Source of the DNA: an uncultured bacterium | GTDB lineage: Bacteria; Auribacterota; JACPWU01 | DNA length: 32,000 nucleotides | Direction of reading: 5' to 3' | Assembly (NCBI GenBank): GCA_964640155.1 | Contig: CAZXEQ010000003.1 | Coordinates: 164,189-196,188, forward strand | Part shown: one piece after another, positions 1 to 32,000 of the stretch | Numbering within the stretch: position 1 is the stretch's first letter | How the letters are laid out: every line of letters begins with the position of its first letter | The notes under the pieces: generated by a model | What the model was told of the DNA's origin: nothing | Databases searched by the model: none | Seen by the model: only the letters and a program-made list of their open reading frames with translations | Position numbers and translations under genes: made by a program

Positions 1-1
1 C

Positions 2-3000
2 ATTGATAAAATTGTTGAGCTTGCAAAAGAAAAAAATGTAGATGCGATTCATCCAGGATATGGGTTCTTGTCTGAAAATGAAGGATTTGCTTCTGCTTGT
101 GAGAAAGCAGGAATTATTTTTATTGGCCCTTCTTCAAAACATATTGCAATGATGGGCAATAAAGTTGCTGCAAGAAACTTAGCCCAAAAAATGGGGCTTC
201 CCGTTGTTCCTGGGACTGAAACACCTGTGAGTCTTGAAGATGCCATTCCTCTTGCTCAAAAGATTGGTTTTCCTGTGATGTTGAAATCTGTCTTTGGGGG
301 AGGCGGTCGAGGAATGCGAATTGCTCGAAGTGTAGAAGAGCTCAAATCATTTTATGTTGAAGCTGCAAGTGAGTCCAAAAGTGCTTTTGGTCGTCCAGAA
401 ATTTTTGTTGAAAAACTAGTTGAACAACCCAAACACATGGAAGTTCAGATATTGGGAGATCAACATGGACAGGTGGTTCACTGCTTTGAAAGAGATTGTT
501 CCATTCAACGACGACATCAAAAAGTTATTGAATTAGCACCTGCCTTGGCTTTGTTGAGCTCTCAAGAGGGTAGAAGTCTTCGAGAGAAAATTTTGAGCTC
601 TGCTGTGAAACTGGCGCGTGAAGCAGGATATTACAGTGCAGGGACTGTTGAATTCTTGGTTCAACCTGAATCAGGAAAATTCTATTTCATGGAAATGAAT
701 ACTCGCATTCAGGTGGAGCATACTGTGACGGAGATGATTACAGGAATTGATTTAGTAAAGGCTCAAATTAAAATTGCAGAAGGTTATAAGCTTTCTGATC
801 CGGAAATTGGTATTACCAAACAGGAAGATGTGCAATATCGAGGAGCAGCCATTCAATGTCGAATCACCACAGAAGATCCATCTGCCAATTTTGTTCCTGA
901 TTATGGACGTTTAACGACGTATCGATCTCCTGCGGGTCATGGCGTGCGTTTGGATGCAGGTAGTGCTCACACAGGGGCCATTATTACACCTTTCTATGAT
1001 TCTCTTCTCGTCAAAGTGACCACGTATGGTCGGCATTTGAGAGAAGCAGCTGAGCGAATGGATAGGGCTCTGGCAGAATTTAGAATTCGAGGGGTCAAAA
1101 CCAATATTAATTTTCTTCGTGCTGTGATGAAGGAAAATGAATTTCTTGAAGGTGATTTTAGAACAAACTATTTAGAAAATCATCCTGAACTTAGAATTAT
1201 TTCGGAAGACAGAGATCGAGCGTCAAAACTTCTTTTTTATATTGCAAATATTATTGCTAATGGGAATCCTGCAGTTAAAAATTTTCAAAGACCTAAACAA
1301 ACTGTATTTGCTCGTATCCCAGAATATGATCACATGGCAGCTGCACCTCGCGGAGCAAAACAAATTTTAGAAGAAAAAGGTCCTGAAGGGCTTGTAAAGT
1401 GGATTTTAAATCAGAAGAAGCTATTGATTACAGATACTACTTTTCGAGATGCTCATCAATCTCTTCTGGCGACGCGTGTACGAACTTTTGACATGTTGGC
1501 TGTGGCTAAAGGAATGTGTAGACGTGAGCCCAATGTTTTCTCATATGAAATGTGGGGAGGCGCTACATTCGACACCGCTTTAAGATTTTTGAAAGAAGAT
1601 CCGTGGGGAAGATTGGCCACCATTCGACAGGCCATGCCCAATGCACTCTTGCAAATGTTGCTGCGTGGATCCAATGCGGTGGGGTATACCAGTTATTCTC
1701 CATCCGTTGTCAAAAGCTTTGTTCAATTAGCTGCTGAAACAGGTGTTGATATTTTTAGAATATTTGATGCTTTTAATCAATTAAAGTCCATTCAAGTAGC
1801 GATAGAGGCTGTGCGTGAGGTAGGTCGTATTGCAGAACCTGCCCTTTGCTATACCGGCAATATTGAAGATCCTAAAAGAAGCAAATACTCTTTAAATTAT
1901 TATGTGAAGCTTGCCAAAGAATTTGAGAAAGCTGGAGCCCATATTTTAGGGGTTAAAGATATGGCAGGTCTTTTACGTCCCTATTCAGCGAGAGCTTTAA
2001 TAAAAGCTTTAAAGCAGGAAATTGGTATCCCCATTCATTTACATACCCATGATACAACTGGAGTACAAGCTGCTACGGTTTTGATGGCAGCAGAAGAAGG
2101 GGTTCATATCGTGGATGCAGCTTTGGCCTCTATGAGTGGCATTATGTCTCAAATGAATTTAAACAGTTTGGTAGCCGCTTTAGAGCATCATGACCGAGGT
2201 ACAGGGTTGGATTTACCTACTTTAAATGAGTATTCTGCATATTGGGAGGAAGTTCGCAAAAACTATACTCCTTTTGAATCTTATCTTCGTAGTAGTTCTG
2301 CAGAAGTTTATTTTCACGAGATGCCGGGTGGACAATACACCAATCTTTATGAACAAGCCCAGGCAATGGGACTTGCTCCTCGGTGGAATGAAGTGATTAA
2401 GGCTTATGCTTTTGCCAATAAATTGTTCGGAGATATTATTAAAGTAACACCATCTTCAAAAGTGGTTGGAGATATGGCGCTTTTTATTGTCGCCAATAAT
2501 TTGGATGAGACTAACTTTTTTGAACGAACTCAAGCAATGTCCTTTCCTGCAAGTGTTATTAATATGATGAAAGGAGAGCTGGGCTTTCCAGATGGAGGAT
2601 TTCCAAAACGCATACAAGAATTAGTGCTTAAAGATCAATCCAAGTCAATGCTAGCGACTTCTTCTGTTGAGCTTCCTCAATTAAAAGAGGATTTTGAGAA
2701 AAAATTGGCAGTGATTATCAAAAAACCTGTCATTAGAATCAGTGATCAGGATCTGATGTCTTATGCGATGCATCCTCAGGCTACTTTGGATTATATCAGC
2801 CATAAAAAAATGTACGGAGACACTTCCATTTTGCCCACTTCAACCTTTTTCTTTGGAATGCAGTCTGGCGAAGAAATTATGGTAGATATTGAAGAGGGGA
2901 AAACGCTTTATATTAAATTGATTGCCATTTCGGATACCGATGCTGAAGGGATGAAAACCGTATTTTTTGAATTAAATGGAGATCCACGTGATGTCAAAGT

Positions 3001-3271
3001 GCGTGATCAGAAAAAAGAAGTAGAAACCTTTAAACGTGCAAAAACTGATACAGATAATTTACATCAGGTGGGTTCTCCTATGCCTGGGCGAGTGACCAAT
3101 GTATTTGTAAAATCAGGGGATTCTATTCAAAAAGGTGATAAGTTGTTTATGCTTGAAGCTATGAAAATGGAAACATCCATTGCTGCTTCTAGATCGGGAA
3201 TTGTCTCTGCTGTCTATGTTAAATCAGGGGATATCGTTGAAGCAGGTGATTTAGTGATGGTGTATCAATAA
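2..3271 (+). CDS. pyc: Pyruvate carboxylase (single-chain), 5'-truncated by the window edge
   Basis: The reading frame is open from nt 2 (IDKIVELAKEKNVDAIHPGYGFLSENE...) and joins the 68..3271 ORF. It has an ATP-grasp biotin carboxylase region (GGGGRGMR, MEMNTRIQVEH). The carboxyltransferase TIM-barrel motifs are present (FRDAHQSLLATR, VKDMAGLL, HLHTHDTTG). The C-terminal biotinyl domain carries the EAMKME attachment motif. Confidence 0.95.
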   Translation: MDKIVELAKEKNVDAIHPGYGFLSENEGFASACEKAGIIFIGPSSKHIAMMGNKVAARNLAQKMGLPVVPGTETPVSLEDAIPLAQKIGFPVMLKSVFGGGGRGMRIARSVEELKSFYVEAASESKSAFGRPEIFVEKLVEQPKHMEVQILGDQHGQVVHCFERDCSIQRRHQKVIELAPALALLSSQEGRSLREKILSSAVKLAREAGYYSAGTVEFLVQPESGKFYFMEMNTRIQVEHTVTEMITGIDLVKAQIKIAEGYKLSDPEIGITKQEDVQYRGAAIQCRITTEDPSANFVPDYGRLTTYRSPAGHGVRLDAGSAHTGAIITPFYDSLLVKVTTYGRHLREAAERMDRALAEFRIRGVKTNINFLRAVMKENEFLEGDFRTNYLENHPELRIISEDRDRASKLLFYIANIIANGNPAVKNFQRPKQTVFARIPEYDHMAAAPRGAKQILEEKGPEGLVKWILNQKKLLITDTTFRDAHQSLLATRVRTFDMLAVAKGMCRREPNVFSYEMWGGATFDTALRFLKEDPWGRLATIRQAMPNALLQMLLRGSNAVGYTSYSPSVVKSFVQLAAETGVDIFRIFDAFNQLKSIQVAIEAVREVGRIAEPALCYTGNIEDPKRSKYSLNYYVKLAKEFEKAGAHILGVKDMAGLLRPYSARALIKALKQEIGIPIHLHTHDTTGVQAATVLMAAEEGVHIVDAALASMSGIMSQMNLNSLVAALEHHDRGTGLDLPTLNEYSAYWEEVRKNYTPFESYLRSSSAEVYFHEMPGGQYTNLYEQAQAMGLAPRWNEVIKAYAFANKLFGDIIKVTPSSKVVGDMALFIVANNLDETNFFERTQAMSFPASVINMMKGELGFPDGGFPKRIQELVLKDQSKSMLATSSVELPQLKEDFEKKLAVIIKKPVIRISDQDLMSYAMHPQATLDYISHKKMYGDTSILPTSTFFFGMQSGEEIMVDIEEGKTLYIKLIAISDTDAEGMKTVFFELNGDPRDVKVRDQKKEVETFKRAKTDTDNLHQVGSPMPGRVTNVFVKSGDSIQKGDKLFMLEAMKMETSIAASRSGIVSAVYVKSGDIVEAGDLVMVYQ

Positions 3272-3283
3272 TAAATTTTATTT

Positions 3284-4867
3284 CTATTTATTCTTTAAAA
3301 CTTCTAATTCTAATATTCTATCTGCCCTAAAAGTTCTTTTCCCCTGATTTTGAGCATCAAGGGCAATCAGTCCCGTATATTTTTTACCTAAATATTCTAA
3401 TTCTCCGAGGAAAGAAGGCTCTATCACTCTTTTCGATTTTTCGTCATTGGCTTTGAGATACACAATCTGAAGTTTTTGCTTTGTTTTAATTGCTTCTTTG
3501 ATGATGTCCATTTTTTGTTCTAAAGAGATGTTTTTCTCTGAAAGCTTATATTGATATTGAGTCACAAATCGAACCACTTTCCAGTCCATAAAGATATGAT
3601 GCTTTTGAATGGGTTTCTTGAGAACAATACCATTCAAAGTGGTACATCGACTGAGCGCAACATACATTTGTCCGTGACTAAATGTGCCTTTGCCGATATC
3701 AATGATTACATGATCAAATGTTTTTCCCTGACTCTTATGAATGGTGACCGCCCAGGCGAGCATCAGGGGGTACTGTGTAAAGGATCCAATAGTTTCCGAG
3801 ACGAGTTTGTCTGCTTTCGCATCATAGGAGAATCGGGATAATTTCCATGTATGGGGAATAATATTTTCTATTTCTCCATCTGCTAATTTGACTTGGATCA
3901 TGTCCTGACCATCTTCTGTGAAAATCTTAACAATTTCTCCAAGGCTTCCATTGACCCATCGTCCATCGGCGTCATTATTGAGCATCATGATTTGAGCGCG
4001 TTCTTTGAGTGATAAAGCCATGGTAGTAGGGAGATAGTTGCTTTCAAAATCCCCACTTTTTTCTCCTAAATATGAATGAAGCTTTCCTGGAATTTTCCCC
4101 AGTTGAGCATGATTAATTTCTTGAGCTTGCTGATTGGTTGTTGTGAGATAAATAAAAAAATCTTTTTGAGAGGGTTCAAAATCAGGATTAAATCTTTCAT
4201 TAATAGCTTTAAGATCGTTCTCTTTTGCAGAATTATTACGGATGGTATTGAGCAAATGAATAAAGTTTTCATCTGTTTGACGATAAATTTTCTCTAGTTC
4301 TAAAAATTCCATAGAGAAGTTTTCAAAAGCATGAGCGTCAAAAAAATAGGGACTTGGGTAATAAGAACTGAAAATTTCTCTTTCTTTGCTCGTGACTACT
4401 GGTGGAAGCTGATACAAATCTCCAATAAAAATCATTTGTACGCCTCCGAAAGGAAGATCAGCATACTCGCCATTGAGACGCATAAATCTGTCTATACAGT
4501 CAAGAAGGTCAGAGCGCACCATGGATATTTCATCGATTACAATGGTTTTTAGTTTCATAAAAATCTTTTTGGTGTGACTTTGCGCAGATAGTTTCTTGAT
4601 CTTATCAGGTGTGATATCTGTTTTAAATCTGAAGAAGGAGTGAATGGTTTGTCCTTGAACATTTAATGCGGACACTCCCGTAGGAGCAAGGACGACGATT
4701 TTCTTTTTTGTAGTATCACGAAAAAGTTTAAGAAGAGTAGATTTTCCAGTTCCAGCTCGACCGGTGATAAACACATTCTTGCTGGTGTTCTCCATGAACT
4801 CCAGAGCTTTTTTAAACTGATCATTAATTTCGATGTGTTGTAGAGACATTTGATTGCTCGATGCCAC
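3284..4867 (-). CDS. PIF1/RecD-family ATP-dependent DNA helicase with a C-terminal WYL-like domain
   Basis: Walker A is GRAGTGKST and Walker B-like is VIDEISMV. The IGDLYQLPPV and HKSQGKTFD motifs are typical of the PIF1/RecD SF1B family. The C-terminal ~90 aa end in a GKRTFRADRILELE (R.FR.DRI) WYL-type signature. The start is GTG at 4867, and ATG at 4849 is an alternative. Confidence 0.85.
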   Translation of the reverse strand: MASSNQMSLQHIEINDQFKKALEFMENTSKNVFITGRAGTGKSTLLKLFRDTTKKKIVVLAPTGVSALNVQGQTIHSFFRFKTDITPDKIKKLSAQSHTKKIFMKLKTIVIDEISMVRSDLLDCIDRFMRLNGEYADLPFGGVQMIFIGDLYQLPPVVTSKEREIFSSYYPSPYFFDAHAFENFSMEFLELEKIYRQTDENFIHLLNTIRNNSAKENDLKAINERFNPDFEPSQKDFFIYLTTTNQQAQEINHAQLGKIPGKLHSYLGEKSGDFESNYLPTTMALSLKERAQIMMLNNDADGRWVNGSLGEIVKIFTEDGQDMIQVKLADGEIENIIPHTWKLSRFSYDAKADKLVSETIGSFTQYPLMLAWAVTIHKSQGKTFDHVIIDIGKGTFSHGQMYVALSRCTTLNGIVLKKPIQKHHIFMDWKVVRFVTQYQYKLSEKNISLEQKMDIIKEAIKTKQKLQIVYLKANDEKSKRVIEPSFLGELEYLGKKYTGLIALDAQNQGKRTFRADRILELEVLKNK

Positions 4868-4918
4868 AAATTAAGTTGCTATAGGGAAGGCTATCAAAAA
4901 AAAGGAGGCGGGTGCAAT

Positions 4919-5554
4919 TTAATCATATTTAAAAAAATAATAGAGAAATTTCATATATTCATTAAATACGGTAATGAGTCCATCCTCGCAAAGCCACCAA
5001 TCATTTGCATCAAAAAATTGATGGGGTGCTTCAATGGCAGAGATATGCACATTCATTCCTTTAAAAACTTTTTTAAAAATCCATTTAGCCCTTTTTGAAT
5101 GAAACCCGGAAGTTACAATAATGATGGATTTAAAAGATTCCTTTTTCTCTATATAACGGCGTAAAGCTTTGGCTTCATCGTAAGTTCCTTCCACAGGTTC
5201 TTCAATAGCAATAATAGCACTGTCAGGAATATGCCTGTATTTAGTTAATACGAGGGCATTGAGTTTTGCGCTTGTAATTCTATAGCCTAAAAGAGGGAAT
5301 AGGTGATTATCGTAGTCACTACCAAATGTCACAATTTTTGGAGCGAATCCTTGCTGGTAAAGGTTAGCTGCTTTTTTGTTGCGCATAGGAATACCCCCTG
5401 AAAGGATTACAATGACATCTGAAGGTTCAGGAGCATCACTAGAAACAAGTACGCGTGCTACTAATGGTAACCATGCCCAGCGAGTGCTAAAAGGGATAGC
5501 AATCATTAAACTTAAAATAATAATAACAATAAAAAATCGATAGGGATGTTTCAT
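4919..5554 (-). CDS. DUF218 (YdcF/SanA/ElyC-family) membrane-anchored protein
   Basis: It has an N-terminal hydrophobic helix (FFIVIIILSLMIAIPF). The core motifs are VILSGG ... IIIVTSGFHSKRA, as in the YdcF/SanA family. Its ATG overlaps the stop of the upstream gene as ATGA (5551-5554). Confidence 0.75.
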   Translation of the reverse strand: MKHPYRFFIVIIILSLMIAIPFSTRWAWLPLVARVLVSSDAPEPSDVIVILSGGIPMRNKKAANLYQQGFAPKIVTFGSDYDNHLFPLLGYRITSAKLNALVLTKYRHIPDSAIIAIEEPVEGTYDEAKALRRYIEKKESFKSIIIVTSGFHSKRAKWIFKKVFKGMNVHISAIEAPHQFFDANDWWLCEDGLITVFNEYMKFLYYFFKYD

Positions 5555-7227
5555 GAGCTCATAGAAGGCGCTTTTTCCGGGACGCGATAGAGGTAAAGGG
5601 TCTTCGTTTTTACAGGCCCTTCTTTAAATATTTTTTTTTGAATAAGAGGTAAATCATTAATGAAAAAAGTACAAGTTACAACCCTTGCTCCAGGGCGAAG
5701 ACGATTTTGAAGAAGGGATTTCAATTTAGGATAAATGGGAGTGGGTAAATACAATGTTACAACAGTGGCTGACCCAACATTTGCTTGTTTAACGTCTTCT
5801 AATAGAAATTGTACACGAGAGCCTACGCCTGCTTGATGAGCATTCTCTTTCGCTTCAGAAATGCGTTGAGGGTCTATATCAATTCCTACACCTCGCGCTC
5901 CATGCATCTTAGCAGCTGCAATGACAATACGCCCATCCCCACAGCCTAAATCATAGACAATATCTTGAGGCCCTACCTCAGCTAATTCAAGCATTTTCTT
6001 AATCACTGCAGGAGATGAGGGTGCGTAAGTCGCCAAATCTGTTTTTGGGAGTCCACGAATCAGTTTGAATATATATTTTGCGATTAATCGAACTGGCCGT
6101 ATGAAATAATAGAGTGCGCAGAGCGATTTAGGCAAAGGTAAAAGAACCCAATCTTGAGGAGTAGGTATCGTACACCTAAGACAAAACTTGATTTTATCAG
6201 TCCATCTCTCAAAAGTTTGAAGATAGAGGAAGTTGTTAGCCAAAAATTTAGATAGACGGTGTTGTTTTTTGAAAAGTCTTTCTTTGACTTTTTTTGTCAA
6301 AACTCCCACTTTTAATAAATCATTTTCAATTTCTTGAATTATATTTTGAGGAAGATTCACTTCAAATAAGTCAGTGGCTAAGCGAAGTCCAAGAAATAGC
6401 ATACGTTGTCCATTTAATTCATAAGCTCTTTTAATTACCCATTTCCAGTTTATATTGTCATAGGTTCGCAGTGTTTCAGCAACCTCACAGATCCAATTCA
6501 ATTTTTTCCATGCATGTTTAGCTCCATGAAAGCAGAGAATTAAAAGTAAATTTTCCGGTGAAAAAGTTTTCACAAATTTATTGGCTAAAGATACAGTTTC
6601 CAGATTTTCCCATAAAGTTTCATCCGTGTCTGGGCGTGAAAAAGAGAAAAAGCTCAGATCTGTTCTCCAATGAAGATCAATATGAATCTTATTTCGGGTA
6701 AAGGTTTGTTTGCGGTCGATTTGAAGTAAGTCTTCTTGTTGTTCTTGAGTTAGTTTAAAGAGGGAGGAATAACCATAATTCTCTAAAATTTTTTTTGCTT
6801 TTAATGCATTTCTTTGATGTATAAAAATGTCTAGATCAACAAATTTATGAAGAGTGAAATCCTTATAGAGAGCTGCTGCTAAAACAGGTCCCTTGTAAAA
6901 AATAGCAGGAATATCTTCCTTTTTGAGTGAATCTAAAATTTTGAATAATTCCAGGGTTATTGAGAGGGAACGTCTTGAATTAATCTGAAAATATTCTTGA
7001 AGTTCTGCAAGAACAAATTGAGGAACAAGATCAGAAAAATGAGACTTTATGTTTTTGTACAAAAGAGACGCCACTTGGTGATGCGCGGCAATTTGAAGGA
7101 AATAATTCCAGTTGATCTTTTGCTGGAGTAAAATTTTAATCTGCTCTATCTTTTTTGAGGGCATTTCTGTTCGTGTACAAGCAATGAGAAGTTTTTCTTC
7201 AGGACGAAAATTACAATGGGTGAGCAT
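5551..7227 (-). CDS. Fusion protein: lasso-cluster-type nucleotidyltransferase (NTP_transf_5/PF14907-like) plus a C-terminal class I SAM-dependent methyltransferase
   Basis: The N-terminal ~390 aa are paralogous to ORF 7343..8446 (YKGPVLAAALY...FVDLDIFI, a pol-beta-type G..DxD; HGAKHAWKKLNWICE). The C-terminal ~165 aa carry SAM motif I, VYDLGCGDGRIVIAAAK, followed by GIDIDP. It is a single uninterrupted ORF. Confidence 0.8.
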   Translation of the reverse strand: MLTHCNFRPEEKLLIACTRTEMPSKKIEQIKILLQQKINWNYFLQIAAHHQVASLLYKNIKSHFSDLVPQFVLAELQEYFQINSRRSLSITLELFKILDSLKKEDIPAIFYKGPVLAAALYKDFTLHKFVDLDIFIHQRNALKAKKILENYGYSSLFKLTQEQQEDLLQIDRKQTFTRNKIHIDLHWRTDLSFFSFSRPDTDETLWENLETVSLANKFVKTFSPENLLLILCFHGAKHAWKKLNWICEVAETLRTYDNINWKWVIKRAYELNGQRMLFLGLRLATDLFEVNLPQNIIQEIENDLLKVGVLTKKVKERLFKKQHRLSKFLANNFLYLQTFERWTDKIKFCLRCTIPTPQDWVLLPLPKSLCALYYFIRPVRLIAKYIFKLIRGLPKTDLATYAPSSPAVIKKMLELAEVGPQDIVYDLGCGDGRIVIAAAKMHGARGVGIDIDPQRISEAKENAHQAGVGSRVQFLLEDVKQANVGSATVVTLYLPTPIYPKLKSLLQNRLRPGARVVTCTFFINDLPLIQKKIFKEGPVKTKTLYLYRVPEKAPSMSS

Positions 7228-7342
7228 AGTTTGTTTATGGTTTTAAATGTTGATAAAGTGATTTGCGTAGTGTTTTGAACACTGTATACGATTTTTATTC
7301 GTTACGAATAGGAATGAGTGTAACTTACGTTTAAATATTAAG

Positions 7343-8446
7343 TCAAGAACTTGAGGTTTTAAAAGGACTTGTCATTTTTTTTAGAATGAAACGAACTGAT
7401 CGTACGATATACTTTGGTGTAATAGACTTTAGGAGCAATCGTATTTTGTCTTTATGTCCCTCCATAGTTGAAAAACGAAAAGTAATATCAAAAATTCTAG
7501 AAAGGGCATGTTTTTTCTTAAAGAGTCGCTCACATGTTTTATAGACTAACTTTTTAACGTTAGGATCTTTTTGTATAAATTTGATTGCTTCGTTTGGGAT
7601 AGGGATTTTGAAGAGGTTTTCTGACAGGCAAAGAGCTAATAAAACCATTCTTTTTTGAGTTTTGTTTTCAGCTCTTTTCAATATCCATGACCAATTCATT
7701 TCAGGGTATTTCTCAATCATTTCTGTAATATCAGATATCCAATTAAGACGGTTCCAAGCATGTTGAGCTCCGTGTGCGCAGAGGACTAAAAATAAATGCT
7801 CTGGAGAAAAGGTGTGTAAAAAATGATTTCCTAAAACTATTGATTGAGCTCTTTCTTCTAAAGGTTCGTTTATTGTATGTGTTTCCCAGTGAAGATCTAT
7901 ATAGACCCCATTTTTTAAAAAAGTTGGATCACAATGATATCGAAAAATATAATCCCATTGGTCGTCTGTGAATCCCATGCTTATGTGGTAGCCTTGAGCC
8001 TGTAAAAGATTTTTAGCTTTAGGGGCATCGTTCTTGTGGATAATAATATCTAAGTCATTAAATTGTCGCAGATGGACCTGTCCATAAAGCATTAGAGCTA
8101 GAATAGGGCCTTTATAAGAAATAACAAAAATATTTTGCTTTGCAAATAAATCCAAAATTTTTATTAATTCCGCGGTCATTTGCAGTGTACGTCGTGAAGA
8201 GTTCTCAAAGTATTCACGAAGTTTGGCCAAAACGAGATCTGGAACATTCTCGCGAAAGAAAGAGTTTAAATGTGTGTAAACAAGGGGTGTGAGTTTATGA
8301 TAAAAGACAATTTTAACAAAGTAGTCCCAATCTATATTTCCCTTTAGTAGATCTTTGATGTGTTCTGTTTTATCGGGACTGAGGGGAGATCGCGCACAGG
8401 CAAACAGAAGTTTTTGTTCAGGACTAAAGAAATTGTGTTGTATCAT
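7343..8446 (-). CDS. Nucleotidyltransferase family protein (NTP_transf_5/PF14907-like), stand-alone paralog
   Basis: It aligns along its whole length with the N-terminal part of 5551..7227 (FSPEQKLLFACAR, YKGPILALMLY...FNDLDIII, HGAQHAWNRLNWISD). The ATG at 8446 (MIQHNFF) matches the paralog N-terminus. The track start at 8458 is a TTG. Confidence 0.8.
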   Translation of the reverse strand: MIQHNFFSPEQKLLFACARSPLSPDKTEHIKDLLKGNIDWDYFVKIVFYHKLTPLVYTHLNSFFRENVPDLVLAKLREYFENSSRRTLQMTAELIKILDLFAKQNIFVISYKGPILALMLYGQVHLRQFNDLDIIIHKNDAPKAKNLLQAQGYHISMGFTDDQWDYIFRYHCDPTFLKNGVYIDLHWETHTINEPLEERAQSIVLGNHFLHTFSPEHLFLVLCAHGAQHAWNRLNWISDITEMIEKYPEMNWSWILKRAENKTQKRMVLLALCLSENLFKIPIPNEAIKFIQKDPNVKKLVYKTCERLFKKKHALSRIFDITFRFSTMEGHKDKIRLLLKSITPKYIVRSVRFILKKMTSPFKTSSS

Positions 8447-8452
8447 AAAAAA

Positions 8453-10363
8453 ATGCAAACACCTTGTATTGAAATAAAAGCCTCTCTATTTGGAGGAATC
8501 ATTTTTCCCTCTGGCTCTTTACATGGTTCAAATGAGACAGTGAAAAAGGCATTACAGTTTGATGACAAGCCTCAACCAGTATTAACTTATGAAAGTGCCA
8601 CATGTCTGGTGTCGCAGTGGATATACACCAATCCAATGTTTCACAATGTAAAAGATTCTTCAACTTTTTTCTTTAAACAAGATCGCTATGTTATTGTGAC
8701 ATGGTCTCGACTAGACAATCGTTTTGAGATTGCATTAAAGCTTCATATTCATCCTCGGGAACTTTCGGATTTAACGGATGGGGATCTTATCCTTAAAACC
8801 TATCTCCGTTTTGGCTCTGAGTGTGCAAAACACTTGGTCGGTGATTTTGCTTTCGTTATCTACGACACAGTAGAGTGTACAACTTATTGTGCGAGAGATC
8901 CTATAGGAATACGTCCATTTTTTTATGCTCAAGCAGGAGATATTTTAATTTTTGCTACACATATGTCGTTCTTTCATAAGATACCATTTTTTAAATCTGA
9001 AATAGATGAACTGTGGCTTTCCAGATTTATCTTAAATACTTATTTTAATTCTAGAGAGACAACGTGCTGTACCAATATTAAGAAATTGTTGCCAGGGCAT
9101 GTTTTAACATATCGTCATCAACAAATTCAAATAACGAGGTATCATGATTTTGATCCCGATAAGACTCTTTCCTTAAAAGATAAGCGCGATTATATAGAAA
9201 TTTACCAAGATACTTTAAAGCAAGCAGTGAGTTGCCGGCTTTCTCAAAATAAAATAATAGGGGCAGAACTTAGTGGAGGATTAGACTCTACATCTGTTAT
9301 TGGCGTTGCTTTAGAATGTGATCCTGATCTGTATCAGACATTGCATACCTTTGGCCACGATAAACTGGATTTCGATGGTATTTATATGGATGAAGCACTT
9401 TCTTATTGGAAGCTTCAAGGCCCCCATCACCGTTTTCAGAATGACGAAATGATGGAACATTATCGTAATATTCCTGAAACCATTGCGTTACTTGGACAGC
9501 CAGAGCAAGGAGGTATGGCCTCTTATCATATTCCATTTTATAGATTGGCTGAGAAAAAAGGCATTCAGGTATTGCTTTCGGGTTTTGGAGGAGATGAGGT
9601 CGTAACTCATCAGACAGGATTTGTAATTTTAGAGTTATTATCCAAAGGCCAATTCAAGAAAGCTTGGCAGGCTTTACCGGGACCATTTATAGAAAAAATA
9701 CTTAGATTTTTTAAATATTGCGCTAGTTTAAGTTGTTATGAATTCATCCATCAACGCTATTATCAGTCTTTATTAAAAGAGGTTAAAGATAGGCTTGCTT
9801 ATATGCCTTTGGCAACACCGTGGAAAGAAAAATTCCTTTTAATAAAACCGCACTTTAATGAGGCCAAAATAAGAAGCGGCATATGTGTAAATCAAGAATG
9901 CTTACAAAAACTCTTTCAGCCTGCATTGACAGCTCGGTTAGAAGCTTCTTCGGTTTTAGCTGCAGCTTACAAAATAGAATATGTCTGGCCTCTTCTAGAT
10001 GTGAGACTCATTGAATTATTTTTATCGATTCCTTCAGAGTACAAGTGGTTTCAAGGAATAGCGCGTTATTTGCACCGAGAAGCTATGATAGGTAAAATTC
10101 CTGAAAGAATTCGACAGTCCCTGACAAAGTATATGGGGAAAATGAAATATTCGTCTTCTATATACTCTATAGCCGAGGTCAATGATTTTTTTTGCAGAAC
10201 GTTTCCCCCTTCTTTTAATAAAATGATAGATGTTAAACGACTGAATAAATTAGATTGTCTTAATCGGACTCAGATTAAAACTAAAGAGAGTAAACCTTTT
10301 GTATATGAGAGCATTCTTCATCGTTGTATGCAATTAGATCAGTGGTTGAATGATTGCGTTTAG
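8453..10363 (+). CDS. Lasso peptide cyclase C1 (asparagine synthetase B-like isopeptide-bond-forming enzyme)
   Basis: It has an Asn-synthase-type adenylation signature, GAELSGGLDSTSV (SGGLDS PP-loop), and LLSGFGGDEV. An N-terminal GATase-like domain lacks Cys2, as in McjC-type enzymes. It is a close paralog of 17939..19846. The first ATG in the ORF is at 8453. The track start at 8360 is a GTG inside the divergent neighbour. Confidence 0.85.
   Translation: MQTPCIEIKASLFGGIIFPSGSLHGSNETVKKALQFDDKPQPVLTYESATCLVSQWIYTNPMFHNVKDSSTFFFKQDRYVIVTWSRLDNRFEIALKLHIHPRELSDLTDGDLILKTYLRFGSECAKHLVGDFAFVIYDTVECTTYCARDPIGIRPFFYAQAGDILIFATHMSFFHKIPFFKSEIDELWLSRFILNTYFNSRETTCCTNIKKLLPGHVLTYRHQQIQITRYHDFDPDKTLSLKDKRDYIEIYQDTLKQAVSCRLSQNKIIGAELSGGLDSTSVIGVALECDPDLYQTLHTFGHDKLDFDGIYMDEALSYWKLQGPHHRFQNDEMMEHYRNIPETIALLGQPEQGGMASYHIPFYRLAEKKGIQVLLSGFGGDEVVTHQTGFVILELLSKGQFKKAWQALPGPFIEKILRFFKYCASLSCYEFIHQRYYQSLLKEVKDRLAYMPLATPWKEKFLLIKPHFNEAKIRSGICVNQECLQKLFQPALTARLEASSVLAAAYKIEYVWPLLDVRLIELFLSIPSEYKWFQGIARYLHREAMIGKIPERIRQSLTKYMGKMKYSSSIYSIAEVNDFFCRTFPPSFNKMIDVKRLNKLDCLNRTQIKTKESKPFVYESILHRCMQLDQWLNDCV
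8810..8869. repeat. 60-nt perfect inverted repeat, copy 1 (inside cyclase C1)
   Basis: tttggctctgagtgtgcaaaacacttggtcggtgattttgctttcgttatctacgacaca is the exact reverse complement of 19454..19513. It encodes FGSECAKHLVGDFAFVIYDT in both paralogs. Confidence 0.9.
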
Positions 10364-10378
10364 ATTTGGTGTAAATAA

Positions 10379-11008
10379 TCAATTGCTAAAAGTATAATGA
10401 AAGAGCGATATGTCTTTTTGATATAGATCTGCAATTCTGTTTCGTAGCTCATCGTCATAATAATTGAAATAGGGGAGGTGTTCTGACTTGTTGATAATAT
10501 TGAGTGTTTCGGTAGGGATGCCTATTTTTTTACAGGCAAGGTCGTAAGATTCTTGGAGATTTTCCTGGCGACAAATATAATCAATCATAAGTGCATCCGA
10601 AGTATCAGTGATAAATTGGTATTGTGGAGCAAATAAGATTCTCTTTTGATGGACTGAATCTTTTGCAATTTTTTTTAGAGTGAGTAAAGTATTCTTTTTT
10701 AAAATGTCGGTGTTTCTATACATAAAAAAGACATAAGAGATGAATCTGTCCCATGGATTACGTACACAAGCAAATTTAAAGTAAGAATTCCAAATATTTT
10801 CTCCCACGGCTTTTTTTATTTCATTTGCTGAAATATGACCATGGTTAATGCTGGCAATTTCTTTATAAGGTGCTTTTTTTTTAACGAAGAGTCCTACCTG
10901 TTCTATATCATCTTTTGCTAGGTGCTTTCTTAAAGCAAAACGAATGGCATGAGTACCTGTTTTAGGAATAGCAATAAAAATAAATTTGTACTTGTGTGAG
11001 ATGATCAT
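10379..11008 (-). CDS. Sulfotransferase (Sulfotransfer_2/carbohydrate-sulfotransferase-like family)
   Basis: It has a 5'-PSB-type loop, IPKTGTHAIRF, and a VRNPWDRFISY motif, both characteristic of PAPS-dependent sulfotransferases of the PF03567 type. Its start has an ATGA overlap with the upstream hydroxylase gene. Confidence 0.7.
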   Translation of the reverse strand: MIISHKYKFIFIAIPKTGTHAIRFALRKHLAKDDIEQVGLFVKKKAPYKEIASINHGHISANEIKKAVGENIWNSYFKFACVRNPWDRFISYVFFMYRNTDILKKNTLLTLKKIAKDSVHQKRILFAPQYQFITDTSDALMIDYICRQENLQESYDLACKKIGIPTETLNIINKSEHLPYFNYYDDELRNRIADLYQKDISLFHYTFSN

Positions 11009-11583
11009 TGATTGGAAGGTATCTCTAAATATTCAAAGATAAGATGGATTCTGTCACAATTTCCATCATTCTTCACAGCATGCAGTGTTGCGTTATTAAC
11101 TTCATAGGCATATCCCTCTTTTAGATTATATTTTTTAGAGGATTGAAAGAACCAGGCATCAGGGTTAGTTTGAATAGGGATATGTATTTTATGAGGCCTG
11201 TTCTGTAAAATATTTCCATCAATATGTGGTGGGATTTTTGCGCCGGGAGGTAATTTCGCGAGCATAACCCTAGGATAAAAACCATTTGTATAACCATAAT
11301 GTTGAGTCACCTCATTCATTACGGGTAATAGTTTGTCTTTCCATTTATCCCATACAGGTAGATCAAAATAGGTGATAGGCACCTGTTTTTTATTAGAAAA
11401 TTTAAAAATGATATGCTGAGTTTGTTTTAAAACCCCATCTTTATTGTAATTCGCTTTTTCTGAATCCGTGTCGTTCCAATCGTTTTTCGGGATGGTTAGG
11501 ATATGATCTTTAATAGAGGAAATATTGATTTTACAGATTTCGAGTATTTCTTTTGTTTTTTTTGTGTTTATTTCTAGTTTCAT
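11005..11583 (-). CDS. Aspartyl/asparaginyl beta-hydroxylase-like Fe(II)/2-oxoglutarate oxygenase
   Basis: It has the pattern IPPHIDGN...RPHKIHIPIQT...NNATLHAVKNDGNCDRIHLIFEY, which is typical of the Asp_Arg_Hydrox cupin family (HxD...H facial triad). Confidence 0.7.
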   Translation of the reverse strand: MKLEINTKKTKEILEICKINISSIKDHILTIPKNDWNDTDSEKANYNKDGVLKQTQHIIFKFSNKKQVPITYFDLPVWDKWKDKLLPVMNEVTQHYGYTNGFYPRVMLAKLPPGAKIPPHIDGNILQNRPHKIHIPIQTNPDAWFFQSSKKYNLKEGYAYEVNNATLHAVKNDGNCDRIHLIFEYLEIPSNQ

Positions 11584-11680
11584 AAAGTTTATTGATTTTT
11601 TTATTGTATTTAAATAAAGTATGATAATATTATATGAAATATGGTATTGTTTATTTTTAATTTAAGAAAGGCCTAAAATA

Positions 11681-11836
11681 ATGAGCTTAAATGAATCTCA
11701 TAAAAATGATCCCGGGCTTATAGTAAAGAAAGAACTTTGGCAATCTCCAAAGCTTCTTTATCTTAATTTGGATGGAACTGAGTCAGGTCCTACTTATCAC
11801 ATGGGCTACGAAGATGCAATGTATGTCTCTCACTAA
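11681..11836 (+). CDS. Candidate lasso peptide precursor A1 (51 aa, not in the ORF track): MSLNESHKNDPGLIVKKELWQSPKLLYLNLDGTESGPTYHMGYEDAMYVSH
   Basis: This is a hand translation. The ATG at 11681 is the first ATG after an in-frame TAA (11663), with GAAAGG 9 nt upstream. The leader carries an aromatic-xx-P-x-L motif (WQSPKL) and a Thr near the cleavage site, as in lasso leaders. The proposed core is GPTYHMGYEDAMYVSH (Gly1, Glu9 ring acceptor). The leader block is homologous to the second small ORF at 17635..17790. Confidence 0.75.
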   Translation: MSLNESHKNDPGLIVKKELWQSPKLLYLNLDGTESGPTYHMGYEDAMYVSH

Positions 11837-11993
11837 TCATGTTTTTTAAAATGATATTTAATTTTTTTGAAGCACGGCCATCCTGTTTTTTTTCTATTGT
11901 GTACTCACAAAAATAATTCTTTTTCTTCTTCTTTTATAAAGCAGCGAATCTCATTTTAAGATTAGATTAAATTACAAGAAAAACTGAAATTTC

Positions 11994-12974
11994 TTAGATA
12001 AATTCAATTTCCTTTAGCAAGGTGGCAAGATGTTCTTGCGAGAAGTGTTGAATGCCTCTAGGAATATTTGCTTCATAGATAGGGACTCGTTTTACGATGG
12101 ATATAATCATTTTAAGCTGATGCCTTACAAGCTCTCTGGCTTGCCAGGGAATTCTGGGATAATGGTTAAGATGAATAACAGCCTCACTGGCTTTTAGCCG
12201 TCTTACAGTCAAATTTTTAAATTTGATAGATAACCGAGGAATGACAATAGTTTTGAGAGTAGGGTATTCGTTTAAACTGCTAGAAACACGTACGATAAAT
12301 CGTTTATCTGCAGATATTCCGATGAGAGTTTCCGGAAAAAGTTTTGCAACGTTTTCAGCATTGGGGCGTAATCGAATTTCTGATGTTCCTGGAAAGCAAC
12401 TTACCGTGTTTTTGTAAAATTTAAGACGAAGTGTATCATCCGTAATTAGCCTAGCTCCATTTGAACATAGAAGGGCGGCTAAAGTAGATTTTCCCATTCC
12501 TGAATTTCCTACAAAAGCAAGAGCTGTATTTTTAATTTCTACTGCACTTGCATGCAATACAGTATGTCCTTGTAGGGTAAGAATGAAAGTAATAACATTT
12601 CCTGAGATGAGCAGGGGAATAATGTCAGGGTCCGCATGGGGGGTAAGGTGAACGTGTATATGCCGACATTCGAAATCCATTCTGAATTCACAAAAATCAT
12701 GATAACGCAAAATATAACCCGTAGCGGTTTGTGTATATATATAACCTTTTCCATTTTTATAAGAAAATTTTGCAAGAATCTGGCCTTCCTGTAGTGTGCT
12801 TGAAAAGTTACAGTTCTCACCCCAATAGATATTTAGATCTTCAAGCGAATTATCATTATAAATAGGTGTTCCAAGAGGAATTTCAGATCGAATGGATAAA
12901 CCATAGAGCTTATAGGTGGGATAAGATTTTAGTTTTTTATTGGCTTTTAAAGGATCTGCTTGGATTTGAGGCAT
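11994..12974 (-). CDS. HPr kinase/phosphorylase C-terminal-domain-like kinase K1 (lasso precursor kinase family)
   Basis: It has the P-loop FVGNSGMGKSTLAALL followed by LITDDT, as in HPrK/P and paeninodin-type lasso kinases. The ATG at 12974 is preceded by GAGAGGAAA. From there the N-terminus (...YKLYGLSIRSEIPL) aligns with paralogs K2 and K3. The longer ORF extending to 13037 is possible. Confidence 0.8.
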   Translation of the reverse strand: MPQIQADPLKANKKLKSYPTYKLYGLSIRSEIPLGTPIYNDNSLEDLNIYWGENCNFSSTLQEGQILAKFSYKNGKGYIYTQTATGYILRYHDFCEFRMDFECRHIHVHLTPHADPDIIPLLISGNVITFILTLQGHTVLHASAVEIKNTALAFVGNSGMGKSTLAALLCSNGARLITDDTLRLKFYKNTVSCFPGTSEIRLRPNAENVAKLFPETLIGISADKRFIVRVSSSLNEYPTLKTIVIPRLSIKFKNLTVRRLKASEAVIHLNHYPRIPWQARELVRHQLKMIISIVKRVPIYEANIPRGIQHFSQEHLATLLKEIEFI

Positions 12975-13229
12975 TAATTTCCTCTCTTGAAGATTAAGTG
13001 GTGTGTAGAATTTATCTGTCTTTTTTAAAGAAGTCAATACACAATGGGTTTGTCAAATAAGATTAAAGTTATTATACAAAAGAACGCTTAAGATGAAGCG
13101 AGGCGGCATTTAGTTTATGCTTCTTACCGAGAGATTGCATATATACAGAAAACTTATTTCTTGTTGAATACAAGTAGATTCATATTTAAAATTGTGGCTT
13201 AGTAAAATAGGGGGTTGTGGGTGAAATAC

Positions 13230-14150
13230 ATGAACTATAAAGCTTTTGGATTAATCCTATCGTCTTCTTTGTCTTTACCTTTTATTGAAGTATCTTCAGA
13301 AACTGTACCCGACTGTCTTATTTCAATAGGGGAAGTTCCTTCTCCTATTGACATCCCGTCATTAAAGTCTCTCGGTTTGTGTGTATATGTCAATTCAGAA
13401 AATGTAGTTGTTGATGTAGAAGGTGTTGCTCGTTTTCATTGCCAATTGAATAAGATTATTGTACAGACTTTGGGTGCGTGTGAGGCAGGCGTGATTGCTT
13501 TTCTAGTATATTCAGCCTTACCCTATTGGCTATTGTTGAGAGGACAGATGGTGCTTAGAGGTTGTGCGATTACTTGGGACGGAGTTCACAGCCAATTATG
13601 GTTATCTCATTCAGGGGTAGGGAGCTCGACTTTTGCAGCTTATGCGGTACAACGAGGAGCAAAACTTTTAAGTGATCATCTTTGTGTGATAGGTTTTAAC
13701 GAGAAAAAAATTAGTACAGTACAAAGTGGGATTTCCCAAATAAAATTATGGCAAGATGCCTTAAATCAGTTGCAGATTAAGAGTGCATCTTTAGCTCCTA
13801 TTCGGTCTGGACTGATGCAGTTTTTATGGGATGTAACAGAAAATTTTTATCATCAATCCTTGCCCATTTCTCAAGTTATAAGCTTGAGTGTTTCCAATGA
13901 TGTGAAGGATAATGGATTGAAAAAGTTTTTAGGTTTAGAGAAAATAAAATATTTGAGCGCTTACAATTATTGTCATACATTTGGAGATGTTTTGTTGAAG
14001 AAGACTTTTCAGGCCCCTCTCTTGGTAGCCTTAGCTAATCAAGTAGCAGTTTATTCGTTTACTCGCTTGAGTGGACAGAAAATAGGTGATGGAGTGAATA
14101 ACACGATGGATGAGATTTTTCCTTTCTTTAAGGAGTCTGTCCTTGCTTAA
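13230..14150 (+). CDS. HPr-kinase-like paralog K2 with a degenerate P-loop (putative pseudokinase)
   Basis: The N-terminus MNYKAFGLILSS aligns with K3 (MNAYRAFGLNILS). The P-loop position reads LSHSGVGSSTF (GKS changed to GSS). The following ADD/TDD position reads SDH. Alternative starts are GTG 13221 (GGGGG 6 nt upstream) and TTG 13215. Confidence 0.7.
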   Translation: MNYKAFGLILSSSLSLPFIEVSSETVPDCLISIGEVPSPIDIPSLKSLGLCVYVNSENVVVDVEGVARFHCQLNKIIVQTLGACEAGVIAFLVYSALPYWLLLRGQMVLRGCAITWDGVHSQLWLSHSGVGSSTFAAYAVQRGAKLLSDHLCVIGFNEKKISTVQSGISQIKLWQDALNQLQIKSASLAPIRSGLMQFLWDVTENFYHQSLPISQVISLSVSNDVKDNGLKKFLGLEKIKYLSAYNYCHTFGDVLLKKTFQAPLLVALANQVAVYSFTRLSGQKIGDGVNNTMDEIFPFFKESVLA

Positions 14151-15924
14151 AGAACACCCTTTTGTTCTATACCTTCAATCACTGATTCGTTTTTCTCCTG
14201 CACGGTTTATTCTTGGATGTCTGTTGAATATTACCAATACTTTTTTATCAGGGTTAGGCATGCTGATGCTTATTCCTCTATTACATTATTCAGGATGGCT
14301 ATCTCAGACAACTTTTCATGAAAATCAGTTTATGCAGGTCTTGACTTGGTTGCCGCATTTTCAGGGACAATGGCCTCTTTTTATAACTTTATTGTTGTTT
14401 GTGGTCTTAATGGGAATAACTGCTTTGGTGCAATATAATACGAGTTTTATGCAGAATAGATTGATGCAAGAATATTTATTTGTTCTACGTGAGAAATTTA
14501 ATAGAAGCATTGCACATAGTCGATGGGATTTTTTGTTAAAGCAGAAACTTAAGCATGTCGAACATATGCTAACGGTGGGGTTACAACAAGTTAGTACATT
14601 GACTTATTTCTCCTTAAATTTAATCAGTGATGCCATTGTTGTATCCATCTATTTTTTATTTTCATGGTGGGTTGACTTTCGATTGACTCTTGTTGCAACG
14701 GGATGTGCTTTCAGTCTATTGTTTCTTCTTAGGAAGCACAAAGCGATATTAACAGGACAACAAACTTTTTTTCTGAATCGTAAAATGCAAGAATCTTTCG
14801 GTCTTTTTTTAGATGGGGTAAAACTAGCCAAAAGTTATAATCAGGTTTCAAATTATCTTAAAAATTATACAGTGTCGGACTTGGAGTTTAAGCAGTCTCA
14901 ATTAGATTTTTTCCGTAATCAACAGACGATTCAGCTGCTCTTTAAGTTAATCAGTGCAGGACTTTTTGCTTTTATTTTTTATGTTGCAGTTCAGGTTTTT
15001 CATATCTCAATGATTTCTATGCTTGCCTTGCTAATGATTTACGCTAGATTGTTGCCTCGTATTTCGGGTCTACAGCAGAATTATCTTCGTACTATGAATG
15101 TGGCCCCAGTTTTTCATGAATTATCTTCAATGAAAAGGGGATTTGATGAAGCGCAGGAGAAACAAGAGTCTATAGACCAGCTTTTGACATTTGAACAATC
15201 AATCACTTTTAATCATATCAGTTTTTATTATGATGATTTTGCTGCTTTAAAATCGGTGAATTGTCAGTTTTTTAAAAATACAACGACAGCCATTGTAGGC
15301 AGATCAGGTGCAGGTAAATCAACTTTAGCAGATTTGCTGTTGGGTTTATTGATTCCTAGCAATGGAGTTATTATGTTGGATGGGAAGACTCTTGCAGAGT
15401 CTCAATTAAAAGAATGGCGTAAATACATTAGTTACGTTCCTCAAGAAACCTATTTTTTTAATGATACTTTGCGGGCAAATTTGCTTTGGGCTGTTCCGGA
15501 TGCCAGTAATCAAGAGTTATGGAAGTCCTTAGAGCAGGCTGCTGCGGCTGAGTTTGTAGCGAAATTACCTCAGGGTTTGGATACTTTTATTGGAGATCGA
15601 GGCATTCATTTGTCGGGTGGAGAAAGGCAGCGTATTGCTATTGCTCGGGCGTTACTGAGAGAGCCTAAAGTTTTGCTGCTAGACGAAGCAACCAGTTCTC
15701 TGGATACTTATAATGAAGAATTGATTTTTAAAACTTTACAATCTTTGAAGGGGACGATGACAATAATTATTATTGCTCATCGTTTAAGTACGATTCGAAT
15801 TGCGGATCATGTTTTAGTTTTAGATCAAGGGCATCTAATTGAACATGGGACTTCGAGTAAACTTTTTGAAAATCAACAATCATATTTTAATCTTTTATTT
15901 GCAAGTCAGATTATTAATTCTTAA
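14110..15924 (+). CDS. ABC transporter, fused permease/ATP-binding protein (McjD-like lasso peptide exporter)
   Basis: The N-terminal half has about 6 hydrophobic segments. Walker A is GRSGAGKST, the signature is LSGGERQR, Walker B is LLLDEATS and the H-loop is IIAHRLST. An alternative TTG start at 14143 lies behind AAGGAG. Confidence 0.9.
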   Translation: MRFFLSLRSLSLLKEHPFVLYLQSLIRFSPARFILGCLLNITNTFLSGLGMLMLIPLLHYSGWLSQTTFHENQFMQVLTWLPHFQGQWPLFITLLLFVVLMGITALVQYNTSFMQNRLMQEYLFVLREKFNRSIAHSRWDFLLKQKLKHVEHMLTVGLQQVSTLTYFSLNLISDAIVVSIYFLFSWWVDFRLTLVATGCAFSLLFLLRKHKAILTGQQTFFLNRKMQESFGLFLDGVKLAKSYNQVSNYLKNYTVSDLEFKQSQLDFFRNQQTIQLLFKLISAGLFAFIFYVAVQVFHISMISMLALLMIYARLLPRISGLQQNYLRTMNVAPVFHELSSMKRGFDEAQEKQESIDQLLTFEQSITFNHISFYYDDFAALKSVNCQFFKNTTTAIVGRSGAGKSTLADLLLGLLIPSNGVIMLDGKTLAESQLKEWRKYISYVPQETYFFNDTLRANLLWAVPDASNQELWKSLEQAAAAEFVAKLPQGLDTFIGDRGIHLSGGERQRIAIARALLREPKVLLLDEATSSLDTYNEELIFKTLQSLKGTMTIIIIAHRLSTIRIADHVLVLDQGHLIEHGTSSKLFENQQSYFNLLFASQIINS

Positions 15925-15936
15925 TAAGGATCGATC

Positions 15937-16821
15937 ATGAAACAAGATCTTCCTCTTATTTGGTTGGCCTCCTATCCTAAGTCTGGGAATACATGGTTTC
16001 GCGTTTTTTTAGCTAATTTGCTTCAAGAGGAAAAAGATAAAGTAATACCTGTTTCTATTAATCAATTAATGGTGGGGCAGATTGCAAGCAGTCGAGCGGC
16101 TTTTGATCAAGTTTATGGAATTGATTCAAGCCTTTTAACCTTAGAAGAAATTGATGCGAAACGTCCAAAGCTGTATAAAAAATGGGTAAATTTAGATAAT
16201 GATAAAACTCGCTTTCATAAAGTTCATGATGCGTATACTTTCTTGCCAAATGGCGACCCCCTCTTAGGAAATCCAAGTCAACAAAAAGCTTTGTATTTTA
16301 TTCGCAATCCTTTAGATGTAGCAGTATCATTTGCTTATCATAGTGGTTATACGGATATGAATAAAATGATTGAGAAGATGAATGAGGTCTCCTATGCTTT
16401 TTGTCACCGTAAAATCTGTTTTTATTCTCAACTACGTCAACAATTATTAAGTTGGCATGAGCATGTTTTGAGTTGGATTGATCAGTGTAAAATGCCTGTT
16501 CATGTGATGAGATATGAAGATATGGTGAATGATCCTATCTCAATTTTTTATAAAGCTATACAATTTATAGGTTTATCTCAGAGTGTTTTGGATGTCGAAA
16601 AAGCATTAGAATTAAGCTCTTTTTCTAATTTACAGAGTCAAGAAGCTCAAGAAGGTTTTAAGGAAAAGTCTCCGAAAACAAAAGCATTTTTTCGTAAAGG
16701 TAAGATTGGTTCATACCGTGAGTCATTAACACAAGAGCAGATTGAATCTTTAATTCAGGCTCATGCCAAGGTTATGCACCGTTTTGGCTATCTTGACAAC
16801 ACTGGAGCACCTGTGTTTTAA
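15937..16821 (+). CDS. Sulfotransferase (Sulfotransfer_1, cytosolic PAPS-dependent type)
   Basis: It has the 5'-PSB motif SYPKSGNTWFRVFL and the 3'-PB motif FFRKGKIGSYRE. AAGGA lies 8 nt upstream of the ATG. Confidence 0.85.
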   Translation: MKQDLPLIWLASYPKSGNTWFRVFLANLLQEEKDKVIPVSINQLMVGQIASSRAAFDQVYGIDSSLLTLEEIDAKRPKLYKKWVNLDNDKTRFHKVHDAYTFLPNGDPLLGNPSQQKALYFIRNPLDVAVSFAYHSGYTDMNKMIEKMNEVSYAFCHRKICFYSQLRQQLLSWHEHVLSWIDQCKMPVHVMRYEDMVNDPISIFYKAIQFIGLSQSVLDVEKALELSSFSNLQSQEAQEGFKEKSPKTKAFFRKGKIGSYRESLTQEQIESLIQAHAKVMHRFGYLDNTGAPVF

Positions 16822-16849
16822 TCTCAATCATTAGCAGGGGGGCTTAGTT

Positions 16850-17152
16850 ATGTCTGATTATTTATTTCAGTCCGATGACATTCTGGTTAGAGAAAAAAAT
16901 TTGTTTTCTGCAAATATAGATGATGATGTTGTAATGCTCGACGAATCTTCTGGGAATTATTTTGGTCTAAATCCTGTTGCTGGTAAAATTTGGCAGCTTC
17001 TAGAAAAGCCAATTCGTTTAAGAGATCTTATTAATAGCTTAACCACCCACTATGAAGTTGACAGGCTGCAATGCGAACAAGAAACGGCCAGTTTTCTAAA
17101 TTCATTGAATGAACGTAAACTATTACACATCACTCATGCTGAAAAAGCTTAA
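16850..17152 (+). CDS. Lasso peptide biosynthesis B1 protein (PqqD-family RiPP recognition element)
   Basis: It is a ~100 aa PqqD-like protein (VVMLDESSGNYFGLNPVAGKIWQLLEKPIRLRDLINSL). It sits directly upstream of, and overlaps, the B2 protease gene. Confidence 0.85.
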   Translation: MSDYLFQSDDILVREKNLFSANIDDDVVMLDESSGNYFGLNPVAGKIWQLLEKPIRLRDLINSLTTHYEVDRLQCEQETASFLNSLNERKLLHITHAEKA

Positions 17153-17585
17153 GAGTTATTGGCGTTTACCTTTGGAATTACGCAGGGCATCCAGAGAAGC
17201 TTTCTTATATTTAACTTTCTCAAAAATTTTAATCAAGAGTATTCCCATCCGTTTTTCTTTGAAGTATTTGGGTGTTAAGAATATAGATCTTTCCAGAAGT
17301 GATGTGAGCTGCGATCCGAGTGTTCTTTTCCTGATCAGACAGAGCATTTATTTGGTGAGTAAAAATTTACCTTGGAGGAGTAAATGCTTAGATCAGGCTA
17401 TGACTGCACAATGGATGCTTTCCAGAAGAAATTTACCTACGACACTATACTTGGGAATGAGAAAATCCGATAACGCTAAAAAATCTTATGATGCGCATGC
17501 TTGGGTATGTTGCGGTAATATGCCTGTTATAGGAGTGCAGCCTCAGGTGGGATATGTTGTAGTAGGGAGATATTCTTTCCTGTAA
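17136..17585 (+). CDS. Lasso peptide biosynthesis B2 protein (transglutaminase-like Cys leader peptidase)
   Basis: It has the pattern WRSKCLDQAMTAQWML...YDAHAWVCCG (catalytic Cys and His of the Transglut_core3/McjB family). The probable start is MLKKLKSYW at 17136, which overlaps B1 by 17 nt. The track start is 17109. Confidence 0.85.
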   Translation: MLKKLKSYWRLPLELRRASREAFLYLTFSKILIKSIPIRFSLKYLGVKNIDLSRSDVSCDPSVLFLIRQSIYLVSKNLPWRSKCLDQAMTAQWMLSRRNLPTTLYLGMRKSDNAKKSYDAHAWVCCGNMPVIGVQPQVGYVVVGRYSFL

Positions 17586-17634
17586 TTCAGAGAAAGTTTT
17601 TAAAAAATAAAAGATGAAAATGTTTAATATGTCT

Positions 17635-17790
17635 TCATGAAAAAACACCGCAAGCAGCTTCAGGGACTACCGCGCATCCTCCTTCAGTTTGAACAGATAA
17701 ATCAATTTGAATAAGAGTTGGTGTTTGCCAGAGTTCTTTTTTTTGTTTAGTTTTGGAAACGGTTTTATGAGTGGATTGTTGAGTTCGCAT
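17635..17790 (-). CDS. Candidate lasso peptide precursor A2 (51 aa, not in the ORF track): MRTQQSTHKTVSKTKQKKELWQTPTLIQIDLSVQTEGGCAVVPEAACGVFS
   Basis: This is a hand translation of the minus strand. GAGGAA lies 6 nt upstream of the ATG at 17790, and the TGA stop is at 17637-17635. The leader motif is KKELWQTPTL with Thr at -2. The core is GGCAVVPEAACGVFS (Gly1, Glu8, two Cys, C-terminal Ser). It lies immediately downstream of cyclase C2 on the same strand. Confidence 0.8.
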   Translation of the reverse strand: MRTQQSTHKTVSKTKQKKELWQTPTLIQIDLSVQTEGGCAVVPEAACGVFS

Positions 17791-17837
17791 TTAACATTCC
17801 TCATGAGATGCAATTATTAAAAATACACAGACTATTT

Positions 17838-17855
17838 AAAAAAGAGCTCTTTTTT
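17838..17855. repeat. Perfect 18-nt palindrome AAAAAAGAGCTCTTTTTT in the C2-A2 spacer
   Basis: Read directly from the sequence. It is self-complementary across its full length and centred on GAGCTC. Confidence 0.8.
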
Positions 17856-17861
17856 GAGGGT

Positions 17862-17881
17862 TCATACCCTTAAAGGTATGA
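17862..17881 (-). other. Stem-loop (7-bp stem TCATACC/GGTATGA, 6-nt loop) between cyclase C2 and precursor A2
   Basis: Read directly: tcatacc-cttaaa-ggtatga. Its function (processing site, attenuator or none) is not established. Confidence 0.5.
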
Positions 17882-17938
17882 CAAATTTTGTCTTTTACCA
17901 GTTCAATCATATAGCGTTACATCTCATAAATCAATCAG

Positions 17939-19846
17939 TTATGTAAGATTTTTGCTATTTTTCATCATAGATAAAAGTAGTTTGATTTGTATGGAGCGAT
18001 TGATAAAAGTTCTATAAACGAAAGACTTTTCACCTTTTAGACAAGTGTCATTTTTGTGTTCATTATGTAATTTTTGCAATTTTTTTATATTTACAATTTT
18101 TTGAGTAAGAGGGTGTTGGGGTTCAGAAAAAAGTCGATTTGCTTGTGTGCTGCTGCTAATGGACGGGAAAGGTTTAATATTTCCCATTTCTTTTGTAGGT
18201 TGTGCTCGGATAGATTCTGGAATTTTCTCTTTCATTGCTTCCCTGTGTAGATAGCGAGTTATTCCTTGATGCCATTTATATTCTGCTGGAACAGACAGAA
18301 ATAATTCGATTAGACGGATATCTAAAAGGGGCCAAGCGTATTCGATGTTGTAAGCGGCTGCCAGAATGGAACATTCTTCTAATCGGGCAATTGCAATAGG
18401 TCCAAAAGTTTTTTCTAAACATTGTTCATTTACATGCGTATAACCTTCTCGTTGAGCAAGAGCAAAATATTTTTTTCTGAGCTGTAAATTTTGTTTCCAA
18501 TGTAAGAGGAGAGGAGCATGTACAAGACGTTCTTTTAATGCTTTTAAATAAATCTTGTGATTACAGCGCTTATGGGCAAGTTGGTAATAACAGAGGAGAG
18601 CTAATTGTTTTAATAAGTGTAGTGATCGCTTGATCGGTTTTCCATGGAGAGCTCGCCATGCTTTCTTAAACTGCCATTTAGATAAAAGTTCAATAATAAC
18701 AATTTGAGTTCTTTGAGTAACAAACTCATCTCCACCAAACCCAGAAAGTAGTATTTGAACACCTTCTTTTTCTGCCTGTTTATAAAAAGGAATATGAAAA
18801 GAGCCCATTCCTAATTCTTCAGGGTATCCAAGAAGAGAGACGGTTTCAGGCATATTCTCATAATGTTGTCCAAAGAGAACATCGTTATAGAAACGGTGGT
18901 GAGGGCCTTGTAAATTGAAATAAGTAAGCGCTTCATCAATGCAAGGTCCGTCTAAATCCATTTTATCATGTGCAAATGTATGTAATGTTTGACGAAGTTC
19001 AGGATTACATTCAAGAGCTGTGCCAATGATAGAAGTGGAGTCTAATCCACCACTGAATTCGGCTCCAATTGGTTTATTTTCAGGAATACGGCACCGAACA
19101 GCTTCTTTAAGTGCTTTCTGATAAACTTGAATATACTCATGCGTGTCTTTTAGATGAAGTATTTTATAAGGGTCAAATGCATGATAACGCGTAATTTGAA
19201 TTTTATGATTACGATAGATGAGAAAGTGTCCAGGTGCTAATTTTTGTATGTTGTTATAAAAAGTTTCTGTAAGGCTTAATGGAATATGAAGTAAATATTG
19301 TACGAGTCGAGATTCGTCTATCTGAGCTTTAAAAAAAGGTAATTTATGAAAAAAGGAAATATTTGAAGCAAAAATAAGACTCTTTTCTTGCTGGGCATAA
19401 AAAAGAGGTTTTACACCGATAGGATCTCGCGCACAGTATAAAGTTTTATCTAGTGTGTCGTAGATAACGAAAGCAAAATCACCGACCAAGTGTTTTGCAC
19501 ACTCAGAGCCAAAGCGTAAATAACTTTCAAGAATGATATCCACATCGCTTAGTGATGAGAGTTTATAGGGGGCGATACCAAGTTTTAGAGCTATCTCAGG
19601 CCGGTTGTCTAAGCGAGACCAAGCAAGAACAACATAACGGTTTTTTCTTAAGAAAAAAGTTGTTGGATTTTTTGTGTCTTGAGCAGATTGATTGCCTTGA
19701 GTCCATTGGGCTATGGCATATAGGTTATCTTGATGAGATAGGGTTCTTTGTGGTTGATTAGGGAATTGTAGGGCATGCTCAACGGCATTTGGATCTATAT
19801 CTAATTGGGATTCAGAAACAATTCCAGCAAAGAGAGATGTTTTCAT
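17939..19846 (-). CDS. Lasso peptide cyclase C2 (asparagine synthetase B-like)
   Basis: It is a paralog of C1 with the same motifs (GAEFSGGLDSTSI, LLSGFGGDEF, AAAYNIEYAWPLLDIRLIELFLS). The start is MKTSLFAGIV. Confidence 0.9.
   Translation of the reverse strand: MKTSLFAGIVSESQLDIDPNAVEHALQFPNQPQRTLSHQDNLYAIAQWTQGNQSAQDTKNPTTFFLRKNRYVVLAWSRLDNRPEIALKLGIAPYKLSSLSDVDIILESYLRFGSECAKHLVGDFAFVIYDTLDKTLYCARDPIGVKPLFYAQQEKSLIFASNISFFHKLPFFKAQIDESRLVQYLLHIPLSLTETFYNNIQKLAPGHFLIYRNHKIQITRYHAFDPYKILHLKDTHEYIQVYQKALKEAVRCRIPENKPIGAEFSGGLDSTSIIGTALECNPELRQTLHTFAHDKMDLDGPCIDEALTYFNLQGPHHRFYNDVLFGQHYENMPETVSLLGYPEELGMGSFHIPFYKQAEKEGVQILLSGFGGDEFVTQRTQIVIIELLSKWQFKKAWRALHGKPIKRSLHLLKQLALLCYYQLAHKRCNHKIYLKALKERLVHAPLLLHWKQNLQLRKKYFALAQREGYTHVNEQCLEKTFGPIAIARLEECSILAAAYNIEYAWPLLDIRLIELFLSVPAEYKWHQGITRYLHREAMKEKIPESIRAQPTKEMGNIKPFPSISSSTQANRLFSEPQHPLTQKIVNIKKLQKLHNEHKNDTCLKGEKSFVYRTFINRSIQIKLLLSMMKNSKNLT
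19454..19513. repeat. 60-nt perfect inverted repeat, copy 2 (inside cyclase C2)
   Basis: It is the exact reverse complement of 8810..8869. Flanking codons of the two paralogs differ at many synonymous sites. Confidence 0.9.
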
Positions 19847-19886
19847 TTTATTTAGTCAAAGTATTGCGTATAAGAAAGTTCTAACT

Positions 19887-20744
19887 TTATCTATCAGATG
19901 AGGTAAGAGCAATACGATCAGTCTTCTTTATGATGACTTGCCCAGAAAGTTTCATGAGCTGCTTTACGTAAGCATGAGTTAATCCCATCTTTTTCAGAAA
20001 ATGATAACGATAACTATGGCGTATTAATAACTGAATTTTTTCTATGCTTGTGATTTGAGAAAGATTGTTTGCTTGTGTATTAATCTCAATGATTTCAGCC
20101 AAAGGGAGTGAACTTTTGTAATATTGTGAATGTACTGAAAGAGCAAATTTATTATCTTGGGGACGCACCTGTCTTAAATTTTGTGTGTTGATTCCCAAAA
20201 GCTTTGCACTGTCTTCCCATAACTTTATTTGAGGATAACTGGGTACAACACGTGCGGTTCCTTTTTTATCAAAGGCTATAACACATACATCATCTGCCAA
20301 AACATGTGCTCCTTGCTGATAATACCATCCCGCCATAGTTGATTTTCCTGAGCCACGATTGCCTACATAAACTGTACATGTTTTAAGGTCTGAAGAAACG
20401 GTATTACCATGAAGAACAATATGCCCACGCTGTTGCATGAGTGCCCCCATGCATGAGCCTAACAAAAATAGACGTAAAGTATCTTGATCACAAGAGGGGT
20501 AGGATTTATATGTGATTTTTTGACCATTTTCTATTAAAAAATGAGCAATGTTTTTAATGTTAAGTAGCGCTTGGTTTTCATTTGCTTGAAAATGGATAGA
20601 AGCTGAGTCACCATTGATAGAAATAGGCACTTGTCCAGACGCAATTTTAACATCGACAGAAGTAGGATCAAAAGAGCTTGGTAAAAATTCAATGATTTCT
20701 AAGTCACTAAGGATGTTTAAACCAAATGCGCGATAAGCATTCAC
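19887..20744 (-). CDS. HPr kinase-like kinase K3 (lasso precursor kinase family)
   Basis: It has the P-loop VYVGNRGSGKSTMAG followed by VLADDVCVI. It has a GTG start at 20744 and lies directly upstream of C2 (40-nt gap). Confidence 0.8.
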   Translation of the reverse strand: MNAYRAFGLNILSDLEIIEFLPSSFDPTSVDVKIASGQVPISINGDSASIHFQANENQALLNIKNIAHFLIENGQKITYKSYPSCDQDTLRLFLLGSCMGALMQQRGHIVLHGNTVSSDLKTCTVYVGNRGSGKSTMAGWYYQQGAHVLADDVCVIAFDKKGTARVVPSYPQIKLWEDSAKLLGINTQNLRQVRPQDNKFALSVHSQYYKSSLPLAEIIEINTQANNLSQITSIEKIQLLIRHSYRYHFLKKMGLTHAYVKQLMKLSGQVIIKKTDRIALTSSDR

Positions 20745-21120
20745 CCAAAAACCTTTTTCTTCTTATCTGGTTAATATTTCTTGGGGTTGTCTACAATAGT
20801 TTAATAAATCTTCGAATCTTTAAGAGAGACTAATATACAAAAACTCTATTATTTGTACTACTTAGATTTTTCAGGTAATGAGGTAGGCCAATGCACTTAT
20901 AAAGTGTCTAAGAATTAATAGAAGATTCATAAGTATGTTAAGAACAGAAAATTATAGGTAGGAGATGATTGGAATAATTTCTTCTTGCTTGCAAGGATGT
21001 TAAAATAAAGCTTTAAAGACAAGTATAATTTTGTTACTTTCAGATACTATTTTTCGCTTTTATTGAAGTTATTGTGAAAAATTTGCTTAAGACAATAATC
21101 CTTGTTTTTGGGGGAAGGAG

Positions 21121-21693
21121 ATGTCTCAAACACCTATAAACTCTATAGCACCTTTTTTGCCTTCTTCGGTTTATTTTGATGCAGATATAGATGAAAAATG
21201 GTTCTATCCCTGTTGGTACGCCCTGTATACACGTTTCCGCCATGAAAAATTATTGGATGATGAATTAAGAAAAAAGGGTGTGGAAACTTTCTTGCCTTTG
21301 CGTAAAATTGTGTGCCAGTGGTCAGATCGCAGGAAAATAATCGAAGAACCTCTCTTTAAAGGTTATCTTTTTGTTCGTATTCCCCTTATCAACCGATCTT
21401 CAGTTTTAAATATTAAAGGGGCCATTCGTTTAATTGGTTCTCAAAATTCACCCGCTGAAGTTCCAGAAAAAGAGTTAAGTGCTATAAAGGCTTTTATTGA
21501 AAATGAAATTAAGATTGATCCATTCCCATATTTAAAAACCGGTCAACTTGTGCGTGTTCGTTCGGGGCCATTTAGGGGCATTGAAGGTTTTATTGTCAGA
21601 AAAGACAAACATTGTCGATTGGTGATTTCCTTTGATTCGATTATGAATTCAATCTCTATTGAAATTGACGAAGGTTGTGTAGAAGCAATTTGA
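21121..21693 (+). CDS. NusG-family transcription antiterminator paralog (UpxY/RfaH-like)
   Basis: It has an NGN domain (WYALYTRFRHEKLLDDELRKKGVETFLPL, KGYLFVRI) and a KOW motif (GQLVRVRSGPFRGIEGFIVRK). It sits at the head of a polysaccharide operon, as UpxY/RfaH-type paralogs do. Confidence 0.8.
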   Translation: MSQTPINSIAPFLPSSVYFDADIDEKWFYPCWYALYTRFRHEKLLDDELRKKGVETFLPLRKIVCQWSDRRKIIEEPLFKGYLFVRIPLINRSSVLNIKGAIRLIGSQNSPAEVPEKELSAIKAFIENEIKIDPFPYLKTGQLVRVRSGPFRGIEGFIVRKDKHCRLVISFDSIMNSISIEIDEGCVEAI

Positions 21694-21809
21694 AGATGAG
21701 ATACATATACGCACAGGAAAAGCTAGGTCCTTTCTTCAGAGAATGTGACTGAAAGGGCGGAGCTCTATGGAGAAGTCAATATGTTGGATCCTATAAAAAG
21801 AAGAAAGAG

Positions 21810-23081
21810 ATGAATCGCCAGTACAATATTGTCATTATAGGAGGAGGAATTGTTGGTTGCTCTTTAGCAAGAGAACTGGGCAAGCGTTTTAAAAAAATAG
21901 TTTTGCTTGAAAAGGAACATGTTGTTGCATTTCACACAAGCGGGCGTAACAGCGGGGTTTTTCACTCAGGTTTTAATCAAAAATCAGGGACATTAAAGGC
22001 TAAGTTTTGTGTCGAGGGGAATCGTCTGGCTAGGAATTATTGCAATGAGAGAGGAATTCCTTGTCATAAAGTTGGAACTTACGTGGTTGCAACTGAAGAA
22101 GAGCAAGTGCCGCGATTAGATGATATAAAAAAACGGGCGCAAGCCAATGGAGTCTCTGACGTTGAAATAGTAAATCATAGTGAACTAAAGAAAAGAGAGC
22201 CGCAGGTGCATGGGGTTGCAGCGTTTTTCTCTCCGACAGGGGCTATTGTTGATTCTATTAGATTCACCCAATCTGTTGCTGAAGAAGCGCGTCAAACAGG
22301 TGTGGATATAGTGCTTAGTCAAGAAGTGAAACATATCGAGGAAAAAAAAGAAGCAGTGTATGTTCAAACTCAGAACAATTGTTATATCTCAGAGTTTGTT
22401 ATTAATTGTGCTGGCCTTCATGCCGATCGTATTGCGCATCAAATGGGGGTAGGCCTTGAATTTAGTATTACACCTTTTCGCGGGGAATATTTTGAAACAA
22501 ACGCAAGTGCTACTCGTTTGGTTCGTGGGATGATTTATGCTATTCCTCATCCGGACTTTCCATTTTTGGGTGTGCATGTAACTCCCACGGTTCACAATAC
22601 TATGATTTTAGGTCCCAATGCGGTTCTTGCTATGGGCAGAGAAGCTTATGGACGATGGTCTTTTAATTTGAGCGATATGTTTTCTATGTTATGCCATGGG
22701 GGGTTTCTAAAAGCTCTTTTAAAGAATTCACCGCTTCGCCAAGTGGCGTGGCAAGAATTAAAAAATTCTTGCAGTAAAACACACTTTCTTAAGGAAGCTG
22801 GTTCGCTTGTAAACGGATTAAAGATGGAAGATTTTAAACTTTCAAAACGTGTAGGTATTCGGGCGCAGTTGATTCATAAGAATGGTGAATTTGTGGATGA
22901 TTTGGTCATTGAAAAGACAGAACGTTCAATCCATCTATTGAATGTGGTTTCTCCTGGAATGACATCTGCACTCCCATTTGCAAAATGGTTGAGTGAAAGA
23001 ATCGCAGACGATTTTTCGTGGAAAGATAATGAAAATGTTATGACAGAAAAACAAATAAAAGATTTGGCGTATGCTCATTGA
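21810..23081 (+). CDS. FAD-dependent oxidoreductase (DAO family, L-2-hydroxyglutarate oxidase LhgO-like)
   Basis: It has an N-terminal Rossmann FAD motif, IVIIGGGIVGCSLAREL. Its ~420 aa length and layout resemble LhgO/YgaF-type enzymes. Confidence 0.7.
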   Translation: MNRQYNIVIIGGGIVGCSLARELGKRFKKIVLLEKEHVVAFHTSGRNSGVFHSGFNQKSGTLKAKFCVEGNRLARNYCNERGIPCHKVGTYVVATEEEQVPRLDDIKKRAQANGVSDVEIVNHSELKKREPQVHGVAAFFSPTGAIVDSIRFTQSVAEEARQTGVDIVLSQEVKHIEEKKEAVYVQTQNNCYISEFVINCAGLHADRIAHQMGVGLEFSITPFRGEYFETNASATRLVRGMIYAIPHPDFPFLGVHVTPTVHNTMILGPNAVLAMGREAYGRWSFNLSDMFSMLCHGGFLKALLKNSPLRQVAWQELKNSCSKTHFLKEAGSLVNGLKMEDFKLSKRVGIRAQLIHKNGEFVDDLVIEKTERSIHLLNVVSPGMTSALPFAKWLSERIADDFSWKDNENVMTEKQIKDLAYAH

Positions 23082-24072
23082 ACCTTTATCTTGTTTGGTG
23101 ACAGGTGGGGCAGGTTTCATTGGTAGCCATCTTGTGGATTGTCTTCTTGATAATGGACATCAGGTAACGGTTCTAGATAATCTTTCCACTGGACGAATGT
23201 CGAATTTGGAAAAAGCGCAATCTCGAAACAAGTTTAAGTTTTATCATGTGGATATTGCTGATTTTAAAGAAATCAGGCCTTTATTTAAGAATATCGATTG
23301 GGTTTTTCATTGTGCAGCTTTAGCTGATATTGTTCCTTCTATTCAAACTCCGCAGCTTTACCATCATTCCAATGTGGATGGAACTATTTCTGTTTTGGAA
23401 GGAGCACGGCTGGCCGATGTGAAGCGTTTTATTTATGTTGCATCTTCTTCTTGCTACGGTATTCCAGAAGAATATCCTACTTCTGAAACTGCTCCTATTC
23501 AGCCCATGTATCCTTACGCTTTAACAAAATGGATGGGAGAACAGTATGTGTTAAATTGGGCAAAGATTTATAAAATGCCCTGTGTTTCTCTTAGATTTTT
23601 TAATGTGTATGGCCCGCGTTCAAGAACGACAGGAGCTTATGGGGCAGTATTTGGGGTTTTTCTGGCGCAGAAACTTGCCGGTAAACCTTTCACGGTCGTG
23701 GGTGACGGTACGCAAACGCGAGATTTTACCTTTGTGACAGATGTTGTGGATGCACTTGTAAGTGCTGCTAAATCAAACGTCAAAGGAGAAATTTTTAATG
23801 TAGGCTCAGGTAATACTTACAGTGTCAATGAACTAGTTGGTTTGATTGGAGGAGAAGTTGTCTATATTCCTAAAAGACCGGGAGAGCCAGATTGTACTTT
23901 TGCAGATATGACAAAGATAAAGAAAGCTTTAGATTGGAATCCAAAAGTTTCATTTAAAGAAGGAGTACAAACGATGCTTAAGAATATTGGACTTTGGAAA
24001 GATGCTCCTGTCTGGAATGAGTCGTCCATCGGTGAAGCCACGAAGGACTGGTTTAAATATTTAGGAAATTAA
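23071..24072 (+). CDS. NAD-dependent nucleotide-sugar epimerase/dehydratase (extended SDR)
   Basis: It has the motif VTGGAGFIGSHLV and the catalytic YPYALTK (YxxxK). It overlaps the upstream gene by 11 nt. Confidence 0.85.
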   Translation: MLIEPLSCLVTGGAGFIGSHLVDCLLDNGHQVTVLDNLSTGRMSNLEKAQSRNKFKFYHVDIADFKEIRPLFKNIDWVFHCAALADIVPSIQTPQLYHHSNVDGTISVLEGARLADVKRFIYVASSSCYGIPEEYPTSETAPIQPMYPYALTKWMGEQYVLNWAKIYKMPCVSLRFFNVYGPRSRTTGAYGAVFGVFLAQKLAGKPFTVVGDGTQTRDFTFVTDVVDALVSAAKSNVKGEIFNVGSGNTYSVNELVGLIGGEVVYIPKRPGEPDCTFADMTKIKKALDWNPKVSFKEGVQTMLKNIGLWKDAPVWNESSIGEATKDWFKYLGN

Positions 24073-24073
24073 T

Positions 24074-25600
24074 ATGCATCTAAATGGAAAAGTAAAATCC
24101 CTTGAATCTTTAGCGTTAGAACTTGAGATGTTACGTTCTCAGAATAAAAAGATTGTCCACTGTCATGGCATCTTTGATTTGCTTCATGTGGGGCACCTGA
24201 GATATTTCAAGGAAGCAAAATCTATGGGCGATGTCTTGGTCGTTACACTGACACCTGATTGTTATGTCAATAAGGGGCCGAAACGGCCTGTATTTACTGA
24301 AAGTTATCGTGCGGAAATGATCGCAAGTTTAGATATGGTTGATCATGTCGCGATTAACCAATGGCCTACTGCAGTAGAAACCATTCAGCATTTGAAGCCG
24401 CATGTTTATGTAAAGGGACCAGATTATCGAGATCATAAGAATGATTTGACCGGCAAGATTAGTCAGGAAGAAGACAGTATTCGTTCTGTAAATGGGGAGA
24501 TTCGTTATACCAATGATGTCATGTTTAGTTCTTCTACACTTTTAAATGAGCACTTTCCGCTTTATACAAAAGAACAGATCGATTATCTGCAAAGAATAAA
24601 ACAAAATTATTCTCTTCAAGATCTTCGTGCTTATATCGATAAGTTGTCAAATCTTAAAGTTCTTTTGGTTGGCGAAATCATTATAGATGAATATGTTTTC
24701 TGTGATGCCATAGGAAAATCTGGAAAAGAACCGATGCTTGTCACTAAGAAGCTTCGAAAAGAAACTTATGCAGGTGGTATTATTGCTGTCGCAAATCATC
24801 TCTCCGATTTTTGTAGAGATATTACTGTTGTTAGCTATTTGGGAAGTGAATTGAATGGACGAGATTTTATAGAACAAAATATGAAAAATAATATAAAGCT
24901 GGACGTGATTGCGAAAACAGGTTCACCTACTATTGTAAAACGCAGATATGTAGACTCCTATACGAAGGCCAAACTTTTAGGTGTGTATGATATTAATGAT
25001 GAAATGATTTCAGCGTCAGAAGAAGAAAAGCTCTTCGTAAAACTGCAGAAGCAGTTAAAGGAACATGATGTAGTGATTGTGGCAGACTATGGACATGGCC
25101 TCATTTCGGAAAGAATTGTTAATTTACTTTGTCAGGAATCAAAATATTTAGCGGTCAACACTCAAGTCAATGCTTCTAATATTGGGTATCACACCATTTC
25201 TAAATATCCTAGAGCGGACTATGTGTGTATACATTCTGGAGAGTTAAGACATGAATATCGTACACGTACAAGAGATGAAAAAGATTTGATCAGAGGTTTG
25301 CACGAAAGAATGCGCTGTGAAACAATGGTTGTTACCATGGGGATTAAAGGGTCTTTGTCCTATAAGAAAGGAGAAAATTTTTTGAATTGTCCAGCATTTG
25401 CAAGTAAGGTTGTAGACCGTATTGGTGCTGGAGATACTCTTTTGGCAATCACTGCAGCGTGTTTTGGTACACATCTTCCAACGGATGTTTCCTTGTTAGT
25501 AGGGAACCTTGCAGCTGCAGAGAAAGTAGGGATGATGGGTACAGGAACGTCTATTTCCAAAGTAGGACTTTTGAAAAGTCTTGAGGCTATGCTGAAATGA
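24074..25600 (+). CDS. Bifunctional sugar-phosphate nucleotidyltransferase (cytidylyltransferase-like, N-terminal) / PfkB-family sugar kinase (C-terminal); HldE/RfaE-like with reversed domain order
   Basis: The N-terminus has an HxGH motif (CHGIFDLLHVGHLRYF), as in RfaE domain II/TagD. The C-terminal ~330 aa are ribokinase-like, with DRIGAGDTLLA near the end. Confidence 0.8.
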   Translation: MHLNGKVKSLESLALELEMLRSQNKKIVHCHGIFDLLHVGHLRYFKEAKSMGDVLVVTLTPDCYVNKGPKRPVFTESYRAEMIASLDMVDHVAINQWPTAVETIQHLKPHVYVKGPDYRDHKNDLTGKISQEEDSIRSVNGEIRYTNDVMFSSSTLLNEHFPLYTKEQIDYLQRIKQNYSLQDLRAYIDKLSNLKVLLVGEIIIDEYVFCDAIGKSGKEPMLVTKKLRKETYAGGIIAVANHLSDFCRDITVVSYLGSELNGRDFIEQNMKNNIKLDVIAKTGSPTIVKRRYVDSYTKAKLLGVYDINDEMISASEEEKLFVKLQKQLKEHDVVIVADYGHGLISERIVNLLCQESKYLAVNTQVNASNIGYHTISKYPRADYVCIHSGELRHEYRTRTRDEKDLIRGLHERMRCETMVVTMGIKGSLSYKKGENFLNCPAFASKVVDRIGAGDTLLAITAACFGTHLPTDVSLLVGNLAAAEKVGMMGTGTSISKVGLLKSLEAMLK

Positions 25601-26217
25601 AAACTGCGAACTTAAACGAAAATCTTGTTTTTTTAAAAGAATATTTTGACCAATTTCATAGTCTTTTAGAAAGTACAGGGGTCTTGTTAGAAGATTTATC
25701 TCTTGCGAAAGAAAAAATTCTTCAAACTCACTTAAGGGGACAAAAGTCCATGATTGTTGGAAATGGAGGAAGTGCAGCTATTGCGAATCATTTTAGTGTG
25801 GATATGACGAAAAATGCAGGAGTGCGATGTGTGAATCTCAATGAATCCACTTTAATTACTTGTTTTTCTAATGATTACGGGTATGAACATTGGATTGAAA
25901 AGGCTATTGAATTCTACGGCGATAAAGGAGATTTGCTTATTGCCATATCATCAAGTGGAAAATCAAAGAATATTTTGCTCGGAGTAGAAGCGGCACGAAA
26001 GAAAGGTTTTTCTACCATTATTACTTTTTCTGGCTTTGGCGCTGAAAATCCTTTGCGGAGTATGGGGGATATCAATTTCTGGATAAATTCTAAAGCTTAT
26101 AACATGGTAGAAACAATTCATCAGTTGTGGTTACTTGCTCTTGTAGATTTAATCATTGGTAAGGCAGAGTATTCTACAAATCCAAAAGCTGAGGAGAATT
26201 ATGTTAAAAAACTCTAA
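25597..26217 (+). CDS. gmhA: SIS-domain phosphoheptose isomerase-like protein
   Basis: It has the motifs GNGGSAAIANHFSVDM and ISSSGKSKNIL, typical of GmhA/SIS isomerases. It has an ATGA overlap with the upstream gene. Confidence 0.8.
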   Translation: MKTANLNENLVFLKEYFDQFHSLLESTGVLLEDLSLAKEKILQTHLRGQKSMIVGNGGSAAIANHFSVDMTKNAGVRCVNLNESTLITCFSNDYGYEHWIEKAIEFYGDKGDLLIAISSSGKSKNILLGVEAARKKGFSTIITFSGFGAENPLRSMGDINFWINSKAYNMVETIHQLWLLALVDLIIGKAEYSTNPKAEENYVKKL

Positions 26218-27205
26218 GATTCACACTGTTTATATTACAGGAGGGGGGGGATATGTAGGATCTCTTCTTGTTCCTAAACTTTTAAATATGGGGTATTGCG
26301 TTCGAGTGATTGATCTTTTTATTTATGGGGATCATATTTTTAATTCGATTAAACAAAATCCAAATCTTCAAGTGATTAAAGGTGATATACGAGATACTGC
26401 TCTTTTGAAACAAACAATTTCTGGCTCAGATGCAGTGATTCATTTAGCTTGTATTTCTAATGATCCTAGTTTTGAATTAAATCCAGACCTTGGAAAATCA
26501 ATTAACTATGATGCTTTTATTCCTCTGGTCAAAATCTCTAAAGAAAGCGGTGTCAAACGTTTTATTTATGCTTCTTCCTCCAGTGTTTATGGGATTAGAG
26601 AAGGGAATGTTACGGAAGATTTACCTTTGATGCCTCTAACAGATTATTCCAAATACAAAGCTTTGTGTGAGGAGATCTTGCTGAAAGAGTGTGACAAAGA
26701 TTTTGTTGCCTTGGTTTTAAGGCCTGCCACCGTATGCGGTTATTCTCCGCGTTTAAGACTAGATTTAACAGTTAATATTTTAACGAATCATGCCGTGAAT
26801 AATCGTAAAATTACTGTTTTTGGAGGGGATCAACTTCGGCCCAATATACATATTGAAGATGTTACAGATCTTTATATCAAGAGTCTAGAGTGGCCAGATG
26901 AGTCTATTAAAGGAAAGATTTTTAATGCAGGCTATGAGAATCATAAAGTGATGCAGTTAGCTCAAATTGTGAAAGATGTCGTAGGAGAAGATGTCGAAAT
27001 TGTCAAAACTCCAACGGATGATCATCGCTCTTATCATGTTTCTTCTGAAAAAATTAAAAGAGAATTAGGTTTTGTTCCAAAACACAGCATTGAAGACGCA
27101 GTTAGAGATTTGTTAAAAGCGTTTGAGGATGGGAAAATTCCTGATTCTATGACAGACAAGAGGTATTTTAATATTAAAACGATGCAGGCTCTTGAACTAA
27201 AATGA
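26201..27205 (+). CDS. NAD-dependent epimerase/dehydratase (extended SDR)
   Basis: It has the motif ITGGGGYVGSLLV and YSKYKALCE (YxxxK). The ATG at 26201 is preceded by GAGGAG. The track start at 26156 lies inside gmhA. Confidence 0.85.
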   Translation: MLKNSKIHTVYITGGGGYVGSLLVPKLLNMGYCVRVIDLFIYGDHIFNSIKQNPNLQVIKGDIRDTALLKQTISGSDAVIHLACISNDPSFELNPDLGKSINYDAFIPLVKISKESGVKRFIYASSSSVYGIREGNVTEDLPLMPLTDYSKYKALCEEILLKECDKDFVALVLRPATVCGYSPRLRLDLTVNILTNHAVNNRKITVFGGDQLRPNIHIEDVTDLYIKSLEWPDESIKGKIFNAGYENHKVMQLAQIVKDVVGEDVEIVKTPTDDHRSYHVSSEKIKRELGFVPKHSIEDAVRDLLKAFEDGKIPDSMTDKRYFNIKTMQALELK

Positions 27206-28311
27206 TAGCTCTCAAAGTTCCTTATGTAAAACTTTCTGCACAGCATACGGTTCTTTCTCAAGAGCTTATTGCTGTCGCAACAAGAATTATTGAGAGTGGA
27301 AAGTTTATTTTGGGTGAAGAAGTAGAAAAGTTTGAGAATTGTTTTTCGCAGATAAGTGATAGCGCTTATTGTGTCGGGGTAAATTCTGGAACGGACGCTC
27401 TTATTTTGGCATTGCGAGCCTTGGGAGTAGGACCTGGTGATGAGGTTATCACAGTGCCCAATTCGTTTGTTGCAACAACCAGCGCTATTATCATGGTTGG
27501 AGCAACACCTGTTTTTATCGATGTTGGGGAGGATTATAATATGAATCCTCTTTTGTTAGAGAAAGCTCTAACTTCTAAAACAAAGGCTATTCTTCCGGTA
27601 CATCTCACGGGACGTCCTGCAGATATGGATTCTATTTTAAATTTTGCACATCAAAATAATCTTTTTGTTGTGGAAGACTGTGCTCAAGCGGTAATGGCAG
27701 AGTACAAAGGGAATCGTGTTGGTTCCTTAGGAAATGTGGGGTGCTTCAGCTTACATCCCTTAAAAACGCTTAATGCTTGTGGTGATGGTGGAGTGATAAC
27801 AACACGTGATTCTCATGTTTATGAGAAGCTTAAGCTTATGCGTAACTTAGGATTAAAAACACGAGAAAATGCAGTTTTGTGGAGCAATAATTCTAGACTT
27901 GACACAATTCAAGCAGCGTTTCTTTTGGTTAAGATGAAATATTTAGATGCTTGGACTCAGAAACGTATAGATAATGCTCGTTACTACCAGAAACATTTGG
28001 ATGGAATTAAGGGATTGAGGTTGCCTGTTGATAAATCCTATGAAAAAGCCGTGTATCACACTTTTGTAATTCAAACCGATCGACGTGATGAGTTGATTAA
28101 ATACCTCGCTTCCCAGGGGATAGAAACAGTGATCCATTATCCTCGTCCGATACATCTTCAAGACGCATCTTCAGATTTGGGATATGCAAAAGGCAGTTTC
28201 CCTGTTTCAGAACAGCAGGCAAAGAGAATTTTGAGCCTTCCCATTTATCCTGAACTTGAACAGGAAGATTTGGACTATATTGTAACCACCCTAAAGGAGT
28301 TTTATGTCTAG
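27202..28311 (+). CDS. DegT/DnrJ/EryC1/StrS-family PLP-dependent sugar aminotransferase 1
   Basis: It has the motifs [21 protein letters not shown] and [16 protein letters not shown] (the PLP lysine is retained). It has an ATGA overlap with the upstream gene. Confidence 0.9.
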
Positions 28312-29446
28312 TTTTGTAGGAACATCTCAGCTACAAATCAGAGTTCCTTTTTCATATCTTGATCGTCAGTTTGCTGATCTGGATCCCTTTCTTGAAGATA
28401 TACGTGCTTTAGTAAAAGAAGGAGATTTTACATTAGGGAAAGCTCTCACAGAATTTGAAATACGATTTGCCCAGCTTCTTGAGGCTCCTTATGCTATTGG
28501 TGTGGGGACAGGAACAGATGCTATTGCGATGTCTTTAAAGGTCTTAGGAGTTGGTCCAGGTGATGAGGTTATTACAACACCTAATACTTTTATAGCAACA
28601 GTGGGAGCGATTGTTATGACTGGAGCACGTCCAGTTTTTGTAGATAGCGAGAATGGATACGTGATTGATCCTTCTAAAATAGAAGCGGCGATTACTCCCA
28701 GAACAAAAGCGATTGTTCCAGTTCATTATACGGGCAATGTAGCGGATATGCCTTGCATAATGAAGATTGCCGAGAAATATCATTTGGCTGTGGTTGAAGA
28801 TGCTTGTCAAGCGATCATTGCGTCCTTAGATGGAAAGAAAGTGGGTTCATGGGGACAAACAGCAGCATTCAGCTTTCATCCTCTAAAAAATCTAAATGTA
28901 TGGGCCGATGGCGGAATGATTGTTACTCAATCTCGTGATCTTGCTGAAAAACTAAGATTGTATCGCAATCATGGACTCCAGAGTAGGGATGAAGTCGTCT
29001 CATTTGGAATCAATTGTCGTTTAGATACGCTTCAAGCTGTAATTGGGAATCGATTGATAGGGCAGACAGAAGCCATTACAGCTCGGCGGATCGAGTTTGC
29101 AAATCGGTATGATCACGCATTTGAAGAATTAAGCGAGTATATTGATGTTCCAATCCGACGGCCGGGAGTTCGCCATGTTTATCATTTATATGTTATACGT
29201 GTTAAAGAACGAGATAGGCTTTTACACTATTTAAACCAGAATGAGATTGAAGCAAAAGTCCATTATCCCATTCCTGTGCATTTACAAAAAGCCGCAAAGT
29301 CTCTTGGCTACAAACGGGGAGACTTTCCTGTTGCGGAGGAACATGCACGAGTTGCTATTACTTTGCCTGCTCATCCCTATCTTACGGATGAGGAAGTCAG
29401 TTATGTGATTGATAAAATTTTTAAGTTCTATCAAGGGAGAATTTAA
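28304..29446 (+). CDS. DegT/DnrJ/EryC1/StrS-family PLP-dependent sugar aminotransferase 2
   Basis: It has the motifs [21 protein letters not shown] and [16 protein letters not shown] (the PLP lysine is retained). It is a paralog of the preceding gene. Confidence 0.9.
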
Positions 29447-29447
29447 T

Positions 29448-30107
29448 ATGGGAATAGAAATAGATCTTCTCAAAAACTATCCAAGAACTAAACGGGCAGT
29501 AGATCAGAGGGGAGCGGAGAAGACAGAGAATGACAGGGCAATTGCAAGGCAATTTGGCAAAGACTTTTTCGATGGAGATAGAAGACATGGCTATGGAGGA
29601 TTTTCTTATCATCCGCGATTTTGGCAGCCCGTCATACCTGATTTTATTAAATATTTTGGTTTAACAAAAGATAGCTCTGTTCTGGATGTAGGTTGCGCAA
29701 AAGGTTTTATGCTTCATGACCTTTGCCAAGCTTTACCAGGGATTACAGTAAAAGGTATCGATATTTCACGCTATGCGATTGATAATGCAATGGAAGAAGT
29801 GAAACCTTTTTTGCAAATTGCAGATGCAAGAAAACTACCTTTTCCGGATAAGTCTTTTGATGTTGTTATCTCAATCACCACTTTACATAATTTAGGTCGG
29901 TCAGATTTTATTCAGGCTTTAAAAGAAGTCCAACGGGTTAGTCGAGGAAAAAGTTTTATTACTTTGGATGCTTATCGAAACGAAGAAGAACGAAAACGAA
30001 TGGAATTATGGAATCTTACAGCCTTGACAGTTATGCACGTTAATGAATGGAAGACATTTTTTGACGAAATCGGTTATACAGGGGACTATTACTGGTTTAT
30101 TCCTTAA
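29448..30107 (+). CDS. Class I SAM-dependent methyltransferase
   Basis: It has motif I, VLDVGCAKGFML, and FDVVISITTLHNL. The ATG at 29448 is preceded by AGGGAGA. The track start at 29409 lies inside the upstream gene. Confidence 0.8.
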   Translation: MGIEIDLLKNYPRTKRAVDQRGAEKTENDRAIARQFGKDFFDGDRRHGYGGFSYHPRFWQPVIPDFIKYFGLTKDSSVLDVGCAKGFMLHDLCQALPGITVKGIDISRYAIDNAMEEVKPFLQIADARKLPFPDKSFDVVISITTLHNLGRSDFIQALKEVQRVSRGKSFITLDAYRNEEERKRMELWNLTALTVMHVNEWKTFFDEIGYTGDYYWFIP

Positions 30108-30124
30108 TCTTAGAATATAGAAAT

Positions 30125-31105
30125 ATGAATATAGAAAATCATTCAAAAATAGCTATCGAGTTACTTCGGCGTATGAAACTGATTCGTATGACTGAGGAAA
30201 CAATCGCAGAAAGATATTCTGAAGGTAAAATGCGTTGTCCTACTCATCTTTCTATTGGTCAAGAGGCTGTTGCAGCAGCAGCCGGATTAGCTTTGTCTTC
30301 TAAAGATCAGGTTGTAAGTACACATCGATCACATGCTCATTACATTGGCAAAGGGGGTGATCTTAAAGCGATGATGGCTGAACTTTATGGAAAAAAAACG
30401 GGGTGTAGTTCTGGGCGTGGAGGGTCCATGCATTTGACCGATATGTCCGTTGGCTATCTTGCCAGTACAGCCATTGTGGGCAATTCTATTCCTATAGGAG
30501 TGGGAGCAGCACTCTCTAATCAAATATTAAAAAATGAACTTATCAGTTGTGTTTTTATTGGAGATGCCGCCGTAGAGACAGGCGTATTTCATGAATCAGC
30601 AAATTTTGCTGCTTTAAAAAAGTTACCTGTTCTTTTTGTGTGTGAGAATAATTTTTATTCTGTCTACACTCATTTAAGAGAGCGTCAACCAGAGGGTAGG
30701 GAAATTTGGAAGCTAGCAGCTGCGCATGGTTTAACATCGCAAACGGGAGACGGGAATGATGCGTGGACATGTTATTGTCAAATTTCAGATGCTTTAAACC
30801 ATATTCGACAAGGAGGAAAGCCTGTTTTTTTAGAGTTTTTTACATATCGTTGGAGAGAGCATTGTGGCCCATTTTATGATGATGATTTAGGATACCGTCC
30901 ACTCGAGGAGATCAGTGAATGGAAGGCGAAAGACCCTATTCCTAAACTTGAGAAAAAACTGTTGGATAGCGGACTTATAGATGCCAATGAAATTACGATG
31001 ATGAATCAGGAAATATTAGAAGAAGTAAATTCTGCGTTTCGTTTTGCTGAAGAGTCTGATTTTCCTTCAGCTGAGGATGCTTTCACGTTTCTTTATAAAG
31101 AATGA
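30125..31105 (+). CDS. Thiamine-diphosphate-dependent 2-oxoacid dehydrogenase E1 component, alpha subunit
   Basis: It has the TPP-binding motif GDAAVETGVFHESANFAALKKLPVLFVCENN and RGGSMH, typical of the E1 alpha family. Confidence 0.85.
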   Translation: MNIENHSKIAIELLRRMKLIRMTEETIAERYSEGKMRCPTHLSIGQEAVAAAAGLALSSKDQVVSTHRSHAHYIGKGGDLKAMMAELYGKKTGCSSGRGGSMHLTDMSVGYLASTAIVGNSIPIGVGAALSNQILKNELISCVFIGDAAVETGVFHESANFAALKKLPVLFVCENNFYSVYTHLRERQPEGREIWKLAAAHGLTSQTGDGNDAWTCYCQISDALNHIRQGGKPVFLEFFTYRWREHCGPFYDDDLGYRPLEEISEWKAKDPIPKLEKKLLDSGLIDANEITMMNQEILEEVNSAFRFAEESDFPSAEDAFTFLYKE

Positions 31106-31111
31106 GGATTC

Positions 31112-32000
31112 ATGGCCAGAAATATTAAGTTTTCTCAGGCAATTAATGAAGCTTTGCATGAAGCAATGGCTGAAGATGCGCGTGTCATTATTTATGGTTT
31201 AGGTGTTCCGGATCCAAAAGCTATATTTGGTACAACATCAGGGCTAAGAGATCGTTTTGGCTCTGAAAGAGTTTTCGATATGCCTATTTCTGAAAATGCT
31301 ATGACAGGGATAGCTGTTGGAGCAGGACTCACGGGTTTAAGACCGGTTATGATTCATCAACGTTTAGACTTCTTTCTTTTGGCCATGGATCAATTGGTGA
31401 ATAGTGCAGCGAAATGGTATTACACTTTTGGTGGTAGAGCCAGTGTTCCTCTGACAATTCGTCTTTTGGTGGGGCGTGGTTGGGGTCAGGGTCCAACACA
31501 TTCTCAAAGTCTTCAATCATGGTTTGCACATATCCCTGGATTGAAGGTTGTAATGCCTACTTTTGCGAAGGATGCCAAAGGTTTGCTTTTATCCAGTATT
31601 TTTGATGATAATCCCGTTGTTTTCATAGAACATCGATGGTTGCATAATTCAGAAGGAGATGTTCCAGAGGAGAACGTTAGAATTCCTTTGGGTAAGGCAG
31701 CCTTGCTGAAAGAAGGGCGTGATTTGACGTTAGTAGGAATGTCTTTGATGACGATTGAGGCTTTAAAAGTTGCTGATGAACTTATGAAATATGGCATTTC
31801 GTGTGATGTTATTGACTTGCGCAGCATTAGTCCCTTAGATTGGGAAACTATTTTCGGTTCTGTTCGTAAAACAGGACGGATGTTAGTGATGGATACAAGC
31901 TGGCCTATCTGCTCTGTTTCTAGCGAAATTGTTGCTCAAGTAACAATGAATCTTTGGAGTTATCTTAAAGAAGCTCCTCAACGAATCACACTACCTCATT
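31112..32000 (+). CDS. TPP-dependent 2-oxoacid dehydrogenase E1 component, beta subunit (3'-truncated by the window edge)
   Basis: This is a hand translation from the ATG at 31112: MARNIKFSQAINEALHEAMAEDARVIIYGLGV...FDMPISENAMTGIAVGAGLTGLRPV...GPTHSQSLQSWFAHIPGLKVVMP. It shows a transketolase-like pyrimidine-binding domain. The frame is open to nt 32000, so it is missing from the ORF track. Confidence 0.85.
   Translation, partial: MARNIKFSQAINEALHEAMAEDARVIIYGLGVPDPKAIFGTTSGLRDRFGSERVFDMPISENAMTGIAVGAGLTGLRPVMIHQRLDFFLLAMDQLVNSAAKWYYTFGGRASVPLTIRLLVGRGWGQGPTHSQSLQSWFAHIPGLKVVMPTFAKDAKGLLLSSIFDDNPVVFIEHRWLHNSEGDVPEENVRIPLGKAALLKEGRDLTLVGMSLMTIEALKVADELMKYGISCDVIDLRSISPLDWETIFGSVRKTGRMLVMDTSWPICSVSSEIVAQVTMNLWSYLKEAPQRITLPH

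What the first reader, a model, noticed from the sequence alone, without database searches (positions are those of the whole stretch)
8453..19846. Two cyclases and two precursors appear to share one leader-recognition/protease pair and one exporter
Both precursors are exactly 51 aa. They share the leader block KKELWQ(S/T)PxL at the same distance (20 residues) from the proposed Gly1. Their cores are unrelated: a 16-mer with a Glu9 acceptor and a 15-mer with a Glu8 acceptor. Only one B1 (RRE) and one B2 (protease) are encoded, but there are two diverged cyclases. C2 is directly adjacent to A2, and C1 lies in the A1-side sub-cluster. This fits a model with common leader recognition and cleavage plus ring-size-specific cyclases (9-mer vs 8-mer rings), which is an uncommon architecture.
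Basis: inference. Interest (0 to 1): 0.7.

Follow-up and report, generated by a model that had tools for sequence, protein, structure and literature searches.

The report
Two-cyclase lasso peptide gene cluster
This is a gene cluster for two different knotted "lasso" peptides, each apparently with its own ring-closing enzyme, sharing one leader-binding protein, one leader-cutting protease and one exporter; I found the same layout in about one in eight related clusters in other bacteria, so it is an untested variant, not a one-off.

Summary
Window 5551-20744 is a paeninodin-type lasso peptide cluster. It has two 51-aa precursors (A1, A2), two cyclases (C1, C2; 55% identical), one B1 leader-recognition protein, one B2 protease and one ABC exporter. 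An HMM scan of all six frames finds no second B1 or B2 in the 32 kb.

The cluster is larger than reported. It also holds three HPr-kinase-like genes (one lacks the Walker A lysine), two NTP transferases, two sulfotransferases and a beta-hydroxylase.

C1 and C2 are each other's closest relatives; the next best hit among 5.8 billion proteins is 35-37% identical. This points to a lineage-specific duplication.

The shared leader block is the WxxPxL motif already known for this family.

The layout is a minority but not rare. 11 of 81 related loci, plus one contig fetched separately, have two cyclases, and at least 10 of these 12 have a single B1 and B2. In Bacillaceae, cyclase phylogeny follows the adjacent core peptide, which supports dedicated cyclases with shared B1/B2.

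Ring sizes are ambiguous: A1 has Thr at -3, not -2, and lacks the family's C-terminal Ser. Nothing has been tested experimentally.

Verdict: real, interpretation partly supported, a new variant of a known kind, moderate interest.

The parts
5551..7227 (-). NT1-MT: NTP_transf_5 (PsmN-like nucleotidyltransferase) fused to a SAM methyltransferase domain
   Evidence: Pfam PF14907 8.7e-58 and Methyltransf_31/25; 40% identical to NT2
7343..8446 (-). NT2: second NTP_transf_5 nucleotidyltransferase. The ORF runs to 8458, but the likely ATG is at 8446.
   Evidence: PF14907 3.4e-59. The N-terminus aligns with NT1 from MIQHNFFSPEQKLL.
8453..10363 (+). C1: lasso macrolactam cyclase, paralog 1
   Evidence: Asn_synthase plus GATase_7; NF033535 1e-81, below its cut-off; 55% identical to C2; SGGLDS motif intact and no private loss at conserved columns
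10379..11008 (-). ST1: Sulfotransfer_2 family tailoring enzyme
   Evidence: PF03567 1.7e-14
11005..11583 (-). HYD: Asp/Asn beta-hydroxylase-like tailoring enzyme
   Evidence: PF05118 3.1e-10; homologues lie next to cyclases in L001, L005 and L046
11681..11836 (+). A1: 51-aa precursor. Leader motif KKELWQSPKL is at 11726-11755. Proposed core GPTYHMGYEDAMYVSH is at 11786-11833 (Gly1-Glu9).
   Evidence: Thr is at -3 and the C-terminus is Ser-His (direct reading).
11994..13037 (-). K1: HPr-kinase-like peptide kinase with an intact Walker A (GNSGMGKST)
   Evidence: Hpr_kinase_C 3e-07 and TIGR04352; family HMM 1e-66; alignment
13230..14150 (+). K2: HPr-kinase-like paralog with a degenerate P-loop (SHSGVGSST; DH in place of DD). 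Probably a catalytically inactive pseudokinase. First gene of the K2-D-ST2-B1-B2 unit.
   Evidence: family HMM 2.4e-70. It is the only one of 70 homologues without the Walker A Lys. Start at ATG 13230 by alignment with K3.
14110..15924 (+). D: ABC exporter (transmembrane domain plus nucleotide-binding domain). The only one in the cluster.
   Evidence: ABC_tran 5.3e-33 and MsbA/HepA-like models; no paralog in the window
15937..16821 (+). ST2: Sulfotransfer_1 family tailoring enzyme
   Evidence: PF00685 1.2e-30; K-ST2 pairs recur in L001, L008, L012, L021, L046, L064 and L081
16850..17152 (+). B1: PqqD-type RiPP recognition element (leader-binding protein). Single copy.
   Evidence: PqqD 3.9e-17; NF033536 8.6e-21; best solved-structure hits are lasso RREs 9x90_B at 1.4e-15 and TbiB1 at 3.7e-14; only one HMM hit in the window
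17109..17585 (+). B2: transglutaminase-like leader peptidase. Single copy.
   Evidence: Transglut_core3 9.2e-18; NF033537 at 73 bits, above its cut-off of 33; only one HMM hit in the window; Cys (SKCLDQ) and His (DAHAW) motifs present (direct reading)
17635..17790 (-). A2: 51-aa precursor. Leader motif KKELWQTPTL is at 17713-17742. Proposed core GGCAVVPEAACGVFS is at 17638-17682 (Gly1-Glu8, Thr at -2, Cys3 and Cys11, C-terminal Ser).
17939..19846 (-). C2: lasso macrolactam cyclase, paralog 2, in the co-directional unit K3-C2-A2
   Evidence: Asn_synthase plus GATase_7; NF033535 7.7e-85; sister to C1
19887..20744 (-). K3: HPr-kinase-like peptide kinase with an intact Walker A (GNRGSGKST), 40 nt upstream of C2
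   Evidence: family HMM 2.1e-87; alignments

Best explanation
Window 5551-20744 is one paeninodin-type lasso peptide biosynthetic gene cluster. It has a split B protein and HPr-kinase-like, NTP-transferase and sulfotransferase tailoring genes. It contains two cyclase/precursor modules and only one set of shared genes.

Proposed mechanism (every step is inferred from homology):
1. A1 and A2 are translated as 51-aa precursors.
2. K1 and K3 phosphorylate a Ser at or near the C-terminus of the linear precursors. K2 is probably inactive.
3. The single B1 binds the WxxPxL motif present in both leaders and presents each to the single B2 protease, which removes the leader.
4. C2, in the K3-C2-A2 operon, closes the Gly1-Glu8 ring of A2. 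C1 closes the ring of A1, most simply Gly1-Glu9.
5. The NTP transferases, sulfotransferases, hydroxylase and methyltransferase domain decorate the products.
6. The single ABC transporter D exports both peptides.

The two modules arose by duplication of a cyclase and a precursor, and probably a kinase and an NTP transferase, within this lineage. The cores then diverged. A second cyclase is retained because lasso cyclases read the core, whereas B1/B2 read the leader.
For: - Gene content and copy numbers.
- C1 and C2 are 55% identical. Every other protein among 5.8 billion is at most 37% identical, and they are sisters in the tree.
- Both cyclases keep SGGxDS and carry the same 7 substitutions at 40 columns that are at least 90% conserved, with no private losses. 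So both have stayed under the same constraint since duplication.
- The leaders share a 10-residue block with synonymous differences (AAG/AAA for Lys, CTT/CTC for Leu).
- The WxxP motif is the main determinant of RRE binding in this family (PMC13381572).
- B1 is closest to solved lasso RREs.
- Comparative support: 11 of 81 loci plus L087 have two cyclases, and at least 10 of these 12 have one B1 and one B2. Each cyclase has its own adjacent precursor.
- In Bacillaceae, cyclase clades follow core class, not locus.
- A locus with three near-identical cores has one cyclase (L055).
- For pseudomycoidin, the core plus PsmC alone suffice for cyclisation, so the cyclase reads the core (PMC6993621).
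- K1 and K3 have intact P-loops, matching two modules.
Against: - There are no expression or product data.
- A1 departs from two features that are near-universal in the precursors collected here: Thr at -2 and a C-terminal Ser.
- A1 is not adjacent to C1.
- The C1 start codon lies 6 nt from the divergent NT2 start codon, leaving no intergenic promoter space.
- PsmB1/B2 failed to cut a foreign precursor with 14 of 19 identical leader residues (PMC6993621). Sharing one B1/B2 between leaders that are only about 45% identical over their last 20 residues is therefore not guaranteed.
- The rest of the genome could hold another B1/B2.
Confidence: 0.6

Rival explanations
1. Only the K3-C2-A2 module, together with B1/B2/D, makes a lasso peptide. 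The A1/C1 side is a decaying duplicate or one repurposed for something else, and A1 is not matured into a lasso.
For: - A1 has Thr at -3 instead of -2 and ends in Ser-His instead of Ser. Nearly all collected family precursors have Thr-2 and a C-terminal Ser.
- A1 is a stand-alone gene, not next to C1.
- C1 has no intergenic promoter region.
- K2 shows that paralog decay does occur in this cluster.
Against: - C1 is full length with no frameshift, has an intact SGGxDS and has no private loss at conserved columns.
- A1 keeps an RBS, the leader motif with synonymous changes, an acceptor Glu at the same residue (44) and a tail of the same length (7 aa) as A2.
- Other family precursors, such as ANTNPGNFLDD in L037 and L049, also break the Thr-2 / ring 7-9 rule.
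Confidence: 0.17
2. The two cyclases are not core-specific. They are redundant, each can cyclise both cores, or they work together as a hetero-oligomer, so the duplication affects dosage or assembly and not specificity.
For: - C1 and C2 share all family-conserved residues and the same derived substitutions.
- Some lasso cyclases tolerate many core substitutions (general knowledge; not tested here).
Against: - The cores are unrelated, and the required ring size differs in every cleavage register (direct reading).
- In other two-cyclase loci, the cyclase clade tracks the adjacent core class.
- Loci with several similar cores keep one cyclase (L055).
- 45% sequence divergence has been maintained between the two paralogs.
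Confidence: 0.12
3. Each module has its own B1/B2, and the second pair is encoded outside the 32-kb window.
For: - Only 32 kb of a 357-kb contig is visible.
- Two of the surveyed two-cyclase loci (L040, L080) carry two B1-like genes.
Against: - At least ten other two-cyclase loci have a single B1 and B2 within about 20 kb.
- The leaders share the recognition block.
- The cluster is compact, and the single B1-B2 pair sits between the two modules.
Confidence: 0.08

Closest known systems
Paeninodin (pade) and pseudomycoidin (psm) lasso peptide clusters of Paenibacillus/Bacillus (C-A-K-B1-B2-(N)-D)
   Same: - Split B1/B2, an Asn-synthetase-like cyclase and an ABC exporter.
- An HPr-kinase-like gene and an NTP_transf_5 gene; some clusters also have a putative sulfotransferase.
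- A WxxP leader motif.
- A precursor ending in Ser (true for A2).
Sources: PMC8498205, PMC6993621, PMC13381572.
   Different: - The window has two cyclases and two unrelated cores, three kinase-like genes (one with a dead P-loop), two NTP transferases (one fused to a methyltransferase), two sulfotransferases of different Pfam families and a beta-hydroxylase.
- The genes are spread over six transcription units on both strands.
- The cyclases are only 23-31% identical to the Bacillota ones.
- The host is probably not Bacillota: the best named relative of the flanking pyruvate carboxylase is a MAG labelled Chlamydiae (79% identical).
Uncharacterised two-cyclase paeninodin-like loci in public genomes, e.g. 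Paenibacillus mendelii (L023: C-A-K-B1-B2-N-C'-A'-K'-D), Bacillus sp. MRMR6, Ornithinibacillus californiensis, Halobacillus sp., Bacillus niameyensis (C-A-C'-A'-K-B1-B2-(N)-D) and contig L087
   Same: Two cyclases, each with its own adjacent precursor, and one B1, one B2 and one exporter.
   Different: - In most of these loci the two cyclases come from different clades, suggesting module acquisition. In the window, and in L023, they are close paralogs.
- I found no description of these loci in the open-access literature searched.
Multi-precursor lasso clusters with a single B and C (caulosegnins, caulonodins; recalled from memory, not checked here) and L055 in this survey
   Same: Several precursors share one leader-processing machinery.
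   Different: In those clusters the cores are similar and one cyclase serves all (L055: three near-identical cores and one C). In the window the cores are unrelated and there are two cyclases.
Two-component lanthipeptide systems such as haloduracin and lacticin 3147, with two LanM synthetases, two precursors and one LanT protease/exporter (recalled from memory; a functional analogy only)
   Same: The logic is the same: one dedicated core-modifying enzyme per precursor, with shared leader removal and export.
   Different: These are an unrelated enzyme family with unrelated chemistry. There is no evidence that the two lasso peptides here act together.
Co-localised LPP and paeninodin-like clusters (PMC13381572)
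   Same: Two RiPP precursors with similar [Y/W]xxP leaders are encoded in one locus beside polysaccharide genes.
   Different: There, two RREs and two peptidases have evolved to discriminate between the leaders. Here a single RRE and peptidase must accept both.

Membership tests
Lasso peptide biosynthetic gene cluster | Asn-synthetase-like macrolactam cyclase (C) | tested here: met
   C1 and C2 have Asn_synthase plus GATase_7 above the Pfam cut-offs. Their best NCBIfam model is the lasso cyclase NF033535 (275 and 286 bits, below its cut-off of 525). The SGGxDS motif is present.
Lasso peptide biosynthetic gene cluster | PqqD-type RRE (B1, or the N-terminal domain of B) | tested here: met
   PqqD scores 62.8 bits against a cut-off of 23.4. 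The best solved-structure hits are lasso RREs 9x90_B and TbiB1.
Lasso peptide biosynthetic gene cluster | Transglutaminase-like Cys protease (B2) | tested here: met
   NF033537 scores 73.2 bits against a cut-off of 33. Transglut_core3 scores 64.7 bits. The Cys and His motifs are readable in the sequence.
Lasso peptide biosynthetic gene cluster | Precursor with a leader carrying [Y/W]xxPxL and a core with a small residue at position 1 and Asp/Glu at position 7-9 | tested here: met
   A2 has WQTPTL, Thr at -2 and Gly1-Glu8. A1 has WQSPKL and Gly1-Glu9, but Thr is at -3.
Lasso peptide biosynthetic gene cluster | The product is a threaded, dehydrated (-18 Da) macrolactam | not testable with these tools
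   This needs mass spectrometry or NMR of the products.
Paeninodin-like (kinase-associated) lasso subfamily | HPr-kinase-like gene in the cluster | tested here: met
   K1, K2 and K3 hit the family HMM at 1e-66 to 2e-87, and K1 has weak Hpr_kinase_C / TIGR04352 hits. K2 lacks the Walker A Lys.
Paeninodin-like (kinase-associated) lasso subfamily | WxxP rather than YxxP leader motif (PMC13381572) | tested here: met
   Both A1 and A2 have W.
Paeninodin-like (kinase-associated) lasso subfamily | Precursor ends in Ser, the residue the kinase phosphorylates (PMC8498205) | tested here: inconclusive
   A2 ends in Ser51, so the feature is met. A1 ends in Ser50-His51, so it is not met.
Paeninodin-like (kinase-associated) lasso subfamily | NTP_transf_5 (PsmN-like) gene in the cluster; an optional feature | tested here: met
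   There are two copies, with PF14907 at 1e-58.
'Dedicated cyclase, shared B1/B2' two-module architecture (this report's working class) | Two full-length cyclases, two precursors, and one B1, one B2 and one D in the locus | tested here: met
   (window); the rest of the genome was not visible.
'Dedicated cyclase, shared B1/B2' two-module architecture (this report's working class) | Each cyclase processes only its own core, and B1/B2 process both leaders | not testable with these tools
   There is only indirect comparative support: cyclase and core are inherited together in other loci.

The most novel reading that the evidence does not exclude
The single B2 cuts both precursors in the same Thr(-2) register, after the conserved Thr-Glu. 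A1 would then start at Ser35, and C1 would close a 10-residue Ser1-Glu10 ring. That ring size is outside the 7-9 range known for lasso peptides. On this reading the second cyclase is kept because it evolved a new ring size. Precursors in L037 and L049 (TM|ANTNPGNFLDD) pose the same problem: they have no acidic residue at positions 7-9 in the Thr(-2) register.
Probability: 0.08. Interest if true: 0.8.

Novelty: new variant of a known kind. Interest (0 to 1): 0.42.

Why it matters
How a lasso cyclase chooses its ring size and its core, and how it works with the B1/B2 leader-processing pair, is still poorly understood.

Here two cyclases are 55% identical, share all their lineage-specific substitutions, sit in one cluster, presumably work with the same B1/B2, and must close different rings on unrelated cores. 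That makes them a natural chimera and swap system for mapping specificity determinants.

The survey suggests a rule that could help genome mining: similar cores share one cyclase, dissimilar cores each get their own, and leader recognition, cleavage and export are shared.

If the host is an environmental member of the Chlamydiota, as one flanking gene suggests, the cluster would also extend tailored lasso peptides to that group.

Tried and rejected
- **Source record.** Exact-sequence look-ups of C2 and C1 found nothing, so I could not read the rest of the 357-kb contig.
- **Literature.** Searches for two cyclases, a second cyclase, cyclase duplication and related phrases found no description of the architecture. 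The paeninodin JBC paper and the RODEO paper are not held in the library, so prior mention there cannot be excluded.
- **Promoter and terminator scan.** It gave no more sites than shuffled sequence, so I did not use it to define operons.
- **Third precursor or hidden B1/B2.** Considered and rejected: motif scans and HMM scans of all frames find none.
- **Two independent clusters fused.** Considered and rejected for the window: C1 and C2 are sister paralogs, and there is only one B1/B2/D.
- **Synteny.** The closest relative's pyruvate carboxylase locus has no lasso genes within 10 kb.
- **Structure prediction.** Not run. Single-chain models would not discriminate cyclase specificity.

Full report
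**1. What is in the sequence**

The stretch 5551-20744 carries fifteen genes that together make a lasso peptide cluster (ORFs; domains).

| Strand | Genes, in order along the window |
|---|---|
| Plus | C1 (8453-10363); A1 (11681-11836); K2-D-ST2-B1-B2 (13230-17585, overlapping or closely spaced) |
| Minus | NT2 then NT1-MT (8446 down to 5551); HYD then ST1 (11583 down to 10379); K1 (13037 down to 11994); K3-C2-A2 (20744 down to 17635) |

- C1 and C2 carry Asn_synthase and GATase_7 domains. Their best NCBIfam model is the lasso cyclase NF033535.
- B1 is a PqqD domain. Its closest solved structures are lasso leader-recognition proteins: 9x90_B at 1.4e-15 and TbiB1 at 3.7e-14.
- B2 passes the curated lasso B2 model NF033537 (73 bits, cut-off 33).
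- D is a full-length ABC exporter.
- The tailoring genes are three HPr-kinase-like genes, two NTP_transf_5 genes (one fused to a SAM methyltransferase), a Sulfotransfer_1 gene, a Sulfotransfer_2 gene and an Asp/Asn beta-hydroxylase-like gene. This is the set reviewed for the paeninodin/pseudomycoidin family (PMC8498205, PMC6993621), with additions.

**2.

- Both precursors are 51 aa.
- KKELWQ(S/T)PxL lies 20 residues before the proposed Gly1 in both. The cores are a 16-mer with Glu9 and a 15-mer with Glu8.
- The peptides detect each other by tblastn at E about 3e-4 within the window.
- They are the only intergenic small ORFs with a [WYF]xxPx[LIVMFA] motif, apart from an ORF antisense to A2.
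- Both have a ribosome-binding site. The conserved leader codons differ synonymously (AAG/AAA, CTT/CTC), which fits selection on the peptide.
- tblastn and HMMs built from 61 B1, 47 B2, 70 K and 89 C homologues, run on every stop-to-stop frame, give exactly 2 C, 1 B1, 1 B2 and 3 K in the 32 kb.

**3. What the shared leader block is**

PMC13381572 reports that W in the WxxP motif is nearly invariant in paeninodin-like precursors. The same paper shows it is the primary determinant of binding to the discrete RRE PbaB1.

The shared block is therefore the family's known recognition motif, here extended to ten residues because the two genes are recent paralogs. This makes a shared B1 plausible but does not prove it. 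PsmB1/B2 did not cut a foreign precursor with 14 of 19 identical leader residues (PMC6993621).

**4. Origin of the two cyclases**

- C1 and C2 are 55% identical over their whole length.
- In a search of 5.8 billion proteins, the next best hit is 35-37% identical. The two are sisters in a neighbour-joining tree of 89 cyclases.
- At 40 columns conserved in at least 90% of the other 87 cyclases, C1 and C2 deviate at the same seven positions with the same residues, and neither has a private loss.

The duplication is therefore specific to this lineage, and both copies have stayed under the same constraint. NT1/NT2 (40% identical) and K2/K3 (28% identical) are also paralog pairs.

**5. Is the architecture unusual?**

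It is a minority, but recurrent.

- Of 81 loci (80 fetched with the cyclase profile from one genome per species, plus L081, the contig that carries the best database homologue), 11 have two strong cyclase hits within about 10 kb. Nine of those have exactly one B1 and one B2: L006, L008, L023, L037, L041, L049, L066, L067 and L075. L040 and L080 have two B1-like genes.
- A further contig from the closest clade, L087, has two cyclases (26% identical), two precursors (one YxxP leader, one WxxP leader), one PqqD and one Transglut_core3.
- Examples: Paenibacillus mendelii has C-A-K-B1-B2-N-C'-A'-K'-D. Five Bacillaceae have C-A-C'-A'-K-B1-B2-(N)-D.
- The sample is biased, because the search patterns came from this window's cyclases and many contigs are truncated. 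The fraction is only indicative.
- I found no open-access paper that describes this layout. Two key papers were not available.

**6. Comparative support for 'dedicated cyclase, shared B1/B2'**

- In the five Bacillaceae loci, the cyclase directly upstream of an NGPGNANADCFD...SNASCL..S precursor forms one clade.
- The other cyclase of each locus groups with cyclases of single-cyclase loci whose precursors have similar cores. For example, L041_7642 groups with L015 (GPGIRDVD...). L067_7647 groups with L047, L032 and L034 (AGPGxKxPDAxQPDPD). L037_6418 and L049_6445 group with L011 and L044.
- Cyclase and core are thus inherited together as a module, while K, B1, B2 and D are shared.
- Conversely, L055 has three near-identical cores and a single cyclase.
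- PMC6993621 shows that core plus PsmC is sufficient for cyclisation, so the cyclase recognises the core itself.

It is not a test on this window.

**7. Open points on A1 and on ring sizes**

- With Gly36 as residue 1, A1 has Thr at -3 (..GTES|G), whereas A2 has the canonical Thr at -2 (..QTE|GG).
- There are three self-consistent readings:
  - both cut after TEx, giving rings of 9 and 7;
  - both cut after TE (Thr at -2), giving rings of 10 and 8.
- In every reading the two cores need different rings, which fits two cyclases.
- In both precursors the acceptor Glu is residue 44 and the tail is 7 residues long.
- A2 ends in Ser, the residue phosphorylated by the family's kinases (PMC8498205). 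It also has Cys3 and Cys11, so a ring-to-tail disulfide is possible.
- A1 ends in Ser-His, and A1 is not adjacent to C1.
- These points keep alive the rival that the A1/C1 side is non-productive.

**8. Context**

- The flanking pyruvate carboxylase is 79% identical to one from a MAG labelled Chlamydiae/Chlamydiota. The next named hits are at 59% or below.
- That MAG shares the neighbouring PIF1-WYL helicase but has no lasso genes within 10 kb.
- The assignment rests on one gene and on a MAG label.
- Downstream of K3 lie a NusG/UpxY-like gene and nucleotide-sugar genes. This echoes the report that some paeninodin-like clusters are embedded in polysaccharide loci (PMC13381572), and L081 and L087 show the same neighbourhood.

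**9. Verdict**

The anatomy and the comparative data favour two dedicated cyclases with shared leader recognition, cleavage and export.
- The ring-size assignment is uncertain, the function of A1 is not assured, the layout is less rare than claimed, and nothing has been tested functionally.
- It is a new variant of a known kind (paeninodin-type lasso clusters) and of moderate interest. Its main value is as a natural system for mapping cyclase specificity.

Noticed in passing
window 13230-14150 (+): K2 is the only one of 70 HPr-kinase-like homologues compared that lacks the Walker A lysine (SHSGVGSST against G-x-GKS/T-T) and has DH in place of the conserved DD. It is probably a pseudokinase retained as the first gene of the K2-D-ST2-B1-B2 unit.
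   Followed up: partly
window 8444-8455: The likely start codons of the divergent genes NT2 (ATG at 8446, minus strand) and C1 (ATG at 8453, plus strand) are only 6 nt apart, separated by an A/T run. Neither gene has an intergenic promoter region, and C1 has no obvious Shine-Dalgarno sequence.
   Followed up: no
window 5551-7227 (-) and 4919-5554 (-): NT1 is a fusion of an NTP_transf_5 domain and a SAM methyltransferase domain. The downstream DUF218 gene overlaps its stop codon by 4 nt, so it may be co-translated and part of the cluster.
   Followed up: no
window 17638-17682 (-): The A2 core GGCAVVPEAACGVFS has Cys3 in the predicted ring and Cys11 in the tail. The product could carry a ring-to-tail disulfide, as in the rare class III lasso peptides (direct reading; class definition from PMC9266682).
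   Followed up: no
window 21121-31105 (+): Directly beside the cluster lie a NusG/UpxY-like antiterminator gene and a run of nucleotide-sugar and aminotransferase genes. Related lasso loci L081 and L087 also sit next to sugar and PAPS-synthesis genes. These could supply substrates for the NTP transferases and sulfotransferases.
   Followed up: partly
L037 8361-8504, L049 8388-8531, L044 11957-12091: Bacillaceae precursors such as ..SMTM|ANTNPGNFLDD have no Asp/Glu at positions 7-9 in the canonical Thr(-2) register; the first acidic residue is at position 10. So either these are cleaved with Thr at -3, or the ring has 10 members.
   Followed up: no
L087 5337-11890: This Logan contig has two cyclases that are only 26% identical, one PqqD and one Transglut_core3. 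Its two precursors carry different leader types, YKKPEV and WNQPVV. A single RRE would have to accept both Y- and W-type leaders, which PMC13381572 found to be discriminating in other systems.
   Followed up: partly
L085 10001-11794: A Coxiellaceae MAG carries an orphan lasso-type cyclase (33% identical to C2) next to an IS240-family transposase and a large ankyrin-repeat protein. No B1, B2 or kinase is called within 10 kb.
   Followed up: no
L055 11762-12258: Paenibacillus nuruki has three tandem, near-identical precursors (AGIG[YW][KR]QIDWVSEQDADLYNPS) behind a single cyclase. This is a useful contrast to the two-cyclase loci.
   Followed up: partly
window C1 and C2, whole length: Both cyclases carry the same seven substitutions at positions conserved in at least 90% of 87 other family cyclases, for example P to T, D to W, W to F, W to Y and E to D. 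The median for other members is one. This marks a strongly divergent cyclase lineage.
   Followed up: partly
window 68-4867 and L082: The neighbouring pair of pyruvate carboxylase and PIF1-WYL helicase is conserved in the MAG GCA_016178055.1, labelled 'Chlamydiae bacterium', whose pyruvate carboxylase is 79% identical. That MAG lacks the lasso genes within 10 kb of this locus.
   Followed up: partly

Follow-up and report, generated by a model that had tools for sequence, protein, structure and literature searches.

What does a gene pair for an oxygenase and a sulfotransferase do between the genes of a lasso peptide cluster, and which molecule would its two enzymes modify there? We addressed this question in a stretch of 32,000 nucleotides of DNA from an uncultured bacterium of the Auribacterota (the window, below), in which an earlier note, made from the sequence alone, had proposed that a lasso peptide is hydroxylated and sulfated. 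The answer that we favor, and that we consider somewhat probable, is that the pair is a 'hydroxylate, then O-sulfate' cassette, belonging to a widespread module, that was recruited to a paeninodin-type lasso cluster and tailors the peptide of its precursor A1.

The gene pair and its lasso cluster

The pair consists of HYD (11005..11583, minus strand), encoding a soluble protein of 192 aa assigned to the Fe/2-oxoglutarate oxygenases of the Asp_Arg_Hydrox family, and ST2 (10379..11008, minus strand), encoding a minimal sulfotransferase of 209 aa with motifs for binding PAPS. Positions 11005-11008 read tcat on the plus strand and ATGA on the minus strand, where the HYD stop codon overlaps the ST2 start by 4 nt, so that the translational coupling described earlier is borne out; the same is true of the divergent arrangement of HYD and A1, which start at 11583 and 11681, respectively, on either side of an AT-rich intergenic region of 97 nt (11584..11680). 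Promoter and terminator scans over 10200-12100 found nothing above chance in this region, including its single weak promoter-like site (minus strand, 11653-11624).

Lasso genes flank HYD-ST2 on both sides (cyclase C1 at 8453-10363, A1 from 11681), and the same gene order is seen on independent metagenome contigs (L001-L003) and is therefore no assembly accident; what surrounds the pair is a genuine lasso cluster of the paeninodin type. The cluster holds two precursors, two cyclases, B1 and B2, three HPr-kinase-like proteins, two NTP_transf_5 proteins, an ABC exporter, a further sulfotransferase (ST1) and HYD-ST2. It thus contains the cyclase (PF00733, found twice), PqqD-like B1 (PF05402) and transglutaminase-like B2 (PF13471) by which lasso clusters are recognized, as well as the HPr-kinase-like K, NTP_transf_5 and ABC exporter genes that mark the paeninodin-like kind. 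C1 (8453..10363, plus strand; PF00733 and GATase_7) lies in an ORF that opens at GTG 8360, and it is the ATG at 8453 that lines up with the beginning of C2 (17939..19846, minus strand; PF00733 and GATase_7), to which C1 is 56% identical; the match of C1 to the lasso cyclase family NF033535 (275 bits) is under the family cut-off. B1 (16850..17152, plus strand; PF05402, E 3.9e-17) is a PqqD-like RiPP recognition element (RRE), B2 (17109..17585, plus strand; PF13471, E 9e-18) a leader peptidase, and D (14110..15924, plus strand; ABC_tran, E 5e-33) the exporter.

Among the kinase-like proteins, K1 (11994..13037, minus strand) has an intact Walker A motif (GMGKST) and HprK-related NCBIfam matches, its match to Hpr_kinase_C (E 3e-7) being under the Pfam cut-off. 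K2 (13215..14150, plus strand) is a paralogue in which Walker A is degenerate (GVGSST, the Walker Lys being absent); it has 28% identity (E 1e-31) to K3 (19887..20744, minus strand; GSGKST), and related loci have K3 homologues upstream of ST1. One NTP_transf_5 protein is a nucleotidyltransferase of the paeninodin/pseudomycoidin 'N' type (7343..8458, minus strand; PF14907, E 3e-59), and the other is fused to a class I methyltransferase (5551..7227, minus strand; PF14907, E 9e-58; Methyltransf_31/25). None of the window's annotated ORFs of at least 90 aa is a gene for PAPS synthesis. The window therefore has in common with paeninodin/pseudomycoidin-type clusters the core architecture (K, N of the NTP_transf_5 family, ABC exporter D, split B1/B2), a WxxP leader motif and a Ser near the C-terminus, which K phosphorylates in those clusters; it differs from them in the number of its precursors (two), cyclases (two) and K paralogues (three, of which one is degenerate), and in the extra PF05118 oxygenase and second, Sulfotransfer_2-type enzyme.

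Both precursors are 51 aa long. A1 (11681..11836, plus strand) has the leader motif W-Q-S-P-K-L and the core ...(S)GPTYHMGYEDAMYVSH, and A2 (17635..17790, minus strand) has the core GGCAVVPEAACGVFS. The A1 leader fits [Y/W]xxPx[L/V/I], described as the RRE-binding leader motif (PMC13381572), and WxxP is common to A1, A2 and the precursors of related clusters. The core contents are as had been claimed: the C-terminal part of A1 (...DGTESGPTYHMGYEDAMYVSH) has a single Asp, in YEDA, and three Tyr, and the A2 core (C-terminal part ...QTEGGCAVVPEAACGVFS) is free of Asp, Asn and Tyr. A2 cleanly fits the pattern of paeninodin-like precursors, in which a Thr stands close to the cleavage site and Asp or Glu occupies core position 7-9 (QTE|GG...E8). 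In A1, Thr at position -2 would make E10 the first acidic residue, and a nine-residue ring needs cleavage after TES, that is, Thr at -3.

Families and folds of the two enzymes

Profile searches placed both members of the pair in the families named by the earlier note, with scores above the cut-offs: HYD matches PF05118 (Asp_Arg_Hydrox; E 3.1e-10, 40.6 bits, cut-off 22.6) and ST2 matches PF03567 (Sulfotransfer_2; E 1.7e-14, 55 bits, cut-off 22). In an alignment of 26 homologues, HYD residues H120-x-D122...H168 and R178 are invariant, and they would provide the HxD/E...H iron triad and the basic residue that binds 2-oxoglutarate. The AlphaFold model of HYD (pLDDT 92.8) is a double-stranded beta-helix, and a fold search with it retrieved 2-oxoglutarate oxygenases, including AspH, with probability 1.0. 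The best neighbors among solved structures are, however, proline hydroxylases (TM <=0.62), and for this reason Asp specificity is not established; the earlier assignment as an Asp/Asn beta-hydroxylase-like oxygenase stands with respect to family and not with respect to Asp/Asn specificity.

In ST2, the 5'-phosphosulfate loop (PKxGT) is predicted to be PKTGTH and the 3'-phosphate motif (RxxxxRxxS) to be RNPWDRFIS; PKTGTH, RNPxDRxxS and G57-H58 are kept across 21 homologues. The profile match and both phosphate motifs, as read from the sequence, argue for a PAPS-dependent sulfotransferase. The ST2 model (pLDDT 93.5) has a sulfotransferase fold, and its neighbors in the PDB are generic sulfotransferase folds only (TM <=0.53). 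PDB sequence searches with HYD and with ST2 gave nothing significant, and both proteins are single-domain, with no recognizable leader-binding domain. Because the fold matches are to generic 2-oxoglutarate oxygenases for HYD and to generic sulfotransferases for ST2, they give no clue to the substrate of either enzyme.

The second sulfotransferase lies, as the earlier note had it, between the exporter and B1 (ST1, 15937..16821, plus strand; PF00685, Sulfotransfer_1, E 1.2e-30). The solved sequences closest to it are Teg12, Teg14 and StaL (E 3e-12 to 8e-7) and the SULT1 family. Lasso genes are present in 44 of 80 metagenome loci centered on ST1 homologues, a kinase gene is immediately upstream of the homologue in 36 of the 80, and ST2 is present in none of them; co-conservation with lasso genes is a property of ST1, not of ST2. 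We also asked whether ST1 might be the sulfotransferase domain of the TPR proteins in stand-alone form, and rejected this, there being no BLAST similarity between the two.

The pair within and outside lasso clusters

ST2 is encoded in at least 563 species, and HYD is adjacent to it (within 400 bp) in 67 of 80 sampled genome loci, one of these 80 being a lasso locus. The cassette is spread over hundreds of Proteobacteria and Bacteroidota; HYD-ST2 is not lasso-specific, and is a widespread module without characterized function. Co-conservation with the precursors, the lack of which the earlier note had named as counting against its proposal, holds in a small minority of loci only, most pairs being non-lasso. 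A TPR-sulfotransferase is encoded close to the pair in about 43 of 89 loci. The closest relatives of the window's pair (L004, L175 and L177; 64-69% identity) have no lasso genes beside them and adjoin genes for alkaline-phosphatase-TPR-sulfotransferases; neighbor-joining trees, which carry no support values, contain no exclusive lasso clade. PF05118, moreover, also includes lipid hydroxylases (the LpxO match of HYD itself is weak, with E 0.009, far under the cut-off). All of this is consistent with a module that modifies here, as it would elsewhere, a non-lasso protein or envelope component on which a TPR-sulfotransferase normally works too, having merely landed in the cluster.

We regard such a chance landing as unlikely. 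It would have had to occur three times, because the pair recurs in two further lasso clusters, at 42-52% identity. In one of these (L027, a Cryomorphaceae MAG), HYD (9378-10001) and ST2 (10001-10627) are placed between a Sulfotransfer_4-B2 fusion and the genes K-ST1-B1-C-A, and the fusion physically ties sulfotransferases to lasso maturation. In the other (L180) the pair belongs to a single operon, HYD-ST2-K-ST1-B1, in which each of the genes HYD (10001-10609), ST2 (10587-11285) and K (11266-12174) overlaps its neighbor, and gaps of 4-10 nt precede ST1 and B1; a precursor, C and B2 are found at a distance of 3 kb. The window, for its part, encodes neither a TPR-sulfotransferase nor an alkaline-phosphatase-TPR-sulfotransferase partner within its 32 kb, and the presence of HYD is tracked by a feature of the precursors, described below. 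HYD also occurs without ST2: between precursor and kinase in the order A-HYD-K-ST1-B1-C (L131), and in a partial lasso-type locus (L182) with B1, B2, NTP_transf_5 and an ABC transporter, in which we identified no cyclase and no precursor, and where HYD adjoins the PAPS-synthesis genes cysN/cysD/cysC.

Two conserved neighbors of the pair were set aside. A hemolysin-III-like gene next to ST2 is confined to 23 Lysobacteraceae-type loci, and we therefore take it for synteny, not a functional link. A conserved ORF of 61-66 aa, divergent from HYD in the three closest relatives, was considered as an A1-like RiPP precursor and rejected (it has one transmembrane-like helix, a conserved C-terminus and no leader motif); the window has no homologue of it.

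Candidate substrate and chemistry

The feature that tracks HYD is the residue after the ring-closing Glu. In all four HYD-linked precursors an Asp or Asn stands immediately after this Glu, and Y-x-S is found close to the C-terminus (A1 GYEDAMYVSH, L131 NGEDGFYQS, L180 NGEDSWYYS, L027 PVENQFYNS). Of the non-HYD precursors, nine come from contigs that extend far enough for a judgment, and none of these nine has the E-[D/N] dipeptide (Fisher's test, p = 0.0014, for a motif chosen post hoc and a correlation resting on four precursors; p = 0.004 when the full set of 15 non-HYD precursors is used). Only this dipeptide sets the HYD-linked clusters apart from the others; the mere occurrence of Asp or Asn somewhere in the core does not. 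Tailoring genes match core residues elsewhere, as in L180, where a Trp halogenase adjoins the only core that contains Trp. The dipeptide, which begins with the ring-closing Glu, favors Asp hydroxylation by HYD, as far as sequence can indicate this, and, being present in all four HYD-linked precursors, makes the Asp of Y-E-D-A a reasonable target. The hydroxylated Asp suggested for A1 in the earlier note is thus favored by the precursors, although the fold of HYD does not establish Asp specificity.

The proposed tailoring of A1 would run as follows. HYD, using Fe(II), 2-oxoglutarate and O2, would hydroxylate a side-chain carbon, most likely the beta-carbon of the Asp immediately C-terminal to the ring-closing Glu; ST2 would then transfer sulfate from PAPS to a hydroxyl of the same A1 peptide. 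As HYD and ST2 are kept side by side in hundreds of genomes, the most economical acceptor would be the hydroxyl newly made by HYD; a Tyr, Ser, Thr or sugar hydroxyl might serve instead. C1, B1 and B2 would cleave and cyclize the peptide, K1 would phosphorylate the Ser near its C-terminus, and the NTP_transf_5 enzymes and ST1 would attach further groups. We infer in this scheme the substrate of HYD and ST2, the target residue, the order of the steps, and the timing of the two enzymes relative to lasso folding. In its most specific form, which we find attractive and yet doubtful, HYD and ST2 would together convert the Asp or Asn after the ring Glu into a beta-sulfooxy-aspartyl residue, and the product, also phosphorylated and otherwise decorated, would be the first lasso peptide to carry sulfate; we know of no RiPP with such a modification. 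The producer, in this form of the proposal, may belong to the environmental Chlamydiota.

The earlier note had looked instead to RaxX of Xanthomonas, a bacterial ribosomal peptide that is sulfated on Tyr by a dedicated PAPS enzyme, RaxST; to our knowledge, RaxX has no hydroxylase partner, and it is not a lasso peptide. By analogy, HYD might beta-hydroxylate the Asp and ST2 independently O-sulfate a tyrosine of A1, which has three Tyr where A2 has none, and Y-x-S lies near the C-terminus of every HYD-linked precursor. Related clusters without ST2 (L126, L128, L155), however, also commonly have Y-x-S or another aromatic-x-S motif. No link between ST2 and RaxST emerged from the PDB sequence search or from the best 50 PDB fold matches, among which there is neither RaxST nor any tyrosylprotein sulfotransferase, and tyrosine sulfation by ST2 finds no support there. 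Teg12, Teg14, StaL and SULT1 are relatives of ST1, and the tight, ancient linkage of HYD and ST2 points to one shared site, so we judge independent sulfation of Tyr to be quite improbable. Very improbable, in our estimate, is that HYD and ST2 activate a beta-carbon from which sulfate then departs as a leaving group, giving a dehydro residue or second cross-link and a mature peptide without +16 or +80: sulfation-assisted elimination or cyclization occurs in other pathways (curacin is an example, and the title of sorghum LGS1 is among the ST2 fold matches), but the strict hydroxylase-sulfotransferase pairing is the sole point for it from the present analysis, and we identified no candidate nucleophile or lyase.

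The preferred reading, hydroxylation followed by O-sulfation of A1, has partial parallels in known systems. CanE, an Fe/2-oxoglutarate hydroxylase, makes beta-OH-Asp on the lasso precursor of canucin A (review PMC8498205); by description, it is like HYD in being an Fe/2-oxoglutarate oxygenase tied to a lasso precursor Asp, but its target is the C-terminal Asp of a class II peptide from an actinobacterium, whereas the candidate Asp of HYD follows the ring Glu, and HYD, unlike CanE, is coupled to a sulfotransferase. Operons of a beta-hydroxylase and a sulfotransferase were predicted to hydroxylate and then sulfate by Iyer, Abhiman, de Souza and Aravind in 2010, the predicted substrates being collagen-like or tail-collar proteins and not lasso peptides (PMC2938197); as proposed for HYD-ST2, a hydroxyl made by the oxygenase on a peptide or protein would be sulfated by the linked sulfotransferase. 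Several related lasso loci have Collar-domain proteins at their flanks, but the window encodes no such protein, and we rejected Collar-domain proteins as alternative substrates. The glycopeptide sulfotransferases Teg12, Teg14 and StaL, which use PAPS to sulfate hydroxyl groups of a conformationally constrained peptide, resemble ST1, not ST2; their substrates, unlike lasso peptides, are non-ribosomal.

A 'putative sulfotransferase' has been on record in paeninodin-type clusters since 2014-2016, and a decade of such observations in lasso clusters has brought no demonstrated product; the literature that we searched contains no demonstrated function for any of them and, in agreement with the earlier note, no characterized sulfated lasso peptide. 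A sulfated, possibly hydroxylated-then-sulfated, lasso peptide would, if true, be a new modification chemistry on a scaffold that is widely used in peptide engineering. Lasso clusters give the HYD-ST2 cassette a small, genetically defined candidate substrate, which makes its chemistry directly testable, and solving that chemistry in a lasso cluster could explain the entire HYD-ST2 family.

The gene pair and its lasso cluster

A paeninodin-type lasso cluster spans approximately 5.5-20.7 kb of the window, and in its middle lie the two genes that the earlier note had proposed to hydroxylate and sulfate the peptide of precursor A1. Both open reading frames were found in the positions and families claimed: HYD (11005-11583, minus strand; 192 aa), an oxygenase matching PF05118 (Asp_Arg_Hydrox; E 3.1e-10, 40.6 bits against a cut-off of 22.6), and ST2 (10379-11008, minus strand; 209 aa), a sulfotransferase matching PF03567 (Sulfotransfer_2; E 1.7e-14). 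The claimed coupling (the HYD stop overlaps the ST2 start in ATGA, 11005-11008) and the 97-nt start-to-start gap to the divergent A1 (11681-11836) can both be read from the sequence; the note describes the residues of both precursor cores, A1 and A2, correctly, and a Sulfotransfer_1 gene (ST1) is present, as it had said, at 15937-16821. This arrangement is identical on three independent metagenome contigs. No gene for PAPS synthesis was recognised among the window's annotated ORFs of at least 90 aa.

The cluster runs from an NTP_transf_5-methyltransferase fusion and a second NTP_transf_5 gene through cyclase C1, ST2, HYD and A1 to the HPr-kinase-like K1 and K2, an ABC exporter, ST1, the PqqD-like recognition protein B1, leader peptidase B2, the second precursor A2, cyclase C2 and a third HPr-kinase-like protein, K3. 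Both precursor leaders carry W-x-x-P-x-L, the motif bound by lasso recognition proteins (PMC13381572). A sugar-nucleotide/polysaccharide locus lies downstream (first gene NusG-like), echoing the previously published embedding of paeninodin-like clusters in capsule loci. K2 (13215-14150, plus strand), a paralogue of K3 (28% identity, E 1e-31), is probably catalytically dead because its Walker A motif (GVGSST) lacks the Lys of K1 (GMGKST) and K3 (GSGKST). The fusion gene (5551-7227, minus strand) joins the nucleotidyltransferase to a class I methyltransferase, has as its top NCBIfam match a protein-lysine N-methyltransferase, below cut-off, and suggests an additional tailoring step. Just outside the cluster is a PIF1-like helicase with a C-terminal WYL domain (3284-4867, minus strand); the best named relative of a pyruvate carboxylase (68-3271, plus strand) is from a 'Chlamydiae bacterium' MAG (79% identity), and each of nine window proteins looked up is the sole member of its 90%-identity cluster. 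By this single marker, the carboxylase, the DNA would probably come from an environmental representative of the Chlamydiota, a phylum for which we know of no described lasso cluster.

HYD residues H120-x-D122, H168 and R178 are invariant among 26 homologues, and the HYD model (pLDDT 92.8) has a 2-oxoglutarate-oxygenase fold; the solved structures nearest to it are mixed (proline hydroxylases, a nucleoside-antibiotic hydroxylase, a viral collagen prolyl hydroxylase and AspH, all with TM of at most 0.62), so residue specificity is not readable from the fold. ST2 retains the PAPS motifs PKTGTH and RNPxDRxxS and an invariant Gly-His, and for its model (pLDDT 93.5) there is no match beyond the generic sulfotransferase fold (TM at most 0.53).

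Distribution of the pair

The HYD-ST2 module is widespread rather than specific to lasso clusters. Database relatives of ST2 number more than 2,000 (40-69% identity), and a scan limited to one genome for each species gave a homologue in at least 563 species. Each search was evaluated on its best 80 matches, many of them on short contigs. Among the best 80 genome loci for ST2, 67 have a HYD homologue within 400 bp (62 of these pairs in the order ST2 then HYD) and only one is a lasso locus, indicating that co-conservation with precursors, which the earlier note had named as its yardstick, does not hold for the family as a whole. The pair occurs in Lysobacterales, Sphingomonadales, Caulobacterales, Hyphomonadaceae and Bacteroidota; its commonest third gene (approximately 43 of 89 loci) encodes a TPR-sulfotransferase of about 600 aa. 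The Bacteroidota-type order is an alkaline-phosphatase-TPR-sulfotransferase fusion, then HYD, then ST2, and the closest relatives of the window pair (L004, L175 and L177; 64-69% identity) are of this non-lasso type. Beta-hydroxylase and sulfotransferase neighbourhoods have been described, with the prediction that co-encoded proteins are first hydroxylated and then sulfated (Iyer et al. 2010, PMC2938197).

In many alphaproteobacterial loci (L053-L087) the TPR-sulfotransferase is followed by a further, distantly related PF05118 paralogue (about 3 kb downstream of ST2), forming a four-gene module (ST2, HYD, TPR-sulfotransferase, second HYD paralogue). In L004 (4477-4662), L175 (2465-2665) and L177 (3252-3437), the alkaline-phosphatase-TPR-sulfotransferase gene is preceded by a conserved ORF of 61-66 aa that is divergent from HYD and encodes one hydrophobic helix (...GSLGLLALGAVGLKAWRQKR...).

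Occurrence in other lasso clusters

Given this distribution, the window pair might be a passenger module with a different substrate, a reading that we consider unlikely. Neither HYD nor ST2 forms an exclusive lasso clade in simple neighbour-joining trees, which carry no support values and do not fix the number of recruitment events. Counting the window, the pair is found inside lasso clusters three times, at 42-52% identity, and three chance insertions into cluster interiors are unlikely. In a Cryomorphaceae MAG (L027; HYD 52% and ST2 51% identical to the window's, with a one-base overlap), it is flanked by a Sulfotransfer_4-B2 peptidase fusion and a kinase-ST1-B1-cyclase-precursor operon, with a second HYD paralogue alongside. 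In L180 (HYD 52%, ST2 42%) it forms an operon, HYD-ST2-kinase-ST1-B1, whose first three genes overlap and whose ST1 and B1 follow after 4-10 nt gaps; this is hard to explain other than by a shared pathway. The L180 cyclase, B2 and precursor lie about 3 kb upstream, and a second ST2, a Sulfotransfer_4 gene, an exporter and an NTP_transf_5 gene downstream. L131 has HYD without ST2, between precursor and kinase (precursor-HYD-kinase-ST1-B1-cyclase). L182 has HYD in a partial lasso-type locus (B1, B2, NTP_transf_5, ABC transporter; no cyclase or precursor identified there) that adjoins cysN/cysD/cysC PAPS-synthesis genes.

The L027 fusion (8228-9379, minus strand; PF17784 and PF13471) brings that locus to three sulfotransferases of three families, besides two HYD paralogues. 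A Trp halogenase gene in L180 (7131-8932) is divergent from the precursor, the only one of those read whose core contains Trp, and points to a halogenated lasso peptide. Proteins with a Collar domain (PF07484, about 175 aa), proposed substrates of hydroxylase-sulfotransferase operons (Iyer et al. 2010, PMC2938197), are encoded by tandem genes beside kinase-ST1 lasso clusters and HYD homologues (L106, L113, L126, L128, L180, L182, L178 and L119); the window and the best 80 ST2 genome loci yielded none.

The canonical lasso sulfotransferase is ST1 (PF00685). Among the best 80 ST1 loci of a metagenome scan, lasso genes are present in 44 (27 of the 31 at 40% identity or above), an HPr-kinase-like gene is directly upstream in 36, and ST2 is absent from all 80. 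The nearest solved sequences are the glycopeptide sulfotransferases Teg12, Teg14 and StaL and cytosolic aryl sulfotransferases. Sulfotransferases in lasso clusters had been noted previously, with no function assigned.

Precursor residues and proposed mechanism

About 20 loci gave readable precursors. All four with a close HYD homologue have Asp or Asn after the ring-closing Glu and Y-x-S at or near the C-terminus (core C-terminal segments GYEDAMYVSH in A1, NGEDGFYQS in L131, NGEDSWYYS in L180 and PVENQFYNS in L027). E-[D/N] occurs in none of nine precursors lacking HYD on contigs long enough to judge (p = 0.0014), or in 2 of 15 when all are counted (p = 0.004), in a post hoc test on a small sample; of the two exceptions, L100 ends exactly where HYD would be expected and L101 before the rest of the cluster. 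This association, post hoc and small as it is, favours the earlier note's choice of the Asp in Y-E-D-A, and A1 over A2 (E-A) as the candidate HYD substrate.

The cleavage register of the precursors is ambiguous. If Thr occupies its usual -2 position (GTE|S), the A1 core has no acidic residue before position 10 and the ring would comprise 10 residues, for which we know of no precedent; a ring of the normal 9 residues would require cleavage after TES. This problem is shared by L103 and L105 (KTE|GG...E10) and by L131, and the subfamily may have Thr at -3 or larger rings.

We slightly favour action of the pair on the lasso peptide. HYD would add a hydroxyl to the Asp that follows the ring Glu in A1, and ST2 would sulfate the same peptide, most plausibly at that hydroxyl: the two genes stay together across phyla, which is simplest if both enzymes work on one site. 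Maturation of the lasso would fall to C1, B1 and B2, and its further decoration to K1, the NTP_transf_5 enzymes and ST1. Substrate, residue, step order and leader dependence are here as we infer them. That ST2 instead sulfates Tyr is rather doubtful: Y-x-S is uninformative on this point because it also occurs in clusters without ST2, and no tyrosylprotein sulfotransferase is among the top 50 fold matches of the ST2 model. That the sulfate, once attached to the hydroxyl, serves as a leaving group is very improbable.

No characterised sulfated lasso peptide was found in the literature searched. Beta-hydroxy-Asp is known in canucin (review PMC8498205), where it is C-terminal, whereas the candidate Asp here follows the ring Glu. 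The window would hold no new kind of system, and instead a lasso cluster with an unprecedented, putative tailoring pair.

What the first reader, a model, noticed from the sequence alone, without database searches (positions are those of the whole stretch)
11681..11836. Unannotated 51-aa ORF: lasso precursor A1 with predicted 9-residue ring
The ORF is below the 60-aa track cutoff. Its sequence is MSLNESHKNDPGLIVKKELWQSPKLLYLNLDGTES|GPTYHMGYEDAMYVSH. The leader has the aromatic-xx-P-x-L recognition motif known from lasso leaders (YxxPxL) and a Thr near the cleavage site. The Thr is at -3 if the core starts at Gly36, or at -2 if it starts at Ser35. With Gly1 the only acidic residue in the allowed window is Glu9, giving a 16-mer with a 9-residue ring and a 7-residue tail. 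The peptide ends in Ser-His rather than the C-terminal Ser used by paeninodin-type kinases, so the kinase target is unclear.
Basis: partly seen in the sequence, partly recalled or inferred. Interest (0 to 1): 0.8.

Follow-up and report, generated by a model that had tools for sequence, protein, structure and literature searches.

The report
Atypical lasso peptide precursor gene
A 51-codon gene inside a large lasso-peptide gene cluster of an uncultured, probably Chlamydiota-related bacterium very likely encodes a second, unusual precursor for a knotted ('lasso') peptide; this would be a new variant of a well-known class, and no experiment has tested it.

Summary
The ORF is real: 11681-11836 (+), 51 aa, exactly as quoted. 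It lies in an otherwise empty intergenic gap of a lasso-peptide cluster (about 5.5-20.7 kb). The cluster has one B1/B2 pair, one ABC exporter, two paralogous cyclases, three HPr-kinase-like genes, two sulfotransferases, two NTP_transf_5 genes and an Asp/Asn beta-hydroxylase.

A1 shares the leader block KKELWQxPxL with a second 51-aa ORF, A2 (17635-17790, -). The similarity is far above chance. Used as a query, A1 retrieves genuine precursors from foreign clusters as its best hits. The closest, from a Lentisphaerae MAG, aligns without gaps to a 16-residue A1 core (G1, H5, Y8, E9, D10).

So the lasso-precursor reading is well supported. The 9-residue ring (Gly36-Glu44) is the only solution that obeys the 7-9 rule. 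However, leader-side evidence points to Ser35 as residue 1: Thr33 at -2, the usual 'T-E|' junction, and an x-G-P core start as in paeninodin. That would give an unprecedented 10-residue ring.

A1 is also the only family member that does not end in Ser. No orthologue exists in about 1.8 billion representative proteins.

Verdict: new variant of a known kind, moderate interest, untested experimentally.

The parts
11681..11836 (+). A1: 51-aa precursor ORF including the stop codon. Leader is residues 1-35 (11681-11785) and core is residues 36-51 (11786-11833) under the Gly36 model.
   Evidence: called as a gene on three independent contigs
11726..11755 (+). Leader recognition block KKELWQSPKL (residues 16-25; W20-x-x-P23-x-L25), the presumed B1/RRE binding site
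   Evidence: 8 of 10 residues are identical to A2, with 2 synonymous codon differences. The motif class YxxPxL is described in PMC10368454.
11777..11788 (+). Cleavage junction T33-E34-S35-G36. The leader/core boundary is either E34|S35 or S35|G36.
11810..11812 (+). Glu44 codon (GAA), the predicted isopeptide acceptor: position 9 from Gly36, position 10 from Ser35
   Evidence: The Y-E-D triplet aligns with Y8-E9-D10 of the L041 precursor.
11664..11671 (+). Shine-Dalgarno-like AAGAAAGG, 9 nt before the ATG
   Evidence: Read directly; weak evidence
8453..10363 (+). C1: lasso cyclase paralogue, the presumed partner of A1. The true start is ATG 8453, not GTG 8360.
   Evidence: NF033535 1e-81 and Asn_synthase; identical 636-aa product P0007; 55% identical to C2; keeps all 72 invariant columns of 25 cyclases
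11005..11583 (-). Fe/2OG-type Asp/Asn beta-hydroxylase family protein, divergent from A1
   Evidence: PF05118 3e-10; rare in related loci
10379..11008 (-). Sulfotransfer_2 family protein (ST2); its start overlaps the hydroxylase stop by 4 nt
   Evidence: PF03567 1.7e-14; a homologue in only 1 of about 80 loci
11994..13037 (-). K1: HPr-kinase-like protein, convergent with A1 and catalytically intact (LHAS / GMGKST / TDD). Called elsewhere as 326 aa, starting at 12974.
13215..14150 (+). K2: degenerate HPr-kinase-like protein lacking 3 of the 4 His-Lys-Asp-Asp catalytic residues
   Evidence: motif taken from PMC9266682
14110..15924 (+). D: ABC exporter
15937..16821 (+). ST1: Sulfotransfer_1 protein, the most conserved accessory gene of the family
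   Evidence: PF00685 1e-30; 48-52% identity in the best of 47 loci with a hit; nearest solved structures are Teg12, Teg14 and StaL
16850..17152 (+). B1: PqqD-like RRE, the only one in the cluster
   Evidence: PF05402 4e-17
17109..17585 (+). B2: transglutaminase-like leader peptidase, the only one in the cluster
   Evidence: PF13471 9e-18
17635..17790 (-). A2: paralogous 51-aa precursor MRTQQSTHKTVSKTKQKKELWQTPTLIQIDLSVQTE|GGCAVVPEAACGVFS. It is canonical: Thr(-2), Gly1, Glu8 and a C-terminal Ser.
17939..19846 (-). C2: second lasso cyclase
19887..20744 (-). K3: HPr-kinase-like protein, intact (LHGN / GSGKST / ADD), the type found in 57 related loci
7343..8458 (-). NTP_transf_5 protein (PsmN-like nucleotidyltransferase family)
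   Evidence: PF14907 3e-59
5551..7227 (-). NTP_transf_5 fused to a C-terminal SAM methyltransferase domain
   Evidence: PF14907 9e-58 plus Methyltransf_31/25

Best explanation
A1 is a genuine ribosomal precursor of a class II lasso peptide, the second substrate of a two-precursor, two-cyclase cluster.

Proposed pathway; all steps are inferred from sequence and from characterised homologous systems, and none is shown for this peptide.
1. The 51-aa peptide is translated.
2. Its leader block KKELWQSPKL (W20, P23, L25) is bound by the single PqqD-like B1 protein.
3. Tailoring enzymes act on the B1-bound linear precursor. Candidates are the adjacent hydroxylase and the translationally coupled sulfotransferase ST2, and possibly kinase K1 acting on Thr38 or Ser50.
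4. B2 removes the leader.
5. The neighbouring cyclase C1 adenylates Glu44 and joins it to the new N-terminus.
6. The ABC transporter exports the product.

The most likely product is the 16-mer GPTYHMGYEDAMYVSH with a Gly1-Glu9 ring and a 7-residue tail (unmodified lasso mass 1838.739 Da). In that product Ser35 is a one-residue insertion at the end of the leader and Thr33 is displaced to -3.
For: - Context: a complete lasso machinery surrounds the ORF (B1, B2, two cyclases, ABC exporter).
- Machinery ratio: there are two intact cyclases, 55% identical, but only one B1/B2 pair. That matches two precursors with a shared leader motif and unrelated cores.
- Similarity to A2: score 59 against a shuffle maximum of 44. 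Of the 10 motif codons, 8 encode the same residue in both genes, and 2 of those 8 differ synonymously (AAG/AAA, CTT/CTC). The rest of the two peptides is essentially unrelated. This indicates purifying selection on both copies.
- Family membership: phmmer with A1 against about 13,700 small ORFs of the window and fetched loci returns A2 first. It then returns the L041 (Lentisphaerae) precursor at E 0.0097, then mostly further true precursors. BLASTP of A1 against L041 gives 35% identity over 46 aa, pairwise E 3e-6.
- Core register: A1 from Gly36 and the L041 core (canonical KTE|G) are both 16 aa. They align without gaps at G1, H5, Y8, E9 and D10.
- Spacing: in an ungapped alignment A1 Gly36 coincides with A2 Gly37, so W sits at -16 in both.
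- Precedent for a junction insertion: the L005 and L007 cores match (10 of 16 identical, equal length) only if the L005 core starts at G-K, which puts its Thr at -4.
- Thr(-2) is not obligatory in this family: only 24 of 47 foreign precursors have a canonical Thr(-2) solution. Ile(-2) has been validated experimentally (PMC10368454).
- Ring rule: the acceptor Asp/Glu lies at positions 7-9 in known lasso peptides (PMC9266682).
- Tailoring on B1-bound linear precursors is established for the kinases and for CanE.
Against: - No orthologue of A1 was found in 5.8 billion clustered proteins, 1.84 billion HMMER-scanned representatives, or a metagenome DNA scan for KKELWQxPxL. Conservation can therefore be judged only against A2 and distant relatives.
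- The three other contigs carrying A1 are 100% identical, so they give no substitution pattern.
- Under the Gly36 model, position -2 is Glu, which is not seen at -2 among the G-K-type foreign junctions I read by eye. Thr33 sits at the modal Thr(-2) offset of 13 from the aromatic residue.
- 'T-E|' is the usual junction in A2, L041 and several others.
- Paeninodin and pseudomycoidin begin A-G-P, like S-G-P in A1.
- A1 lacks the C-terminal Ser present in all 45 top-scoring family members.
- A1 scores poorly against HMMs built from foreign precursors: E 0.15 for the full model and 4.5 for the leader-only model.
- No promoter-like or terminator-like site was found at sensible positions.
- There are no expression or mass-spectrometry data.
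Confidence: 0.55

Rival explanations
1. A1 is a genuine precursor, but B2 cleaves at the conventional Thr(-2) site (E34|S35). The core is then the 17-mer SGPTYHMGYEDAMYVSH. The dedicated cyclase C1 closes Ser1 onto Glu10, giving a 10-residue macrolactam (lasso mass 1925.771 Da). Tail modifications such as sulfate or phosphate might act as the steric plug.
For: - Thr33 lies 13 residues after the aromatic residue, which is the modal position of Thr(-2) in the family.
- The gapped alignments to A2 and to L041 place A1 T33-E34 on their T-E and place Ser35 on their Gly1.
- 'T-E|G' is a recurrent junction.
- The characterised kinase-type peptides paeninodin and pseudomycoidin start A-G-P, so x-G-P would be S35-G36-P37.
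- L084 and L082 read T-x|T-G-P-T...E9 under the same rule.
- C1 is a diverged paralogue, 55% identical to C2, and could have a changed ring specificity.
- The pseudomycoidin paper states that PTMs can help maintain the threaded topology (abstract of PMC6993621).
Against: - Reviews place the acceptor at positions 7-9 in known lasso peptides.
- No paper in the library mentions a 10-residue ring.
- The S35 register needs a gap to align with the L041 core, whereas the G36 register does not.
- L005 and the three L009 precursors show that the Thr can be displaced by junction insertions. A strict Thr rule would give a 12-residue ring in L009.
Confidence: 0.2
2. A1 is a decaying or non-productive duplicate of A2. 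It may still be bound by B1 but is not matured into a lasso peptide, or it is not expressed at all. The cluster's real product would come from A2.
For: - A1 lacks two family hallmarks: a canonical Thr(-2)/ring solution and the C-terminal Ser.
- It is a singleton with no orthologue.
- It scores weakly against foreign precursor HMMs.
- No promoter or terminator was detected.
- One neighbouring kinase-like gene (K2) is clearly degenerate, so the cluster does contain decayed parts.
Against: - The ORF is intact at exactly the paralogue's length.
- The B1-binding block is the one part that has stayed conserved while everything else diverged, and it carries synonymous differences.
- Gly and Glu are spaced correctly for a ring.
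- The core resembles an independent foreign core.
- The adjacent cyclase C1 keeps every invariant residue, and a second cyclase would have no purpose without a second substrate.
- BsfA shows that a kinase-cluster precursor need not end in Ser.
Confidence: 0.15
3. A1 is processed by the cluster into something other than a threaded lasso. Examples are a branched-cyclic (unthreaded) peptide or a linear hydroxylated/sulfated peptide released by B2.
For: - The 7-residue tail is short for a 9-residue ring and has only Met/Tyr/His as possible plugs (read from the sequence).
- A1-specific neighbours, the hydroxylase and ST2, are not part of the usual family set.
Against: An intact dedicated cyclase lies next to A1. 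From my own knowledge, 15-16-residue lasso peptides with 7-residue tails are known, for example the sungsanpin/ulleungdin type. This was not tested here.
Confidence: 0.1

Closest known systems
Paeninodin / pseudomycoidin-type lasso peptides (PadeA, PsmA; Firmicutes) and SyanA (Sphingobium): HPr-kinase-associated lasso clusters
   Same: - Split B1/B2, an HPr-kinase homologue, an NTP_transf_5-type nucleotidyltransferase and an ABC exporter.
- A sulfotransferase gene has been noted in such clusters (PMC8498205).
- An aromatic-xx-P-x-L leader.
- The core begins x-G-P (AGPG... against S-G-P-T).
   Different: - Those precursors end in Ser, which is the phosphorylation site. A1 ends in Ser-His.
- They have Thr(-2), Ala1 and Asp9. 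A1 has no canonical solution that keeps Thr at -2.
- A1's cluster has two cyclases and two precursors, three kinase-like genes, a second sulfotransferase and a hydroxylase.
- The leader aromatic residue is Trp, not Tyr.
BsfA/BsfK of Bradymonas sediminis (PMC10368454)
   Same: - A kinase-type lasso cluster whose precursor does not end in Ser: BsfA ends ...NNPGD.
- It lacks Thr(-2), having Ile(-2) instead.
- The kinase targets Ser3 of the core, helped by B1. Under the Gly36 model A1 has Thr at core position 3.
   Different: - BsfA has Y(-17)xxPxL spacing and a Gly1-Asp8 ring.
- Its mature lasso has never been observed.
- BsfK is no closer to K1 than to K3 (E about 2-4e-8 for both).
A2, the paralogue in the same window (17635-17790, -)
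   Same: The same length (51 aa), the same KKELWQxPxL block, a T-E at the junction, and presumably the same B1/B2.
   Different: A2 is canonical (Thr-2, Gly1, Glu8, two Cys, C-terminal Ser). The A1 core is unrelated, is rich in Tyr and His, and ends Ser-His.
Uncharacterised precursor of a Lentisphaerae MAG (L041:4387-4557, -): ...KKKYTPPELIKLSFDKTE|GGWIHWWYEDSPWFQS
   Same: It is the best foreign hit to A1. Its core is also 16 residues, with G1, H5, Y8, E9 and D10 identical and an aromatic residue at position 13. Its cluster carries a kinase, an NTP_transf_5 gene, B1, B2 and D.
   Different: It has a canonical Thr(-2) and ends in Ser. No hydroxylase or sulfotransferase was found on its contig. 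A1 has one extra residue between T-E and the core.
Canucin A / CanE (Streptomyces canus)
   Same: A lasso cluster with an Fe/2OG hydroxylase that beta-hydroxylates an Asp of the linear precursor with help from B1. A1 has Asp45 right after the ring Glu and a PF05118 hydroxylase next door.
   Different: The CanE target is the C-terminal Asp. Homology between CanE and the window's hydroxylase was not tested because no CanE sequence was at hand. Here the hydroxylase is translationally coupled to a sulfotransferase.

Membership tests
Lasso peptide precursor (general) | Small ORF (about 30-70 aa) located within or next to genes for a lasso cyclase (C), a leader peptidase (B or B1+B2) and usually an exporter or isopeptidase | tested here: met
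   The 51-aa ORF lies 1.3 kb from the end of C1 and 5 kb from B1/B2.
Lasso peptide precursor (general) | Leader carries the RRE-binding motif aromatic-x-x-P-x-L | tested here: met
   W20-Q-S-P23-K-L25, shared with A2 and with a comparable motif ([W/Y/F]xxPx-hydrophobic) in 47 distinct foreign precursors. The aromatic residue is Trp rather than Tyr, as in many of the foreign precursors.
Lasso peptide precursor (general) | Thr, or rarely Ile/Val, at the penultimate leader position (-2) | tested here: inconclusive
   Thr33 is at -2 only if the core starts at Ser35. It is at -3 for Gly36, where -2 is Glu. Only 24 of 47 relatives have a canonical Thr(-2) solution.
Lasso peptide precursor (general) | Core residue 1 is Gly, Ala, Ser or Cys (Asn once), with an Asp/Glu acceptor at position 7, 8 or 9 | tested here: met
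   Gly36 with Glu at position 9. This is not met for the Ser35 register, where the acids fall at positions 10 and 11. The rule comes from PMC9266682 and PMC12670498.
Lasso peptide precursor (general) | The mature product is a threaded macrolactam | not testable with these tools
   This needs MS/MS, NMR and carboxypeptidase or thermal assays.
Lasso peptide precursor (general) | Match to a curated precursor HMM | tested here: inconclusive
   A1 and A2 have no Pfam or NCBIfam hit. Six bona fide-looking foreign precursors also have no NCBIfam hit, so the libraries do not cover this family. RODEO could not be run.
Paeninodin-type C-terminally phosphorylated lasso peptides | An HPr-kinase homologue with the His-Lys-Asp-Asp motif is encoded in the cluster | tested here: met
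   K1 and K3 keep the motif; K2 does not.
Paeninodin-type C-terminally phosphorylated lasso peptides | The precursor ends in Ser, the phosphorylation site | tested here: not met
   A1 ends Ser50-His51. A2 and all 45 top leader-HMM hits end in Ser. A1 should therefore not be filed as a paeninodin-type substrate, although it may still be phosphorylated elsewhere, as BsfA is at Ser3.
Paeninodin-type C-terminally phosphorylated lasso peptides | Split B1 (PqqD) and B2 (transglutaminase-like) proteins | tested here: met
   PF05402 and PF13471.
Hydroxylated lasso peptides (canucin type) | An Fe/2OG hydroxylase in the cluster and a C-terminal Asp target in the core | tested here: inconclusive
   A PF05118 protein is adjacent, with H-x-D...H visible in its sequence. 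A1 has Asp45, but it is internal, not C-terminal. Homology to CanE was not tested.

The most novel reading that the evidence does not exclude
A1 is cut at the conventional Thr(-2) site. The dedicated paralogous cyclase C1 then closes Ser1 onto Glu10, giving the first lasso peptide with a 10-residue ring. The coupled hydroxylase/sulfotransferase pair and/or kinase K1 would add bulky tail modifications (beta-hydroxylation followed by O-sulfation, or Tyr/Ser/Thr sulfation or phosphorylation) that hold the thread in the wider ring. All of this would occur in a Chlamydiota-affiliated lineage from which no lasso peptide has been reported in the papers I could search.
Probability: 0.2. Interest if true: 0.75.

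Novelty: new variant of a known kind. Interest (0 to 1): 0.45.

Why it matters
Lasso peptides are valued as very stable scaffolds and as antibiotics, and the rules used to mine them are hard-coded into the standard tools. Those rules are Thr at -2, a ring of 7-9 residues and, for kinase clusters, a C-terminal Ser.

A1 breaks at least two of these rules whichever way it is read. It is therefore a natural test case for three questions.
- How do B2 peptidases choose their cleavage site: by distance from the B1-bound motif or by recognising Thr?
- Can cyclases make larger rings?
- What do the still uncharacterised sulfotransferases of these clusters do?

The cluster also carries a hydroxylase translationally coupled to a sulfotransferase, a combination I found described in no paper I could search. 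Its host appears to belong to the PVC/Chlamydiota group.

If A1 simply yields a Gly1-Glu9 16-mer, it is one more genome-mined lasso peptide with unusual tailoring. That would be useful but not surprising.

Tried and rejected
1. Searches for an orthologue all returned only A1 and A2, plus repetitive spurious proteins or chance matches.
   - Word-indexed search of 5.8 billion protein clusters.
   - Full HMMER profile search of A1+A2 against 1.84 billion representatives.
   - Metagenome scan with the A1/A2 alignment.
   - Back-translated KKELWQxPxL DNA scan of the metagenome collection: 76 hits, none precursor-like.
2. The first genome-contig scan, with C2 alone, found nothing. A profile of 25 cyclases was needed.
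3. A substitution-pattern (dN/dS-type) comparison across other contigs carrying A1 was impossible, because all three are 100% identical to the window.
4. The curated precursor HMMs (Pfam, NCBIfam) gave no hit. A control showed that this is uninformative.
5. Promoter and terminator scans and folding of the 3' region showed nothing above background. Rfam gave no hit in the window.
6. I tried to assign K1 or K3 to a substrate by comparing them with BsfK. Both hit equally.
7. Looking for A1-like (non-Ser-ending) precursors next to hydroxylase homologues in four loci (L032, L066, L070, L076) found only Ser-ending precursors.
8. I could not recover the source genome record or the sample metadata.
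9. A chance ORF was considered and rejected because of the paralogy statistics and family-level hits.
10. A different RiPP class was considered and rejected because the only RRE in the cluster is paired with a lasso B2 and two lasso cyclases.
Full report
**1. The observation**

ATG 11681 is the first start codon after an in-frame stop at 11663-11665. AAGAAAGG lies 9 nt upstream.

The ORF occupies a 410-bp gap between two minus-strand genes. The window holds 187 ORFs of 30-90 aa, so length alone means nothing. The exact peptide is already a predicted protein in the public collection and was called as a gene on three further contigs. Those contigs are 100% identical to the window at the DNA level. 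They show that the organism recurs in other samples but give no substitution pattern.

**2. Context**

The ORF sits inside a lasso-peptide cluster spanning about 5.5-20.7 kb.

| Coordinates (strand) | Gene | Note |
|---|---|---|
| 5551-7227 (-) | NTP_transf_5 + methyltransferase fusion | |
| 7343-8458 (-) | NTP_transf_5 | |
| 8453-10363 (+) | C1, lasso cyclase | NF033535 1e-81 |
| 10379-11008 (-) | ST2, Sulfotransfer_2 | |
| 11005-11583 (-) | Asp/Asn beta-hydroxylase family, PF05118 | its stop overlaps the ST2 start by 4 nt |
| 11681-11836 (+) | A1 | this finding |
| 11994-13037 (-) | K1, HPr-kinase-like | |
| 13215-14150 (+) | K2, kinase-like | |
| 14110-15924 (+) | D, ABC exporter | |
| 15937-16821 (+) | ST1, Sulfotransfer_1 | |
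| 16850-17152 (+) | B1, PqqD-like | |
| 17109-17585 (+) | B2, transglutaminase-like | |
| 17635-17790 (-) | A2, second 51-aa ORF | |
| 17939-19846 (-) | C2, lasso cyclase | |
| 19887-20744 (-) | K3, HPr-kinase-like | |

- C1 and C2 are 55% identical. Both keep all 72 invariant columns of a 25-cyclase alignment, including the SGGxDS loop.
- K1 and K3 keep the His-Lys-Asp-Asp catalytic residues described for lasso kinases (PMC9266682). K2 has lost three of the four.
- The cluster has a GC content of 32-36%, against 38-40% in the flanks.
- The pyruvate carboxylase at the window start is 79% identical to one labelled 'Chlamydiae/Chlamydiota bacterium' MAG. That relative has the same carboxylase and PIF1-WYL helicase neighbours but no lasso genes within 10 kb. 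The taxonomic assignment rests on this one marker.

**3. Is A1 a precursor?**

- **(a) Paralogy.** A2 reads MRTQQSTHKTVSKTKQKKELWQTPTLIQIDLSVQTEGGCAVVPEAACGVFS. It shares KKELWQxPxL with A1. The local score is 59, against 18.3 +/- 3.6 for 5000 shuffles (maximum 44). A2 is the best match to A1 among all small ORFs of the window. Within the motif, 8 of 10 residues are identical and two of the conserved codons differ synonymously. The remaining sequence is essentially unrelated. That pattern is expected if both leaders are held by selection for binding the single B1.
- **(b) Family.** The nearest foreign cyclase is only 35% identical. A profile scan of GTDB genomes gave 80 related loci, from Desulfobacterota, Legionellaceae, Coxiellaceae, Victivallales/Lentisphaerae, Opitutaceae and others.
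  - Most of these loci carry a small ORF near the cyclase with an aromatic-xx-P-x-hydrophobic leader, commonly a G-K core start, and Glu at position 8 or 9.
  - With A1 as a phmmer query against about 13,700 small ORFs from the window and all loci fetched by then, the best hits after itself are A2 (E 0.005) and the L041 Lentisphaerae precursor (E 0.0097). Most of the weaker hits that follow are also true precursors.
- **(c) The closest foreign core.** BLASTP of A1 against L041 gives 35% identity over 46 residues, pairwise E 3e-6. The L041 precursor ...KKKYTPPELIKLSFDKTE|GGWIHWWYEDSPWFQS has a canonical Thr(-2), Gly1 and Glu9. Its 16-residue core aligns without gaps to A1 from Gly36, with G1, H5, Y8, E9 and D10 identical.
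- **(d) Negative results.**
  - No Pfam or NCBIfam precursor model matches A1 or A2. None matches six foreign precursors either, so this is uninformative.
  - No orthologue of A1 exists in any collection searched.
  - No promoter or terminator stands out.

I conclude that A1 is very probably a real precursor. It is a singleton, so conservation can be judged only against A2 and distant relatives.

**4. Where does the core start?**

For Gly36 (9-residue ring, Gly1-Glu9):
- It is the only register with an acid at positions 7-9. Reviews give 7-9 as the rule for known lasso peptides.
- It gives the gap-free, equal-length match to the L041 core.
- In the ungapped alignment, A1 Gly36 falls on A2 Gly37, so the motif-to-cleavage spacing is the same for the two substrates of one B1/B2 pair.
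- There is a precedent for residues inserted between the Thr and the core. The L005 and L007 cores match (10 of 16 identical, same length) only if L005 starts at G-K, with its Thr at -4. The three L009 precursors would need 12-residue rings under a strict Thr rule.
- Only 24 of 47 foreign precursors have a canonical Thr(-2) solution at all. Ile(-2) has been validated experimentally (PMC10368454).

For Ser35 (10-residue ring, Ser1-Glu10):
- Thr33 lies 13 residues after the aromatic residue, the modal Thr(-2) position in the family.
- 'T-E|' is the commonest junction, seen in A2, L041, L016, L046, L053, L039, L042 and L047.
- The gapped alignments put Ser35 on Gly1 of A2 and of L041.
- The two characterised kinase-type peptides begin A-G-P: paeninodin AGPGTSTPD... 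and pseudomycoidin AGPGKRLVD... (PMC12427821). This resembles S-G-P in A1.
- Under the Gly36 model, position -2 would be Glu, which I did not see at -2 in the G-K-type junctions I read.

I rank Gly36-Glu44 first (about 0.55) and Ser35-Glu44 second (about 0.2). In both models Glu44 is the acceptor.

**5. The C-terminus and the kinases**

A leader-only HMM built from foreign precursors finds 45 top hits in the related loci, and every one ends in Ser. A2 ends in Ser as well. A1 ends Ser-His.

The characterised kinases PadeK, ThcoK, SyanK and PsmK phosphorylate the C-terminal Ser of the linear precursor. A1 therefore fails a defining feature of the paeninodin type.

There is a precedent for another arrangement. 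BsfA of Bradymonas ends in Asp and is phosphorylated on core Ser3. Under the Gly36 model, A1 has Thr at position 3. K1 lies next to A1, is only 24% identical to K3 and has extra N-terminal and internal segments. It might be the A1-specific kinase, but BsfK resembles K1 and K3 equally.

**6. Other tailoring**

- **ST1.** It is the most conserved accessory gene: 48-52% identity in the best of 47 loci with a hit, compared with 27-34% for the cyclases of those loci. Its nearest solved relatives are the glycopeptide sulfotransferases Teg12, Teg14 and StaL. I found no paper in the searchable library that characterises a lasso sulfotransferase.
- **Hydroxylase and ST2.** These are almost unique to this cluster. 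Weak hydroxylase homologues occur in 4 loci and an ST2 homologue in 1 locus. Because the two genes overlap by 4 nt and face A1, I infer that they act on A1. One possibility is hydroxylation followed by O-sulfation, for example at Asp45. Another is sulfation of one of the three Tyr residues. This is inference only.
- **Precedent.** CanE shows that lasso hydroxylases act on the B1-bound linear precursor.

**7. Comparison and novelty**

A1 works like a lasso precursor and meets the general membership tests, except for the ambiguous Thr(-2). It does not meet the C-terminal Ser criterion of the kinase-type subfamily in whose kind of cluster it sits.

Lasso clusters have been noted in amoeba symbionts such as Amoebophilus (PMC8831229). 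I found no report for Chlamydiae.

I classify A1 as a new variant of a known kind, with interest 0.45. The most novel reading still open is a 10-residue ring stabilised by tail modifications (probability about 0.2).

**8. Expected masses for testing**

| Species | Lasso mass (Da) |
|---|---|
| A1, Gly36 core | 1838.739 |
| A1, Ser35 core | 1925.771 |
| A2 | 1347.595 |

Noticed in passing
window 17635-17790 (-): A second 51-aa precursor ORF, A2 (MRTQQSTHKTVSKTKQKKELWQTPTLIQIDLSVQTE|GGCAVVPEAACGVFS). It is fully canonical (Thr-2, Gly1, Glu8, C-terminal Ser) and has two Cys that could form a disulfide. GAGGAA lies 8 nt before its ATG.
   Followed up: partly
window 13215-14150 (+): K2 is an HPr-kinase-like protein that has lost three of the four catalytic residues: LRGC for LHxx, GVGSST for GxGKST, and SDH for xDD. 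It is probably a pseudokinase or a peptide-binding scaffold. K1 and K3 are intact.
   Followed up: partly
window 5551-7227 (-): An NTP_transf_5 (PsmN-like) domain is fused to a C-terminal SAM-dependent methyltransferase domain (residues about 400-520). The two foreign NTP_transf_5 gene products listed are about 430 aa and have no recorded methyltransferase hit. The fusion could link phospho-glycosylation with methylation.
   Followed up: no
window 15937-16821 (+) and 47 related loci: The Sulfotransfer_1 gene is far better conserved across the family than the cyclase (48-52% identity in the best loci, against 27-34%). Its closest solved relatives are the glycopeptide sulfotransferases Teg12, Teg14 and StaL. 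Its substrate in lasso clusters appears to be uncharacterised in the searchable literature.
   Followed up: partly
window 10379-11583 (-): The hydroxylase (PF05118) and the Sulfotransfer_2 gene overlap by 4 nt, which suggests translational coupling. Among the roughly 80 related loci, only the Opitutaceae bacterium D2-102 locus (L032, about 17.9-19.7 kb) carries homologues of both.
   Followed up: partly
L009:11675-12355 (-), Zetaproteobacteria MAG: Three tandem precursor genes have extremely basic cores (for example ...FTEAGS|GKKKIRTKEQNKKVGS). Their Thr sits 5 residues before the conserved G-K start. A strict Thr(-2) rule would imply 12-residue rings.
   Followed up: no
L005:14027-14194 (+) compared with L007:7233-7415 (+): Two related clusters have cores that match (10 of 16 identical, same length) only if L005 carries a two-residue 'GS' insertion between its Thr and the core. 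This suggests that cleavage tracks the core start rather than the Thr in this family.
   Followed up: partly
window 8360-8458: The mechanical ORF for C1 starts at GTG 8360 and would overlap the divergent NTP_transf_5 gene by about 100 nt. The database product (636 aa) and the alignment with C2 both show that the real start is ATG 8453.
   Followed up: yes
window 68-4867 and 21121-31105: The flanks look like ordinary chromosome. On one side are pyruvate carboxylase (79% identical to a 'Chlamydiota bacterium' MAG protein) and a PIF1-like helicase with a WYL domain. On the other side a NusG/RfaH-like gene precedes a sugar-nucleotide operon (an epimerase/dehydratase family protein, an HldE-like kinase/cytidylyltransferase, a SIS-domain protein, two DegT aminotransferases and a methyltransferase). 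The nearest relative's carboxylase locus has no lasso genes.
   Followed up: partly
L001-L003 (Logan runs SRR8893623, SRR19881398, SRR26835457): Three independent public sequencing runs contain contigs 100% identical to window 8840-15643, 10544-12163 and 11317-12305. The same organism is therefore present in other samples. Whether any of these runs is RNA could not be checked.
   Followed up: no

What the first reader, a model, noticed from the sequence alone, without database searches (positions are those of the whole stretch)
17635..17790. Unannotated 51-aa ORF: lasso precursor A2 with canonical Thr(-2)/Gly1/Glu8, two Cys and C-terminal Ser
The minus-strand ORF lies 148 nt downstream of cyclase C2 and has a good SD (GAGGAA). 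Its sequence is MRTQQSTHKTVSKTKQKKELWQTPTLIQIDLSVQTE|GGCAVVPEAACGVFS. Thr at -2, Gly1 and Glu8 fit the canonical lasso rules. The 15-mer (8-residue ring plus 7-residue tail) matches the sungsanpin/chaxapeptin size class. Cys3 (ring) and Cys11 (tail) could form a ring-to-tail disulfide, as in class III (BI-32169-like) topology. The C-terminal Ser is the residue phosphorylated by HPr-kinase-like enzymes in paeninodin-type systems. An alternative register (core GCAVVPE, 7-residue ring) cannot be excluded.
Basis: partly seen in the sequence, partly recalled or inferred. Interest (0 to 1): 0.85.

Follow-up and report, generated by a model that had tools for sequence, protein, structure and literature searches.

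The report
Second lasso-peptide precursor gene, kinase-type cluster
The 51-codon reading frame is a real gene for the precursor of a small knotted "lasso" peptide. It belongs to a known family whose last serine gets phosphorylated, so it is a sound but fairly ordinary addition, made a little unusual by its two cysteines and by having no close relative.

Summary
**Observation: confirmed.** ORF 17635..17790 (-) encodes the stated 51-aa peptide. GAGGAA lies 6 nt upstream of the ATG, and the start is 148 nt after cyclase C2.

**It is far more than a chance ORF:**
- A profile was built only from 90 small ORFs next to related cyclases in other genomes. It ranks this ORF first of 369 small ORFs in the window (25 bits, E = 3e-7).
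- The paralogue A1 (11681..11836) ranks second; everything else scores 5.5 bits or less, and the overlapping alternative frame did not appear among the listed hits.
- Codon-position GC (0.52/0.44/0.19) is the in-frame signature of this genome. The alternative ORF shows the off-frame pattern.

**Family traits:**
- The leader motif is W/Y/F-xx-P-x-L.
- Thr aligns with A2's Thr(-2) in 71 of 92 sequences.
- The acceptor Glu/Asp is at position 8 or 9 in 68 of 91.
- The C-terminal residue is Ser in 89 of 92.
- HPr-kinase-like genes occur in 104 of 160 loci.

This is the known paeninodin/pseudomycoidin-type class of phosphorylated lasso peptides. K3, upstream of C2 on the same strand, keeps the kinase catalytic residues.

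**Open points:**
- The G1–E8 register is favoured but not proven.
- The Cys3–Cys11 disulfide is only possible. If formed it would be ring-to-loop, as in engineered stlassin, rather than BI-32169-like.
- No A2-like core exists among 1.84 billion representative proteins.

**Verdict:** new member of a known kind; moderate interest.

The parts
17635..17790 (-). A2: 51-codon lasso precursor gene (stop codon 17635-17637)
   Evidence: ORF and translation. Leave-out family profile: 25 bits, E = 3e-7, top of 369 window ORFs. In-frame codon-position GC.
17683..17790 (-). Leader peptide, residues 1-36 (MRTQQSTHKTVSKTKQKKELWQTPTLIQIDLSVQTE) in the favoured register
   Evidence: Aligns with the family leader consensus ...kpWsaPeLirLd.akeTegG. 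It is 41% identical to the A1 leader.
17713..17730 (-). WQTPTL, the variant of the YxxPxL motif recognised by B1/RRE (W-16, P-13, L-11)
   Evidence: In the family the aromatic position is W 45, Y 20, F 11 of 91, and Leu occupies the last position in 52 of 91. The role of the motif is taken from PMC10368454, which cites Chekan 2019 and Sumida 2019.
17638..17682 (-). Core peptide GGCAVVPEAACGVFS: Gly1, Cys3, Glu8, Cys11, Phe14, Ser15
   Evidence: Thr occupies the -2 column in 71 of 92 sequences. Gly follows it in 46 of 91. The acceptor is at position 8 or 9 in 68 of 91. The C-terminal residue is Ser in 89 of 92.
17797..17802 (-). Shine-Dalgarno-like GAGGAA, 6 nt before the ATG
   Evidence: Read directly from the sequence.
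17791..17938 (-). Structured C2-A2 spacer: three small hairpins enclosed by an outer stem (17803-17813 / 17917-17927) that abuts the SD
   Evidence: RNA fold of -32.8 kcal/mol, z = -2.77, and none of 200 shuffles folds as well. Inverted repeats I3 and I6. No Rfam match. Its function is inferred only.
17939..19846 (-). C2: lasso cyclase (Asn-synthase-like) directly upstream of A2
   Evidence: Pfam Asn_synthase and GATase_7. The best NCBIfam hit is the lasso peptide isopeptide bond-forming cyclase, at 286 bits, below its 525-bit exception cut-off. The SGGLDS motif is present.
19887..20744 (-). K3: HPr-kinase-like kinase, first gene of the K3-C2-A2 run on the minus strand
   Evidence: No Pfam hit on its own. 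The profile of K3 and its homologues hits HPrK/P structures 1jb1, 2qmh, 1ko7 and 3tqf (E = 4.5e-9) across LH...GxSGxGKST...ADD. K3 keeps His, the P-loop Lys and Asp-Asp.
16850..17152 (+). B1: PqqD-like leader-binding protein (RRE), the only one in the cluster
   Evidence: Pfam PqqD, E = 3.9e-17. NCBIfam lasso_PqqD_Bac at 73.9 bits against a cut-off of 80.
17109..17585 (+). B2: transglutaminase-like leader peptidase, convergent with A2
   Evidence: NCBIfam lasso_biosyn_B2 at 73.2 bits, above its 33-bit cut-off. Pfam Transglut_core3.
14110..15924 (+). D: ABC exporter
   Evidence: Pfam ABC_tran, E = 5e-33. Homologues in 59 of 160 related loci.
15937..16821 (+). S1: PAPS-type sulfotransferase with an unknown substrate
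   Evidence: Pfam Sulfotransfer_1, E = 1e-30. Homologues at about 50% identity in 76 of 160 related loci.
11994..13037 (-). K1: second intact HPr-kinase-like kinase
   Evidence: Pfam Hpr_kinase_C, E = 3e-7, below the gathering score. TIGR04352/TIGR04355 hits. Catalytic residues kept.
13215..14150 (+). K2: degenerate kinase paralogue (R, S and H at the His, P-loop Lys and second Asp positions)
   Evidence: Alignments.
11681..11836 (+). A1: paralogous 51-aa precursor (…KKELWQSPKLLYLNLDGTESGPTYHMGYEDAMYVSH)
   Evidence: Second-best window ORF in the leave-out test at 18.3 bits. BLASTP against A2 gives E = 3e-7.
8453..10363 (+). C1: second cyclase, 54% identical to C2
   Evidence: P0004, 636 aa, hence the start at 8453.
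7343..8458 (-). N2: NTP_transf_5 nucleotidyltransferase-like protein (the PsmN-type gene class)
   Evidence: Pfam PF14907, E = 3e-59. Homologues in 55 of 160 loci. The function of PsmN is taken from PMC6993621.
5551..7227 (-). N1-MT: NTP_transf_5 fused to a SAM-methyltransferase domain
   Evidence: Pfam PF14907, E = 9e-58, plus Methyltransf_31/25/11 at residues 420-490.
10379..11583 (-). S2 (Sulfotransfer_2, 10379-11008) and OH (Asp/Arg-hydroxylase-like, 11005-11583), next to A1
   Evidence: Pfam. Homologues at 42-52% identity occur only in L081 and L130.

Best explanation
ORF 17635..17790 (-) is a genuine precursor gene (A2) of a lasso peptide. It belongs to the kinase-associated, C-terminal-Ser family, the paeninodin / pseudomycoidin / SyanA type.

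Proposed pathway (steps 1 and 2 are shown in part; the rest is inferred by homology):
1. A2 is expressed as the last gene of a K3-C2-A2 run on the minus strand. Transcription comes through, or starts within, a structured 148-nt spacer.
2. The 36-residue leader carries WQTPTL, the family's version of the YxxPxL motif. The single PqqD-like B1 binds this motif.
3. [quoted passage not shown] K3 is the obvious candidate and K1 is possible.
4. B2 cuts after Thr35-Glu36.
5. C2 activates the side chain of Glu8 and joins it to the amine of Gly1. This gives an 8-membered macrolactam with the 7-residue segment AACGVFS threaded through it.
6. Phe14 and the modified Ser15 act as the lower plug.
7. The NTP_transf_5 proteins may add hexose to the phosphate, as PsmN does.
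8. The ABC transporter exports the product.

The core has a single hydroxyl group, on Ser15. Any O-directed tailoring (phosphate, sugar, perhaps sulfate) must therefore converge on that residue or on groups attached to it.

Outside the reducing cytoplasm, Cys3 and Cys11 may close a ring-to-loop disulfide.

My probabilities:
- Real lasso precursor of this cluster: about 0.9.
- Gly1-Glu8 register: about 0.7.
- Ser15 phosphorylation: about 0.65.
- Cys3-Cys11 disulfide: about 0.35.
For: **Sequence:** the ORF, SD and spacing are exactly as described.

**Genomic context**
- C2, B1, B2, the ABC exporter, three HPrK-like genes, two NTP_transf_5 genes and two sulfotransferases are present.
- B2 is above the NCBIfam lasso-B2 cut-off. 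Lasso-specific models are the best hits for B1 and C2.

**Family evidence**
- An iterated profile over small ORFs from 160 related cyclase loci recovers about 100 peptides.
- A model without any window sequence still scores A2 at 25 bits (E = 3e-7) and A1 at 18.3 bits. The next window ORF scores 5.5 bits, and the alternative frame did not appear among the listed hits.
- 89 of 92 sequences end in Ser. 71 of 92 have Thr in A2's Thr(-2) column. 46 of 91 have Gly next. The acceptor is at position 9 in 51 and at position 8 in 17.
- The aromatic-to-acceptor distance in A2 is 23 residues, the same as the family mode (derived from the spacings).
- The position no more than 700 nt downstream of the cyclase on the same strand is the commonest arrangement, 40 of 96.

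**Coding signal:** codon-position GC is 0.52/0.44/0.19, against 0.39/0.20/0.48 for the alternative frame.

**Kinases**
- K homologues occur in 104 of 160 loci, and in 64 of the 81 loci that carry a family precursor.
- The K3-family profile matches HPrK/P structures at E = 4.5e-9. His, the P-loop Lys and Asp-Asp are conserved in K3 and K1.

**Literature**
- PadeK, ThcoK and SyanK phosphorylate the conserved C-terminal Ser of the linear precursor (PMC9266682).
- PsmK phosphorylates the terminal Ser of pseudomycoidin, and PsmN then adds hexose. Bulky C-terminal groups were proposed to lock the lasso (PMC6993621).
- The YxxPxL motif is read by B1 (PMC10368454).
- Engineered Cys pairs at 2/11 and 3/12 in stlassin spontaneously form ring-to-loop disulfides (PMC9266682).
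Against: - No product has been observed, and there are no expression data.
- A2 has no orthologue anywhere. The word-index search and the exhaustive HMMER search of 1.84 billion representatives returned only A2 itself. The conservation of Cys3, Cys11, Glu8 and Ser15 therefore cannot be tested for this particular core.
- The three SRA-derived contigs from this organism (two carry A2, the third only the left flank) matched the window exactly wherever compared, so they give no substitution pattern.
- The family profile was seeded from A1 and A2, so member recruitment is not fully independent. The members do, however, share a terminal Ser and a cyclase-adjacent position, which were not selection criteria.
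- The spacing from the aromatic residue to Thr is 14 in A2 and 13 in 65 of 91 family members.
- The tail has only one bulky residue, Phe14, so stable threading is uncertain.
- Pfam and NCBIfam scores for the kinases, B1 and C2 are below the curated cut-offs.
- Promoter-like and terminator-like matches are no more frequent than in shuffled sequence.
Confidence: 0.8

Rival explanations
1. The gene and family are the same, but the cleavage register differs. B2 cuts after Gly37, so the core is GCAVVPEAACGVFS (14 aa). It would have a 7-membered Gly1-Glu7 ring, Thr at -3, and the WxxPxL motif at the canonical -17/-14/-12 positions.
For: - With this cut, W21, P24 and L26 fall at -17, -14 and -12. These are the positions reported for Tyr, Pro and Leu in characterised leaders (PMC10368454).
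- The paralogue A1 and five other family members have their first acceptor at position 10 in the Thr(-2) register. This implies that cleavage one residue later, before a Gly, does occur in this family.
- A1 and A2 must share the single B1/B2 pair. If A1 is cut before its Gly, its Trp lies at -16, the same as in A2's register 1, so the ruler argument does not decide between the registers.
Against: - Thr(-2) is the most widely conserved recognition element of lasso leaders (PMC10368454). It aligns with A2's Thr35 in 71 of 92 family sequences.
- In the Thr(-2) frame only 2 of 91 members would have a position-7 acceptor, against 68 of 91 at position 8 or 9.
- The motif-to-cut distance is not fixed in this family: 13 or 14 residues to the Thr column.
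Confidence: 0.2
2. A2 is processed to a macrolactam, but the product is a class II lasso or even an unthreaded branched-cyclic peptide. The two cysteines would stay free, or serve another purpose such as metal binding or another modification. There would be no ring-to-tail disulfide.
For: - The cluster encodes no thiol-disulfide oxidoreductase.
- Only about 9% of family members have two or more Cys, and at non-equivalent positions. A Cys pair is therefore not a family feature.
- Pseudomycoidin made without its kinase and N gene is not a threaded lasso (section heading in PMC6993621).
- A2's tail has a single bulky residue.
Against: [quoted passage not shown]
- A2's 3/11 spacing is almost the same as in those stlassin variants.
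- Two Cys in a 15-residue exported peptide would be prone to oxidise.
Confidence: 0.5
3. A2 is a decaying or silent duplicate. It would be a real homologue of lasso precursors that is no longer expressed or no longer accepted by B1, B2 and C2.
For: - It is a sequence orphan.
- The spacing from the leader motif to Thr is one residue longer than the family mode.
- The spacer upstream can fold so that its outer stem reaches the SD.
- No convincing promoter was found.
Against: - The ORF is intact, with a good SD and a strongly in-frame codon-position bias.
- Its dedicated cyclase C2 and kinase K3 are full length, with their catalytic motifs intact.
- All hallmark residues are present: W/P/L in the leader, Thr-2, Gly1, Glu8 and the terminal Ser.
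Confidence: 0.07
4. The ORF is a chance open frame in an AT-rich intergenic region. The region would be only a regulatory or terminator spacer between the convergent C2 and B2 genes.
For: - Small ORFs are abundant, with 369 of 20-130 aa in the window.
- The neighbouring 148-nt spacer is significantly structured.
Against: - The leave-out profile gives E = 3e-7, with a gap of about 20 bits to the best unrelated ORF.
- The paralogue match gives E = 3e-7.
- Codon-position GC is in-frame.
- The location is the canonical one for the family.
- No Rfam family matches.
Confidence: 0.02

Closest known systems
Paeninodin (PadeA/PadeK, Paenibacillus dendritiformis) and the polyphosphorylated ThcoA/SyanA lasso peptides
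   Same: - The cluster has split B1/B2, a cyclase, an ABC exporter and an HPr-kinase-like K gene.
- The precursor ends in Ser, which is the phosphorylation site on the linear precursor (PMC9266682).
- The leader carries an aromatic-xx-P-x-L motif and Thr(-2).
- K3 and K1 conserve the His / Lys / Asp-Asp residues reported as essential.
   Different: - A2's core is much shorter: 15 aa with an 8-membered Gly1-Glu8 ring. Paeninodin has a longer core that starts with Ala and uses an Asp acceptor (PMC6993621, Fig. 1 legend).
- A2 contains two Cys.
- The cluster has three K paralogues (one degenerate), two cyclases and two precursors.
- There is no detectable sequence similarity in the core.
Pseudomycoidin (psm cluster, Bacillus pseudomycoides)
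   Same: - The tailoring logic is kinase plus NTP-transferase-like N gene: phosphate on the terminal Ser, then hexose on the phosphate.
- The bulky C-terminal group was proposed to act as a lock (PMC6993621). That idea would suit A2's poorly plugged tail.
   Different: - Here there are two N genes, one fused to a methyltransferase domain, and two sulfotransferases.
- The host is a Gram-negative-type, possibly Chlamydiae-related, bacterium.
- Nothing has been shown experimentally.
Sungsanpin / chaxapeptin
   Same: The size class is the same. Both are 15-residue lasso peptides (PMC7314030). From my own knowledge, they have a Gly1-Asp8 ring and a 7-residue tail.
   Different: They come from actinobacteria, are class II, and have no Cys, no terminal Ser and no kinase. 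Their sequences are unrelated, and they carry several bulky tail residues where A2 has one.
Class III lasso peptides (BI-32169, 9401-LP1) and the engineered stlassin V2C/A11C and V3C/P12C variants
   Same: A single possible disulfide links a ring Cys to a Cys after the ring. The stlassin variants place the pair at 2/11 and 3/12, almost the same as A2's 3/11, and the bond forms spontaneously (PMC9266682).
   Different: - In class III peptides the ring Cys is bonded to a Cys on the tail (PMC9266682). From my own knowledge, BI-32169 links Cys6 to the C-terminal Cys19.
- In A2, Cys11 would probably sit in the loop above the ring. PMC9266682 describes that fold as outside the four classes and known only from engineering.
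- For A2 the bond itself is untested.
BsfA/BsfK (Bradymonas sediminis) and other Ile/Val(-2) phosphorylated lasso precursors
   Same: This is the same broad family of kinase-associated precursors, with YxxPxL leaders and a B1-assisted kinase (PMC10368454). Ile/Val/Leu(-2) variants also appear among the relatives collected here (15 of 92).
   Different: A2 has the canonical Thr(-2). BsfK targets Ser3 rather than the C-terminal Ser.

Membership tests
Lasso peptide precursor (RiPP class) | A small ORF clustered with a lasso cyclase (C), a PqqD-like RRE (B1) and a transglutaminase-like peptidase (B2) | tested here: met
   - C2 lies 148 nt upstream on the same strand. B2 ends 49 nt away and B1 is adjacent to B2.
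- B2 scores 73.2 bits against the 33-bit cut-off of NF033537.
- B1 (73.9 bits against 80) and C2 (286 bits against 525) have lasso models as their best hits but fall below the cut-offs.
Lasso peptide precursor (RiPP class) | A leader with the B1-recognition motif YxxPxL | tested here: met
   The motif is WQTPTL at residues 21-26. In 91 relatives the first position is W 45, Y 20, F 11, Pro is fixed by the search, and Leu is found in 52. Trp replaces Tyr, which is the majority state in this subfamily.
Lasso peptide precursor (RiPP class) | Thr at the penultimate leader position, followed by a small residue (Gly, Ala, Ser or Cys) as core residue 1 | tested here: met
   A2 has Thr35-Glu36|Gly37. 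The same column holds Thr in 71 of 92 relatives and Gly follows in 46 of 91. The actual cleavage site was not determined.
Lasso peptide precursor (RiPP class) | An Asp or Glu acceptor at core position 7, 8 or 9 | tested here: met
   The acceptor is Glu8 in register 1 and Glu7 in register 2. Relatives have it at position 9 in 51, position 8 in 17 and position 7 in 2.
Lasso peptide precursor (RiPP class) | A threaded macrolactam product (-18 Da, resistant to heat and carboxypeptidase) | not testable with these tools
   This needs expression and MS/NMR.
Kinase-associated (paeninodin-type) phosphorylated lasso peptides | An HPr-kinase-like gene in the cluster with intact His / P-loop Lys / Asp-Asp | tested here: met
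   - K3 and K1 keep all four residues, and K2 does not.
- The K3-family profile hits HPrK/P structures at E = 4.5e-9.
- K1 hits Pfam Hpr_kinase_C at E = 3e-7, below the gathering score.
Kinase-associated (paeninodin-type) phosphorylated lasso peptides | The precursor ends in Ser | tested here: met
   A2 ends in ...GVFS. 89 of the 92 family sequences end in Ser. The literature describes this site as extremely conserved (PMC9266682).
Kinase-associated (paeninodin-type) phosphorylated lasso peptides | Phosphate (+79.966 Da, possibly several) on the terminal Ser of the precursor and the product | not testable with these tools
   This needs an in vitro kinase assay or MS of the expressed product. 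With sulfotransferases present, phosphate must be told apart from sulfate (a difference of 9.5 mDa).
Class III lasso peptides (one ring-to-tail disulfide) | One Cys in the macrolactam ring and one Cys after it | tested here: met
   Cys3 is in the ring and Cys11 follows it, as read from the sequence.
Class III lasso peptides (one ring-to-tail disulfide) | The disulfide is actually formed and links the ring to the threaded tail | not testable with these tools
   - No orthologues exist to test co-conservation of the two Cys.
- By geometry, Cys11 probably lies in the loop. The bond would then be of the engineered-stlassin type rather than the BI-32169 type (PMC9266682).
- For these reasons I do not file A2 as class III.

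The most novel reading that the evidence does not exclude
A2 would mature into a lasso fold so far known only from engineering. It would be an 8-membered ring tied to its own loop by a Cys3-Cys11 disulfide. The short, poorly plugged tail would be locked by a phospho-, glyco- or sulfo-modified C-terminal Ser that collects all the O-directed tailoring of the cluster. The producer would be an uncultured, possibly Chlamydiae-related bacterium whose cluster runs two cyclases and two precursors off a single B1/B2 pair.
Probability: 0.15. Interest if true: 0.6.

Novelty: new member of a known kind. Interest (0 to 1): 0.38.

Why it matters
**For annotation.** The result shows that the cluster encodes two substrates, A1 and A2, each next to or near its own cyclase. 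It also gives a reusable definition of the precursor family: W/Y/F-xx-P-x-L, then Thr-x, then a core with its acceptor at position 8 or 9, ending in Ser. No Pfam or NCBIfam model currently detects these peptides.

**For natural-product work.**
- A2 is a compact 15-residue substrate with a single hydroxyl group. Whatever the kinase, the nucleotidyltransferase-like enzymes and the still-uncharacterised but widely conserved sulfotransferase do, they must do it at Ser15. This makes A2 a clean test substrate for assigning those enzymes.
- It would also be a natural test of whether a ring-to-loop disulfide occurs in lasso peptides.

None of this overturns current understanding. It extends a known family.

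Tried and rejected
- **Direct homologue searches with A2.** The word-index search returned only A2 itself. The exhaustive HMMER search returned A2 plus four long proteins. The three I inspected are translated tandem repeats whose weak matches add up, so they are not relatives.
- **Curated models.** Pfam and NCBIfam have no match for A1 or A2, even at E = 1.
- **Substitution-pattern test.** The Logan contig that carries A2 and that I compared (L001) is 100% identical to the window, so no synonymous/non-synonymous signal could be obtained.
- **Promoter and terminator scans.** There were 11 promoter-like sites against 14.3 expected, and 3 terminator-like sites against 1.9 expected. I attach no weight to the individual sites at 17840-17813 or 17934-17906.
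- **Rfam** on 17300-18200 found nothing.
- **Fold of the 3' region after A2** is not significant (z = -1.08).
- **Using the YxxPxL position as a ruler for the cleavage site.** The family shows 13 or 14 residues to the Thr column, and A1 and A2 differ, so this does not settle the register.
- **First guess of a Legionellales host,** based on the cyclase relatives. I dropped it after pyruvate carboxylase (79%) and the linked PIF1-WYL helicase (65%) pointed to a MAG labelled 'Chlamydiae bacterium'. The organism itself could not be named.
- **The primary paeninodin paper** (PMC4919450) is not held, so I relied on reviews and on the pseudomycoidin and Bsf papers.
- **Structure prediction** was not attempted. 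A 51-aa linear precursor model would say nothing about lasso topology.
Full report
**1. The observation**

The minus-strand ORF at 17635..17790 exists and translates to MRTQQSTHKTVSKTKQKKELWQTPTLIQIDLSVQTEGGCAVVPEAACGVFS.
- GAGGAA lies at 17797-17802, 6 nt before the ATG.
- The ATG is 148 nt downstream of the stop of the Asn-synthase-like gene at 17939..19846.
- The ORF's stop codon lies 49 nt from the end of the convergent gene at 17109..17585.
- The overlapping alternative-frame ORF (17667..17804, or 17813 from a TTG) also exists.

So the description is accurate. The word 'unannotated' could not be checked. The exact peptide is on record as a called gene product from an NCBI assembly (357-kb contig) and two SRA-derived assemblies, with no name and no Pfam family.

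**2. The surroundings**

Profile searches show a large lasso-peptide cluster between about 5.5 and 20.8 kb.

| Gene | Coordinates | Identity |
|---|---|---|
| N1-MT | 5551-7227 (-) | NTP_transf_5 fused to a methyltransferase |
| N2 | 7343-8458 (-) | NTP_transf_5 |
| C1 | 8453-10363 (+) | cyclase |
| S2 | 10379-11008 (-) | Sulfotransfer_2 |
| OH | 11005-11583 (-) | Asp/Arg-hydroxylase-like protein |
| A1 | 11681-11836 (+) | a second 51-aa ORF |
| K1 | 11994-13037 (-) | HPr-kinase-like |
| K2 | 13215-14150 (+) | HPr-kinase-like, degenerate |
| D | 14110-15924 (+) | ABC exporter |
| S1 | 15937-16821 (+) | Sulfotransfer_1 |
| B1 | 16850-17152 (+) | PqqD-like |
| B2 | 17109-17585 (+) | transglutaminase-like; above the NCBIfam lasso-B2 cut-off |
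| A2 | 17635-17790 (-) | the candidate |
| C2 | 17939-19846 (-) | cyclase |
| K3 | 19887-20744 (-) | HPr-kinase-like |

C2 is 54% identical to C1.

**3. Is the ORF more than chance?**

A 51-codon ORF alone is weak evidence, because the window has 369 ORFs of 20-130 aa. Four independent lines make it strong.

- *(a) Paralogue.* The A2 leader matches the A1 leader (KKELWQ[ST]P.L…L..TE.G; 41% identity, E = 3e-7).
- *(b) Family profile.*
  - I fetched 160 loci encoding relatives of C2 from genomes and metagenomes. I extracted all 28,503 small ORFs and iterated a profile.
  - About 100 small ORFs form one family.
  - A model rebuilt without any sequence from this organism scores A2 at 25.0 bits (E = 3e-7 within the window). 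A1 scores 18.3 bits, the next window ORF 5.5 bits, and the alternative frame did not appear among the listed hits.
- *(c) Position.* The commonest place for a family member is no more than 700 nt downstream of the cyclase on the same strand (40 of 96). This is A2's position.
- *(d) Coding composition.*
  - Codon-position GC in the A2 frame is 0.52/0.44/0.19, so GC3-GC1 = -0.33.
  - Real genes here give -0.20 +/- 0.11 in frame and about +0.1 off frame.
  - The alternative ORF gives +0.09.

**4. What the family is**

Statistics for the 90 non-window members plus A1 and A2:
- 89 of 92 end in Ser.
- 71 of 92 have Thr in the column of A2's Thr35. Ile, Val or Leu account for 15 more.
- The next-but-one residue is Gly in 46 of 91.
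- The first Asp/Glu at position 7 or later, counted from that residue, is at position 9 in 51 and at position 8 in 17.
- The leader motif is W (45), Y (20) or F (11), then xx-P-x-L.

Accessory genes in the same 160 loci:
- HPr-kinase-like genes occur in 104 loci, and in 64 of the 81 loci with a detected precursor.
- An S1-type sulfotransferase occurs in 76, at about 50% identity. That is better conserved than the cyclase, at about 35%.
- NTP_transf_5 genes occur in about 55.

This is the class described in the literature as phosphorylated lasso peptides.
- PadeK, ThcoK and SyanK phosphorylate, and can polyphosphorylate, the 'extremely conserved' C-terminal Ser of the linear precursor (PMC9266682).
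- PsmK does the same in pseudomycoidin. The NTP-transferase-like PsmN then adds one or two hexoses to the phosphate (PMC6993621).
- Sulfotransferase genes have been noticed in such clusters but not characterised (PMC8498205).
- Ile/Val(-2) variants and the YxxPxL motif are described in PMC10368454.

**5. The kinases**

K3 has no Pfam hit on its own. A profile of K3 with 17 homologues from the related loci plus K1 and K2 has HPr kinase/phosphorylase structures as its best PDB matches. These are 1jb1, 2qmh, 1ko7 and 3tqf, at E = 4.5e-9. The match spans LH…G.SG.GKST…ADD.
- K3 and K1 conserve the His, the P-loop Lys and the Asp-Asp. These correspond to the His-Lys-Asp-Asp motif reported as essential (PMC9266682) and to the PsmK D158/D159 metal site (PMC6993621).
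- K2 has Arg, Ser and His at three of these positions and is probably catalytically dead.

K3, C2 and A2 are consecutive on the minus strand, so K3 is the natural partner of A2. This pairing is an inference.

**6. Register of the core**

The Thr(-2) rule gives the core GGCAVVPEAACGVFS with a Gly1-Glu8 ring, which fits the family columns.
- The distance from the leader Trp to the acceptor is 23 residues, the same as the family mode. A2 has one extra leader residue and one residue fewer in the ring.
- Against this, a cut one residue later would put W, P and L at the textbook -17, -14 and -12 positions (PMC10368454).
- A1 and five other members only obtain a 9-membered ring if they are cut before their second residue, a Gly.
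- The motif-to-Thr spacing is itself variable (13 or 14), so this ruler does not decide.

I put register 1 at about 0.7. The two products differ by 57 Da and are trivially distinguished by MS.

**7. The cysteines**

No orthologue of A2 exists in 5.8 billion clustered proteins or in 1.84 billion representatives. The extra hits I inspected were translated tandem repeats. Co-conservation of Cys3 and Cys11 therefore cannot be tested.
- Cys-containing cores recur in the family but at other positions. Examples are GGGxGxSEHxCGCGIxS in Burkholderiales/Neisseria MAGs and NKPGTCGENCCGGCPTGAVS in a Coxiellaceae MAG.
- Class III is defined by a ring-to-tail disulfide (PMC9266682).
- With only seven residues after the ring and Phe14 as the only plausible plug, Cys11 would sit in the loop.
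- The closest precedent is then the engineered stlassin V2C/A11C and V3C/P12C variants. Their ring-to-loop disulfides formed spontaneously and were described as outside the four classes (PMC9266682).
- The bond is plausible, about 0.35, but unproven. I do not file A2 as class III.

**8. Mechanism proposed**

1. The precursor is translated.
2. B1 binds WQTPTL.
3. K3 phosphorylates Ser51 on the linear peptide.
4. B2 cuts after Glu36.
5. C2 forms the Gly1-Glu8 isopeptide around the tail.
6. The N enzymes, and possibly S1, elaborate the phospho-Ser.
7. The ABC transporter exports the product, and oxidation may close Cys3-Cys11.

The core has only one hydroxyl group, on Ser15. All O-directed tailoring must therefore act there or on what is already attached there. 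This suits the published idea that bulky C-terminal groups lock the thread (PMC6993621).

The gene context, the family membership and the conserved residues are shown. Every chemical step is inferred by homology.

**9. Expression signals**

- The 148-nt C2-A2 spacer folds better than all 200 shuffles (z = -2.77). It forms three small hairpins inside an outer stem (17803-17813 / 17917-17927) that reaches the SD.
- It matches no Rfam family.
- Consensus promoter and terminator matches are not enriched.
- Whether the structure tunes the ratio of A2 to C2 expression is speculation.

**10. Host**

- All flanking proteins tested are singletons at 90% identity.
- Pyruvate carboxylase is 79% identical, and the linked PIF1-WYL helicase 65% identical, to those of MAG GCA_016178055.1, labelled 'Chlamydiae bacterium'. 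The next named hits are at 59% or less.
- The cluster's enzymes are only about 35% identical to anything else. Their nearest relatives are scattered over Legionellales, Desulfobacterota, Victivallales and other MAGs.
- The cluster is slightly more AT-rich than its flanks.
- My literature searches turned up no paper describing a lasso cluster in Chlamydiae, although lasso clusters have been noted in other amoeba symbionts. This is context, not part of the finding.

**11. Verdict**

A2 is a genuine, previously uncharacterised precursor of the known kinase-associated lasso family.
- Novelty: a new member of a known kind.
- Points of extra interest: the orphan 15-residue core with a ring/loop Cys pair and a single modifiable hydroxyl, and the unusual cluster with two cyclases, two precursors, three kinases and one B1/B2 pair. 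Only 5 of 160 related loci have two cyclases.
- Interest: about 0.38.

Noticed in passing
window 11681-11836 (+): A1 is the paralogous 51-aa precursor. It ends in ...VSH, which makes it one of only 3 of 92 family sequences that do not end in Ser. In the Thr(-2) register its first acceptor is Glu10, so its core may start at the following Gly, or the C-terminal His may be trimmed.
   Followed up: partly
window 13215-14150 (+): K2 is an HPr-kinase-like paralogue. It has Arg, Ser and His where K1, K3 and 17 homologues have the catalytic His, the P-loop Lys and the second Asp. It is probably a pseudo-kinase, perhaps a scaffold or specificity factor. It is followed by the ABC exporter gene, whose listed ORF overlaps its 3' end.
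   Followed up: partly
window 8453-10363 (+) and 17939-19846 (-): The cluster has two cyclases (54% identical) and two precursors, but only one B1, one B2 and one exporter. Only 5 of 160 related loci carry two cyclase genes.
   Followed up: partly
window 5551-7227 (-): An NTP_transf_5 (PsmN-type) domain is fused to a C-terminal SAM-methyltransferase domain. I did not find such a fusion mentioned in the lasso literature I read.
   Followed up: no
window 17791-17938 (-): The C2-A2 spacer RNA folds better than all 200 shuffles (z = -2.77). An 11-nt outer stem (17803-17813 / 17917-17927) encloses three hairpins and abuts the A2 Shine-Dalgarno sequence. It has no Rfam match.
   Followed up: partly
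window 15937-16821 (+); loci L091, L015, L013 and 73 others: The Sulfotransfer_1 gene is the best conserved accessory gene of this cluster type, at about 50% identity in 76 of 160 loci against about 35% for the cyclase. No function has been assigned to it in lasso biosynthesis in the papers read.
   Followed up: partly
window 10379-11583 (-); L081 and L130: The Sulfotransfer_2 and Asp/Arg-hydroxylase-like pair next to A1 has homologues at 42-52% identity only in L081 and L130. The pair looks like a mobile tailoring sub-module. Weaker hits for one or other gene were seen in L029 and L074.
   Followed up: partly
window 68-4867; L163, L164, L165: The host is probably related to a MAG labelled 'Chlamydiae bacterium' (GCA_016178055.1): pyruvate carboxylase is 79% identical and the linked PIF1-WYL helicase 65%. 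The cluster is slightly more AT-rich (GC 0.31-0.37) than its flanks (0.39-0.41). The organism appears in three SRA runs.
   Followed up: partly
L026 9402-9551 (-); L042, L044, L104, L105, L109: There are Cys-rich relatives with a terminal Ser. One is a Coxiellaceae peptide with four Cys (…TQDTL|NKPGTCGENCCGGCPTGAVS). Another is a Burkholderiales/Neisseria group with Val/Ile at -2 and a conserved CGC (GGGxGxSEHxCGCGIxS).
   Followed up: no
L049, L054, L061, L116, L127, L160 and others (for example L054 11957-12109): A well-conserved subgroup, seen for example in Erythrobacter and unclassified Pseudomonadota MAGs, reads …GTA|TGPFPDPSEFP.ILQMS. In the Thr(-2) register its core would start with Thr. 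Either non-canonical first residues are common here or the cleavage rule differs.
   Followed up: no
window 21121-21693 (+): A NusG-like paralogue is transcribed divergently from K3. It heads a polysaccharide-type gene block (DAO oxidoreductase, epimerase/dehydratase and others). It probably belongs to that locus rather than to the lasso cluster.
   Followed up: no
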